Source of the DNA: Squalus acanthias
Lineage: Eukaryota
NCBI GenBank assembly: GCA_030390025.1
Contig: CM059435.1
Location: 48,980,001-49,044,000, forward strand
Direction: 5' to 3'
DNA length: 64,000 bases
Notes under the pieces: generated by a model
The model's database searches: none
What the model was told of the DNA's origin: nothing
What the model saw: only the letters and a program-made list of their open reading frames with translations
Part shown: positions 1-64,000 of the stretch, piece after piece
How the letters are laid out: the number at the start of each line of letters is the position of its first letter
Position numbering within the stretch: the first letter of the stretch is position 1
Program-made: the position numbers and the translations under genes

Positions 1-53
1 GTCAGCTCGATGTTTGTTGAGGCTGGAAGTGTTTTCTTTGACAGACTCTGCAG

Positions 54-145
54 ACATGGAGTTCCTGGAGGTGCTGACAGAAGGCCTGGACCGGGTGCTG
101 TTGGTTCGTGGCGGGGGCCGTGAAGTCATCACCATTTACTCCTGA
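54..145 (+). CDS. SLC12A5: Last coding exon of a K-Cl cotransporter (KCC2-type)
   Basis: Acceptor ctctgcag|AC followed by (Y)[32 protein letters not shown], the conserved KCC C-terminus. The paralog is assigned from its tail-to-tail position next to NCOA5, as in human. Confidence 0.88.
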
Positions 146-3100
146 GCTCCAGTCCACTGCCAGTATACACGCAATGAACCCATCACAGCTTTTTATCAGT
201 GACTCCCAGTCTCTTCTCAATGTATAGTGTTTGCCATGCAGCTAAAGAGACTTCCTATCCGGTTCCTGGTAACGGTTTTTGTAAAATGTTTTCCTTTGAC
301 GACAGGATAGGAAGTAGCACTGAAAAGACAAGGAAGGGGAATGCTCACCTACACAGCTTCTTCTTGTCTTGAATGACTTTGCTTATCGTTGTCCTTTCTA
401 CGCTTCAGTTGTTCCCTCGGAACTTCTCATTCAAGTTGCAATATTAGAAAACATTTAGGGTCACTGAACACTTTTAAGACTATCACTAGTGTACATGGAC
501 ACTCTGTAGGTGTAAGTAACCAGTTATAGGGCGTATAGCTACATACTCAAATCAGCAGCGTTCACATGACTAGACAAAACTTCCTGACAAACATACTATT
601 TACAATTTAACCCTTGGTACATCACGGGTGGATTATTCCGCGCTCCGGCTGTCAGGATAATTCACCGGTGCCGGTACTCCTATATTTCGCACTAGAAAAT
701 CACGCCAAAGGTTGACTTGCTTGCATCTGTGATGCAGCCTTGCTAATCTCCAAACATCCAGGCAACAAAATGGTTGAAAAACTGGCCTTTTGAATTGGTT
801 TTCATCCGACTCAAGGCTAACCTGTTCAAAGTGGGTTCCATTTTCAAAAGGGAACCAGGGGCAGATGAAAGCTGAAAATAAAACTATTTATTTTTAAGGG
901 GGAGAAAAGTGTAATATAGATAGAATATGGTATATTAGATACAAATAAAGTAAAAGTAAAATAAAATGAAACATAATATGGGGAGGAGCAGTCTAGGGTT
1001 AGCAGATGTAATGTTCAAAACGCTTTATTCTTATTTCACTTTGTTGGTGTTTGTTTTAGTTGTATAGGGTTAGTATTACAGTAATAATGCTACTCCTGAT
1101 GTTTGAGTAACTGTAATACTTGTGCTTGTTTCAGCGAGACAATAGTTTCCCAATGGTCTAAGGGTTAATTGGACTAGTTAAATAGATGTGAAAACACTCG
1201 AATCCATTTTCTGTTACACGCACCATAATTAGCTGAGGTGTGCATTCTCCAATAATATTGCTTCAGAACCCATAAGGTTTTGTAGCCTGCATTTCAACAT
1301 ATCAATAAATAAAATGAACATCCTTTTTAACATATTTAGACTTCTTAAAGAAGTTGTGATTACTTTTTGTCTGGAAGGAATTGGGGGGGGGGAAATAATT
1401 ATGAGCAATATGAATATATTTTCACAGATAAGAAGCATTTTTCACTGACCCTAAAAATAAAGGATATTCAGTTATTGCAGGTTGTGTACATACAGTTGTT
1501 TTCTAACTGAGCTATAAATAGCAAATTACTGTAAGCTGCAAGAAGGGCTGAGCTATATTACTCAAGATGCTGTGCGAACCTTGGGAACTTATAAAGCAAT
1601 CATTTATTACAAGGTTCTGAAATTAAACATTTCCACTAGGAAAGTCTGTCTATTAATTAAAAACCCTGAAATGCAAATGATTAGCATGTATCGTACCGTA
1701 TTATAAAATATTTACTTTTTCACTTTTCTTTAACATATCAAACTGATTGTTCGTGATTTGGAGCTGATGTCAATTATGTAACTAGATAAACTGAAATCAT
1801 TTGCAAAATTTAAATGACATATATTATGAAAACGATGGCTTTGGCAGCTCGCTCATAAGCATTTAAAAGCTGTGTCTTGTGAGCATTTCCCTCTGATGAT
1901 AATTTTGTACATATTGTATGCATTTCAACGTAGTGCTGCAAATGACATTAGCAGTATTTCGTTTTTGACCATTCAGTGCATCTTATCGGGGAAATCCAAT
2001 CAGAATCTATCCAATCCAATCTATCCAATCAGAACAGGGCAAACTGAAGGCAAAGCCATGACTGACCACAGCCAGATACTCGTTCAGTAGAGGTACAATA
2101 TTGCAGAAGTCAAGTGTAATCTAAGACACTGAAGTTTAAGAATTGAATTTGAATGATAGCAAATTATCAAAATAGAATTATGGTCTAGACAGGTGCGTAA
2201 CCTTAGATCTTAGATCAAAATAACCAACTGCAATTAAAATTCAGAAACATAAATGTTTAACATTCAAACACACACTCGTTTGAAAAGGATTGGTATTTTA
2301 GAGTCTGATACTTGTTGAGGATTCGTGTTCAGTTGACAATCTGACGAGCAAGTAAACACCGAATGACATTAATTTCCAAAGCACCTTCTAGCTCTTCTCT
2401 TTTTCTTTGCAAAAAAATACCATTTCTTTTCAGTTTTTTCTTTCTCAATCTTTCAGAATTTTTGCTTTAACGTTTTGCCTTCATTGAGGAGGTGGGTTCT
2501 GCCAAAAATGTTCATTGTTGGACGAAGAATTGAAGTAATGATGCTATGCATTTTGTGGCCACAAGGTGTCACCAAAATGCTTTAGTTGCTATTTCAATAT
2601 TTTTCTTAAATATTATTTAATGGCTCCCTCATATTATTGTCTATTATTTCAATAGTTAAATAAAAAAAATGAAATTTGTGTCTTTAAAAAAAATTGGATC
2701 TCTTTGGTTTATTTTGTATAATGACTATTGCCAGACACAACCCTTTTTAGATTTCATACATTTTTCCCACTGACATCAGTAGCATCAATAATCACAATCA
2801 TGTTGTCTTTGCATTTTTCAACGGATCATAAACTAATTTTGTTTTTGTGCCAATTGAAGATAAAACACAACCTAACTAAAGTGTTAGTTCTTATTAAATC
2901 CCTTATAATTCCTGCAGGGATTACTGAATTATCATTGGCTTCTCACAAAGTGGTTACAAGGCACTGCAGTAGTGCCCTAGTGGCATACAGCAACAGTGGT
3001 GCATGCCTGACCAAGAACTCTCAGACCTGGAAATGTGCAAAGCAACAATGTATGCGTGAAACCATCACCCAACATTGCCCAGGTACCACGGAGGCAGGAG

Positions 3101-3317
3101 CCAGTCTCAAATTGGTTTTAAAATATTGAGATAGATCATCCAAGAATTTTTCAGAATTTCAAATCAGTGGATCGCAATGCTATTTTTTCCCCCTAAACTT
3201 CCTTAACGTCTATAAACAGTAAATGCAATTCTGATCAATCTGGAGCTCTGTCCCACACCACACACCAGCTGCACCCCCCCCCCCCCCCAATCCATACAAC
3301 AAACTCAAAGAGAATAA

Positions 3318-3612
3318 TAGAAGTTTAAGGCACAGAGGGAGGCCATTCGGCCCATCGTGTCTGTGCCAGCCGAAAAAGAGCCATCCGGCCCAATCCCACT
3401 TTCCAGTTCTCAGTCCGTAGCCTTGTAGGTTACGGCACTTCAAGTGCACATCCAAGTACTTTTTAAATGCGATGAGGGTTCCTGCCTCTACCACCCTTTC
3501 AGGCAGTGAGTTCCAGACCCCCAACACCCTCTGGGTGAAAAAACATTCTCCTCAACTCCCCTTTAATCCTTCAACCAATTACTTTAAATCTATGCCCCCT
3601 AGTTATTAACCT
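3318..3612 (-). mobile_element. CR1 LINE 3' fragment
   Basis: The - strand encodes ..VWNSLPERVVEAGTLIAFKKYLD.., the CR1 ORF2 C-terminus, followed by a CR1-type 3' UTR. Confidence 0.85.
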
Positions 3613-3744
3613 CTGAAGAGGTGTCTGGAATGTAAACTGTCAATCAAAGAGCATTCTGTTTCCATGGCAAGTTGAGTGACGTCTACCATCATTCAAATTA
3701 GAAGAACACAAATGAAAGCTTTCTGTTTAATTTTAAAATATTTA

Positions 3745-4270
3745 CCTTTTACTGGCCTGTTTATAATGTTCCTTACTGGTACGTTAGGACAGTTTCTAAC
3801 AGTACTTACTGGCACTTTACTGGCCAGTTTCTAATGATACTTGCAGACACTTTGCAGGCAAGTTTCTAAGTGTAACTACAGGTATTGCACTAACCATTTT
3901 CTAACAATATAGAATTTTAGCCAATGCCTAACAGTATCTTTAAAATTTTACTAACAGTACCTACAGCTAGTTACTAGACTGATTCTGAAAGTACTTGCAG
4001 GTATTTTACGGACCAGTTTCTAACAGTGTATACAGGTACGTTACTGGCCTGTAACTAACTGTACTTATGGGGAATTACTGAACAGTATCTGACAGTATGT
4101 AAAACTATTTTATTGGCCAGTTTCTAACAGTACTTACAGGTATTTACTGTACATATTCTAATACTACTTACAAGTATATTACTGACCAGTAAAAAACACA
4201 ACTGTTTACTGGACAGATTCTACTAGTGCCCACACGTATTTACTGGACAGTTTCTATCAGGACTTATAGG
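3745..4270. repeat. Degenerate ~35-bp tandem repeat (approximate consensus tttactggccagtttctaacagtacttacaggta)
   Basis: 'ttcta' recurs at 3794, 3829, 3864 and 3899 (35-bp spacing) and at 4122/4156. Confidence 0.75.
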
Positions 4271-4595
4271 CTCTCTGTGCTTCCAATGTTTTCTGGCTAA
4301 GATTATTCAGTGTAGGGAGAACTCTACATCCTCATTAATGCATCCTCATTCAATAAAGTTTGTAGATGACCATTCTAAAACTACTTTTATATAATTTGTA
4401 ACTTTTATTGAACCTATGGTGTCGACACTTTGATGTGATTGGTTATCAATGCAGATTTATAAAATAAGCCAAAGAGAACAAACTTAGCTCTAAAATTAGG
4501 CACAGTAGACAATAATGGATCACAGTCCATGCAGGAACCTGAACACAACAAACCACACGCCATGAACATTCAGACGTTTGTCCTGGAAAGAGAAA

Positions 4596-4657
4596 GGTGT
4601 TGTGCGACCTCTCAATTTTGTCCACCCCAGTCCAACACCGGCATCTCCGCATCATGA
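4596..4657 (+). mobile_element. 3' end/tail fragment of the Penelope-like hammerhead element family
   Basis: ggtgttgtgcgacctctcaattttgtccaccccagtccaacaccggcatctccgcatca matches the 3' ends at ~11967-12025, ~26280-26338 and ~44506-44562. Confidence 0.8.
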
Positions 4658-6070
4658 CCTTTGAGATTAGCATGGTGTTTACCGACCAAATGCTGTTCTT
4701 TCGACTGATTTAATTATCTCCATTCAGAAAGTGCTATTGTCTGTTGCTGCAATGCTCAGATACAGTAATAAGAATTCACTCGGATATCAGCCACTGAATG
4801 GTCATTGCCAGATTTAACTAGAAAAAAGTACCTAAATCTATATTTCAAACACGATCTTTAAGATATATATATGGAGATTAGTTATAGAATTGTGTTTGAA
4901 GTATATATTTCTGCTTCCTTTAGTCAGTCCTATAACGTGCTAGGTGTTGTAGTTACTTTTTAAAAATCTCTTATTAATTGAGAGCGATACTAAAATGAAT
5001 GGGATTTTTGTATTGTGCCATTTCCTGCTGTACCAACGAACAAGGCAGGTCTCAACCATCTGTCTTGTCTCTCACTGTCGGTGTTGTGGGGGGAAGGAGA
5101 AAGGGAGGGAGCCTGGTATTTATAGACTCACTACTTGCACCGCCGCTAACAGTGACTCGCGTGTTTAAATTCATAGCATTAACTTACTTTTCTCAAATGA
5201 TGCTGGCTGTTAGGTCGCAGTTTTAACTAAATGCAAAAAAAAAGAGTAATATGCAAAATACCAACTCCCTCGCTTTAAATTTCATCCATATAGGACTTTA
5301 TGCTAAGTCATTTATAAAAGTGTTGGCGCATCATTTAAAAGTGAAATGCATTACTTTTGAATCTGTTTTCATTCGATGGTTTACTTGTTACCGGATGCCA
5401 AGATCATTTCACACCGGCTTCTTGTCACGTCCTTTGCTGAAATGCAGCAGACATATCTGATATATCCTTCGCAAACGATCAGGACAAGCTTAAATCCGTT
5501 CTCCTTGCCTGCCCCAAAAAGTTGACCCGGGTTTCATGTCTGTGAATTAGATATCCGACTATATTAGCTATCAGTTCCTAGCTGAATTTACAGTCTGTGT
5601 AACGAATGAAATGAGTTGTATGAGATGTTGACCAAAATGCTGTGATGTGGAATCACCGAGGACGGGTATTCTGAATGGAGAACATTGCCACTCATCTTAG
5701 TTTCAATCGTCAATAATTAATAAAAAGATCACCAGTCGGTATTTACTGCCTCCATTTTTTCTATTTGCCTGAGGATTTTACAACAAAAAACATCTGCATT
5801 GCAGTATTTTCGTATTTTATCCCCGCTGAAAGGTTTAATTCCCTTTTTGAAAATAAGCCTGATGTAATCTATTGTAAAATGGGATTGGTTAATATAAACA
5901 TCTGCTCGAAGGAGTTGGGGGAAAGAAAATTGGAGGCAGTAAAGGGTCCGCAAGGAGCTTGTCAAAGCAGAACTATTTTGCTCACCCTTACTTCCCAGCT
6001 GCCTTTCAGCAACAGCTTTTGTACTGAGACTGAGTTTTTCTGGTGAAACACCCACTTTGTTTGATGAGTG

Positions 6071-6583
6071 CAATGGGAACTATTGGGACTATGGACAATG
6101 GGAACTATTGGGACTATGGACAATGGGAACTATTGGGACTATGGACAATGGGAACTATTGGGACTATGGGCAATGGGAACTATTGGGACTATGGACAATG
6201 GGAACTATTGGGACTATGGGCAATGGGAACTATTGGGACTATGGGCAATGGGAACTATTGGGACTATGGACAATGGGAACTATTGGGACTATGGGCAATG
6301 GGAACTATTGGGACTATGGGCAATGGGAACTATTGGGACTATGGACAATGGGAACTATTGGGACTATGGGCAATGGGAACTATTGGGACTATGGGCAATG
6401 GGAACTATTGGGACTATGGGCAATGGGAACTATTGGGACTATGGGCAATGGGAACTATTGGGACTATGGACAATGGGAACTATTGGGACTATGGGCAATG
6501 GGAACTATTGGGACTATGGGCAATGGGAACTATTGGGACTATGGGCAATGGGAACTATTGGGCCTATGGACATTGGGAACTAT
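6071..6583. repeat. Homogeneous 25-bp minisatellite, ~20.5 copies of caatgggaactattgggactatgg(a/g)
   Basis: Read directly. Units differ almost only at the last base. Confidence 0.97.
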
Positions 6584-8269
6584 GCTGGAAGAGCCTCAAA
6601 TAAGACAGGCAAAAAATGAATGGGTATTTTTATTAATTACAGACATGCATACATAAATGCATTTGCCAAAATCTGTAATCATTGCCAGTCTTTAGCAGAT
6701 ATCAAACATGCAGTATTTCTTTTGTTTGGCTAACATTAAAAAATGGAAGTACTCTGAACCACACTTTACTGCAATAGAATAAAAGACTGGTGCTACAGGC
6801 TGTGTTAATGGTGTAAGTTAATGTAACTGTATCCATATCTGCAGTTGATGACTTTAGATAAATAACCTACAACCAGTTGTTGCTGGAAGGAATAGTCTCC
6901 TGTAGCCTGTTAGCTCTGATAAGTATCACTATCAGTTCGTGTGCTGTAGCATTAGGTTACTGATAATCTGTGGATCATGTTTTGATTAACAATTGGGTGT
7001 TGTTGGTAGGCCTAATGTTAACCAAGTGTGATCTAAATAACTGCAAGTTTAATTAGTTCTTTAAACTAAACAACTAAGTTTAAGTACTTGCTTTCAGAGC
7101 CTTAGATAATTGTGACACATCTTCAGAGTTGTTTGTTTCTAGTCACTAGCAACTGCAGTGAAGCTCCAGACCAATTAATAAAAATAGCCATAATCACACA
7201 AGTAAATACACAAATTAAGGACCAAATGTTCTAGGGATAAAACCTATGCCAACTTTTGGGACATTGTCTCCTTAACACTCTGGATTCTATGTATGTCTGA
7301 CCCTTTAATGATTCTTTAGTGAAGGAACATGATCCTCTCTCTCCAAGGGTCCCTTACTCTAAAGCATGATCGAAGGGTCATACAGTTGAACAAAGTGTGG
7401 TCAGTTCCATTAAGTCTGAACTATTGTCAAGACAAGCTAAGAAAAAGAGAGACTGACTCTTAATAACGGGAGCACCAGATTTGTTAGTCTATACAAAAAG
7501 ATGCATTTAAAAATATTAAGAAACAAAGCATACATTGATGATTGTGCTTGTGTATTTTTCCACTGTCTTTGAGTTTTTGCACTCTTGAATTAACTAATGT
7601 AAAGAGGAACTTCAGAGTCTGGATGCCTGTGTATTCCCTGGTGTGTATTTCTGTGCTGTGGTACATCTTGCTGTCCAAAGGTTGAATGCATGCATTTTTC
7701 AACTTGTAAGAAAACTGTCAGAAAGTAAATGGATCCGCACATTTTAATAAAGACTGTAAAATAATATTTTGGAAGGCTGAAATAATTAGGATGTTATATA
7801 GCTGTTTTACGTGTTAACTTTCTGATAACTTGTGTACATAGAGCCAGCAATAAGGGATACTGTCTCTTTAGAGTATTTATTATGCAAATTTAAGTAAATT
7901 TGAGCTGTTTCAGTAAGACATAATTTAGCCAGAAAGGAGCAGTATCTTGCTGACACCTGACCTCCTTCAGAGTCTTCCTGTACTGTTTACAAGACTCATT
8001 TTATGGCATTAGCTAAACTGATGAAACCCATGTGAAATGAAACACAAAGTTATGTACTACAGGAAGCAATGAATCTCAAATAAGTTGCAACATGTGCCAA
8101 ACAAGATGAGACCTCAATGTTCATAGTCTTCCAATTATCTGAGAGCATTGCCACTTCCTTGCCACAGTAGGTATATTCATCCTTGGAAATTAGCTGCCAG
8201 TCCTTGTGCTCCGTAGAGGTTTCTCTCAGCAGTATCTTACAGACTGTACCAATCTAGCTATTTCCCATG

Positions 8270-9980
8270 GAAGACCACCTGGTGGGAGTGGACATGACTA
8301 TTTCTAATCATGGTGGGACCAAAGGCCAGTGCCCTTTCATAGGTTGGGAATACAATTACTTTCCCTTCATACTATGGAACTCAAATCATTGTTTCTTCAT
8401 TGAGTGGCACAGGGCATATTATTGTTTAAAAAAATGGAATTAGAATTCTTATTCCTTCATAGGCTTGGACCAGATATTACTATTCCTTGACAAGGTTGTA
8501 CTGGAATCATTATTCCTTCATTGGGTGGGTCTAGAATTACTATTCCTTCATAAAGAGATACTAGAATGACTATACCTCGATAGATTGGAACTAGAATCAC
8601 TATTAATTTCAATAAGTGTGACCAGAGTATTTCTTCATGTCCCTAGATATTACTATTGCTTCATAGCATTCATTCATAGGGTTGGGCTAGATTCTCCATT
8701 TCTTCATAGGGTGGAACTAGAATTATTATTCCTTCAGAGTGGGATTGGAATCAATATTTCTTCACATGGTGGGACCAGAATAACATAGATACTTCTGTTT
8801 CATATCGTAGGATTGGAATCTTTGTTCTGTCTTAGCATTAGGATGGGAATCACTGTTCCTTCATAGGGTGGAATTGAATGTTACTATTCCTTTCTAGGTG
8901 GGACTAGAATCAGCATTCCTTCATACAGTGGGAATAGAATTATCATCCTTTCATAGAGTGGCATTCGCTATTACTAATGCTTCATATGGTGTGATACAAA
9001 TCACTATACCTTCATTGAGTGGAAGTAGAATGACTATTCCTTCATGGGGTAGGAGTAGAATCACTATCCCTTCATAGGGTTGAACTAGATATCACACTTT
9101 CTAAGATAGGAATAGAATCACTGTTTCTTATTGGGATGGAGCTAGAAACACAATGGCCTGAATTTTGTAGTCAGCGGCGAAGGAACAGTGCTTGCCGTTG
9201 ACCTCGAAAAAAGCTGCCCACCAAGTTTCAATGGGCTCTAAAGCACAGACTTCCTCTACAAGGGGATCTGTGGCATCCAGCAATAGGGCAGGCAGCAGGT
9301 AGAATGATCAACCAATCAGACTAAAGAATTCTCACAGACGGCAAAGCAGGAAGTAAAAAGCAGGGAATATAGATCAAATTTAAATTATTGTACAGAAAGC
9401 AAAATAAAGACTGGAACATACACATGGGATTAAGTGAGACTTTAAAAAATATATATATATATTTAAAAATCTGCAACTTTTAAATTTTCTTCTGAGGGAA
9501 TGAAACTCCACATTTGTAAAATTAGTTTTTCAGGGACAGAGAGGTTGTTCAGCAGTAATTATTAATTAATACGCCATTAAAAACTCAGTTACTCCTGATT
9601 GAACAAGGCTTAACCTTTTCATTGGGCTTTACAGTGAGAATAGTGGGTAATTAGTTTAAGTACATGACAAATCAGTGATTTCTATGTTGATTCTATCTGC
9701 GAGGACTGCAGCAGCGTACCCTGTGAAGGAGTAGGGTATCTCTGACAGTCATAAATTGCTGTCAGTTTTACCCAGTAATAACGGCGAGCGCTGACAGCCT
9801 CGCCGTTATTACTACCACAAATTCGGGACCATTTTCTTCATTGAGTAGCACTATTTCTTCAAAGGCTAGAACTGAAATCACCATTCATCATATGGGGGGA
9901 CTAGAATAATTCTTCCTTGATAGGGTAGGACTGAAATCATTATTCTTTCATGGGATAGGACTATAATCATTACTTCTTCA
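8270..9980. repeat. Degenerate ~30-32-bp tandem satellite (approximately tattccttcatagggtgggactagaatcac), interrupted by a MITE-like element; units resume at ~10880-10975 and ~14177-14207
   Basis: Recurring 'ttccttcatagggtggga-ctagaatca' units. Confidence 0.8.
9152..9833. mobile_element. Non-autonomous DNA transposon/MITE-like insertion with imperfect TIRs and subterminal hairpins
   Basis: Left end aatggcctgaattttgtagt resembles the reverse complement of the right end, aatggtcccgaatttgtggtagt. It interrupts the satellite. There is a perfect 15-bp stem at 9774-9788/9799-9813. Confidence 0.55.
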
Positions 9981-11860
9981 CATTTCAGGTTATTCAGGGA
10001 TATTGGGTGAATTTATATTATGATGTTGCTATGAAGTTAAATTTAGCTCAGAAGGTGTTAACTCTCAGCAAAATATAAGCTATGTGAATGTTGATTAGGC
10101 CATTTGATTAGGTACTGCTTGAAGTAGTTAACAGAATTGAATATACTCAAATTGAGAGGATCATTTGCAATGTCGAGAAAGGAACTGGATACAACGTTGC
10201 GTCAATTTCATTCATTGAGCAGCAGGAATCCTAGCTGTCCAGATGTGTTTCCAAACCCCCCTCGTGTGAAGGGTTTGATTGGCAGCTCAATGAACCAATC
10301 CTCAACACAAAGAACTGGGGGCGGGTAGCGAGATTAAGCTTTTAGCTTTTCCGCTCACTGGGATAAAAAATAGTCAGTCTGTAGCAGGTTTTGGAGGCTT
10401 CATTCCCAGGAACAATGAAACAGGCTGAACAGTCTCTCTTTTTCTAAAGTTCGGACCAGTGAGTTCAGTAAAGCAAAGGTAGGCCCATCGCAAGGGAAAG
10501 TTTGCGTAATTTATTATTTTTGATGTTACGAGGAGTGTTAGGAAATAGGTAGATCTTTCCGTGAAAACAGTATTCTGTTCAGTCATGTATTTCATGTAAA
10601 ATGTTGGTTCACAATTGACCTCATCTTACTAAAGTGCTGATCAGTATACCTTCTAAAAGATAGGAGAAATGCACATGGGGCATGCGCATGATCACAAAAT
10701 CAGTACACAGGAAGGGTCTTATTGCTATGGGCTCTGTGTAACATTATCATATAACTAGATATTGAGCTGTAAAGGTACACATCTGATATTTTAGGGTGAC
10801 AGGACTGACTGACCGATGATGCTCAATCCGGGAATATCTAGAGCATACCTGAAATTTGTAATGGGGATATTACAAATATATTACTAGATATTACTATTGC
10901 TTCATAAGGTGGGGCATGAATCATTATTCCTTCATAGGATAATTATTCTTTCATGGGGGTGGGATTAGAATCATTTTCTGGAAACCAGAAAATAGCAGAA
11001 AGGAACAGCAATGAGATCAGAGGACAGAGAGATATAAACAGCAGTAAAATTAGAAATATCAGATTGAGGAAAATAGCAAAAGTAATGAAGGAGGTATTAA
11101 ATTATATCTACACCAACGTCCGTAGTGTAACGAATAAGGTTGGTGAGCTGTAGGCACAAGTTGCCACCTGGGATTATGATGCAGTTGCATTAACAGAGAC
11201 ATGGCTCAAACAAGGCCAGGAATGGGTTCTTAATATTCCTGGTTACCAAGTATTCAGTAATTATAGAGATGGAAAAAGAGGAAGGGGGCATGGAAGTAGT
11301 GATTAAGGATGATGTTACAGTTCTAAATAGAAAGGATATACAAAATGGTTCTAGGACTCAATTTATTTGGCTTGAGTTAAGGAACGGAGGGGGAGATGTT
11401 ACATTGTTGGGTGTTTTTTTTTTAAATAGAGCTCCAAACAATGAGATTGATGAGCAAATTTGTTTGCAAATTTCAAAGGCGTGTAACAAAAATAGTAGTA
11501 ATATTAGGAGACTTTAATTACCCTAATATAGACTGGGAAAAACATAGTTCCATGGGTAGGGAAGGAGAGGAATTTCTGCTATGTATACAGGAGAACTTTC
11601 TCAGTCAATGTCTCCAGTCCAACAAGGAAGGAAGCAGTGTTGAATCTGGTTCTGGGAAATGAAGTAGGGCAAGTGCAATGAGTTATAGTAGGAGATCATT
11701 TAGCTAACAATGACCACAGCATAATTCGATTTAGAGTAATTATGGAAAGAGACCAGAAAATATCAACAGTAAAAATGTTCAACTGGGGAAGGGCTAATTT
11801 CAGTGATTTAAGGGGGGACCTAGCACAGGTAGATTGGAAAAACGATTGCAGGGTAAAGTA

Positions 11861-12025
11861 CAGCTTTCGGAGCTGCTGCTCCTTTGTCAGGTGAAGACTT
11901 CACTTGACGAAGGAGCAGCAGCTCCGAAAGCTTGTGATTTCAAATAAAACTGTTGGACTATAACCTGGTGTTGTGCGACTTCTCACTTTTGTCCACCCCA
12001 GTCCAACACCGGCATCTCCGCATCA
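11861..12025 (+). mobile_element. Penelope-like short palindromic insertion (hammerhead-bearing) nested in CR1
   Basis: TSD (ca)gggtaaagta at 11849-11860 and 12024-12035. Inverted arms 11862-11896 and 11898-11932, then the ~41-nt tail. Both hammerhead cores carry a substitution. Confidence 0.8.
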
Positions 12026-12485
12026 GGGTAAAGTAGTAATGGAACAATGGAGGGCATTCAGGGAAGAGATAGTTCAGCTACAAACTAGGCATATTCCTTT
12101 GAAGGGAAAAGGTAGAGCATCCAAAGCTAATGTGCCCTGGATGACAAAGGAAATAAAAGTTAAAATAAAACAGAAAAATGAGGCTTATGACAAATGTCAG
12201 GAGCAAGATTCAGTTAATAACCAGGAAGATTATGGAAAGTACAGGAGGGAATTGAAAATGTTAATACTGCAGGCAAAGAGAGGTTATGAGAAAAGATTAG
12301 CAGGCAACATTAAATTGAACCCTAAAACATTTTATAAACAAAGGTTAGCTAGGGAAAAAGTTGGGCCTATTGAGGACACAAAGGGAAATCTTCACAGAGG
12401 CAGAGCACATGACTGAAGTATTAAATGAGAACTTTGCATCTTCTTCACAAAGGAAGCAAATGATGTGAAGGTTACACTAAATGAG

Positions 12486-12584
12486 TATGAGAAGTCGCAC
12501 AACACCAGGTTATAGTCCCAACAGTTTTATTTGAAATCACAAGCTTTCGGAGCGCTGCTCCTTCGTCAGGTGAAGTCACACGAC
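12486..12584 (-). mobile_element. Penelope-like short insertion (single arm) nested in CR1
   Basis: 12-bp TSD acactaaatgag at 12474-12485 and 12585-12596; same family sequence in - orientation. Confidence 0.8.
12537..12573 (-). ncRNA. Minimal type I hammerhead ribozyme motif
   Basis: UCAC-CUGACGA-A-GGAGC(AGC)GCUCC-GAAA-GCUU-GUGA: core boxes, stem II, stem I (UCAC/GUGA) and a palindromic AGCU in place of stem III. Confidence 0.7.
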
Positions 12585-15500
12585 ACACTAAATGAGGAAA
12601 GGGAAGCCTTGGATAGGATTGCGAGAGAGAAGACGTACTAAAAAGATTAGCATTGCTGAAAGTTGGTAAGTCACTGGTTTGGATGGAATGCATCCTAGGT
12701 CACTGAAAGGAGCAAAAGGTAGAAATAGTAGAGTATTAGTCACAATCTTTCAATCCTCATTGGATACAGTAGTGCCAGAGAATTTGAGGGTTGCTAATGT
12801 TATACCACTATTCAAGAAAGGGGAGAGGGATAAACCAGGAAACTACAGGCCAGTTAGCTTAATATTGGTGCTGGGCAAGTTAATGGAAACCATTATCGGG
12901 GACAAAATAAACTTTCATTTGGAAAGGAGAGCCAGCATGGATTTGTTAAAGGTAAATCGTGTCTGACTAATTTGATTGAATTCTTTGATGAGGTAACAGA
13001 GAAGATTGATCAAGGTAATGCAGATGATGCATATATGGACTTTCGGAAGGCATTTGACAAAGTACCACACAGGAGGCTTGTTCAGAAGATGGAAGCCAAT
13101 GAAATTAAGGGGAAAGTGGTGGTATGGATATGGAATTGGCTCAGTGACAAAAAGCAGAAGGTGGAAGTTTGCAGCAGTGTTCCCCAAGGGTCAGTTTGGG
13201 TCAATTACTCTTCAATTTTTATACACGACCTAGACTTGGGTGTAGGCAGCAGCATGAAAAGTTGGCAGATGATACAAAACTTGGCAACATAGTAGTGATG
13301 AGGATAGTTGTAGACTTCAGGATGACATAAGACAGGATGGTGAAATGGACATAAGCAGGGCAGTTGGAGTGCAATATGGAGAAGTGTGAAGTAATGCACT
13401 TTGGGGCAACTAGTATGGAAAGACAGTATACTATAATTGGCATGATTTTGAAAAGTGTAGATGAGCAGAGAGACTTTGGTGTCCAGGTACACAAATCCTT
13501 AAAGGTGGAAGGGCAAGTTGTTAAGGTGGTTAAAAATGCACAGGTTACTTGGATTTATAAATAGAGGCATAGAATATAAAAGCAAAGAGATCATGCTAGA
13601 GCTTTATAAATCACTAGTTAAGCCTCAGCTGGAGTATTGCGGACAATTCTGGGCCTCACACTACAGGGAAAATGTAAAGGCCTTAGAAAGGGTAGAGAGG
13701 AGGTTTAGCAGGATGTTACTGGGGTGAGGGACTGCAGTTATGAGGAGGTTGGAAAGGTTAGGACTGTTCTCCTTGGAACAGAGAAGGTTAAGAGATGATC
13801 TAATAGAGGTTTTCAAGATGTTGAGGTTTTGATAGAGTACATAGAGAAAATCTATTCCCTCTGGTGAGTGGGTCAATAACCAGAGGTCATAGATTTAAAA
13901 TCATTGACAAAAGATCTAAAGGGGAGATGGTGAATTTTTTCACGGAGTGGTCGGAATCTGGAACGCTCTACCTGAAAAGGTGGTGGAAGTTGATTCCATA
14001 AATAATTTTAAAAAGGTAGTTGGACAGGTACTTGAAGACGAGGAACTTACAGGGTTACGGACAAAAAGCTGGGGGGTGGGAGGAGCGGTGGTACTAACCA
14101 CGACTGCTCTTTCAAAGAGCCAGCACAGGCACAACAGGCTGAATAGCCTTCCTTCTGTGCTGAAAGTTTCTATGATCATTCCTTCATAGGACAGGACTAG
14201 ATATTACCTCAACTACAGTTGATCCATTTTGTTGGCAAGAGGAATGAGTTATATACTAATAGTGCAATAAAATCCATAGTTTTTGAATGGTCAGCATGCA
14301 AATTTTGCTAACAGTTTAAAATCAACCTCAGTGGAATCTTGAGGCACCTCTCCCGGTGTGGAGACTCCCTAGGTAAGATCACAGGTCATAGAATCTGACC
14401 TATGCTCCAGTCTACTGCAGATTTCATCCAAAGAGCAAAGCATCACAACATTAGCTTTTACTTTTATTTTTGAAAGGGGCCACATGTGTAATTATTTTGA
14501 CGGAAAAGTATTGCAGAATAGTTTAGTCCAAACAATTTACAAATAGTGTATCATGTGGAGGAAGAATATAGTACCCAAGTACAAGAAAAGGCCATTTGGC
14601 CCATCAAAGCTCACTCTTCTAATACCCTAACATATTTTCATTATTCTATAGCACATTGCAGCAGCTTCCTCTACCTGCCTGGCTACCACAGCACACATTA
14701 AAATTAATGCGACTACTCAAAGCCAACTGAACAGAGTTTGTGATTATGCAGACTGGCCAAAACCGAGAAACAAGTCACAAGATTATTAAGTTTCGGTACT
14801 TAAAAGTTTTTCATTTGTTGAAACCTAGAATTCATCAATCTGGTCCTATAACCTGCTGAGACCAATTACATGTTTTATCACCTTTCCTATGATGAACATT
14901 TCCTACTTGACTTGGTCACTGTATGGAAGCACATAAACCAGAGTTTGAAATCATCAACTTACACATGATCAACATTGATCCAGACAAACTACATGGTCAT
15001 GATCCACACACAAACTTCTGCTTTCAGATGTAAATGGTGGTTGGTCCTATAAAACAATCTTGCACTGCCATAGATCCTATAGATTTGGTTTTGCTCCCTT
15101 TATGTAACAGAGATGATTATTCACCCAGAAATAATTTCAGGCATCATGAAGTATAATCAGATCTATGGATATTGATCTTGTCATATAGCCAATTATTGCA
15201 CCACCAGACTTTGACTACTTTTCTCTTCCTTGCTCAGGCAGCAAAAAAGGAAGGCAGTGACAAATCATTAGATTAATGGCTTTGGCCGTTGACAGTTTGA
15301 TCAACATTTGCGGCCACCGATTCAGTACTATGAAAGGTTTATAGCTAAAAAAAAAAATTGGAAGTGTATCAGTCAATCTGAACTAAATGGGAAAAACATA
15401 ATGGACAATTAAATGGAAAGTAAGCAACATACAGCCAGTTAGTATTGGGGAAGTCTTCCTACAATGACCTATTACACACGATTTTGACCCCTGGGACTAA

Positions 15501-16569
15501 GACTTACATACTGACATGGGCAAATGCAATGTTAACATTAATATGTTGAAAGCATGTAATATTTCATGGATGTTAATGGTGGGATTACTTATTTTAAAAT
15601 CAGCTGCCTTTACTATTGTAATGCATAGTGTTTTCTTTCCCTCCATGTGTGTGTGTGAGAATTTTGGTGTTTTTTTCAAGTGCAATAGCCAGGTTTTATT
15701 GTGTTTTTGTTATTAAATTTGCCAAGACTCTATTGTTGAGAGTGTCTGCAATTTTGTGCTGCCTAATTTAAACAAAAATTAAATGTTACAAACCTAAATA
15801 CGTTCTTCACTGTAGAGCTTTTTTTTTTTTGCTTGTTAGCATTTTCTAAAGTAGTCAAGTTTTAACCTGAATCCTTCCCTCCTCTCTCATTTCCCCACTC
15901 CTCCAAAAAATGGCTGCACAGAATAACTTTTATTAAATATTCCACTGTGAAATCCTCCTCCTCGTCTCCAAACAAATTTTATGCTGATCAAGGCAGGGGA
16001 CACAATCTTTGCATTTATACAGCACTGTATCCCATTTTTCCTCAGTGTTTCACACAATGAAGCACTTTTGTTTTTTTAATTGTAGTTCACTTCCACTTAT
16101 GTACAACTAATAATCAGCATTAAGCATCCACTAAAATAAAACTTTGTAACTACTCCGTGGCTAGCCCCCTGCTTCTGAAACAGCTGTTCTGATTTTGAAT
16201 TAAAGCTTGCATTTCAAAAATGAAAAACACAACGCCACTTAACGATGAAAGGCTAATCAGCCTACATTTATTACAAATAAAAATCCATTCAAAACAGGCA
16301 TGAAAATTTTCCCTGGACTAGTCTGTAAGCTCTCAAACTAACAAATCAAATATACATGTGGATGCAATTTCACTGGACCCCATTTCAACAGGACAGTACT
16401 TAGGCTACTGATCTGCTTGGTGTCAGTAGCTGCCCAAGATGACAGTTTGACAAATCCTCCATGTTGACTGACAGATGAACCAACTTAACTGTAGACAGGC
16501 CAGTAGTGTAGCAGCCACTTATTGGCTTGAGGTCACCAGGCATCAGGAGACTGTCAATCAAGTGGGAAA

Positions 16570-17159
16570 CTAACTACCTTGCATCAGATCTTCCCTCAAG
16601 TAATATTTCAGACTGTCCATCAAAGTGTTATTGAATAAATCTAAACCAACATCAGATAAGTAATCTCCTCTACCAACATAAAGAGCTTGACGCTTGATGT
16701 CAAAATAAGGGTGTTCTATGAATCTTTGACCCTTGTATTCCATGTATTGTTTTATTACCCCATTCACAGTTTTCCTAACATGCTCAAGTAGAGCACCAGG
16801 CTGAAAAGCCCATTTAGGACGTGGGAGTAACTCTGAACACACCAATACAGTATCTGGTAATAGGCCTTCCAGTGCTCCCAGCACCTCTTTTGCCATGTAC
16901 ATTATATCACTACCCTGGGTGAAGCCTATCTCATTATCTCCCAAATGAATGAGCAGGTACTTTGGGGGCTGGTGTTGTGCCAGGTGATGCATTAACAGGT
17001 CATGGAGCTGGTGCCATCTCAGGTCAGGTGTGCTCAGCCAATGAACTGAAAAACCACGTTTATCAAGGCCAAGATTGATCCCGTACGGTTTGTTGACTGC
17101 TCTGTCACGTGCCTGGCTGATGATCACATGTCCTGCTATCCACACAGTATTCTGGGTGT
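16570..17159 (-). CDS. Intact SGNH-hydrolase-like domain exon, candidate alternative last exon of NCOA5
   Basis: Acceptor ttatttatgtttcag|AC (phase 1). 196 uninterrupted codons with VWIAGHV, GINLGL..VHW, PKYLLIHLGDNEI, VLVCSELLPRPKW and GRGDYLSDVGLDLFN. AATAAA on - at 16267-16272 and 15929-15934. Confidence 0.65.
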
Positions 17160-20069
17160 CTGAAACATAAATAATACCCTGTTGAGCCAGAAGGAATAAA
17201 AGGATGTATTGCCTCACTGCTTTACCAGAAAAGGGATACAAGAGGCTTATGTGCAATTATATCATTGCTTTGGTCATCACGTGCAAGACATAGGCCATTG
17301 CACGCGACTGGTCTTCTAGCAACGTACATGATAAAGATAAATCTCCCAAACAAGCAAGCTTAGTTGGGAATCACTTATCCTTAGATCATGAGGGGACACC
17401 ATTACAGGTAGCAATGCAGCAGCGCCATTTAGTTTCTCCTCCCCTTCCTCAAACACAATTCAGCTTCTTCATTCCTCCCTGTCCAACCCCAAATAAAATA
17501 AAAGGGATCACAAGGGGAAGCTGACATTACAGTTTGTGCCTTCATTGTCCTATAATTGACACCATCATCTCCACCCTCATCTGATCTTGTTTTCCTTTTC
17601 TAAGGATCAAGCACTCATAACAAGCAGAGGCAGACTGATGTTCCCTCTACTCTGCCACATATCCTGAAACTCTCAAGCTCAGAACACCCATTTATGCACA
17701 AATATGAATCTCAGTTCCAATCCAAGCCAAACTGAACAGCCTTGCATCATAAGCATTTCTGTGCTGTACAATTACATCTAAAGAAACAGAGTTGGTGTAA
17801 ATGACAGCCCTAAAGACTTGAGGCCTCCATTTCACACATAGCCATTACAGACAGCGAAAGACTTAGTTTAGGACTGATTCACATCTAGATCACAGATGGA
17901 AATAACCATGCATAGATTACATACGATGTCACTAGACATATTTACTATATCAATACTAATAAACTAAGGGGGAAAAACAAACTATTGTTGCACCAATTCT
18001 CAATCCATTGGTTCCAATTGCTCCCTGTACCACATTAAATTCTACTGAAATCAGTTAGGGAAAATGCCTACCACACCCATTTGAAAAATTTCACATGGCT
18101 ACAATTACACTTTACTCAAAACTTAAAGACAGTAATATAGCTAGTTGCCTTCTTTGTTCAACAATGGCATGTGGCTGGGAAAGGGAAGTAAAAACAGTCA
18201 GGTAATGGAGAAAAAGACAATTACCAGTTAATGCTCAAGTAATGTGCAAACTACCTGGTGACAAAAACACATCTAGCCATCACCATTTAAAAGCTGGTAG
18301 ACAATTGTAGTCTTTCTGGTCATCTTGATCATGACTGTACACTAGATTGCACAGTGGTCAATAGGACCAGTGATATATGCACTTACATCTGTCATCCTCT
18401 GCACCATGAAACTCTTGCTCTTGGCTGATCTACTGCAAGGAAGGAAAACCAATCACATTGGACCATTCTCATGTACTGTACAAATTGAGAAAAGCCAGGG
18501 AATTTATTTAAAAAAAAACAGGTGTTGATTCAGCCAAATTAATCCAGGTAATCTGAAGACTCCATAGCAGATAATCTTACCAGACTGTTGCACTGTACAA
18601 TTGTTAAACTAGTTAGCCTCAACAGTTTGTAATCAGACAACTTCACTTCCATTATTTGTGCAGAATTCAGATGTAACTACTTTTTTTTGTTGCAGATTTA
18701 CAGATTGTATGACTGTTCAAATGGGCTCAGCTCTAATACATCAAGGTTTTTCCAATTTAATAAAGCAGCCTTCTTTATTTCATCCTCAAACTTCTATTCT
18801 ATTTAAAAAGGACAGAGATAAAAGTACCAGTCTAGATCCCCACCCTAACTTCTCCATGGTTGGCCTCGAGTATATTGTTCACAACTTGTACTTGGGTAGA
18901 CACATCCCCTCGAAACCCCATCTTTCCAATGTTACTGCAATGAAAGTTCACAACTCCATTGCTGTCAATTTCAAGCATTTCAGCAATACCTCAGTTTCAA
19001 AAGAGGTTGATTAAAAAAAAAAATTCAAACAGACTCTCCCACACTAATTTCTGCTGCTGCAATTCTCTCGTCACTGCTCGAAATTCAACCTCACTCATCA
19101 ACCTTTCTTGTACAGATTTCAGCAGTGAAAACAGTTCATTTTAGTCTGACTGGAATGATTCCCAAAGAGTTGCCACTGGATTTCTGCCACCCACCTTTGC
19201 TCAGGTTTTGGACTCATGAAAACCTTGACTGTTACCATTACTCTTGTAACTTCCTACCTATCCATAGTATATATACACACACAACCAAAGGGGGAAAATG
19301 GAAGAGAAACCTTTATTCTTTACAAACCAGATGAAAGTAGTGACTCAAACATTGAACTACCAAGAAATATACAACAGCCACCATTCCACAACTGCAAATG
19401 GCACTGGCTACAAATTAAGCATGTAAAACACTTGCTCACAGCTGCAGAGGGTGTACACAACAAGAAAAAGGGGATCACAAATGTAACAGAAAACCATAAA
19501 ACTTACAAAAGTCAATTTTACAGAACCGTAATGACAATGACAAAACCTGTCTGGCCTAGGATCTAAATTATAAAAGAAAAAAGTGACAAAACATTAAAAT
19601 ATAAAAACTTGTTTACTTTAGTAAGAGGTCTGCTATCCTGGATTTTAGTTACATTTTTAGAAATATCCATTTAAAAACACTGGATTCAGACTGCAGCATC
19701 ATGCTTTAATACACAAAATCATCTGGTTAACATTTCAATTTTTTTTATTTTAAAAGATCAAAGTCAACATAAACCAAGTGATTGCGATTAAGGCCTTGTT
19801 CATGAACAAACGTAGTTTTTTTTATATACAGTTACAAGATAAATTCAGAGTGCCTTTATAAAAAGTTTCTCATTACCTGGTTACTGTAAAATCATAACTG
19901 ACTTTTTAAACACACCTGAACCCAACAGTAACCAATGTTTGAATGAAGCACTCTTTCGATAACCTACATTTGTTTATGAAACCTTAACAGGTGGCCTTAA
20001 AGGAGTTCAATGGGTGTGCTGACTGCTCTTCCTTAAGGGCAACTCCCTCCCCTCCCCCTCACCCCAGGC

Positions 20070-20725
20070 TCAGTAGTGGCGCTGGTAAGATGCCATAGAA
20101 GCCTGGTTCATTGGCTGCCCAGGGCGTGGTACCTGGGTAGAAGCCTGGTTTACCAAGTGGGATAGAGATGGACCACTCTGAATCAGAGTATCCAATGCTT
20201 TCTGCACACTAGGGTTATCAAAGTTTATACCTGTTGCAACACCAGATCTCTGGGCCTGAGACAAAGCACTTGACTGATTGGGGGTTGGACCTCGAGGCTG
20301 CTGCTGGCCATAGAGACCTTGGGTTTGAGGCAGAGGTGAGCGAATGGCAGTGGCTCTCGGTGCAACTGCTTGACTCATTAAAGATGGAAGTTGTGAATTA
20401 GGACCTGTTACGCGCTGCTGAGCTTGAGATAGATACGAAGAGTTACTGAGACCAAGCTGGCCAGCTCGGTTTTGAGGCTGGGTATTCATTGCACTTCCAT
20501 AAGCTGGGCCCTGTGTTCCTGCAGTATTTGTATTTGCGCCAGATGCTCCACTGTTGAAGAGGCTTAGAATCTTGGCTTGCAGCTCCTGCTGCTGTGTTGC
20601 TTGTGCATCCTGCGGTCCTCCCTTCATAGATTGAGCAGTTGGTAGTGACTGCTGTGCATCAAGTGGGTTCATTCCTACGGAACCCATGTTTGGTCTAGGC
20701 AGGGGAGCTGGATTGTGAACTGAAC
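20070..20725 (-). CDS. NCOA5: NCOA5 coding exon 9 (last)
   Basis: Acceptor ttttcttgacag|GT. QQELQAKILSLFNSG, GINFDNPSVQKALDTLIQSGP and the terminal SYQRHY-stop match human NCOA5. AATAAA on - at 19312-19317. Confidence 0.96.
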
Positions 20726-20914
20726 CTGTCAAGAAAATTGGTACAAAAGGCACATCCTTATCATTTTTTTCAGCCATCTCAATTTGCAGCAGCATAACAA
20801 AGACCAGAGCGATCATAGGTAATAAATTACTTTTGTAGGCCAGATTATGCAATTAATTTAACCAGAGACCTGGTGACCAAAGATTCTGGTGAGAATGCAT
20901 AGTAGTGATAATGG

Positions 20915-21470
20915 GCATGTACTCTAATTGGTGCCCCACAAGGATCTGTGCTGGGGCCTCAACTATTCACTGTATTTATTCATGACTTAGATAACACAAG
21001 AGATCCATATCCTTGATAAGAATGCAGTATAAACTCACCAAAATATTACCAGTGCTCCAAGGGTTAAACTATGAGGACAGATTACATTAACTAGGACTTG
21101 TATTCCCTGGAATATAGAAGGTTAAGGGGTGATTGGATTGATGTTTTTAGGATTTTGAAAGGAATTGAGAGAAACTTTTTCTGCTGGTGGGGGACTCAAA
21201 GGAACATAACCTTAAAATCAGAGCCAGGCCATTCAGGAGAGTAGTAGGGTGGTAGAAGCGTGGAACTCTCCACAAAAAGCAGTAGAATTATAGGCTCTAG
21301 TAATTTCCCGACAACAGATGTTAGGCTAATTGGTCTATAATTCCCTGGTTTCACTCTCACCTTTCTTAAATAGCAGAGTGACATGTGCAATTTTCCAATC
21401 TAAAGGAACGGTTCACAAATCAAGAGAACTTTCAAAGATTCTAGTTAGGGCACCTGCAATCTTCTCACCT
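20915..21470. mobile_element. Rearranged CR1 fragments in both orientations
   Basis: The + strand has a PQGSVLGPQLF-like segment; the - strand has PGNYRPISLTSVVGKLLE. Confidence 0.7.
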
Positions 21471-22257
21471 ACTATGGTGCAAATTCCTGATGTGGCAATA
21501 GTTTGAGAGCAGGAATCAGTGCCCATATTGTGCAATAGTGTTTAATCACCAAGCAAAGCAGCAGTGGTAGAAAGGATTTACTGCAGCTGCAAAGATTCAT
21601 TTAAATATCTTTACCAGAAGATGGAGATTTTAAATTCAGGTAAAGATTGAAAATTGAGGCAGGTTCTCATTTCTACAACTATTAGTTGCAATCTAATTGA
21701 CTAAAATAACCAAACAAATGTATTGCCTTCAAGCATGGCACCCATCACAATATATAAATCTCCAACTATAGAAGTTACCTTCTGAGAATGGAAAAAAATG
21801 AAAGCTACACCAACTTGATAATGTTTAATTGATTTTTAACCTCAAAACACTAGGATTGGATCCATTATCAAAAAAGATAGCAATCTCTGCTCAATAACCA
21901 GCTCTCCACAAATCCAGATATACCATCCAAGCAGGTCGTTTCTGACTATGGTGTACCTTTGTGAAGTAACTTAAATTCTCTGCAGTTTTTGTTATCCACA
22001 TTATTTTTTAGAGTTTAGATTCAATGCTCTCCCTCTCTTGAGCATTGTCCCCCTTTAATAGGACAGTCAACCCTTACTATGCACACAGTGCTGCACACTT
22101 AACGTGCAACAGTTAGGTGTTAATTAGATTGATGGTGGCTCTAATCCGTTACAGGAGCCAAAGCAAAATAGTGGCTCCAATTACAATTCTTTTTACATCA
22201 ATATCTGAACAGCTACAAGCATTCACGGAATCTACATATACAAGTTGCAAATGTTAC

Positions 22258-22572
22258 CATGCAAGGAGTCTCCTCCCCGAAGGAATCGTTCCTTTTTCTC
22301 TCTCAGGTATTCTATGATCTTATCAATTTCCTCTATGGTAAGGTATCTTCCATCAGCAAGCAAGTTCAGAAGTGGCTGGATGCTGGGGGGATTGCCTCGC
22401 TCTTCCATGCCCCCTTGGGTAGGCTCCCGTTCGCGCATGATTACTTCATCCGCCATTTTAGCTGCCTTTCTCGCAACTTCTTCCCGCTCTTTTTCACGCG
22501 TTTCCGTCTTGTACCTCTCATAGTTGCGTGCAACCAAGATCATGGCATCAGCCATTGGCATGTTACGATGCT
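22258..22572 (-). CDS. NCOA5: NCOA5 coding exon 8
   Basis: atatccag|AG...CATG|gtaac; EHRNMPMADAMILVARNYERYK...LLNLLADGRYLT; 315 nt, phase 1-1. Confidence 0.96.
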
Positions 22573-24560
22573 CTGGATATGACAAATGCAAAAAAAAACC
22601 TTGAACATATGCACACAATCAAAATAAATTACATTTTGGGCACCCTTCCTTTTGTTGAGTTTAACTAAAACTACTTTATTAATGCAAAACTCAGAATTAA
22701 GGTTAGTTTCCCCAACCTGCATAAAGCAGTAATCAACAGTAACTCTAAGCTCATATTTTGACACTGTACTAAAGAGGAAACACCAGTTCCAATAACAAAA
22801 TATACCTGGTAAAATTCACCTCAATAAAAAGTTATGTTTTAATTACAGAGTAGCTATTTTTTGTGATAGTCACAATGGTTTGAGTTGTTTAACTTCCTTA
22901 ATTTATAGCAAAATCAACCTCTCTCAAAAGGATCAGTTGCTGCCAATGGAGAGCAAAAGCTACTTTCCGAGGATCAGATCTCAGCCAGTTTTTCTAGGTA
23001 AAAAAGGTAGACATCTAAAATGATCCAGTTGGCCAACTAACTATTCAATAGAGTTCTATTCCAAAATATTGCCCCAAGAATTCAAAATGTAGGGTGCAGC
23101 CCTTTTCGACCATTTCTCCTTTATTTTACCCAAGCATTTATTTGTCAAGAGGTCCCAGTTACCCAGAAATAGGTGCAGCCCCCACTAGAGACAGTTAGAA
23201 CAATTTACAGCTCCTGCACTAAGTTGAATAGAGAAGGAAGGCAGACAATCACTGGGCGAGAGGGGGGTCCTTTTCATAACTTTTTTCTGAGCTGGGAAGA
23301 GCCGTCTCTTAAGTGTCACTTGCATTTTTTTTAAAGCCTCGAGGCCCCATCTAAACTGCAGAAGTCTGACAAATTAGCCAAGGCTTTCCACCTCATCAAT
23401 TTAGTAACAATCTATAAGGAAATGGTGCAAACCACACTGTAGGCACTTCAGTCTAAAGGTCTTAACTGGGGCCTAGGTTATCAAAAAAACTGTCACCAGT
23501 AAACTTGAAGGTCCCCTGTGATGCTCCAACATATTCCTTCCCACCTCCTTCCTCAAAGATGGGATGTTTTATCTGCCCATTCTAACAATACCATGGCTTT
23601 ACGAAGTTACAAAAAAATTGACACTTCAGTCACACTGTTGCTGCTAGTCATACATAAAAAGGAGGTATAGATTTTCCACTAAAGCGGAAAGAAATTACTT
23701 TTGAGGATCCAAATATTGTTTTAATCACAAGCTACTTTAGGAGGCTGCACCAGCTTCCTCAAAGACTCCCAAAAAACTTGCTACCTGAAATTAATTCTGA
23801 CAAAAGGTGATTGGAGGAAGCTAAACTCAAGATCTTTGTTTAGAACTGACTGTGGATATTTGGCATGGACAAGCCTACCAGCAAATAAGACAGTTGTGAA
23901 AGATCATTCACCAAGCTTGGAGTAGGCCTCAATTCTGAAATTTGCACAGTATTAAAAAAGAACAAGTGTAGTGGGTATTGAATTGCTTAAAAAGTGCATT
24001 AGACACGAAGATTATTAAATTACAAAAATCATCGTTCAAATAGTTTCTTTTGCTGTGCTGAATTGTTTCAGAGTGAACGCCAAAAAGGTAAAAGCTTTTC
24101 CAGCATGCTGCATGGGAGGAAGCTAAAGCTACAGGCCAAAATGAGGCCTTAAACAGAATGAGAGATTAATGGACCAAAGTGGCAGTTCAAAAGTGCAAAT
24201 TTCTGAAGCCTATGATTTCCTATTCCCCATGGGAACCTGTAAATATGAATGTATATGGAAGCTGAACATTTGAAGAATCCAAGCTCACAACAATCACAAA
24301 ATCACCTCCCAGTGCAAAATCTCAGCTCTGTTGGTTTGATTCCACATAGTCAGCAAATAGTAAAAGCACACATCTGGCAGTAATACAACAGTTCAGGAAA
24401 ACCACAATATTTTTAAATTACACAATGGAGAAAGCAGCAAGAAAATCAACTTTTTACCTATTCCTAAAAGATAATACTTACTAATCCATGGTGCAAGTCA
24501 AAGAAGAAATAAAGCTATTGCAAAGCTAAACACTAAACTAGTTTAGAGGGCAAAGCTTAC

Positions 24561-24760
24561 CCTGTGGTGTTCCAAACAGGATATTGACTGTACACGATCT
24601 GTGTATTTCATGTTGTTGAGTAATAACAATAGCAAATGCCGTGCCTCCCCTGCTGACATCTTCAAGAGCTTGTGTAAGCGAAACTTCAGTATTCAGAAAT
24701 ATCAAATCGACCACCATACCGAGGTCACGAACCTTTCGACCAACAGACTCTGCATATTCC
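24561..24760 (-). CDS. NCOA5: NCOA5 coding exon 7
   Basis: ttgaacag|G...CAGG|gtaag; EYAESVGRKVRDLGMVVDLIFLNTEVSL...FGTPQ; 200 nt. Confidence 0.97.
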
Positions 24761-26133
24761 CTGTTCAAGTACAAAAAACAGAATTTAACATCTACAGGTT
24801 AAGATCTACAAATTAAGATCTACATGCAAGGAACATCACGGGCCAGCCGGTGGATCCGGGGGTGATGGTCTAGACCATTGCGATTGCGGGCCAGCAAAGG
24901 GTGGGGAAAAGAGGAGGAAGAGAGAAATCGGAGGCCTCCGATCGAGAGGGGTGGGTTAGGTAGGGATGCTGGATTCAGTAGGCAAGTGTAAAGGCACTTA
25001 CCTCCTGCATCCACCACACCTCACGAGGTGTGCAAAACCTGACCAGCTACAGTTAAATTCAAAATGGACGTTAGAGGCTTCCAGCCTCATTATATTTAAA
25101 TAGATGACCCACCTCCTGGCAGCGGATTGGCCCACCCCTGTTAATCCGGAAATTGAGGCGTGTTCCAGTTGTGATTCACATTTTTAACACCAACTACCCC
25201 CACGTCCCCAACCCACCCTTTTTTAGGTTAAAATTCCCCCCAATAAAACCAGACTAACTTAACTGTTACAAAACATATTTTCTCAGATATTCTCGCTACA
25301 CAACACAAAAACAGTAGAAAAGCAAAGTTGGAGAAACAAAAGTACTCAAAGTCTCCGAGGTAATCAGATCTGAAACACTGCTGCAAAGTGACCCTATTGA
25401 AAACTGCTATTTCTATTGAACAAGGACCAGGTTCTCCTGCCAGAGCCTTGGGAATTAATCAGTCATAGTACCCAAGATTAGATTGGTCCCAGTTGGGATT
25501 TGATAAGCTTTCAAGGGAAAAAAAGTCACAATTCTGGAGAAGCAGACAATAGCATCCCTGTAGATGCCCCAGGATACTCCAAAGAACAAAGTCTTCAGTA
25601 ACATGAAACCTAAAAGGAGGCTGCAGCCACAGAACAGTTTATTCTGAAGCAAGACTGAAAGGCAATTTTTTCAGCTTTAGAAACACAAGAAATAGGAGGA
25701 GTAGGACATACGGGCCATTGAGCCTGCTCCGCCATTTAATAAGATCATGGCTGAACTTCTACATCAACTCCACTTTCTTGCCCTATCCCCATATCCCTCG
25801 ATTCCTTTCGTTCCCAAAAATCTATCCATCTCAGTCTTGAATATACTCATCGACTGAGCATCCACAGCCATCTGGGGTGAAGAATTCCAAAGATTCACAA
25901 CCCTCAGTGAAGAAATTTCTCATCAGTCCTAAATGGCCAACCCCTTGTCTTGAGACTATGCCTAGTTCTAGACTCTCCAGCCAGGGGAAACAGCCTCTCT
26001 GCATCTACCCTGTCAAGCCCTCAAAGAATCTGGTATGTTTCAAGGAGATCACCTCATTCTTCTAAACTCTAGAGAATATAGGCTCATTCTACTCAATCTC
26101 TCCTCATAGGACAGCCCTCTCATCCTAGAATCA

Positions 26134-26340
26134 CGAGAAGTCGCACAACACCAGGTTATAGTCCAACAGTTTTATTTAAAATTACGAGCTTTCGGAGCTG
26201 CTGCCCCTTCGTCAGGTAGAGGCAGGGGCAGCAGCTCCGAAAGCTCGTAATTTTAAATAAAACTGTTGGACTATAACCTGGTGTTGTGCGACTTCTCATT
26301 TTTGTCCACCCCAGTCCAACACCGGCATCTCCGCATCATG
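26134..26340. mobile_element. Penelope-like palindromic insertion, variant subfamily
   Basis: TSD-like atcctagaa at 26122-26130 and 26341-26349. Perfect 74-bp inverted arms 26135-26208 and 26224-26297, plus tail. Confidence 0.82.
26183..26218 (-). ncRNA. Minimal hammerhead ribozyme motif (variant)
   Basis: UAC-CUGACGA-A-GGGGC(AGCA)GCUCC-GAAA-GCUC-GUA. Confidence 0.68.
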
Positions 26341-29300
26341 ATCCTAGAAATCAATCTAGTGAACCTTCGTTGCACCCCTTCTAAGGCAAGTATATCCTTC
26401 CTTTAGGCAAGGAGACAGTACTCAAGGTGTGGTCTCACCAAAGTCTTATATAATTGCAGCAAGACTTCCTTACTCTTGTACTCCAACTCCCTTGCAATAA
26501 AGGCTAACATACCATTTTCCTTCATAATTGCTTGCTACACCTGCACTTTAACTTTGTGATTCGTGTACAAGGACCACCAAATCCTTCTGAATACCAACAT
26601 TTACTAGTCTTACCTTTTAAAAGAATATTCTGCTTTTCGATTCTGCCCATCAAGGTGGCTAATTTTTCACATCCACATATAGGATTACATATGATATACA
26701 GCACAGAAACAGGCTATTCAGCCGAACCAGCCCATGCCGGCGTTTATGCTCCACTTGCGCCTCCTCCAGTCTTTCCTCATCTAACTATCAGCTTACTCTA
26801 TTCCCTTCTCCCTCATATGCTTATCTAACCTCTCCTTAAATGCATCCATACTATTTGCCTCAACTACTCCGAGGTAGCGAGTTCCACATTCTCACCAGTC
26901 TCTGGGTAAAGAAGTTTCTTCTAAATTCCCTATTTGATTTTTTGGTGACTATCTTACATTGATGGCCCTTTTTACTCCATCTGCCTTCTTCTTGCCCAAC
27001 CACTTAACTGGTCTATATCCTTTTGCAATCTCTCTGCGTCCTCCTCAGAGCTTACTTTCCCACCTAGCTTTGTATCAGCAGCAAACCTGGATATATTACA
27101 CTCGGTCCCCTTATCCAAGTCACTGATATAGATAGTAAATAGAGGCCCAAGCACCGATCCTTGCGGCACTCCACTAGTTAAACCCTGCCACCCCTGCTAT
27201 TCCTACTCTTTTCTGTCCAGTAACCAATCCTCAATCCATGCGAATATATTATCCCCAAACCCATGAGCCCTAATCTTATGCAACAATCTCTTGTGTGGCA
27301 CCTTATCGAATGCCTTCTGAAAATCCAAATATACTACACCCACTCGTTCCCCCTCATTTATCCTGCTAGTTACATCCACAATAAACTCCAATAGATTTGT
27401 CAAACACGATTTCCCTTTCACACAACCGTGATGACTCTGCCTAATCAGTGATTTTCCAAATACTGTACACTGTTACCACATCCTTAATAGGAACTTTCTA
27501 TTGTGGGAAAACAACCATGGAGAAGTGGGAAAACCAACCATGGAGAAATACACACACTCAAGGGGCTTCACAGTCAGTGTTCTTTGTTGAAAGGCATTTC
27601 CAGTAGCTATGTTTTGTCGGTGGCCCAAAATTCAGACATTTAGCAGTTTACATCCAAGTCTATTGTGCAATGCTGCTAAGGAGAGATTTTTTGTTGACTG
27701 ATGAGAAATGGAGCCCATACCCAGGAAATTTCTCAAATTTACATGGAGTCCAGGATTGACAAGTGCACAACAACTGCCACATTTTATATATTAGTAACCC
27801 TGCCAAAGAGGTTAAGTTTCAGTTAGAGCTGCCAGTGCAAATTGTGCTAAGTATTCAACTGCACCAGGCAAGCTATACAGTAAGAGTACACTGGGGCAGA
27901 GGCACACCAGTTAACACCTGGTCTGCAGACTGACCCAGCCTTGGGGGGGGTGGTGGGGGGAAAAGAGAAGAGACAGTAAATAGCTACATCAGCAATTATA
28001 TGTACCAGACATGAAGGTTTCCAAAAGCTCCCAGCAGTTGACCCCCCTATATACCTAAAGAAAAACTCCAAAGGCAGGTGGCAATTGGAACATTAAGCAT
28101 CCACGAATATAGGATGCAAGAGTAGCCAGTTAGTACAAGAATAAATGCTGGCACATAGTGCTCAATCCCAAACATGGGGAAAAAGAGTGTTTTGCAACAC
28201 GCATCACAAAATCAGAACCCACTACAGGCAGAGAAAACAGAACTGATGCTAAATCGAAGGTAAGTGCTATATAGATTCGATAGGAAGAGTCAGTCAAGAT
28301 GTCCCACAAGAGAAACCATTGCCTTTGTAACTTGCCCTCGTCAATCTGGAGTTTAGTTTCTATTGCTGCAATGACAAAAACAAAAAAACTGCACTTTACC
28401 CCTCCCTTTAATATAGATTTTTAATTGGTATTTAACTATCCCTGGTCGGCAGCAGCATGCCCCAAAAGCAGTACCATAGAACCCTATTATAGTGCAACGA
28501 GAAAACAATGAGGCACTGTTAAGAAATATCATAAATTAGTCCCCTAAAAATCGATGGCTCTAGCTAAATAAGCAGCCTAATGCTTTTTGTTTTGACCAAG
28601 GCATAATGTCCAATATAGACTGAAGCACGAAGAGCACTCTAAGCTCACCGCAATGTGATGCTTCCAGGATACAGGTAAACCCCAAGTTTCTGGAATAGGA
28701 CAGGCTATAAACAGCTATCCAAATGGCAGAGTTGTGGGGTATACAATACTAATGAATTCTAAGCTTTCCTTTCATTTTGTACCTCTTTTCCCATTACAAG
28801 CCACTTCAAAAGATCAGCCATTTGGAACACCATCAAAATTTTCAATTTTGTGGAGTCTACAGTATTAATGGCTTATTGGTCCTATGCCAAATTGTGCTGT
28901 AACAGGTGGTGCAGTTCTTCAGAGTACAAATACACATAGCATAAGAGTGGAAAGAGATTTGATTCTCCTCACCAAAAGGAGTTCCTAATTTCAACCAGAA
29001 GGGGGAGGAGAAGAGAAAGGCAGGGAAATCATTCACAGGTGGCAGTTGTGTAGCTCAAACTGCTTTTCCTGCATCAGAGCACACTGCCAGAGCTGGTGGA
29101 TAATAAGAACTGGGGGAAATAACTTAATTTAACTAAATCTGTAAAATAACCAATTTCAACAAAAAATTACAAGTCAATGTAGACTCCTAACTCTAGACTC
29201 CAACAAGTTCCTCCTAATAGAGTGCGAAGTATTCCAGAGGAATTCTATATATATTTAGTACGATCACAAAGCAGTTAAAAATAGTTTGTGTATGTTCGAT

Positions 29301-29419
29301 CAGGCAAAGCAGAAAGATTACAAAGACAGCCGTCCTCGCGAATATTCTAATTCAATTTTACCTATGTTTTCCTCGTCGATATAAAAATTGAAATTGAAGT
29401 ACTTATCCAACAGCACAAA

Positions 29420-29590
29420 ACAGATTATCTAGACATCACATTGCTGTTTGTGGGACCTTGCTTGCAGAAATTGGCTGCCATGTTTCCTACATTACAATGG
29501 TGACTACACTTCAAAAGTACTTCATTGGCTGTAAAGCACTTTGGGACATCCTGAGGTCATGGAAAGGTGCTATATAAATACAAGCATTTT
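29420..29590 (+). mobile_element. SINE 3' half (same family as 32200 and 35470)
   Basis: cattgctgtttgtggga...cttcaaaagtacttcattggctgtaaagcactttggga...tgctatataaatacaag is shared with the other copies. Confidence 0.8.
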
Positions 29591-29604
29591 CCTCTTTAAC
29601 TCAC

Positions 29605-29728
29605 TTTTGCTGTTTGTTGACTACAATAACTGAACAATCCACAGGTCTTTCAGCATCATAACGTCTCTGGATTTCATCATAATACTGCCGATACAGTTCT
29701 TCTCTTCGGCGCTCTCTTCTCATAGGAT
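29605..29728 (-). CDS. NCOA5: NCOA5 coding exon 6
   Basis: ttttcaag|AT...CAAAA|gtgagt; DPMRRERRREELYRQYYDEIQRRYDAERPVDCSVIVVNKQQK; 124 nt. Confidence 0.96.
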
Positions 29729-31089
29729 CTTGAAAAAAAAACACATTAAACCAACTTAGATTTTAAATTCATCTGTTCTACCATACTTATGATTACTGCT
29801 TGCTGCAAGCTCATTTTTTTCACCCCAGCAGCTGTTATGTGAGGAGTTCCAAGAACCAGGAGGCCACCCGTGAGCAGAGGGGAAACCAAGGGCGGGGGAA
29901 AGAAGAAACTATTCTCTCCATTTCTCCTCCGAAGCCCCCACTATCCATCTCTTTTCCTCCCCCCACCCTGGTCTCCCCCCCAATCTTCCGAGCCCCCATT
30001 TTCGGACTTCGAGCCCCAACCTCCCCCCACAAATGCGATTTCAAGGCTCCCGATTCTCGGAAACTTGAGTGAGACGTGATGTTGCACGGTGCAGTTCCCG
30101 GCTTTTGTTGAATGGGAAGCTTCCCAACATCCATTGTAGCAGAAAAATGCTCTATCACTGGGATAGAGCCGTGCAAGCATTCAATCCCAAAGATAGAGCG
30201 GTTACTCTGCCGCTATAGATGCTGGGTAGAGATCTCCATTCCATAAAAGCCGTTTCTTCCACCTCGCACTTACTTGCACATCCAGTTTTAGATTTGAAAG
30301 CATTGATGGCTGCCCGTAGTTCATAATTTGCAAGTGTCCATGGTTTCAAGGTGCAGCTTATATCTATTACAAGTTATTTGAGACGGTCAATAAGTGCCTG
30401 TTATTTGCACGTGTCCGTTTGTATAGGTTTCACTTTAGTTCCATCCCTTTCAAAGGATGCATCAATCAAGCAGCATGATCATGAAGCAATCTAGTGGAAA
30501 GGAGACTACCTAGAAAAATGTAGAGCTGAACAGCCATGAAAGCCAGATCATCTGTCAGCACTGCCTCCTTGGGTCTGGGATACCCCAACACACTGGATGC
30601 TAAAACCAAGTTGGACAGGAATACGTTTTGCTGCAAAGGCTGGAGAAACGAGCACACTCCTTTTAGAATCACTATGCATAGGTCACATTCCTGGGGAAGC
30701 CCTATTGGATTGTCAAGCAAGCTACTGGAGTATTTAAAACATTACTGCCAGAAATTACTAAATTTTTCATGTGGAACAGCAGGACTGCTTCAGACAAGAA
30801 AGGGGGCTGGTGACAGAATGTGAAGTCTTAAAAAGGCAGTGTCCCAAGATTCTTCCACAAGTACCTATGTGGAGGATGAAAAAGAATCTAAAGGTATGGT
30901 ACAAACATCTGAAATTATTTTCCATACTGACCACCAAAAAGCTAGAGCACTATAAAATCATACACAAAGTATATAAACTTACTACAACTTGAAACCTTTA
31001 TCACCTAAAGCATTTGCTAGGCTACGTACAATAATGCATAATTCAGTCCATTCTCTTCCTTGAGCTTGGATATCTGCCCTATGACGTAC

Positions 31090-31208
31090 CATCAACTTCA
31101 CGAGGCGCCCTGGGATCCCATGGCTCCCGGAATCTGTCCATATAGGGCTCCTCTTTCCTTCGCAAAATATCATCATAGCGATAATACCGATCATAGACTT
31201 CTTCCCGT
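31090..31208 (-). CDS. NCOA5: NCOA5 coding exon 5
   Basis: cattgcag|A...GATG|gtacgt; REEVYDRYYRYDDILRRKEEPYMDRFREPWDPR, compared with human REGSYDRYLRMDDYCRRKDDSYFDRYRD; 119 nt. Confidence 0.92.
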
Positions 31209-32199
31209 CTGCAATGCAAAGGGTTATGGTTGAACCATGAGAAACACAGATCTTACTGAAAAACAAACTCTAAAATTCAATAGTGAAAATATTTTAGTTT
31301 CAATTAGACTCAAAAGGTTTGTGCCACAAAGTAAATATCTAACCATTTGCTTCGCTAATAAGAAAACCAAATCGAACAGAATTGCAAAATAAGATACTTT
31401 ACATGTTTGGAACAATTCAGCTTCATACACAAACTAATGTGGGCCATCATCCCACAGGCAAATTTAGAGCACTGTTCCTTTAAGAAAAGGACACCAGTTG
31501 TTGAGAGATCTTTCCTTGCTCTATTAAGAGGCTTTGCTCTCAGTTCTTTGTCTGAAAATGAAGCACCAACACTCCAGGAATAAAAAGGCACTGAAGCAAG
31601 ACACCATAACCTCAAATCATTATCGGGTCAAAGATTAGAAGCATGCTCTATACATGTAGGTTGGACTTCAAAAAGGAAGTCACTGAAAGTAAGTGAATTA
31701 CTGGTAATGGAATTTCCACTTTTAAAGAAAAAAAAACTGCATACTACATGCGTAGTGACACATAGCTTGCCACTTTTCCTTATTTGTTCAACCACCAAAT
31801 ACTAGTTAACAACAAATTGGAGCTGGTCTCAGACAGCTGATCCTTCAGCTACACGATAATACCCAAACACTAGTCTTGACCAAAAATACCAGGACAATAA
31901 CTGCAGAGAGAAATTACAGCACCAGGTACTTGCTGTACAGAGGGTACATATGTCGATCCTTCTCTCTTCTCTGGTGAACCAGATCCAATAAAGGGAAGGA
32001 ATCCTTTCTCAAACCACTTTTGTTAACTTGCTTAGTAAATAGTTTTGATGATTTCATCCTGTATGAGACAAATAACTTTGCCATGAGGATACTCCACCCT
32101 ATCCACATAGCAAGCTATTGCCCTACATGTATAATGACAACAGTACTTCCTCTCAATCAAGATACAAAGTGATGGACAAAACCTTCCTGCCATTATCAA

Positions 32200-32605
32200 G
32201 GTGTCCACCTTGGCTCAGTGGTAGCACTCTTAGTCTGAAAGTTATGGGTTAGTGCTCCACTCCAGAAACTTGAGCACATAATCTAGGCTTTTACTTTAGT
32301 GCAGTACTAAGCGAGTGCTGCACTGTCAAGGTGCAGTCTTTCAGATAGTACGTTAAATGTCTTCCCTCTCCAGTGGATGTAAAAAAAATCCCATGGCACT
32401 ATTCAATGAGGAGCAGGGGACTTTCCCTATCCTGGTGAACATTTATCCTTCCAACCATTATCTCACTGCTGTTTGCAGACTGTTGGCTTCCATATTTTCC
32501 AACATTACAACAGTAGCTACAATTCAAAAGTACTTCATTGGCTATGAAACACTCTGGGATATCTGCAGGTCATGATAGATGCTATACAAACATGATTTTT
32601 CTTTT
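32200..32605 (+). mobile_element. tRNA-derived SINE (Deu-domain/SacSINE1-like), decayed
   Basis: A-box tggctcagtggtag, a degenerate B-box, and body and tail shared with 35470-35917. Confidence 0.75.
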
Positions 32606-35469
32606 CTTCATATTATCCCAACAATGGCAAACACGTTCAGACACAAATGAGGCCTGAACATGGGACTTATCTGCAAGTGACATTAAGTAGAGGATCCAAC
32701 AACACAAAGTTCATCAACTATATGCTACAGTAAGAGTGAAGTTGCAGTTTTGAACTATAAAAGCTGGAGATCAAGAACACATGGGCTCAAATGGCTGACT
32801 TTAGTTTGCTCAGAACCAAATTTAGTTTGCATGCTGTAACTTAAATGACCACACCTTCCAGGGCCCTTCATGGAAGTGAAACACTGAGGTGCTTTCCCTA
32901 TGGCCCTACCCAAGGATGGTTAGAAGACTGAAGTAAGAACCTTGAGGAAGCCCAGTGCATCAAACCAGAGTACTGAAGTTGAGACACTAGTATACAACGC
33001 ATTTCTGCTCGTCTTGCATACTTTAAAGTATATGTTTTCTGAAGGCAGGTAGTCACTATTGACTGCTAACAACTCTAGGCTGGGCTCTCAATAGCCATAC
33101 CAAATAGAAATCCTGCAGGCTACCCAGCTTGTTTAATTGGCTCCAATGGTTCACTTTATATGGGACCTTGTAAAAGTTACTGATGCACTTGGCTAGCAGG
33201 TCAAAGTAACTGATCCTCCTGGCCCAGTAATGCATTCCTTTCCAAATAACAATGAGAGGGAACAAGAGAAGCTGTATACAACAGCACAGCATCAAAATTA
33301 GGTGAAAAGATTGAGTCTAAAACAGATACATTCTTAAAAAGCCCACAGTATTTACTTGGAACATTGTCAAAACTCAAAAATAAACAAGGGGCTTAATATG
33401 GAACATTAAGCTAATGACAACCCACTTTACGTCTGTAATACGGATGATAAAATTACACTATTTACAGTATTTTTGGTCTCAAGTACATACTCATAACAGA
33501 AATACCTTTTATTACAGGAATAGATATTACACCTTCGCCAACTACATGAGCCTTTGTAGAACATGGCTCCACCAGTGCATCTTTAAAGGGAATGGTCTTG
33601 TAACTGCTCCATGGCCAACCACAATTACACGCAAGGTAAATAACCTTTGCAGCAAGGTGATTCTGAACCAATATGATTCCACCTGCAATATTACTCATGC
33701 GGAGACACTCAACTGGGAGAAAATTCACTTCTTTTCATATAAAAAGGCACTGATAGCAAACGATTATTCTGTTGTTGCAAATCACAGACAATGGAAGTGA
33801 ATATAACATACAAGGCATGTGGGGGGGGGGGGGAGAATCATCGGTGTGGAAGAGGGTACAAGACAACAGAAATTACCTTATGCAAAGGGTGCGTGTAGGA
33901 GGTAGCTGAGCAATCATTGCAGAAAAAGCAAGTTATTAAATTCCCTGGCAATGTCTTATAGACACTTCCTTATTGACCATGTTTGGGGTTTGCTACGAAC
34001 TGCTCGGCTAAAATAAAAAATGAATCACTTTGACCGTGTTAGAAGTGCAAGCAAAAGCTACCGACACGGGGGGACTTCAACCAGGCATACATAAACTGGG
34101 AACACAAGTGGGAAGGATGCTGAGCTCATCAAAATAGCATATGATTGCTCCCTAACCCAGGTGCCGCAGGAGGCCCACGAGAAACAAATCTCTTCCAGAT
34201 CCACTTATTATGCAAATTAGAAATAGCTGAACTGTTAGACAATTATAACAGCAGGACAATTTCTGGCTTGGGAAACAGTGCAGCAATGGAACAAGAACCG
34301 AGAGATATGGGGAGGTGGTAAAAGCAGTTTTAAAAAGTTTGTATGGAGAGAGAAGAGGCTGACCATTGGACCAAGTACAAGATTGTACAGCAACAAATCG
34401 GAGAGATTAGGGGTACCAAAAGAAAACTGGAAAAGGTTATTGCTGCAGGAGCAAAACATGAACGCTAAAAAATTCTTACAATAGCATTAACAGCAAGAGG
34501 GTAATCAGGGAAAAACACGATAGTTGACATGCTAATTGACTGCATGGAGGGTTTATTAAACCAGGGAAGACACATCCAACATCAAACAAACAATCAGTTG
34601 TGTCCAAGACTTTGACATTAACAAAACAGAGGTTGTCAGGTGGTGATGTTACAACAGACAAACGTAGTTCCTTATACAAGAACGGTAACTGTATCTAATA
34701 GCTACAAACCAACTCTCCTGACCTCAATTGGAAAATTACATAACCAAAATGGAAGAGCACCTCTGAAAATAACCAGTGTATGCATGATGTGAACTACCAA
34801 TAGACCATGGACTCAAAAGGCAGCTGAGATCTTATGGGTTCATCAGTGGAAACTAGAAAAATGCACAATGGAAGCAAAGAAGAATGCACTCCAGTGGCAG
34901 ATAGAGCTCACCAATGGGGAAGTTAAAGGCCCATGGGTGTTAGTCACTCAGCACGTCTAAACCAGTATTGTCCAATAGAAATTGCCGACTAGCCAGTGAC
35001 AGTTTTAGCCACATGCACCAATTTTAGTAGAAAACCCCTTACGCACACGGAATACAGGTAAATGTATTCACGTGCATATTTATTTAAATATCTAACACCA
35101 TTCAGTAACGAAGGAAGTAAACCATTGCACGATTACAAACCACTCACGCATAGCTTTTCATCTGGCCATTTCACCAACAAATGGCACAAAAGGGTTAAGT
35201 ACACATGCATATGCCATGTAAATGAGTATGAGACTACGTGCCCAACGACTGTGCCTATTACTCTTATTTACTAGTCAGAAATACAATTATCCACACCTGG
35301 ATTCCTATTTTGCCATGCGTGACTAGTTGCTAATGTTTTTGGACAACATGGGCCTAAACATTAGGATATTAAAGTAAATAACAACTTGTATTTGTATAGC
35401 GCATTTAATGTAGTAGAACATCCCAAGGCGCTTCACAGGAGAGTTATAAAACTAAACAACTAACTAAAG

Positions 35470-35917
35470 GAAGGCTTGCATTTATACCGCGCCTTCCACA
35501 ACCACCGGACGCCTCAAAGCACTTTACAGCCAATGAAGTATTTTTTTTTGAAGTGTAGCCACTGTTGTAATGTAGGAAATGCGGCAGCCAATTTGCGCAC
35601 GGCAAGCTCCCTCAAACAGCAATGTGATAACCAGATAATCTGTTTTTGTTATGTTGACTGAGGGATAAATATTGGCCAGGACACTGGGGATAACTCCCCT
35701 GCTCTTCTTCGAAATAGTGCCGTGGGATCTTTTACATTCAAATGAGAGCAGATGGGGTCTTTTATGTCTCATCTGAAAGATGGTACCTCCGACAGTGTAG
35801 CACTCACTCAGTACTGCACTGCAGTGTCAGCCTAGATTTTGTGTTCAAGTCTCGAGTGGGACTTGAACCCACAATCTTCTGACTTCGAGGCACTACCAAC
35901 TGCGCCACAGCTGACAC
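35470..35917 (-). mobile_element. Near full-length tRNA-derived SINE (Deu-domain/SacSINE1-like)
   Basis: The - strand head gtgtcagctgTGGCGCAGTTGG...GGTTCAAGTCC contains A and B boxes; the tail ..tataaatgcaag resembles the L2 tail. Confidence 0.82.
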
Positions 35918-36020
35918 TGAAATTAGGGCAGATGACCAAAAAGAGTGGTCAAAGAGTTAGGTTTTAAGGAGGAAAGAGAGGTAGAAAGAGGTTTAAGGAG
36001 GAAATTCCAGAGCCTAGGGC

Positions 36021-36250
36021 CCCAGTGTCCTGGCCAATATTTATCCCTCAATCAACATAACAAAAACAGATTATCTGGTCATTATCACATTGCTGTTTGA
36101 GGGAGCTTGCTGTGCGCAAATTGGCTGCCGCATTTCCTACATTACAACAGTGACTACACTTCAAAAAAGTACTTCATTGGCTGTAAAGTGCTTTGAGGCG
36201 TCCGGTGGTCATGAAAGGTGCTATATAAATGCAAGCCTTCCTTTAGTTAG
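36021..36250 (+). mobile_element. SINE 3' half, inverted relative to 35460-35688
   Basis: Close reverse-complement match, including the terminal ttcctttagttag. Confidence 0.82.
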
Positions 36251-39088
36251 TTAGAGGCAGCTGAAGGCACGGCTGCAAATGGTTGAGCGATCAAAATCAG
36301 GGATGCTCAACAGGCCAGAATTAGAGGAGCGCAGATATCTCGGGGGCTGGAGGAGATTAGAGATGGGAGGGGAGAGATCATGGAGGGATTTGAAAACAAG
36401 GATGATAATTTAAAAAAAAGGCATTGCTTAATCAAGAGACAATATAGGTCAGTGAGCACAGGGGTGATGGATAACAGGACTTGGTACAAGTTAGGACACA
36501 GGCAGCAGAGTTTTGGATGACCTCAAGTTTACGGAGGGTTGACGTGGGAAGCCAGCCAGGAGTGCGTTGGAATAGTCCAGTCTAGAGGTAACAAAGGCAT
36601 GGATGAGGGTTTCAGCAGCGGATGGGCTGAGGCGGGGCAGAGTCGGGCAATGTCACGGAGGTGGAAATAGGCGGTCTTAGTTATGGCACGGATGTGTGTT
36701 CGGAAGTTCATTTCAGCGTCAAACAGGACACCAAGGTTGTGAACAGTCTGATTCAGCCTCAGACAGACACTGGGGAGAGGGATGGAGTCAGTGGCTAGGG
36801 AACGCAGTTTGTGGCAGGGACCGAAGACAATGGCTTCGGTCTTCCCAATATTTAGCTGGAGGAAACTTCTGCTCATCCAGTACTGGATGTCGGACAAGCA
36901 GTCTGACAATTAGAGATAGCGGAGGGGTTGAGAGAAGGTGGTGGTGGTGAGGTAGAGCTGAGTGCCGCCAGCATACCTGTGGAAATGGAAGCTGTGTTTT
37001 TGGATGACGTCACCGAGGGGCAGTATGTAGATGAGAAATAGGAAGGGGCCAAGGATAGATCCTTGGGGGACACCAGAGGTAATGATGCGGGAGCAGGAAG
37101 AGAAGCCGTTGCAGGCGATTCTCTGGCTACGATTAGATAGATAAGAATGGAACCAGGCGCGTGCGGTTCCACCTAGCTGGACGACTGTGGAGCTAACAGG
37201 ATACTAAAGTATCGTGCCACATGAGTTGAATACTGCCACGAGTTGAATTCAAACATCAGATCATGCTGAAGCTGTACCAGAACCAGACTACGGCCACATT
37301 TGATATACTCAGCATGACTGTATAAGCTAGGGCTCTTTAGCCTCAAGTAGTATGTCAGAAGGGGCCTCTGGGAAGTATACAAGACACCACTGGATAAAGT
37401 AGACCCAAAACATTGCTTCTATATACTGCCAGGGCATTAAAACAAGAAAACAATAATTGAGAATTATGAAGGGTGTCTTTTAGGACAGAGGTCAATTAAG
37501 TATTTCTTTGCACAAAGGTGATCAACAGCTAGCAAAGATGTGAAAGGCCAGGAAATTGGGACACATTTAAGAAACATCTAACTGCGGTAGTGGGAAGACA
37601 GCAAGACTGCTATACTAGAAAGAAGAGATCAAATAGGCTGAATGATCTCTCATCTAAACCTACTTTGTGAAGTGTACCACTGGAAGACAGGAAAGACAAA
37701 TGTACAGGTTGCCAGTACCCCATGGGAGTTTGGAGTTGACAAAGAGACTGCAATTTTGTCTAGGCAAAGCACAACTGGAGGTGTAATCAAAAAAAAAAAC
37801 ACAAAACTATAAATTAAACTTGAATAGCTTCAAACTTCAATTAAACTCAATTTACAAAGTCAAGAAGAAACCAAAAGGGGAACACTGAGCAAAGCATCTT
37901 TAAAATACTTGCATTTATATAGAATCTAATGACATCAACACACTTCAAAACTGCAGATTACTAAAGTGCAGTAACTTTAGAGAAAACCAATGGTCCCCAA
38001 ACAGCACCAAAATGAGTAATTAGTCAATCTGTTTTACTAACTATATTGGTTGAGGGAGGAATGCTGGCTAACACACCAGAACACCACTCTTTCAAAAAAA
38101 AAGCCATGGGACACAAAAAGGGTAGAAGAATTAATGCCACATTTGAGACAATACACTGGAGCAGTACCCCGAGCCACAACTTTTGACTCAGTTAAAACAG
38201 TCAAGTTAAGTAACACCGTCTTTTATGGTCGAAGGAAAAAAATCACATAACTGCAAAAAGCAGTTTCTTTTAAAGTAATGATACCAAGTGATTTCTCCCA
38301 ATGGTTGATGACCTACAGTTCTATATGGCAGTGTTATCCAATCCATTAGCCATATGTAGCTAATTGGGAATCCAGATTTGGGATATTTCATTTCTGATTA
38401 GTTAGGTAAAAAAAATGAATTGACATTGATGGGAATGTTATCTCAAAACTCATTTGTCGTGTTTACCTTTTTGTTCATTTGTTAGTAAAATGGTAACACT
38501 GAAAGCAGAATGAGTGTTTTGATAATTTGAGTGCTTTATTTCCTTGGTTACTGAATGGTGGTAGATGTTGGTTAAGTAAATATACATATATGAATACATT
38601 TACATGTATTTTGAGAGTGCATGTGGTTAAAACTGTCGCTGTGGCTAGCCAGTGATTTTTACTGGATAGCATTGCTATCTGGTGTGCAAGCCTGAAATGA
38701 AGAATGACAATTGGCTAGCATGGTCTAATTTAATATATTCTAATTAATGTATGAAATTTCTGTACAATAAACCATGACTGCAAGGTTCCAATTTGCTTTG
38801 ATTAGTTCAGTAACCAAACTGCAAAATCAAACAGAACACAAGCACAAGTTTTAATGTCACTGACCATGATCCTCAGTATGTTCCAATTATTCATTTTAGG
38901 GCTCGCTCCGTGTAAATACCCAGTGACCCGGAACCTTGAGAAATTTCGCCCAGTCTGTGCGGTGTGTCTGTATCCCGGGATGTAACTGGACAACAGGGGA
39001 GACTGGCACCCTTCATAAAACCAACAGATTTAAGCATCTAAAACATGTCTTTTTTGGGGCTGCAAAGGTGAATACTTGAGTGAGTTGT

Positions 39089-39160
39089 GTAATGGTGGTG
39101 CAGTGGTAAGCATGGTTGCCTTCCAAGCAGATGACCTGGGTTCAATTCCCAGTCATCGCA
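39089..39160 (+). tRNA. tRNA-Gly(TCC)-like sequence, probably a retrocopy/pseudogene, at the 5' end of a CR1
   Basis: 72 nt, GTAATGGTGGTGCAGTGGTAAGCATGGTTGCCTTCCAAGCAGATGACCTGGGTTCAATTCCCAGTCATCGCA, aligning end to end with vertebrate tRNA-Gly-TCC. Changes are consistent with CpG decay and disrupt the acceptor stem. No oligo-T terminator follows. Confidence 0.8.
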
Positions 39161-42020
39161 CCTCTGATACAGCGCGGATCTGAGCGGGAGCGGCAGCAAC
39201 TGCTTAAAGGGAGCACCGGAGAAGGCCCAGGACACAGCGCAGACCTGAGCTGGAGTGGTGGCAGCGGCTCAAAGGGAGCTGAATGGCGACTTAAAAAAAA
39301 CAAGGAGTGATGTCACAGGACAGCAGGAGGCGGAGTATAAATCGAGCAGGAGGCCCAGAGAGAGTGCACAGACTGGAGCAGCGGCAGCAGCGAGGAGGCG
39401 GAGTACCTCCAGCAAAAAAAAACAAAAGCAACAATTGCAAAACAGCTAAAGTGACTTCACAACCAGGGAAGGAGCTGATTGGTGAGTAGCTGATGTTAAT
39501 AGTCTATTAAGTAAAGGCATGGCAGGGCAGCTCAGTCCCATGGAATGCACATCCTGTGCCATGTGTGGACTCCAGGAGGTTTCTTGTGTCCTGGACAACC
39601 ACATGTACAGTAAGTGTCATCAGCTGGAGGAGCTCGAGCTCCAAGTTTTGGAGCTTGAGCAGCAGCTGGTGTCACTGCGGTGCATCCGTGAGGCTGAGAG
39701 CTTTGTGGATAGCACGTTTCAGGAGGTGGTCACGCCGCAGATAGAGTGTGCAGGCAGAAAGGGAATGGGTGACCACCAGACAGAAGAGGACCGCCAGGCA
39801 GGTAATGCAGGAGTCCCGAGTGCATCTCGCTCTCCAACCAGTATTCGGTTCCAAGTACTAGTGAGGGTTCCTCTGGGGAGTATAGCCAGAGCCAAGTCTG
39901 GGGCACCACAGGTGGTTCAGTTGTACAGGGGGGGGGGGGGGAGGAAGAAGAGTGGGAAAGCAACAGTGATAGGGGATTAGATAGTTAGGGGAGCAGACAG
40001 AAGTTTCTGCGGCCACAGACGTGACTCTAGGATGGTATGTTGCCTCCTTGGTGCCAGGGTCAAGGATGTCACCGAGCGGCTGCAGAACATTGAGGCGGGA
40101 GGGTGAACAGCCAGAGGTCATGGTCCACATCGGTACCAACAACATAGGTAGAAAGAGGGATGAGGTCCTGCAGGCAGATTTCAGGGAGCTAGGATAAATA
40201 GATTAAAAAATAGGACCTCAAAAGGTAGTAATCTCCAGATTAGTCCCGGTGCCACGTGCTAGTGAGTATAGAAATAGGAGGATAGCGCAGATGAATGCAT
40301 GGCTGGAGAGATGGTGCAGGAGGGAGGGCTTTAGATTCCTGGGGCTACGGGACCTGTACAGGCTGGACGGGTTGGAACTCAACAGGGCTGGAACCAAGAT
40401 CCTCGCAGGGAGGTTTGCTAGTGCTGTTGAGGAGGGTTTAAACTATTTGGCAGGGAGATGGGCACCAGGATGTAACATTAGAAAGGGGAAATAAAGTGCT
40501 GAAAGGATTGGGAGAGTCAGAGAGCACTAAAGAAATAGTAAGGTATTAGGTGGGGTCCAACTAAGGAGAGAATACAGGATTTTCTACGATGGCTTTACAG
40601 TGTATGTATGTGAACGCACGAAGCGTAGTAAACAAGGTAAGTGAGCTGCAAGCATAAATAGCCACATGGGAATATGATGTTGTAGCAATAACTGAGACCT
40701 GGCTCAAAAAAGGGCAGGATTAGGTATTAAATATTTCTGGTTATAAAGTGTTCAGTAAAGATAGGAGGTGGTGTGGCAGTATTGGTCAAGGAGAATGTTA
40801 CCGTGCTGGAGAGGGAGGATGTCCTACAGGGATCAAGGACAGAATCTATTTGGCTAGGGTTAAGAAATAATAGAGGCGCCATTACACTACTAGGTGTATT
40901 CTATAGACTATCAAATAGTGGGAAAGATATGGAGGAGCAAATTTGCAAGAACTATAGAGTAGTAATAATGGGAGACTTCAACTATCCTAATAGAGACTGG
41001 GATCGTAACAGTGTTAAGGGCAGAGAAGGGGAAGAATTTCTGAAGTATGTTCAGGAGAACTTTCTTGATCAGTAGGTTTCCGGCCCGACGAGGGAGGAGA
41101 CATTGCTGGATCTGGTTCTGGGGAATGAGGTCGGTCAAGTGGAGCATGCGTCAGTAGGTGAACATTTAGGGAACAGTGATCATAGTGTCATAAGGTTTAG
41201 ATTAGCTATAGAAAAGGACAGGGAGCAATCTAGAGTAAAAATGCTTAACTGGTGGTGGTGGTGGGGGGGAAGGAGAGGGTGTGGGAGAAGGCCAATTTCA
41301 GTGGGATGAGAACACATCTGGCCCAGGTAAACTGGAATCAAAGATTGGCAGGCAAAACTGTCATGGAACAATGGGCTGCCTTTAAAGAGGAAATAGGTCA
41401 GGTACTGTTGAGGTGCATTCCCACTGGGGGGAAAGGCAGGGCAACTAAAGTCAGGGCGCCCTGGATGACGAAAGAGCAAGAGAATATGAAGCAGCAGAAA
41501 GAGCGCGTATGACAGATGTCAGGTTGCAAATACATCTGAGAATCAGGCTATATATAGAAAGGTCAGAGGAGAAGTGAAAAAGAAAATAAGAGGGTATGAG
41601 AATAGATTGGCAGCCAACATAAAAGGTAATCCAAAAGTCTTCTATAGGCATATAAATAGTAAAATAATAGTAAGAGGAGGGGTGGGGCCGATTAGGGACC
41701 AAAAAGCAGACCTATGCATGGAGGCAGAGGGTATGGCTGAGGTACTAAACGAGTACTTTGCATCGGTCTTCACCAAGGAAGAGAATGCGGCCATAGACAT
41801 AGTAAAAGGAGGAAGTAGTGGAGATACTGGATAGGATAAAACTTCATAAAGAGGAGGTATTAGAAAGGCTGGCTGTACTTAAAGTAGATAAACCACCAAG
41901 AGCAGATGGGATGCATCCTAGGATGCTGAGGGAATTGATGGAGGAAATCGCAGAGGTACTGGCCATAATATTCCAATCTTCCTTAGATGCCAGAGGACTG
42001 GAGAATTGCAAATATTACAC

Positions 42021-42400
42021 CATAAGAAATAGGAGCAGGAGTAGGCCATTTGGCCCTTTGAGCCTGCTCCGCCATTCAATATCATGGCTGATCTTCTACC
42101 TCATCTCCACTTTCCTGAACTATTCCCATATCCCTTAATATTCAAAAATCTATCGATCTGCCTCAAATATACTCCTGTGCCTGGGGTAGAGAATTCTGAA
42201 GATTCACCATCCTCTGGGTGAAGAAATTCCTCTCATCTCAGTCCTAAATAGCTGACCCCTGGTTCTAGACTCCCCAGCCAGGGGAAACATCCTTCCTGCA
42301 TCTACCCTGTCAAGCCCTGTAAGAATGTTGTATGTTTCAATGAGATCACCTCTCATTCTTCTAAACGCTAGAGAATATAGGCCTAGTCTACTCGATCTGA
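42021..42400 (-). mobile_element. CR1 3' fragment nested antisense in the full-length CR1
   Basis: The - strand gives LGLYSLAFRRMRGDLIETY. accat is duplicated at 42019-42023 and 42400-42404; removing the insert restores the host sequence ttacaccattgttc. Confidence 0.85.
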
Positions 42401-42927
42401 CCATTGTTCAAAAAAGGGTGTAAAGATAAACCCAGCAACTACAGGCCAGTCAGTTTGACCTCGATAGTGGGGAAGCTTTTAGAAACAGTAATCAGGGACA
42501 AAATTGCCACTTGCACAAGTGTGGATTAATTAAGGAAAGCCAGCACGGATTTGTTAAAGGCAAATCGTGTTTAACTAACTTAATTGAGTTCGTTGATGAG
42601 GTAACAGAGAGGGTTGATGAGGGTAATGCAGTTGACATAGTGTACATGGATTTCCAAAAGGCATTCGACAAAGTGCCACATAATAGGCTTGCCAGCAAAG
42701 TGGAAGTCTATGGAATAAAAGGGACAGTGGCAGCATGGATACGGAATTGGCTAAGTGATAGGAAACAGAGAGTAGTGGTGAATGGTTGTTTTTCGGACTG
42801 GAGGAAGGTATACAATGGTGTTCCCCACAGCTCGGTTCTAGGACCACTGCTTTTCTTGCTTTATATTAATGACTTGGACGTGGGTGTACAGGGCACAATT
42901 TCAAAATTTGCAGATGACACAAAACTT

Positions 42928-42990
42928 GGAAGTATAGCGAACAGTGAGGAAGTATAGCGAACAGTGAGGAAGTATAGCGAACAGCGAGGA
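42928..42990. repeat. 20-bp tandem triplication (ggaagtatagcgaacagtga) within CR1 RT
   Basis: Read directly. Confidence 0.9.
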
Positions 42991-44132
42991 GAAGAGTATT
43001 AGACTTCAGGAAGACAGACAGGCTAGTGAAATGGGCAGACGAAATTTAACGCAGAAAAGTGTGAAGTGATACAATTTGGTAGAAAGAATGAGGAGAGGAC
43101 ATATAAACGAAATGGTACAATCCTGAAGGGGGTGCACGAACAGGGAAACCTGGGGTATGTGTGCACAAATCGTTGAATGTGGCAGGGCAGGTTGAGAAAG
43201 AAGTTCTTACAGGATCCTGGACTTCATAAAGAGAGGTAAAGAGTACAAAAGTGTGGAAATTATGATGAACCTGTATAAAACACTGGTTCGGCCACAACTG
43301 GAGTACTATGTCCAATTCTGGGCACCACACTTAAGGAAGGATGTGAAGGCCTTAGAGAGGGTGCAGAAAAGATTTACGAGAATGATTCCAGGAATGAGGG
43401 ATTTCAGTTATGTTGATAGACTGGAGAAGCTGGGGTTGTTCTCCTTGGAGCAGAGAAGATTGAGGAGATTTGATAGAGGTGGTCAAAATCATGAGGGGTC
43501 TGGACAGAGTAGCTAGAAGGAAACTGTTCTCATTGACAGAAGGGCCGAGAACCAGAGGACACAGATTTAAGGCAATTGGCAAAAGAACCAAAGGCAACGC
43601 AAGAAAACTTTTTTACGCAGCGAGTGGTTAAGATCTGGAATGCACTGCCTGAAAGGATGGTGGAGGCAGATTCAATCACAGCTTTCAAAAGGGAGTTGGA
43701 TAAGTATCTAAAGGAAAGAAATTTGCAGGGCTACGGATAAAGGGCGGGGGAGTGGGACTAGCTGAAGTGCTCTTGCAGAGAGCCGGCACGGGCTCAATGA
43801 TCCGAATGGCCTTCTTCCGTGCTGTAACCATTTTATGATTCTACGACCGGTATTCACGGGTAAAATTTAAATCATGTTAAGAGCCTGTCTCCCCCCCACC
43901 CCAAGACTGCAAAGTTACTGCCTTGGCATTTTTCCTCTCCCACATAAAGGGATTGACATCTTATGACTGACAGTTTGACAGACTTTATGGCATGTAAACA
44001 CCAGTTTTAATAAGATGTTATTGCCTGTAGGATGTTTAAAATCTCGAACTGGATGTTGCCACATCTGTTTCTGCCCAAAATAAATGGGAAGTCGCACAAC
44101 ACCAGGTTATAGTCCAACAGCTTTATTTGAAA

Positions 44133-44169
44133 TCACAAGCTTTCGGAGCGCTGCTCCTTCGTCAGGTGA
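44133..44169 (-). ncRNA. Minimal hammerhead ribozyme motif (left arm; NCOA5 sense strand)
   Basis: The reverse complement reads UCAC-CUGACGA-A-GGAGC(AGC)GCUCC-GAAA-GCUU-GUGA. Confidence 0.7.
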
Positions 44170-44439
44170 AGTGAAGAAATACATATGGGCACAACATATA
44201 TAGTCAGAGAACACTGCCAGACGACTACAGTTAATCTTTCTAACTGCCCTTTATCACACCTCGGCAGAGAGACAATCACGGCAATCAAAGGTGTGGATGG
44301 TGTCCACACCATCCACACCTTTGATTGCCGTGATTATCACACCTCGGCAGAGAGACAAAGGGCAGTTAGAAAGATTAACTGTAGTCGTCTGGCAGTGTTC
44401 TCTGACTATATATGCTGTGCCCATATGTATTTCTTCACT

Positions 44440-44476
44440 TCACCTGACGAAGGAGCAGCGCTCCGAAAGCTTGTGA
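44440..44476 (+). ncRNA. Minimal hammerhead ribozyme motif (right arm)
   Basis: tcac-ctgacga-a-ggagc-agc-gctcc-gaaa-gctt-gtga. Confidence 0.7.
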
Positions 44477-44796
44477 TTTCAAATAAAGCTGTTGGACTAT
44501 AACCTGGTGTTGAGACTTCTCACTTTTGTCCACCCCAGTCCAACACCGGCATCTCCACATCAAAATAAATGGAGCACTTAAGACGCTATAACCAACAACA
44601 TTGAAATAGATATTAATGTAAGTGATTAATAGTTACCACATTTTGCCCGATACAAGTGGCTGCTCGTTTTAAACATGGACGGGGACTATATTGCTACTTC
44701 AGTTTTGGACAAAACTGTGCACACAGATTGCTCTTCTGATTGCTGGAAATAATATTCTATTGCGAGAGAGAAGTAGTCCAAAAGTAATAATTTTAC

Positions 44797-44937
44797 CTGT
44801 ACGTTGGGTCTCTGGGGTCTCTGGCATCCCTGTACCGATCATACAGAGGATCTCTTGCATCTCGTTCATCTCTGGCAGGTCTGAGCGGAGAGCGATCGCG
44901 TCTTAAATCACGGTCATCACCAAAGGCAAACGGATCT
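44797..44937 (-). CDS. NCOA5: NCOA5 coding exon 4 (RD-rich)
   Basis: ttttgatag|A...TACAG|gtaaaa; DPFAFGDDRDLRRDRSPLR...RDPLYDRYRDARDPRDPTYR; 141 nt. Confidence 0.95.
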
Positions 44938-47631
44938 CTATCAAAAGCAGATGAACCCAATAAGTATGTTTTCAAAAAACACAAAACACCAGCTGCTGTA
45001 ACTCTCAAAGCAAGCCTAAATCTTAAAACCTCCAACATGCTAAGCATGTAGCGACTGACTACCAGCTTTCATAAGGACTAACTGGGTAGTATCATTAATG
45101 CAGGATATATTGGTTACTGAAACATTGCTTAAAGTCAAAAGAGGCTCACTGAAGCTTACAAAGTTGGTTAAATATACCTAGGTGCTCTTGAAATCCCTAA
45201 TCAGCTTAAAAAAAAACAGGTTACAGTGGTTTACTGTAACACTTATCTAATCGAATCAAGCAGTTCAGAATTCTGAATGCACAAGACAAATTAAAGACAG
45301 AATCCCTGCAGTGTCATATGACTCAGCACACTTTGTAATATGATTCACAGGGGGAAATGTGAATTTGAGCAAAAATTGTAAAAGTTTTGATACTTTAACC
45401 AAATATAAAACACCAAAATTGGCAATATTTGTTTTGACTCATCTCTTGGTGCTTACATAATGCTACAGATCACAAATGTATTGTAAACCAAGACTACATG
45501 GTGTGAAGGGGGTATTTGTTGAAGTTATCAGCAGCTTGGTCTTATTTTCATTGTAGTTAAATGTCAACAAAAGCTTCAACAGTCATTTATTTCATACAAT
45601 GGTGAATTTCAGCTTGCTCTGTCCTCCCCTTTCCACCCCCCACCCTACACCAACCCCCCCCCATTCCCCAATACTTGAGATGAAATCCTCTTAACATTTC
45701 TGGAAAGTTGCTATAGCCCATGTCATTCATAACACTGCACTACAGAAGCTTTCTGGCTGAGGATATCAAAAAGGAACAGATATTTAAGATGGGACATTTT
45801 CACAAGAATTCTGGGCAACACACAACTTTCCCACACTTATTACAATTGATTATGGTGCAGCTTAAAAACTCGGGGTCTGTGAATTGTAACTTTAACACTG
45901 AAAAAACCAGGATAAGGTCTGGGAAATAATAATGAGTTAAGAGTTTAAGAACTGATGCCCTCCAATATATAATTCATAACTGGGCATCAGCTGAAAGACC
46001 TGCCATTTTTATAACCAAGGAACCTCACTGAAATACCTTGCCATTTAGGTTCACAGACAGATCAGAGCATTAAATCCAGACGGTCTCTCCTGTATTCCAT
46101 TTTTACGTAATCATTGCCATCAATACATTTAGTTGCTTCCAAAAGCTTTGATGATTTTTTTTTCCACTGCATCATTTAGGATGGAACTGCAGCCAAGCCT
46201 TCTATATGCCCTGGAGATCCAGTTACGCCAACATTTTCCAACAGCTCTGGCGATTCAGATTCAGATTCAGTCTAGATCATGCCCACTTTTCCAGACATGC
46301 CATTAAAAAGTTGAATTTCCTTAGGAGTTACTGTGTAATCGTAATTTCCATCCAATCACGAGTGAAATCTCGTGCTAATCAATTGCTACTTACCTTCAGT
46401 TTAATATCCTATATAAAATCAGCAGAGGAAGGGAACAAGAAAGCGTAACAAGAAAGCAGTACAAATGGAACAAGAGGAAAAGAGTTTGTACCTAAAAAGA
46501 AAACTTCAGTGATTTGCACCAAGAATGTGGTCATGAGATCCACGAAAATCGTGTTAATGTGCAAAGTGTTGCAAGAAACTCCAACGATGGGATCTATTGG
46601 CAGAACTACACAAATTTTTCCTTTCTATAATTAAGGGAACCAATTCAAATAATCACCATTCAGAAGGTTGTATATTCCATGTTGTTGGTACCAAGTTTAG
46701 AGACAAGTATATTGGATACTGGAGCATGTATACTATGGAGCATGTGGCAGGATGACAGATCAGTGACACAATCCTACAATTTTCAAGGAGAGAATAGGTT
46801 TCAGCATTTCCAAATAGACCTGCAGAAGATCGGTGCTTCAAGCCAATCTGCTTGATTGAATCTTCGCTTCAGTCGATGTGAACTACTTGGTTATTCATTA
46901 TGACATCAGCCTTTATTTAATACAACTTTTAAGCCCTCTTCATCTTGTACTATGCCTCCAGATGAATGGAACAATTGAAAGGCTGCAGAAGTGTGTGGCA
47001 ACAGAAGCTTATCAAGGCAATAAGGAATTATTGCCAGCTCCAAGTCAGCCTCCTGCTCCCTTCACCCATTTCCCTCCTGATACTTACCTCACTAGACATA
47101 GCACATAATTATGTTAGAAGCCTGAACATTTAAGTGAACGGACGCACGCATGGAATTTTAAAGTAACAGCAAACGAGATGTGAAGTGATGTGCAACAGAA
47201 GCACGCAAATGAGAATCACTGGGACCCACGGCACATGGTCAACGTTCCAAAGAACACTTGGAAAATTCATTGCAAGTTGCAATTCATTTCAAAATGCACC
47301 ATTTTTTATTAATTTTGTATAAAAACTAATTTACATTGTTGACATACATAAGCATTAATGCTACAGTCATACTTTATTGTAAGCTTGCAAAATGTACAAC
47401 TGACGCACTACGTAGAAACAAAAACCCGAGAAGCATCCTTAAAATAAAGTTGTGAGTCATTTAAATGTGTAACTTACTTCACTGCAAAATGTAGAAAAAG
47501 CAGATTCACAAGTCCCCACGCAATCAGGAAATTTTAGAATTTTAATAGGCTGATTTAACAAAAGACGACCGTCATCCCATCACTGGCAAATAGTCTTGTC
47601 TTCGTGAAAAAAGATGCACAAGTTTTATTAC

Positions 47632-47698
47632 CTTCTCGGAGGACTCGGTCTCCGTGCAGTTTTATTCGAATTTCTTCGTTCAGCTGCCATATTAACAT
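47632..47698 (-). CDS. NCOA5: NCOA5 coding exon 3
   Basis: cttttcag|AT...AGAAG|gtaata; DVNMAAERRNSNKTARRPSPPRR, compared with the human N-terminus MNTAPSRPSPTRR; 67 nt, phase 1->2. Confidence 0.88.
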
Positions 47699-48412
47699 CT
47701 GAAAAGAACCAACCAACCAATTTGTACAAAACAAGAACAGAATATAGACTTGAATGCAAACATATCTGACAAAACAGAGTTACGTAAATGTTTATTACCA
47801 CAAGGATCGTTTAATGCATTAAGCAATCGCTTACAGGTGAATTTTTCAGACAAGCGATCACAAACTGGATTATGTACTCAAAACAGTAGAAATTTTTGGT
47901 AGAACTATTACATTTGTCACTAGCTTGAAAAACGGAGCAAAATAGCAAGAATGCTCCAGTACAGCCAAAGTCAAAAATCAGACGAAAAACTAGTTATTGC
48001 AGATCTTCACACCCATGTTTTGGATAAAATCGACAGTATGAAGATATCCCTGGAACACAAAATTCTGCTTACTCCATGATCATTTTCTGAGTTGTACCAA
48101 GCATTTAATTAGTTGACCGGATTGTGTGGTGCAATGTTACCACATTCAGAATAAACTCGATTACCACAGCGAACATACTTGGATGCCAAACATGCCAAAA
48201 CTAGTGTTAAGACACAAAAGTGCGCACTTTCAAATCCATTCATTTGAAAATATGGACTGATGCACTAATGTACAGGGGTCCAGAATAAAATTGAGCAGTG
48301 TCAAACAGTTAGGCAATACACTCCTTTATAAAGATGTTCTTTAATGCTTGTAAATCCCAATGCATTCATAGTATACATTTGAAGACACTTGCAGTTTATC
48401 TCAAGTTCTTAC

Positions 48413-48520
48413 CTAATCTGTACCCTCTACACATTCGCTCGTTTTCTCCTTGCACGGCAGCTTTAGCATCCTCAACACGATCAAACTGCACAAACCCAAA
48501 TCCATGGTGCATTGACAAAG
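48413..48520 (-). CDS. NCOA5: NCOA5 coding exon 2 (RRM, RNP1)
   Basis: ttttgcag|CT...TTAG|gtaag; ALSMHHGFGFVQFDRVEDAKAAVQGENERMCRGYRL; 108 nt, phase 1-1. Confidence 0.88.
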   Translation of the reverse strand, partial: LCQCTMDLGLCSLIVLRMLKLPCKEKTSECVEGTD

Positions 48521-50114
48521 CTGCAAAATTAATGTTGTTAATGAAAATGTACATACCTGTGGGATGGAAAAATTCCAGATGTTCAAAAATCTCCATTCAA
48601 TAGAGCAAAATTACTTCCCTTGACACTTGCAAGTTAAACTGGCAATGTCTAGTTCACAGGTGGTCAATAGAAATGATGCCGAAGTCCATTACCTCTTCAA
48701 ACTGTTCACTTGGCCAGGCAAAATTCCCCATGTGTAGACGAGAAAACTCCAAAAATGGTTGTGAACGAGACCTCAATAAGATCAGCTCATCCTTAAATAT
48801 CAGATACTTGCAGACAATACCAGAGTGAAGCCTATTTGCTGAAACCATCCATCAGAATCAACGGCATAATTAAGAAAATATGTAAAACCTCGACTATTCA
48901 CACAACTCCTCAGAATAGTAAACAGTAGGCTATTAATCCAAAAAAATCTGACTTCAAGGGAAAGTAATTTGAAGTATTTATGGAACACCTTTTAAGATAC
49001 CAATATACACTACAACTCACATGTTAATGTTTAACCAAATCCCAATTTGTTCCAACTTTGCAAATCCATTCCAGTTCTATGCATATCTGATAATGAACTT
49101 TGGTTCATCTCCATATCATGGATACGATTCATATACGCACCAACATCGTAAGAGACTTTTCCACTTATCCTGAAAGCAGTTATATATACACTATTCAAAC
49201 ATATCTGCAATGAGGATTACTTAATGGATAACAAAAAATCCCCTTAGTAAGGTACCTCATTTGAGATTGCAGAGTCTAAACAATGATCAATATCAACACT
49301 GTTCCACATTAAATTTGGCTAGCACTGGCAATTTGTGCATCATAAACATTAGTAAATATCTAGCAATGGGGATTTAAAATGAAACTCCAAATTTCTATCA
49401 ACCTGGCTCAATGTAAGCATCTATATTGTCTGCTTTGAACCAAAGACACAAAAGCACCATTCTTTCAATACAAAACAGACAGGTTCTCAGCTTAAACTCG
49501 GCCATAAAAACTTTATTTCAGACATTTGCAACTATAAGTTAACACTATCAAATACAGTTGTACATTACTTTAATGTAACTGTCACAGCTGGCACACAACT
49601 AGTAGTCAGTAACTTAGTAGCCAAAAAGATGGCTACAAAGATTTATTCCATGGGAATATCACTTATTTAGTAGACATTGCCATTTTAACCTCAATAGAAC
49701 CTAGGTTAAACACTGGCCAATCTCCAGAAGCCAATGTACAAACTAATAAAAATACAAGTATGACTAGCCATCTTGAAAAACCCGGGCAGTTTCAAAGTTA
49801 TCATGCACTATTTTTTACTTTCTGAAAGTAATTTAATCAGATTTAAAAGCGGTGTTTCTTGGATCATCCCTTCGGTCAGCCAGGTACAAGTGTCGCAGAA
49901 GAGTAGTGATTGTTGTCAAAAACGTAGAGCAAAACCTTCCAAGTCCATTCAAGCCTCAAAGTTGTGAATATTTCATACTTCTTACCAAAAAATATATAAA
50001 ATTAACTGGCCACTGACTGTAGTAAATAACATATTAAACAAAGCAAAATTCACACACAATCCGACTGTACCCTTGCCAATGTGGCAGCACCCCAACATTA
50101 TGTGCTGTGGGGAG

Positions 50115-50252
50115 CAGGACACAAAAGGCATCAAGGGGTATGGGGAGAGAGCGGGAATATGGTATTGAGATAAAGGATCAGCCATGATCATATTGAATGG
50201 CGGAGCAGGCTCGAAGGGCCGAATGGCCTACTCCTGCTCCTATTTTTCTATG
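50115..50252 (+). mobile_element. CR1 3' UTR fragment
   Basis: gatcagccatgatcatattgaatggcggagcaggctcgaagggccgaatggcctactcctgctcctat matches the CR1 3' ends at ~25690 and ~42030. Confidence 0.8.
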
Positions 50253-51974
50253 TCAGCAGGACTATTACTCCCCATGAAGTTCCCAATCTCTATTGTTTAA
50301 GCCATAAGCAGAGTTTAGATTAGTTAGATGAAAAAAAGACTAGTTCGATGAAAAAAGAAATAAACTGCTTTGAAAGTATACCAGATTCTCTAACCCTGCC
50401 TACCCTCGAGTGAGTGTGCGCGGGGTGGGGGTTTGAGAATTATAATTTAACACCTAGTGCAGTCTCGGACATAGCCACATACGACAGAGATGCAAAGTCA
50501 AGTTTAGACAAAAAAAGACGACAGATATTTCTGTAGTCTATAATTTTCAATGCCCAATTTTTAATCATTTAAAAGATTACCAAGAATGTTAGGCAATACC
50601 ATAGCAACTGACAGGATATAGGTTTCTGTTGCAGATTGCAATGTATATCAAGCAACTTGAAACTAAAATGGCACTTCATTGTTGCCGTTCATTTCCATTA
50701 GTGAAACAGCCATAAATCCGATCACATTCAAAGTTGAAAAATGTGAAAATTAGTTCCAAGCTTTACTGAGTTCTCGGCATTACCAAAGTTGCTAAATAGC
50801 ATTGCCCCCAACTACTAAAATATTAACATGATTAATGTATTAGCTATTACATCTCAATAATAAAGGAGCGTTTTATTGTAAATTCAGTATTGGGTACCAT
50901 TAATGTGGCAAGTTTAAATATAGTGCAGCCAAATTATGCAAAGACAACCTCTGCATTCTCTACCCCACAGGATTTTCTGAAGCCAGCATAGTCCACAGTA
51001 AAGTTCAGGATTGCTGTCCCTCTAGAAGCAAAAATCATCCAATTCCCTTCATCGAAAGAGCATCTGTAATATTCAGTTTAGGGAAACCAATTGGGAACAT
51101 TTACAAACTAAAAGGACAAAGGGCATTTTTCCACAATGTTTTAATACAACTGTCAAAATGTGATGGGGAGAATTTGAAGAAATTAACCAGTTTAAATTTA
51201 ATTATGTGGACACAAGCATTTTTTCCAAGTGCTGCTTGAACTATAAAACTCATCCTACATTTTATAGATTTTAACCTTCGAAACTTTAAACATTTTGAGC
51301 TCATACGATACAGCAGGAGGGTAAAGTATTGATTACAGGTCTATCACATAATAGCATCAATTTGAGATTATAAAGCGAGTAGACAATACTGGTTTAGTAT
51401 TAAAGCACGCTGGCTTAACTGCACTTTTCCCAACACATTGATACTAATACTGAAGAAGCCCATTGACAACAGATTCTGCATACAAACTTAGTTACATAAC
51501 TGCTGTGGGCCAACTGATGAATTATGGTGTAAATGACAGCCCTGTATGTATAGGGGAGCCATAGCAGGGCATGCTTGACACAGCAATCACTTGATGAAGG
51601 AGCACCAAGTATAGAGATATTTACACAACTTCCATTGACTACTGGCTGTTCTCGTAAATAGAATAGGAAATCCATATACATAAAACTGCAAACCTGTTCT
51701 TTTAGGTGATGGGGTTAGACAGAAATCCTTATTCCCGATCAAGGAAGGAGGGTAGGGAAGTTTGTATCTTGCCAAAGAATAACTTGTGAAGCCTGCCCTG
51801 GTATTCCTCAATGAGTTCATCCTATGGCCAGCTGAGCTACCCATTCTCCTCAACCAAGTTGATGATTAAGGGCACTACAAATGACCTAAGTAGTCCTGAG
51901 CAGGGAGGGGATGCTAACCACAGTTTGAACTCATGACTACGATTCAGCTACTCCTACTTAAACTGCACATGTAT

Positions 51975-54500
51975 AGACATAAGAACACAAGAACTCCGTC
52001 TTGAATATACTCAACGACTGAGCCTCCACAGCCCTCTGGGGTAGAGAATTGCAAAGATTCACCACCCTCTGAGTTAAGAAATTTCTCATCTCAGTCCTAA
52101 ATGGCCAACCCCTTATTCTGAGATTGTGACCCCTGGTTCAAGACTCCCCAGCCAGGGGAAACATCCTCCCTGCATCTACCCTGTCAAGCCCTATAAGAAT
52201 TTTGTATATTTCAATGAGATCACCTCTCATTCTTCTAAACTCTAGAGAATATAGGCCTAGTCTACTCAATCTCTCCTCATAGGACAATCCCCCCATCCCA
52301 GGAATCCGTCTGGTGAACCTTCGTTGCACTCCCTCTATGGCAAGTATATCCTTCCTTAGGTAAGACCAAAACTATACACCATACTCCAGGTGTGGTCTCA
52401 CCAGGGCGCTATATAATTACAGTACGACGTCTTTACTCTTGTACTCAAATCCTCTTGTGATAAAGGCCATTAAAAATACTCTGCTTTTCTATTTTTCCTA
52501 CCAAAGTGGATAACTTCACATTTCTCCACATTATATTCCATTTGCCATGTTCTTGCCCACTCACTTAGCCGGTCTACATCCCCTTGAAGCCTCCTTGCAT
52601 CCTCCTCACAACTTACATTCCCATCCAGCTTTCTATCAGCAGCAAACTTGGATATATTACATTTGGTCCCCTCATCCAAATCATTGATGTAGATTGTGAA
52701 TAGCTGAGGCCCAAGCACTGATCCTTGCTGTACCCCACTAGTTACAGCCTGACCCGTTTATTCCTACTCTGTTTTCTGTCCGTTAACCAATCCTCAATTC
52801 ATGCTAGTATATTACCCCCAATCCCATGAGCCCGAATTTTATTTAATAACCTCTCGCGTGGAACCTTATCGAATGCCTTCTGAAAATCCAAATACACCAC
52901 ATCCACTGGTTCCCCCTTATCTATTCTGCTAGTTACAACCTCAAAAGATTCTAACAGATTCGTCAAACACGATTTTCCTTTCATAAATCCATGTTGACTC
53001 TGCCCAATCCTATTATTATTTTCTAAGTGCCCTGTTACCACGTCCTTAATAGATTCTAGCATTTTCTCTACTACTGATGTCAGGCTAACTAGTCTGTTGT
53101 TCCCCATTTTCTCTCTCCCTCCTTTCTTAAATAGTGGGGTTACATTTGCTACCTTCCAATCCGCTGGAACCATTCTAGAATCTATGAAATTTTGGAAAAT
53201 GACAACCAATGCATCCACCATCTTTATAACCACCTCTTTCAAAACCCTAGGATGTAGGCCATCAGGTTCAAGGGATTTATTGGCTTTCAGTCCCATTAAT
53301 TTCTCCAGTACTATTTTTTTTTACTAATACTAATTTCTTTTAGTTCCTCATTCTTGCTGGACCCTTGGTTCTCAACTATTTCTGGGAAGTTTTTTGCATC
53401 TTCTTCCGAAGACAGACACAAAGTATTTGTTTAATTTCTCTGCCATTTCCTTATTCCCCATTATAATTTCTCCTGTCTCAGCCTGTAAGGGACCCACATT
53501 TACTTTTGCCAATCTTTTCCTTTTTACATACCTATAGAAGCCTGTCTTGTCTCTCGCTAGTTTACTCTCATTCTATTTTCCCTTTATCAATTTCTTGGTC
53601 CTCTTTTGCTGAATTCTAAAATCCTCCCAATCCTCAGGCTTACTACTCTTTTTAGCTACATTATAAGCCTCTTCCTTTGATCGAATACTATCTTTAACTT
53701 GTTGTTAGCCACGGTTGAACCACTTTTCCTGTGGGGGTTTTTGTGCCTTAAAGGAATGTGTATGTTGTAAATGATGTATTAATTCTTTAAATGCTAGCTA
53801 TTGCTTGTCTACCGTCATACCTTTTAATGTAGTTTCCCAATCTACCTTCGCCAACTCGCCCCCTCAAACCTACGTACTTTGCTTTTTAGATTGAAGACCC
53901 TAGTTTCGGATTTAACTAAATCTCTTTCAAACGCAATATAAAATTCTATCATATTATGGTCACTCTTCCCTAAAGGCCCCTTTACTACAAGGTTATTAAT
54001 TAACCCTTTCTCATTGCACAATACTAGATCTAAAATAGCCTGCTCCCTAGTTGGTTCCTCAACAGACTGATCTAGAAAACTATCTTGCATACATTCCATG
54101 AATTCGTCCTCCACACTATTACTGCAAATTTGGTTTGCCCAGTCTATTTGTAGATTAAAGACCATGATTACTGCATTACTCTTGGTACATGCGCCTCTAA
54201 TTTCCTGATTTATGCTCTGCCCTATATTACAACTACTGTTTGGGGGCCTATAAACAACTCCCACCAACATTTTCTGCCACTTGCTGTTTCTTAGGTCCAC
54301 CCAAACAGATGCTACTTCTTGATTTTCGGAGCCAAGATCATTTCTCTCTACTGTCTTTATCCCATCCTTTATTACCAGGGCTACCCCTTCACCTTTTCCA
54401 TTTTGCCTATCTCTTCTAAAAGTTAAGTAGCCTGGAATATTTAGTTCCCAACCTTGGCCACTTTGCAACCACGTCTCAGTTATGGTTATTAGATCAAACC
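51975..54500 (-). mobile_element. 5'-truncated decayed CR1 (APE + RT)
   Basis: [54 protein letters not shown] and LGLYSLEFRRMRGDL. Confidence 0.93.
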
Positions 54501-55977
54501 GATCAGGTAAGGAAAGGTGGTGAAACCTCCCTTCCTGCAACAATCTGCTGCTGCAGCTCATCAAGGCTCAAGTCAACAATGGCCATTTGGGGGAGGTCAA
54601 ATTTGTGTCACAGAATAATGCCCGCAAAGCACATTATTCCTAAGACATTTAACATTAACAGCTCTTATTGAAATCTAAATCGCATTTAGCGGTTATACGT
54701 TTCTCTGTCCTTTGAAAGACGTTACCATGAGAGAGTGTGTGAAGTAGATAGAATAATGGAAAGGCAATCAAAATCTCCCTTTTATAACCACATTTTATAG
54801 CCAGGATAGAAGTAATTATATTGATTTACATAACACAGCACACCCATGTGCTAAAATTAGATATTACGGCAGTTTCATGCTCCTGTACCAAAGTTGTGAA
54901 ATCCTTGGTTAAGTAAAGGCTGTAAAGGCAACACTTATAGGACAGGGAAAAATTAATACAACAAGCTTGTGTGGACTATAGTGGCTTTAGATTGCCCATA
55001 TATAATGAGACAACAAATGAATACAGCTATATGCCATTTGCCCATTCACCAGTTTCAAAATTGCCATTTCAAATCTGGTTAAGTGATCATGCTTCATCAA
55101 TTCAATGCCATAAATTTACATGATTCCATCTGCAGACAGAATTCATTTTGAAAATCAGCAATTGTTCAGAAGGATTGACTAATGTTGCCCACAAATCTTT
55201 ATACATAGAATGACATTCTCTTCAGTTATAAAGATTCAGTTCCTTGGATTGGAAACCATATCCTAACGTATGGTGGGAAAACCAAGTGGTGAAGATAGTT
55301 CACCAATGCAGGAATCTTCGAGAAAACATGGTGCTACTTGTAATGGTTGGTCATTTCACCACTGTAAAAAGCCTAGCAATGTACCCTGATCTTGCACATT
55401 GCCTAAAATACCCGGGTCTTGCTCTGGTATCCAAGAACCCAATGCAAATGACTTCAGTCAATGCTGCCGAGATGTGACAGGCCATCACTATGCAAGTATA
55501 ACTGACCGCACCGCACCGCCCCCCAAAAAATATTGTGGGTAGCAAAGAGCATGCTACCCACAATTCAACATTCTGTATTAATTCAAAAGGGGGAAAAAAA
55601 GTACAGAACATTAATGAAGTCTCATCATTTCTCCCACCATAAATTCTCCTCTGCGCTGTCAGCTGGATTCTGTCCTTCATTAGAGAACTTTAAATTCCAG
55701 AGTTGACTACTGAGCTAGCAATACTACAGGAAATCCATTGTATGCCTTTTGCTAGACTGGGAGGCTAGGACCAAGCTTTGATGAACCAAATGACCTTTTA
55801 TATTCCTTTACTAATTATGTTTGGTGCCCAGCAGAGCCCCTCTAAACATCTGAGGCCAAGAACAAAATTAGACATCAGTCTCCTGTTTTCATTGTGCCAG
55901 TCGACTTACAAAAAAACTATTTTAATCAATACATCAAAGACTCTGCATGCAAGAAGCCTTCAGTAGCTAAAATATAT

Positions 55978-56001
55978 ACACACACACACACACACACACA
56001 C
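55978..56001. repeat. (CA)n microsatellite
   Basis: Read directly. Confidence 0.9.
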
Positions 56002-59000
56002 CAAATTTGAGCATGAATTTGAAATTGGGTAGACACAAGGAGATAAAAAATTGAGATTCACTGCTGGCATAACAGAATTTCAGCATTGCTGCTCAAGAAA
56101 TAAACGAGTCACTAGAAGTGACTGCACAATAAGTTTTGGACAGCCGTCGAAACTATATAACAATGTTTCATAATTTTAAAGATCAAAAGTTAGAGCTATG
56201 TGAAATTAGTTTTCATAATCTCAAGTCAAACTTAAAATGGCTAATCATCCTTAGTTACCAGGTTACATTATGTAACTTGGCTATACAGGCAGGTTACAGG
56301 ATGCTTTCTATGTGCACCTGCTAGTCCAAATTGCTTTTTCAGGAGGAATTAATTGCATGGAAGATATCCTATATTTTGTTTGAACTTGCAGCCCATGGAA
56401 TATACCGTGCATGGGACAAACAAGCTTCCTCCACTGTCAGGGACCTTCACATCTACTGAGTCTAATGTCATTGACACTGCCCACATCAAGTTCCCTTTGT
56501 AGATGATCATATGAAGGGTCGAGCTTGTGCATTAGGTCTGCAATTTTCAAAAGAAGTCTATTCCAACCACCTCAATCTCAAAAATAACATTTCCAATTGC
56601 AAATATCAAGCCTCAAAAAAATATAACTGAAGACCCTCAAAAAGTACCGTTCTCATCTATACCCCTGCCATCATTTCCATCCTCGACAGTGGGACAGACC
56701 TCCAAATCAAATTCTTGTGCTTCAATACAGCAATGAGCCTTGGGTCTGCTGGATGATCCACTAGCATCACATATTCCAATCTGCCAATAATGACCAATAT
56801 CCATGTTGGCAGATGTCAAGGCTGGTACTTGATCAAGTTAAGCATTTGTCTGGAGGGCACGGTGCTACTTAATGTCATAATTCCTTTCTGGAAATATTTT
56901 ACCAACAGGTCCTCAGAAGTGATCCAAGCCTGCAGGATAACTGACAACTTAAAGCACACTTCTGGTGAGAGAACTAATTGACTAAAAGGTACTTTTGTAG
57001 TCTCCCAACCATCTTGAAACCTACCCCCACACCAAAGACATTAAGTCAACACTAGGTATACAATTTTGTTGGGGAGGGGTCAAGACATACTTAAAATTAA
57101 AAAGGGAATATATTCCCGGCATTTCCTTTCTCCCCGCCCATGCAGATGCACAAAATAGCCTATTTACATGAGGACACTCATCCTTCACGTACATTAGTAA
57201 CCCACTCAAGCCATCCCCTCTCAAAAAGGCATTAGCTAATTATTAGACCCGTCTTAAAAAGGTGCAAGATGCAAAATATTTAATTTTCCCAAGAGATATA
57301 ACACTATCCCATAATGTAGGCATATCTTATAACAGAACCAGTTAGGATGTAAAGAAAACTGTCAAAACAAGCTCAATTTTATTCTGCACAAGCTTGAGAT
57401 CACAGGCTATCCCCAGTTTCTCCTCTCAATGTGCCGACTCTTCCATAGACATCCTTCTGAAACTCAACCAAGTAGGAACATATCAGCCTAGTCAGCAAAC
57501 ATCAATGTGCTAGTCACCCATGCAGGGAATCACAGCCAAAAGCATGTTCCTGTTGTCACCTAGTGTTCACACAAGCATGTTCCATCAGTGGTCACTGGAC
57601 AGTGATTAGGAGCAGAAAACTAGATCAAATTTCAATTCACTTGTCCAATTCAAGTAGAAACTCAATCCCTGTACGCCCAGCCACATTAGAATATAGCATT
57701 TATTTGCATGGTGCTGTGGGAACACCTGCTTATCAATTTCAGTGTGTACTTGTTTGGGTCACAGGTTTTTAACTCAAAAAATCTTAGTCCACACAAAACA
57801 AAGGCAACCAAAAGGGCTTCCTTGGTGACCAATGGGGGTTCAAATGACTAAACATTTGATAGAAGAGGATCCCAGAGGACACACAAGGTCCTGAAGTAAA
57901 CCTTACAAAATTAGCAAAAGACACGAGTTGAATACTACTTGGGCAATGAACTGAACAACTCAGTTTTGCCTATAGTATCAAGGTATGAGACAGACCAGTT
58001 GAAAGGACCATTAGAAATGGTCTTGGGCAACCTGAATATTCAACTTAAAGCAAGTCAGGAGCCACAATTCCATCCCATTACAAAGATAATGACCGCTGAA
58101 AAAAAATGTGCCAAATGAAATTCTGTGACATTAACACCCAAGCAGTAGGCTCTACTTCTGGTAACAAAGTGAACCCAACTCCATCAGCACTTAACTATTT
58201 TCTAGAATCAAACTTGTCCTAGACACCTTCTCTTTCTGAAGGAGTAGCCAGAGGCAGAAAATCAGTTCTTTCCTACTGGCACTTGAACAGATCCAACAAG
58301 CTGCAAACTTTTTTTTTTTTTTTTTTAAATAAAAACTTTATTTCCCAGCACCCGAAAATAAAAGAACCGTAAAATGGCTGAAGTTGTTCTTTGACCTAGT
58401 GTTATCCTCCAATCAGAAAGATTCACTTATGATAAATCAGAGTTGCAATAAGTGAAATCATCTTTTGTCAGAAGATCTTGCAGGATTGCAGAGTTTTGAT
58501 GACAACAGGCTCAAATCTTCAAAATCGTGGCAATGGATGACAAAAAACATCACAGGTGACCACCTGTCACTGAGGGAAGTTCTCAAGTGGAATATCAAAA
58601 TCCAACTTTAGCCGATGATGGGTTCCAAGTTGCAAGTCAATACAGGGATAAGACGATTGTTGGCTATTGCAGCAGACAGAACTAATTTAAAGTCACACCA
58701 GACTGCGAATTTTCAAGTTGGACAATAGGACAGAATCTGATGTATATGGAGGATAATGGGTGCATAAAACCATTACGCAGCAGCACTTTAGCTGCAACAG
58801 TATGGTACTCTGGTTTTTACCAGCAAGTGTAAACATTGAAATTCTTCAGTATTCTACTGACCCTGTGCATGCGTGTACGGGAACGTTGTTAGTAGGCTTC
58901 ATAGCAGAAAGTGGGTCAACAACCAGTAGTCCATTTGCACGTTTTCCTGCCTCTCCCGCCCCGAACTTTGGTCTTCTTCCCCCGATAAGGTTCTGACATC

Positions 59001-59473
59001 TGTTTGAGAATGTACTTTTTGCACACCATATACTCATGCATATTATGGTATTGTACAAATGTGACTGAACTTGACTTTAAAGAACCAAACTCACCTTTTA
59101 AAAAAAAAAATTGTTCAAACCCCCCTCCCTTCGCAAGTTTTAGGAATTTCCATTACTTGCAATGGGAATTCAGAGCTGCGCAGTCAGCAAAGGTGGACAA
59201 ACCAATGCTTCAAACCGTTTTAGCATATTGCTCCACCCAATCAAGAACAAGCTATTGGGTCAGAAGTTTCCTTAGTCTTGGTGTTTTCCAACTGAAACTG
59301 TTACTAACTTCTTAGGAGCAAGTAGTCAACAAATGGCACCGAACAGCCATTCAGCGAAGATATTACAATTCAGTTCTGAAATTGTGGTAACATACCTTTC
59401 AAGTAGTAACAGGTAGGACATTAAAATCAAGTACTGGATTCAGTTGGAAAGTCTAATGCTTCCAGATACTAAC

Positions 59474-59666
59474 CATTTATCTTGCCGTATTTAAGGAACA
59501 TATCTTCCAAATCCTTCCTCACCATGGAGTCAGTGGGCAAATTTCCAACAAAAATGCGCCTCTCAAGATCTCGAGGATCGGCGCTGTCGGTCTTGTTACT
59601 TGCACCGCGGTCACCACGCATTCTACGTTCTCGGGACGGGCTTCTGCTTCTTCTCCGGGACATCAT
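59474..59666 (-). CDS. NCOA5: NCOA5 first coding exon (RS-rich + RRM RNP2)
   Basis: ATG preceded by an in-frame TAA and a polypyrimidine tract; MMSRRRSRSPSRERR...RRIFVGNLPTDSMVRKDLEDMFLKYGKI; donor G|gttagt, phase 1, matching exon 2. Confidence 0.88.
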
Positions 59667-62039
59667 TTAGAATCCTTTACGTGCTTTACCACGTGAAACA
59701 AAAAAGAGAAAGAAAATTGCCATTTGCATTAGATTACGAAAGTTTACGGGGAAGTCGTTACCAAAAAAGTGTCCTGCAAGTTAACTGTAAAAATTAGGTG
59801 AGACTTCAGATATTTAGGACTACCACATTCAAGTTAGGAAAAATGCAAAACTATGTTCTTCGTAATTCATTGTGCAGTGTCAGTAGTTGGCTGATAAAAA
59901 GCCCCAGAATTTTGTTCATGTCTGTTTTAAATTTTTGACAGCAAAAAATATTTTAAAGAAAAGCCATCTCTCCCATGGCAACCAGCTTACATTTAATACA
60001 AGGTAGTCCTGTATATTATGTGCAAAAAACACTTGCCACCTAGCTCCCATTAGTTTTCTGAAAAATCAGATTGACAGGGATGCATAAAACTGATCAAAGG
60101 GCAGCAGCTATTGCAATTAGCTAAGTTGCCAAATTAAGGTAGAAAGACAGAAAATTAAAGCAATGTAATAAATTATAATTAGAGTATCAGTCTTAATCAG
60201 TCAGTTTCTGAAACTGAGCAAGAGTTTGTTGGTACTAAATTCCACATAAAACAATACCAAGAAAAACCCAAGTCCTAATACCTTAGATTGTTATTCTTTT
60301 TAAGAATGTTACATTTTAACACTCCAGGTTTGAAAATGAACACAAGAACCGAAGTATTGCCAGGAAGATGGTTAGGTTTCACCAGTACACCTATTTTGAA
60401 AATGAGTATTGTATTAATTCCCATTAAGGACGCAGAAATCGCTACAACAGTTGAAGGAGTTGCTGATTACTGCAGATTTTACGCAAGAAAATGGCAAGAG
60501 GATAACTCAGTATATTAGCAACAGCATACTTACGAAGCAATTTGTATTCATGGACTGGTACCTCACCGTCAACATTCCAGGCAGTTTGCACAAGTAGAGC
60601 CTAATTCCACTTTTTTTTTTAAACCTTAAATATACTTATACTCACCCAATACATTGCTCAGATTAGCAATGGATGTTTTACAGGATACAGTTCCCACCAG
60701 CTAAACCAGTATGTTGTTCAATTTAAATGAGATTGCAGTGGAAGATGGATGGATTGGATGAAGAAAACTTTTGAATGGGTTTACATCTATGCTCATCATG
60801 CAAGGGATCATATTAAAGGCAGTGTGTTGAAATTGGCTAATACTGAAATGCTAACTGCCAGGATCATTGCTACACAAACATTTCACCTTCCACTTCATCA
60901 AAGAGGTCTTAACCTCTAATTTATCTTTTATTGCAAAGCACAAGAGAACTGACATCCCCCACAGAGATTCTGCTCACCAGACTGTCAGGAAAAGATTTAA
61001 AAAGTCAATCCTTGCACATCTCCCAGTGGCCGGCTAATGAACACAATAGTGAAAAGCTTCCCCACCACTTTTTTGTTAAGTTAGGTCATGATGCGAGATC
61101 AAAACGGCATTAAAGGCATCTTCACCTTGATGGAATGTAATTGATAGCATTCCTCAACCATTCAACCTCTAGAGAATAGGTAGTAGTGCAGACCTACATG
61201 TGAATCTTGCAATCAGTCATCAGATTAACCAAATCCTCTTCTGGTCTAGTGAACATGCCAAGCTGATTCAGTGCAGTTGCATGCTTCCGTTAATCTCCAG
61301 GTCCACTGCAAGAGTCACAACACTTGCATTTATAGGGTACATTATAAAAGGAAATGTCTCAAAGCAAGGAATTATTTTTGAAATGCAGTGAATTATGTAG
61401 ACAAATGTCATATTCCAACATCTGGCCCAAAACTATATTCACAGATCAGCCAGTAAATTGAGACCAGTGCATTCCTGTCTGTAATGCATAGGAGGCTGAG
61501 ACACTTTACATGCACTGAACAGGAATTGTTTTAATATAAAAATCAGGAAGAGCTACATATGGAGGTAGGAGTGCCATCATCGGATGCAACCATTAAGCTG
61601 GAAGTGCCTTAAATGTCAATACTCAATTGTAAAGCAGCCAAAAAAGTGGTGCTTTCATTAAATCGCTACTGTGGCTTACGGTAATGAGCCAAGGATTCAG
61701 TTTTCACCATATCCCACTAAACTCATCCCAAATACTGGACAAAGACCAATTACTGTAAAATAGGAGTTGAACGAAAACTAGGGGGGAGGAAGAAAGAGAA
61801 ATAACCAGGCTAAACTGAAAATCTTTAAAGTCTTCTGAATCAAGACAAGCATTAGATCTGATGTTCACCTCTGGTTTAATTTTTTAAGCCTTTGGCAATA
61901 TGTTTAACACCACACCACAAATCATTTACCCTAAAATGAAGGCCAGCATTGTAGATATAAATTTTGTCTTGGTTAGTAGCTGCCCTTCCATGCATGGATA
62001 ATGGAATACAACTGTCACACATCTACTAAAAGGAAAAGT

Positions 62040-62900
62040 TTGGTCAGAAGTAGGTTTTAAGGAGTGCCTTAAAAGGAGGCAGAGAGGTTTAAGGTGAGAA
62101 TTCCAAAGCATAGGGCCTAGGCATCTGAAGGCACAGCCACCAATGATGGAGCACAAAAATCAGGGATGCACAAGAGGTCACAATTGGAGGAACGCAAAGA
62201 TCTCGGTAGGGCTGGTGGAGGTTCTAGAGATAGGGACGTGCAAGGCCATGGAGGGATTGGAACATAAGGATGAGAATTTTAAATAGAGGCGTTGCTGGAC
62301 CAGGAGCCAATGTAGGTCAGCGAGCACACAGGTGACTGGTCTTGGAGCTAATATAGGATATGGGAAGCAATGCTTGGGTGAACTCAAGGTTACTGAGGGC
62401 GCAAAGTGGTGGGAGACCGGCCAAGAGATCATTGGAATAGTCTAGTCTAGAGGCAACAAAGGCATTGATGAGGATTTCAGTACCAGATGAGCTGAGGCAG
62501 GGGCAGAGATGGGTAATGTTAGAGGTGGAGTAGGTGGTCTTGATGAAGAAGTGGATATGGGGTTGGAAGCTCAGGATCAAATAGAAAGCCACAGTTGAGA
62601 ACAATCTGGTTCAGCCTCAAAGACCAGGGAGAGGGATGGAGTCGGTGGATAGGGAACATAGTTTGTGCCTGGGGGCGAAGACAATGGCTTTGGTCTTCCC
62701 AATATTTAATTGGAGGAAATTTCTGCTAATCAAATACTGGATGTCAGCTAAGCAGAGTGACAAATCAGCGTAAAGGTGGAACTTTAAGTTGTGTTTTCAG
62801 ATTATGTTGCCAAGGGATAGAATGCAGGAGCAGGAAGAGAATCCATTGCAGGTGATTCTCTGGCTACGACTGGAATAGATAGGAATGGAATCAGGGTGAC
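62040..62900 (-). mobile_element. L2-clade LINE fragment
   Basis: EILINAFVASRLDYSNDLLAGLP and VLADLHWLLVQQR; homologous to 35940-37150. Confidence 0.85.
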
Positions 62901-63983
62901 TAGAGTTCAAAATATCACACCATTTCATCATCAGTGCAGAAACAAACTAATCTGTATGCACACACTAAAGTTACCCCAGGTTTTTCAATTTTCAGCCAGC
63001 TAGACAAATCATAGGGTACCACCAGCTTAAGAGCCCTTTTGCTATTACCCATTACAGTAGATATGGCATGTTAACTAATTTCTACTTCAGAAGTACATTG
63101 ACATCCCCTTAAATACTACTTCTTTACAAGCAATCCTTTACAAATTTATTTTAACGATCACAAAGTCTAACCAGTCACGATACTTGTTCTGTATGCATGT
63201 CACTTCAAAACAAGTTTTAAGTTAAAAAAGTAGTAACTTATAAGTTAAATAGTGCCTTCTGAACATCTACACCATTTGACTGAAAGCTGATTGGATTTAA
63301 CTTTTGACAATAAGGCTCTACGTTCTTGAAATGTAAGTCGTGTAACATTTTAAATCGAAATCAGTGTCTTCATGAGTACCACTTGTGAAAACTTAAAGTC
63401 GGCAATAAATCAAACCTACTGTAATTAAATATGGCACTTTCCTCAATTGGTGAAAGGTTGTAGTTTACAGCATAAAAGATAAAACACTGGACAGTGAACA
63501 TGTTTGTGACAACAAACTTAAATTTGTTTAGCTCAAAAATATCTTTGCAAAAGTGAAAGTAGAACAGAAAACGCTTACAAACATGGAGAAAGGTGCTTTA
63601 TTGGGAAATGTATATCCGAGAAGATATCTTTGCGAAGATCAGAAATGCACGGGAGCGAGATCAATCGATTTAAGTATCGGCATAAGTAGAAAAGTGATGA
63701 GTAAATGATTTGCAGGTAAAATGTTTGAAATAGCAACTGAGAACTGTAGTTGCCAATAGAAACCTATTGGTGTAAGTAACGGTTAATTTCGACAAATGAC
63801 GCAAAGAGAAAATCTTTGCCTTTACTCGCCTCCTCGATTCGGAATGGTTTTATAGAAAAAGTTGAGACAATAACAGGTCATTTAATAATGTATGCAGAAA
63901 CAATTTTTGATGCAAATATTTAACGCCTCAAGATCCGTGCTGAGCGAGTTTCCCTCCGTTCCCAGTGGAGCACGAAAACTCAT

Positions 63984-63993
63984 CCGCCATTTT
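63984..63993 (-). promoter_or_regulatory. YY1-type motif (AAAATGGCGG), likely near the NCOA5 TSS/first exon
   Basis: ccgccatttt on the + strand; CpG density rises over ~63570-64000. Confidence 0.45.
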
Positions 63994-64000
63994 AAAATGC

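Follow-up and report, generated by a model that had tools for sequence, protein, structure and literature searches.

A candidate pseudo-esterase exon, likely of retrotransposon origin, in the 3' UTR of shark and ray NCOA5

Known transposon captures by splicing mostly provide DNA-binding parts of transposases. CSB-PGBD3 and SETMAR are described as splice captures in the available part of PMC12062965. In the fusions of Cosby et al. (KRABINER, CSB-PGBD3, SETMAR; bioRxiv 2020.05.07.082677), according to the portion of that preprint available to us, a downstream transposon ORF became a spliced terminal exon while the parental transcript was kept, and the acceptor lies just upstream of the captured ORF. 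The predicted arrangement at the NCOA5 locus of Squalus acanthias, analyzed here, is alike in both respects. However, it differs from those fusions, as that portion presents them, in that NCOA5 would capture an accessory esterase of a retrotransposon rather than a transposase or DNA-binding domain; in that its donor lies inside the last coding exon, the intron consisting of the retained tail plus 3' UTR; and in that the parental form appears dominant despite great age. The captured domain has an SGNH fold and contains no transposase, which places it outside host-transposase fusions in the strict sense.

Three SGNH proteins offer further comparisons. The ORF1p esterase of ZfL2-1/CR1 (PDB 4C1B) shares a transposon-encoded SGNH fold with the NCOA5 domain; it is catalytically active and co-purifies with liposomes, as stated in the accessible text of PMC3905857, whereas the NCOA5 domain belongs to a different subfamily (E 0.21 to 4C1B). 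The SGNH ORF of Ngaro-like elements (DIRS order) is of the same subfamily, with 28-38% identity and the shared motifs W-I-x-G-H, IHLGxN and R..N. In amphibian Ngaro-like elements this ORF follows the tyrosine recombinase (YR), and its function is called unproven in the available part of the source (bioRxiv 2021.08.05.455354); some homologue gene models likewise run from YR pieces into SGNH. Unlike that ORF, the NCOA5 domain is single-copy, has lost the catalytic triad, is fused to a host protein in gene models, and was seen with neither YR nor split direct repeats. The OSK domain of Drosophila Oskar (PDB 5A4A), like the NCOA5 domain, is an SGNH fold without the triad placed C-terminally on an RNA-regulatory protein. 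OSK, however, is of bacterial origin, is constitutive and has demonstrated RNA binding, whereas the NCOA5 domain has near-neutral charge and is predicted to be alternatively spliced. The NCOA5 splicing described in teleost gonad is, from the available part of PMC13604722, a separate event. The NCOA5-SGNH fusion is already present in public gene models as NCOA5 isoforms, where it has gone unremarked; a search of titles and abstract openings, with most subscription journals outside its range, found no description of it. An accessory retrotransposon enzyme seems to have been retained across sharks and rays, having lost its triad and kept its fold.

The SGNH frame and its predicted splice sites in NCOA5

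The window, that is, the whole 64,000-nt stretch of DNA analyzed, contains the entire NCOA5 coding gene on the minus strand, as located by tblastn with protein P0006. The features relevant to the fusion are as follows.

24561..59666, minus strand: upstream NCOA5 coding exons (tblastn with P0006, sequence; joint 24561>22572 in contigs)
22258..22572, minus strand: NCOA5 penultimate exon; its donor joins 20725, and none was seen joining 17159
20231..20725, minus strand: Q/P-rich part of the NCOA5 last exon, 165 codons, in both forms (joint 22258>20725 in contigs)
20312..20320, minus strand: second possible internal donor, AAG/gtctct (20318), fitting the Mobula join PLPQTQ/D of 9/41 models
20225..20233, minus strand: putative internal exonic donor CAG/gtataa, last exonic base 20231, phase 1 (SGVAT/D or SGVAS/D in 32/41 fused models)
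20070..20231, minus strand: canonical 53-aa NCOA5 tail, opening with GINFDNPSVQKALDTL (20231-20184), absent from the fused form (sequence)
17160..20230, minus strand: putative alternatively retained intron of 3071 nt, spanning the end of the NCOA5 coding sequence with its canonical stop, and 2.9 kb of 3' UTR (removal predicted from gene models)
17160..17185, minus strand: putative splice acceptor of the pseudo-SGNH exon, …ttatttatgtttcag (sequence; join residues DTQNTVW identical in 41/41 fused models)
16570..17159, minus strand: candidate coding exon for the pseudo-SGNH domain (D + 195 aa + TAG); the unspliced NCOA5 mRNA carries it within its 3' UTR (orthologues, AF2, SGNH fold)
16267..16272, minus strand: AATAAA, the distal poly(A) signal, at which the long transcript likely ends (contigs of four runs stop at 16288-16385)

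The upstream exons lie at approximately 59666-59472, 48520-48413 (RRM), 47699-47649, 44939-44796, 31208-31089, 29730-29604 and 24760-24561, and the 22258 donor and 20725 acceptor are both phase 1. On the plus strand, 54-145 of the window presumably represents the C-terminal, terminal coding exon of a KCC/SLC12A5 gene, convergent with NCOA5. The motif GINFDNPSVQKALDTL is present in 108/112 non-fused vertebrate NCOA5 proteins, and its opening Gly codon includes the GT of the 20231 donor. An Atlas search with the NCOA5 tail region gave no usable match, and literature searches returned no paper on this motif. The predicted swap would hit exactly the one motif that vertebrate NCOA5 keeps almost unchanged, and would offer both a natural swap experiment on the role of that motif and a host-retained handle on the binding partners of the Ngaro SGNH domain.

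The initial annotation had described a stop-free 590-nt ORF 2.9 kb beyond the NCOA5 stop (20072-20070) on the same strand, and this ORF was confirmed at 17159-16570; it comprises 2 nt that complete a phase-1 codon, 195 codons and TAG, within a stop-to-stop frame of 16570-17256. In 14 other species the frame is likewise open, with 77-91% identity, which excludes a chance open frame. The acceptor had been called a good phase-1 site at the domain start. Its position (the site ends at 17160) and phase were borne out, but the constitutive NCOA5 acceptors have stronger pyrimidine tracts (14-17/22) than this one (12/22). The AATAAA signals reported downstream are present at 16272, 15934 and 15700, and another lies within the ORF at 16756. 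Also in agreement with that annotation, flanking transposon remains were not seen: the window held no YR relic, and 15500-20069 had no other match in the rest of the window, where the longest LINE-like frames reach at most 241 aa (ORF list). A count of genomic copies had been proposed, many copies being taken to speak against the exon; a DNA search of the own genome (3.71 Gb) with 16300-17450, which skips very common words, returned this place only, a single copy of the ORF by DNA.

Transcript use was assessed in contigs from four of 23 listed public runs (X1, X9, X11 and X18; organisms A, C, D and E), which were compared with 14600-25000. That these runs are RNA is a guess; for X1, X9 and X18, joints at the ends of NCOA5 introns lend it support: 22258>20725 occurs in contigs of all three, and 24561>22572 also in X1 and X18. 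In each of X1, X9 and X18, one contig runs from NCOA5 through 20230-17160 unspliced to 16288-16385, endpoints that fall just short of the AATAAA at 16272, although contigs cannot fix RNA ends or starts. The X11 contig (18713-16330) is also unspliced, so that contigs of all four runs cross the 17159 acceptor unspliced. Given this read-through, the common NCOA5 transcript, the runs being probably RNA, carries the SGNH ORF in a 3.8-kb 3' UTR; the simple alternative last exon proposed initially does not describe that transcript. No joint into 17159 was among the 15 joints listed of 29. Contigs drop rare forms, and this lack bounds the abundance of the spliced form and is not proof of absence. In X18, 16292-17443 aligns as one complete block, as against a patchy alignment of the UTR upstream of it.

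That the ORF sits within abundant unspliced transcripts, and that the X11 contig starts at 18713, might be taken to favor a separate small protein made from the 3' UTR, from a downstream ORF or its own promoter, without any fusion. However, the first in-frame ATG is residue 56, initiation there would remove strand 1 and block I of the domain, and residues 1-20, upstream of this ATG, are invariant in the elasmobranch alignment. Moreover, poly(A) signals (18779 and 18761) lie just before the X11 start, and a contig does not reveal where a transcript begins. A stand-alone ORF was rejected on the position of the ATG and the invariant residues upstream of it, and we regard such a protein as highly improbable.

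Two further observations concern this part of the UTR. A possible mini-exon of 43-46 nt lies at 18387-18432 (minus strand) within the retained intron (ttccttgcag … acagat/gtaagt, with a strong donor); entered in phase 1, it leads to a stop, and 18399-18516 is among the few UTR blocks that align in X18. The signals just before the X11 start are AATAAA (18779) and ATTAAA (18761); a proximal poly(A) site near 18713-18779 would yield NCOA5 mRNAs without the SGNH exon.

Fused gene models and the predicted product

The nearest relatives of the SGNH domain at the protein level are all elasmobranch, and a search for longer relatives returned eight clusters, all of them elasmobranch NCOA5. Of 55 named proteins examined from these clusters, 41 carry the domain, 13 the canonical tail, and one is a fragment. 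The 41 fused models come from 14 species of sharks and rays (Heptranchias, Pristiophorus, Cetorhinus, Carcharodon, Rhincodon, two Chiloscyllium, Hemiscyllium, two Scyliorhinus, Mustelus, Pristis and two Mobula). All 41 models splice to the 17159 acceptor and make the exon the terminal one of NCOA5, as first proposed, and they use two donors, both of which are present in the window. In 32/41 the join reads SGVAT/DTQ or SGVAS/DTQ, corresponding to donor 20231; in the other nine, all from Mobula, it reads PLPQTQ/DTQ, corresponding to AAG/gtctct at 20318. One of the 41, GCC24972.1, is a non-RefSeq GenBank annotation with an identical join. Logan is named as the source for 0/41 fused proteins, and Logan contigs carry the ORF unfused. 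The fusion splice is a prediction of gene models, the junction being unobserved in the contig joints listed; in our reading, the Mobula donor and the non-RefSeq annotation speak against pure annotation propagation.

The initial annotation had instead placed the donor at 22258, giving a GGDSLH/D join and a translated product of about 618 aa (RRM, core and SGNH) in which the Q/P-rich tail is replaced. The phases are compatible with this, but GGDSLH/D is found in 0/41 fused models, and in contigs of X1, X9 and X18 the 22258 donor is spliced to the last exon, with no 22258>17159 join among the joints listed. The 22258>17159 join was rejected on the models, and we consider a protein made through it hardly tenable. 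With the donors at 20231 or 20318, the models keep the Q/P region and exchange only the last 53 aa. The predicted fused NCOA5 is about 783 aa (640 - 53 + 196) and about 87 kDa, with the predicted junction peptide SGVATDTQNTVW.

The domain was absent from all 10 Callorhinchus models, from all 13 skate-cluster members and from 112 scanned non-fused NCOA5 proteins. Among the models listed, which for one cluster cover 15 of 39 members, the fusion was missing in Amblyraja, Leucoraja, Narcine, Hypanus, Hemitrygon, Rhinoraja and Stegostoma. As far as annotations go, this distribution suggests that the domain was gained in elasmobranchs. The split between sharks and rays is roughly 270-300 million years old. 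A Logan cluster (P0001), probably of skates, has G73E and a shortened C-terminus, which suggests decay in some lineage.

Fold, lost catalytic residues and probable origin of the domain

The Pfam GDSL_2 match of the domain is weak (E 1.3e-4, below cut-off), and in the Atlas the domain was grouped with eukaryotic GDSL clusters at 0.97-0.98. A single-sequence AF2 model was poor (pLDDT 41), and an alignment-based model with 96 sequences (pLDDT 96.2) was used instead. The structural comparison that had been suggested for the 196-aa domain returned an SGNH fold: Foldseek gave E 1e-7 and TM 0.72, and the best folds were SGNH hydrolases, with VIA at Z 19.8 and rmsd 2.4 Å over 173 residues.

Catalytic positions were compared across 148 homologues (the best 150 of 994 relatives minus NCOA5-linked rows) and 15 elasmobranch domains. 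Ser, Asp and His are intact in 115/148 homologues; the triad is missing in the window domain.

17125..17127, minus strand: Val11 at the catalytic Ser position, block I (Ser in 134/148 homologue domains, Val in 15/15 elasmobranch domains)
17023..17025, minus strand: Asp45 at the oxyanion Gly position, block II (Gly in 131/148, Asp in 15/15)
16933..16938, minus strand: Asp74-Asn75, block III, Asn retained and the preceding Gly changed to Asp (alignment of 148 homologues and 15 elasmobranch domains)
16660..16671, minus strand: R163-G-D-Y166 replacing the catalytic Asp-x-x-His, block V (Asp in 138/148, His in 123/148 homologues)

The altered motifs by which the domain was first called catalytically changed, GHV, GDNE and GDYLS, are all present. 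Because of Val11, Arg163 and Tyr166, together with Asp45 and Asp74 at conserved glycines, hydrolase activity is very unlikely by established SGNH chemistry, and an active esterase was rejected on the lost triad. Among the 15 elasmobranch domains, block V has R, A or T at 163 and Tyr at 166, with His in Heptranchias alone. Val11, Ser42, Asp45 and Asp74 are fixed in 15/15, while 163, 165 and 166 vary; the fixed residues around the old oxyanion hole and the variable His side point to a remodeled acidic pocket, to judge from the alignment. An acidic residue at position 45 is found in 9/29 triad-broken and 2/115 triad-intact homologues, rows that are not independent; Gly to Asp is a single-base step, and the enrichment is only a lead.

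The resemblance to OSK (Z 17.5, rmsd 2.4 Å over 160 residues) raises the alternative that the fused isoform works as Oskar does: the dead SGNH fold would add a second surface for binding RNA, possibly in germ cells. According to the available part of PMC10792757, OSK binds RNA and is an SGNH protein without the triad; the host NCOA5 has an RRM, nine basic residues are invariant among the elasmobranch domains, and teleost models fuse related domains to cold-shock RNA-binding domains. However, the net charge of the elasmobranch domains is -3 to +3, whereas transposon-type homologues have a median of +6. In the list of similar SGNH matches OSK comes 16th, so that the match reflects the fold only, and OSK is of bacterial origin (PMC7250577, in the part accessible to us). 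We consider this alternative rather unlikely.

As to origin, the initial annotation had read the sequence pattern as typical of retroelement SGNH domains, naming DIRS-like elements and noting related esterases in LINE ORF1; scores and a tree point to the DIRS side. The window domain scored 85-105 bits against YR-linked domains and 30-39 bits against two resident CR1 ORF1 esterases. A careful 17-row tree split off the CR1 ORF1 rows at 100/100, identity to the genome's own CR1 esterases is 20-25%, and E to 4C1B is 0.21; an origin from a resident CR1 ORF1 esterase was rejected on the bits and the tree. YR pieces, recognized by below-cut-off Pfam Phage_int_SAM and Phage_integrase matches, HSFRIG motifs and phmmer links, lie just upstream of SGNH in 11/148 homologue gene models. 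In a quick tree the elasmobranch clade (100) stands on a long stem with no resolved sister. The domain likely derives, on sequence comparison, from a Ngaro/DIRS-type retrotransposon in an ancestor of sharks and rays, the choice of Ngaro over other DIRS-order groups following bioRxiv 2021.08.05.455354 as far as its available part extends. A metagenome scan for the DNA flanking a transposon-type homologue was negative, and the Ngaro link therefore rests on gene models and the literature rather than on a whole element. Neither the window nor, with 59/59 candidates scored, the own genome yielded a YR relic; the source family therefore appears extinct in this genome. With regard to a present-day transposon, there is no adjacent YR ORF, and one copy plus one decayed 65-codon relic was found; a young multicopy transposon was rejected on the single copy and the lack of a YR match in the own genome.

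The relic, the second protein-level match in the genome, lies on contig C12 (G000:C12:77274128-77274322; L002 1495-1692), carries a stop and is 43% identical. It corresponds to the first 65 codons of the domain, with 70% DNA identity over 149 nt, and is nearer to the NCOA5 SGNH exon than any transposon protein found. The surrounding 30 kb contained neither further domain pieces nor an NCOA5 paralogue. Within the window, a broken CR1 ORF1 esterase at about 39930-40360 (plus strand) represents a second, unrelated type of transposon SGNH.

Selection on the domain and its proposed role

The 15 elasmobranch domains differ by only two indels, each a one-codon deletion. Family-conserved sites kept by the window domain vary at 3/37 positions, as against 89/158 elsewhere (Fisher p 3e-8), and the substitutions are milder than expected under neutrality (equally mild in 49 of 20000 resamples). 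No stop occurs with 149 distinct missense variants, which 0/2000 neutral draws reach; annotation takes up intact frames only, a bias shared by this test and the frame (indel) test. In run X9, 0/10 listed deletions fall within the ORF (P 0.006, assuming that the X9 rows are listed in order), and 0/18 amino-acid changes fall at kept core sites (P 0.05). A dN/dS comparison had been proposed in the initial annotation, and here the outcome is divided: the protein-level constraint tests are positive, but the only codon-level test, of one pair (the window and run X9, organism C) over half the domain, gave a dN/dS of about 1.27 (18.5 non-synonymous and 4.5 synonymous changes in the C-terminal 105 codons). 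These 105 codons carry 0.073 changes per base, compared with 0.051 for the whole piece. The domain has a tree length of 0.93, compared with 0.39 (Q/P region) and 0.15 (NCOA5 core), and evolves about 6 times faster than the core. We read these data as purifying selection on the fold, with more freedom at the surface and with relaxation or loss in particular lineages.

The same data bear on the alternative of an old retrotransposon relic lying in a 3' UTR that changes slowly, with the splice as noise or annotation propagation and no functional protein. Contigs that are unspliced only, the dN/dS of that one pair, the several rays and skates without a fused model among those listed, and shark UTRs that are themselves 91-95% identical between compared species (contigs) would all fit such a relic. 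The avoidance of fold-core sites by variation, the one-codon size of all indels, and the sparing of the frame from X9 deletions and of its core sites from X9 changes stand against it, as does the different Mobula donor, which is unexpected under simple homology transfer. We consider the relic unlikely, and the data taken together indicate that this is likely a real, functional, domesticated pseudo-esterase exon.

The explanation that we favor, and hold to be probable, is that a conserved single-copy pseudo-esterase frame of Ngaro/DIRS derivation in the NCOA5 3' UTR is spliced 20231>17159 to swap the NCOA5 tail and serves as a non-catalytic binding module. A Ngaro/DIRS retrotransposon would have left its SGNH frame in the NCOA5 3' UTR of the shark/ray ancestor, and a splice from 20231 to 17159, probably minor or tissue-restricted, would exchange the invariant 53-aa tail for the SGNH domain. 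The resulting isoform of about 783 aa would retain the RRM, the core and the Q/P region, with RNA and complex binding likely kept; it would lose whatever partner binds GINFDNPSVQKALDTL and gain a new docking surface, the domain presumably acting as a non-catalytic binding module. In our own judgment, a protein or peptide is the foremost candidate ligand, at somewhat under an even chance, with a lipid or small acyl ligand less likely and RNA doubtful. Lipid binding is possible by analogy with the ZfL2-1 esterase and its liposome association (in the available part of PMC3905857), that esterase being of a different, active subfamily.

SGNH domains of this subfamily were also seen in other vertebrate gene models. 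In geckos (Sphaerodactylus, Paroedura, Gekko, Eublepharis; P0070-P0072, P0075, P0077, with P0074 and P0081 in the same clade), large models have one to six tandem SGNH domains, all without the catalytic His, which likely represents an independent domestication. Cold-shock (CSDE1-type) domains with a C-terminal SGNH domain occur in P0073, P0128, P0166, P0167, P0186, P0191 and P0208 (P0079 being in the same clade), with Alosa, Scleropages and Gymnothorax among the named species; the triad is kept in most, and P0073 has four dead SGNH repeats plus PRY-SPRY. In the quick tree, the gecko and teleost captures form separate clades. A broader and distinctly speculative possibility, which we think improbable, is that the Ngaro esterase was repeatedly taken over by vertebrates for use in binding, in many cases attached to RNA-binding proteins: to NCOA5 in sharks and rays and to cold-shock-domain proteins in teleosts, with the tandem dead repeats of geckos as a further case; and that the shark NCOA5 isoform was a decoy for the element's RNP or membrane partner and helped to extinguish the family. 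Single gene models join the SGNH domain to UEV, DSPc, EF-hand, Cir_N or Tc1-HTH (P0108, P0195, P0130, P0087 and P0217); these may be further captures or annotation artifacts.

Elsewhere in the window, a 25-nt minisatellite at 6070-6583 has 20.6 copies with 97% matches and is open in three frames, and degenerate arrays of 30 nt and 35 nt lie at 8441-9978 and 3748-4190, respectively.

Follow-up and report, generated by a model that had tools for sequence, protein, structure and literature searches.

The five short repeats of a hammerhead-bearing family that lie in the window, by which we mean the whole 64,000-nucleotide stretch of Squalus acanthias DNA analyzed here, are probably integration products of an endonuclease-bearing Penelope-like element (PLE), made of its pseudo-LTR. 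This assignment to the PLEs is based on the ribozyme and on the anatomy of the insertions. The architecture, with its inverted copy, one-sided tail and palindromic junctions, as well as the minimal hammerhead, has already been published for PLEs, and the family as such is ordinary. What appears to be added here is a TATA box and initiator in the longest copy, together with a clustering of 5' ends at the predicted start of transcription.

With the plus arm of the copy at 44088 as query, blastn and nhmmer located n=5 insertions comprising 8 arms, including every insertion listed in an earlier note on this DNA. No sixth copy with E<0.006 was found in the 64-kb window, the following nhmmer match having E=2.1. 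The whole insertions span 60-475 bp and are without a reading frame; we refer to each by its start. Copy 4596 (plus strand; 4596-4654 as a similarity match, about 4596-4659 as a feature) consists of tail only, with neither ribozyme nor target duplication. Copy 11861 (11861-12024, both strands) is a symmetric palindrome with an 11-12-bp exact target duplication, in which both ribozyme cores are mutated. Copy 12486 (12486-12584, minus strand) is a minus arm alone, with a 12-bp duplication and an 8-nt filler. Copy 26134 (26135-26342, both strands) is an asymmetric palindrome of a variant subfamily, the first base of its plus arm being equivalent to 44451; its target duplication is 9 bp if exact and 12-13 bp if one lost base is allowed. 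Thus three of the five insertions (11861, 26134 and 44088) are palindromic as had been claimed, each containing an inverted, 5'-truncated, head-to-head copy, and four of the five carry exact or near-exact duplications in agreement with the 9-12 bp proposed earlier. Exact matches of at least 9 bp were found between only 7 of 2000 random pairs of positions. The target sites of the shark insertions are AT-rich. Nesting within older LINEs is demonstrated for three of the five copies, 11861, 12486 and 26134. The LINE hosts encode RT and AP-endonuclease domains, and we take them to be CR1. The proposal of recent activity is acceptable in the sense that the family is younger than the LINE remnants in which it sits; the term is a relative one, and the sequence occurs in runs coded as five organisms.

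Copy 44088 (44088-44561, both strands) is a palindrome of 216-nt arms around a 2-nt spacer at its symmetric centre (44304-44305). Its left target-site duplication (44076-44087, 11-12 bp) is matched by a right partner (44561-44572), the first two bases of which also fit the end of the element. The inverted arm (44088-44303, minus strand) has a tail-less outer end at 44088, an intact hammerhead core at 44133-44169 (minus strand) and a mirror TATA/initiator at 44202/44172. The direct arm with its tail, delimited by similarity search and arm alignment, occupies 44306-44561 on the plus strand; an AATAAA can be read from the sequence at 44482-44487 (plus strand). Two termini are defined on this strand: end site 1 (44514-44521), which is the stop point of the tail-less arms, and end site 2, which is reached after a 40-nt tail (44522-44561) and beyond which other copies extend by up to about five bases. 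The tail is within or at the published 30-40-bp PLE range. It is present on 4/4 plus arms, as reported, although as a rule this only reflects orientation. Each of the five insertions points the same way, with its tail end on the right, whereas the LINE hosts are found on both strands; this represents either a 1-in-16 chance or an insertion bias. The corresponding statement for the minus arms, that they end at gacttc(tca), is correct for three of four; the minus arm of copy 11861 ends at a third place, one base short of the predicted ribozyme cut. End site 1 was considered as a poly(A) site, with AATAAA about 35 nt upstream, and was set aside because poly(A) was found at none of the insertion junctions. 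In other copies and in contigs the element end runs on into ATG (44559-44566, 26336-26342, 4652-4659), which may be the start codon of a PLE frame.

Public contigs were compared using copy 44088 as the reference, which has a 2-base deletion at 44513. At least half of the sampled words were carried by 18 of the 20 runs listed, representing five organism codes and one uncoded run; runs X19 and X20, with a small share, did not enter the comparison. In four runs, from three coded organisms, the contigs with the repeat numbered 6109, 892, 1224 and 1443, and 112, 10, 23 and 29 contigs, respectively, pass from the element into dissimilar flanks shortly after 44562, within a few bases (agreement 0.38-0.51). 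The tail end is therefore a family-wide terminus.

The plus arm of copy 44088 contains a predicted minimal type I hammerhead at 44440-44476, supported by a descriptor match, the core alignment and the published consensus. In the standard numbering scheme, a 4-bp helix I (44440-43/44473-76) is followed by C3 at 44444, an extra A between 9 and 10.1 at 44451, a 5-bp helix II (44452-56/44460-64) and a palindromic AGCU without loop 3 (44468-71), and the predicted cut is at 44472/44473, all on the plus strand. Both the extra base at 9/10.1 and the G10.1-C11.1 pair are present, as the PLE consensus demands. A descriptor for minimal hammerheads gave 4 matches in the window, all of them within the family, whereas 60 Markov control windows contained none. 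An Rfam search did not match the hammerhead at the gathering score, and the matches from an E-value scan were discarded as hairpin look-alikes of the palindrome. The core had been described as shared by the copies; it is intact (CUGANGA-H ... GAAA-N-N-U-H) in 4/8 arms, among them those at 12537-12573 in copy 12486 and 26183-26218 in the minus arm of copy 26134 (both minus strand). Copy 4596 has no ribozyme, the plus arm of 26134 lacks CUGACGA, and both arms of 11861 are mutated. The latter carry C3U and G8A (11904 and 11885), changes that together would make up the U3-A8 core covariation reported for schistosomes but that probably reflect independent decay. In copy 26134 helix I is 3 bp, U-A replaces C-G at one of its pairs, one pair of helix II has become G-U and position 17 is C, all of them changes that preserve the fold. 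Covariation of the hammerhead helices across copies is suggested by this compensatory pair, which occurs in one of the four intact arms; public contigs also show variation at each of its two positions (44441 and 44475), although unphased. In the same contigs position 17 varies only between U and C, U4C accounts for 14% of the summed depth in one run, and conservation is as high in the DNA downstream of the ribozyme as within it.

It had also been proposed that the loop-less AGCU of stem III makes dimerization necessary for cleavage. The structural description is accurate, but dimerization is one option only, since an anole PLE ribozyme cleaved only with the element protein. The nearest-neighbour energies predicted for a double hammerhead (-19.1) and for two monomers (-20.0) are similar. 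A transcript through the palindrome is predicted to form a single long hairpin in which the ribozyme is paired with its own antisense, so that the palindrome cannot provide a tandem dimer; the palindrome as a ribozyme dimer is thus ruled out, the two ribozymes lying on opposite strands and pairing with each other. In these predicted folds, the hammerhead of the palindromic insertions behaves as a passenger.

Upstream of the ribozyme, TATA and initiator motifs are visible in copy 44088, the longest copy, whose arms reach far enough. Matches to the general consensus patterns place a predicted TATA box (TATAWAWR) at 44407-44414 and a predicted initiator (YYANWYY) at 44435-44441, both on the plus strand, so that +1 would be A44437 with the TATA box at -30. 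As background, such TATA-initiator pairs occur at 5 sites in 128 kb (both strands). The TATA box lies 20 bp from the TCACT at the ribozyme, which is the same spacing as in the pseudo-LTR of rotifer Pen2a described in PMC3846280. Against the predicted start, Drosophila Penelope is described as having a TATA-less internal promoter. The 5' ends of three of the five insertions fall at 44437-44438, a count that includes copy 26134 on condition that two variant bases are tolerated. The arms of copy 11861 begin at 44437 and 44438, the plus arm at the initiator A, and the 5' end of copy 12486 is at 44437 with an extra G in front. The minus arm of 26134 starts at 44438 if the two variant bases are allowed, both of which occur in public contigs, and at 44442 otherwise. 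With a uniform null, the probability that three of five insertions coincide is P=0.007 for any 3-nt window and P=2e-5 for a fixed window; this null is generous because it ignores 3' bias, and the cluster consists of three insertions and was noticed after the fact. The extra G is a single case with a 1-in-3 chance; at L1 insertion junctions such a base is described as marking full-length or capped 5' ends.

The public contigs provide further, weaker information on this point. Among the joint rows listed, 2/7 are at exactly 44437. Eleven pieces had at least 10 unaligned letters on the 5' side, of which 3 were dropped as artefacts of a micro-inversion; 6 of the remaining 8 break at 44432-44438 among the 32 pieces listed (9914 others), which is weak evidence in that the upstream sequence varies, and subfamilies that have diverged in this upstream part could account for such breaks. 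Summed contig depth climbs past 44437 in 4/4 runs, steeply in three, although depth cannot rank the parts. We slightly favour the interpretation that many of the mini-copies are run-off cDNAs of a capped transcript that were then folded back. In retroviruses the equivalent product is termed strong-stop DNA, and it is somewhat better than an even chance that the mini-copies resemble it, extending from the cap site to an internal priming site of a PLE transcript.

How might the palindromes arise? The arms within one insertion are nearly identical, as had been noted, differing at 0/73 nt in 26134, 2/35 in 11861 and 2 plus one gap in 216 in 44088 when a micro-inversion is flipped, and 4-8 substitutions separate the arms of 26134 from the five longer ones in the other hammerhead-bearing copies (71-114 nt compared). 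The palindrome centres are at different places in each copy; two are symmetric to within 1-2 bases, and the third contains a short near-copy of the arm start, which would be the kind of trace left by slippage after hairpin priming. Because the arms share private variants while the centres differ, the palindromes look as though they were built at insertion. The micro-inversion in the plus arm of 44088 (44336-44356, 21 nt) is private, the other copies reading as the minus arm, and flipping it reduces 13 arm mismatches to 2. It has 2-base inverted ends, and the same bases then read one way in both arms; this pattern is as expected from a template switch inside a palindrome.

These observations suggest the following scheme. 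A PLE protein would nick both target strands 9-13 bp apart, in keeping with the duplications observed, and reverse transcription would start at an internal position of the RNA, the tail end, where about 2 bases paired with the target would assist it. The tail end itself is observed; internal priming with target pairing is extrapolated from the anole PLE. In PLEs the sites of priming are a short distance downstream of the ribozyme, so that a cDNA primed on a pseudo-LTR heading the transcript would, after about 125 nt of synthesis, run off at the capped 5' end, yielding a mini-copy from the initiator, and priming on a downstream pseudo-LTR would give longer, randomly truncated copies such as 44088. 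Very probably the inverted arm is made during integration, copied from the same template as the direct arm. As to the manner, snap-back of the cDNA followed by its joining at end site 1 is marginally favoured, as R2 cDNA is described to snap back once full-length synthesis is done (PMC11371274); that the second nicked strand primes at site 1 is possible but less likely. Self-priming on an antisense template was instead favoured for PLEs by Arkhipova 2013 (PMC3846280). A candidate stem-loop at the priming sites was not clearly better than shuffled sequences (z -0.9 to -2.2). In this scheme the inserts would derive from uncut RNA, the hammerhead being a genuine ribozyme of the parent element that the inserts cannot use, and the mini-copies, which are without a TATA box, would probably be dead on arrival.

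The clustering at 44437 may be explained differently, with the same PLE origin, if the 5' ends are ordinary truncations and the cluster is due to chance or to a hot spot next to helix I, either of stalling or of microhomology. Truncation at the 5' end is usual for PLEs (PMC8557442), two of the five insertions start elsewhere (at the equivalents of 44306 and 44506), and junctions in this place might be promoted by a short direct repeat (44433-44443) and by a possible cDNA hairpin of 4 bp. However, the ends coincide with the +1 A of a perfect initiator that has a TATA box at -30, an agreement that is improbable for a fixed window with the uniform null, one copy carries a cap-like G, and a structure should stall the enzyme 3' of itself and not beyond. 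We therefore regard ordinary truncation as improbable. A further possibility is that the family is an independent non-autonomous element, resembling a retrozyme or a SINE, which is transcribed, cleaves itself and is re-inserted as a short or palindromic copy with PLE enzymes. The short unit is present in very high copy number, to judge from the contig counts given above, no reading frame was found for it, and a preprint (bioRxiv 10.64898/2026.07.22.740005) derives animal retrozymes from PLE pseudo-LTRs and reports them in its one chondrichthyan genome. Yet in the window 0/16 tandem-repeat rows overlap a copy, the ribozyme is minimal and not canonical and is predicted to be buried in the palindromic RNA, centres and arm lengths vary from copy to copy, the mini-copies have no TATA box, and none of the window insertions starts at the cut site. 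The earlier note proposed truncated or non-autonomous ribozyme retroelements; a non-autonomous element mobilized in palindromic form is not supported: the centres differ per copy, tandem arrays are lacking, and the ribozymes on opposite strands pair together. Every testable feature behaves as in a PLE insertion, and both testable retrozyme features are lacking in the window. An independent element of this kind thus appears distinctly unlikely, a little more so than ordinary truncation.

A related question is whether ribozyme cleavage takes part in integration, with the 5' product serving as a second template. The minus arm of copy 11861 (11862-11896, minus strand) equals 44438-44471 of copy 44088 and so nearly spans the predicted 5' cleavage product, 44437-44472. 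Variants keep the fold, 44441 and 44475 change together in 26134, and position 17 is restricted to U or C. The arm is one of eight, and the chance of a stop within 2 bases of the cut is roughly 5 in 65, an estimate made after the fact. Among the loose-end rows listed (291 others) there are none at 44471-44472, and for the anole PLE, PMC11167929 reports that reads terminating at the cut were absent and that mutants defective in cleavage inserted normally. The minus arm of 11861 provides a weak hint, and a doubtful one, of cleavage in vivo, and participation of cleavage in integration would be very improbable. That run-off mini-copies are made and that some second arms are in addition copied from the 36-nt 5' ribozyme product, both holding jointly, is likewise unlikely. 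We retain as our preferred interpretation that the insertions are PLE integration products made from uncut RNA.

A reading frame for the PLE was sought in several ways. No PLE RT/GIY-YIG frame was found among 47 of the 127 window ORFs scanned. Viral contigs gave 0 matches to the repeat and a first metagenome scan gave 0; 17 metagenome and 4 prokaryote-genome matches were judged to be due to chance, with only 19-36 bases aligned. Two protein searches with read-through translations of the repeat gave nothing at E<=0.01. A further search gave 3 matches, two unrelated and one to a whale-shark gene model (P0005) that ends in a translated sister of the repeat, likely an annotation artefact. No direct tandem pseudo-LTRs were found in the window, and in one public contig the tail end is joined to 44437 with 24 other letters between them. 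We found neither a shark PLE ribozyme nor start-site run-off in the open literature; Repbase and Dfam were outside this search, and the repeat family may already be catalogued.

The window contains several other features. Two inverted copies of another short repeat, which we presume to be SINE-like, lie at 35458-36252; their similarity is 94% over 235 bases, and relatives occur at 29408-29588 and 32366-32543. A tRNA-like match (39089-39160, 50.6 bits) is possibly a SINE head. A 228-codon frame (16570-17256) has a weak match to GDSL esterase (E=2e-4), an enzyme encoded in the first frame of some LINEs. Minisatellites are present at 6070-6583 (25 bp, 20.6 copies, 97%), 8441-9978 (30 bp) and 3748-4190 (35 bp).

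The present family offers a test bed for two questions raised in the literature, by what route PLEs acquire their inverted pseudo-LTRs and tails and whether cleavage by the ribozymes of PLEs occurs in vivo, since hundreds to thousands of repeat-bearing contigs per run could discriminate between snap-back and twin priming. If the run-off interpretation is true, many so-called 5'-truncated PLE copies would be complete copies of a short RNA segment. If, in addition, some arms derive from the cleavage product, the genome would hold a countable record of the start site, of both priming sites and of minimal-hammerhead cleavage in vivo.

The comparison with known systems favours placing the family among the PLEs and supports the earlier attribution to a pseudo-LTR of this class that bears a minimal type I hammerhead, has one segment inverted and carries its tail on one side. 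An inverted truncated copy with a 30-40-bp tail has been reported in PLEs (Craig 2021, PMC8557442), as have inverted pseudo-LTRs, 8-10-bp duplications, a 31-bp tail and junction palindromes (Arkhipova 2013, PMC3846280). The shark insertions share with these endonuclease-bearing PLEs the head-to-head inverted copy, the one-sided tail, the short duplications and the palindromic junction, and differ in being frame-less insertions of 60-475 bp with a 40-nt tail and with 5' ends clustered at a predicted start. The ribozyme resembles the metazoan PLE minimal hammerheads (Cervera and de la Pena 2014, PMC4209133) in its extra base at 9/10.1, G10.1-C11.1 pair, palindromic 15.2-16.2, 4-bp helix I and U-rich and AU-rich flanks, and its helix I is identical to that of the lamprey motif. 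Every trait listed in the published consensus is present; the ribozyme differs in a helix II of 5 bp and in having GC, instead of the commoner CG, at 15.2-16.2, although GC occurs in the turtle and schistosome rows. That alignment contains no cartilaginous fish. In the green anole element Poseidon_Ac (Frangieh 2024, PMC11167929) the tail lies between two internal reverse-transcription start sites, cutting and extension take place on both strands, the template is mainly uncut RNA, and the ribozyme cleaved only with the element protein, cleavage being dispensable for insertion. The shark family is alike in the two ends bounding a tail downstream of the ribozyme, in its AT-rich targets and in a template that would be uncut RNA. 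Non-LTR retrozymes (Cervera and de la Pena 2020, PMC7229834; Li et al., bioRxiv 10.64898/2026.07.22.740005) are also short and non-coding, carry a type I hammerhead and are kin to PLE pseudo-LTRs. They are described as head-to-tail repeats of 150-450 bp with a ribozyme in each, a canonical hammerhead with loop 3 and tertiary contacts, and as yielding abundant circular RNA, whereas the shark copies are inverted and not tandem, form no head-to-tail arrays in the window and carry a minimal ribozyme. Finally, R2 snap-back (PMC11371274) and L1 twin priming (PMC11702581) likewise give rise to an inverted segment during target-primed insertion, and R2 snap-back follows full-length cDNA, which is the order of events proposed here. 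The enzymes are different, and L1 inversions take adjacent, largely non-overlapping parts of the RNA (PMC11702581), whereas the two arms of a shark palindrome represent the same part.
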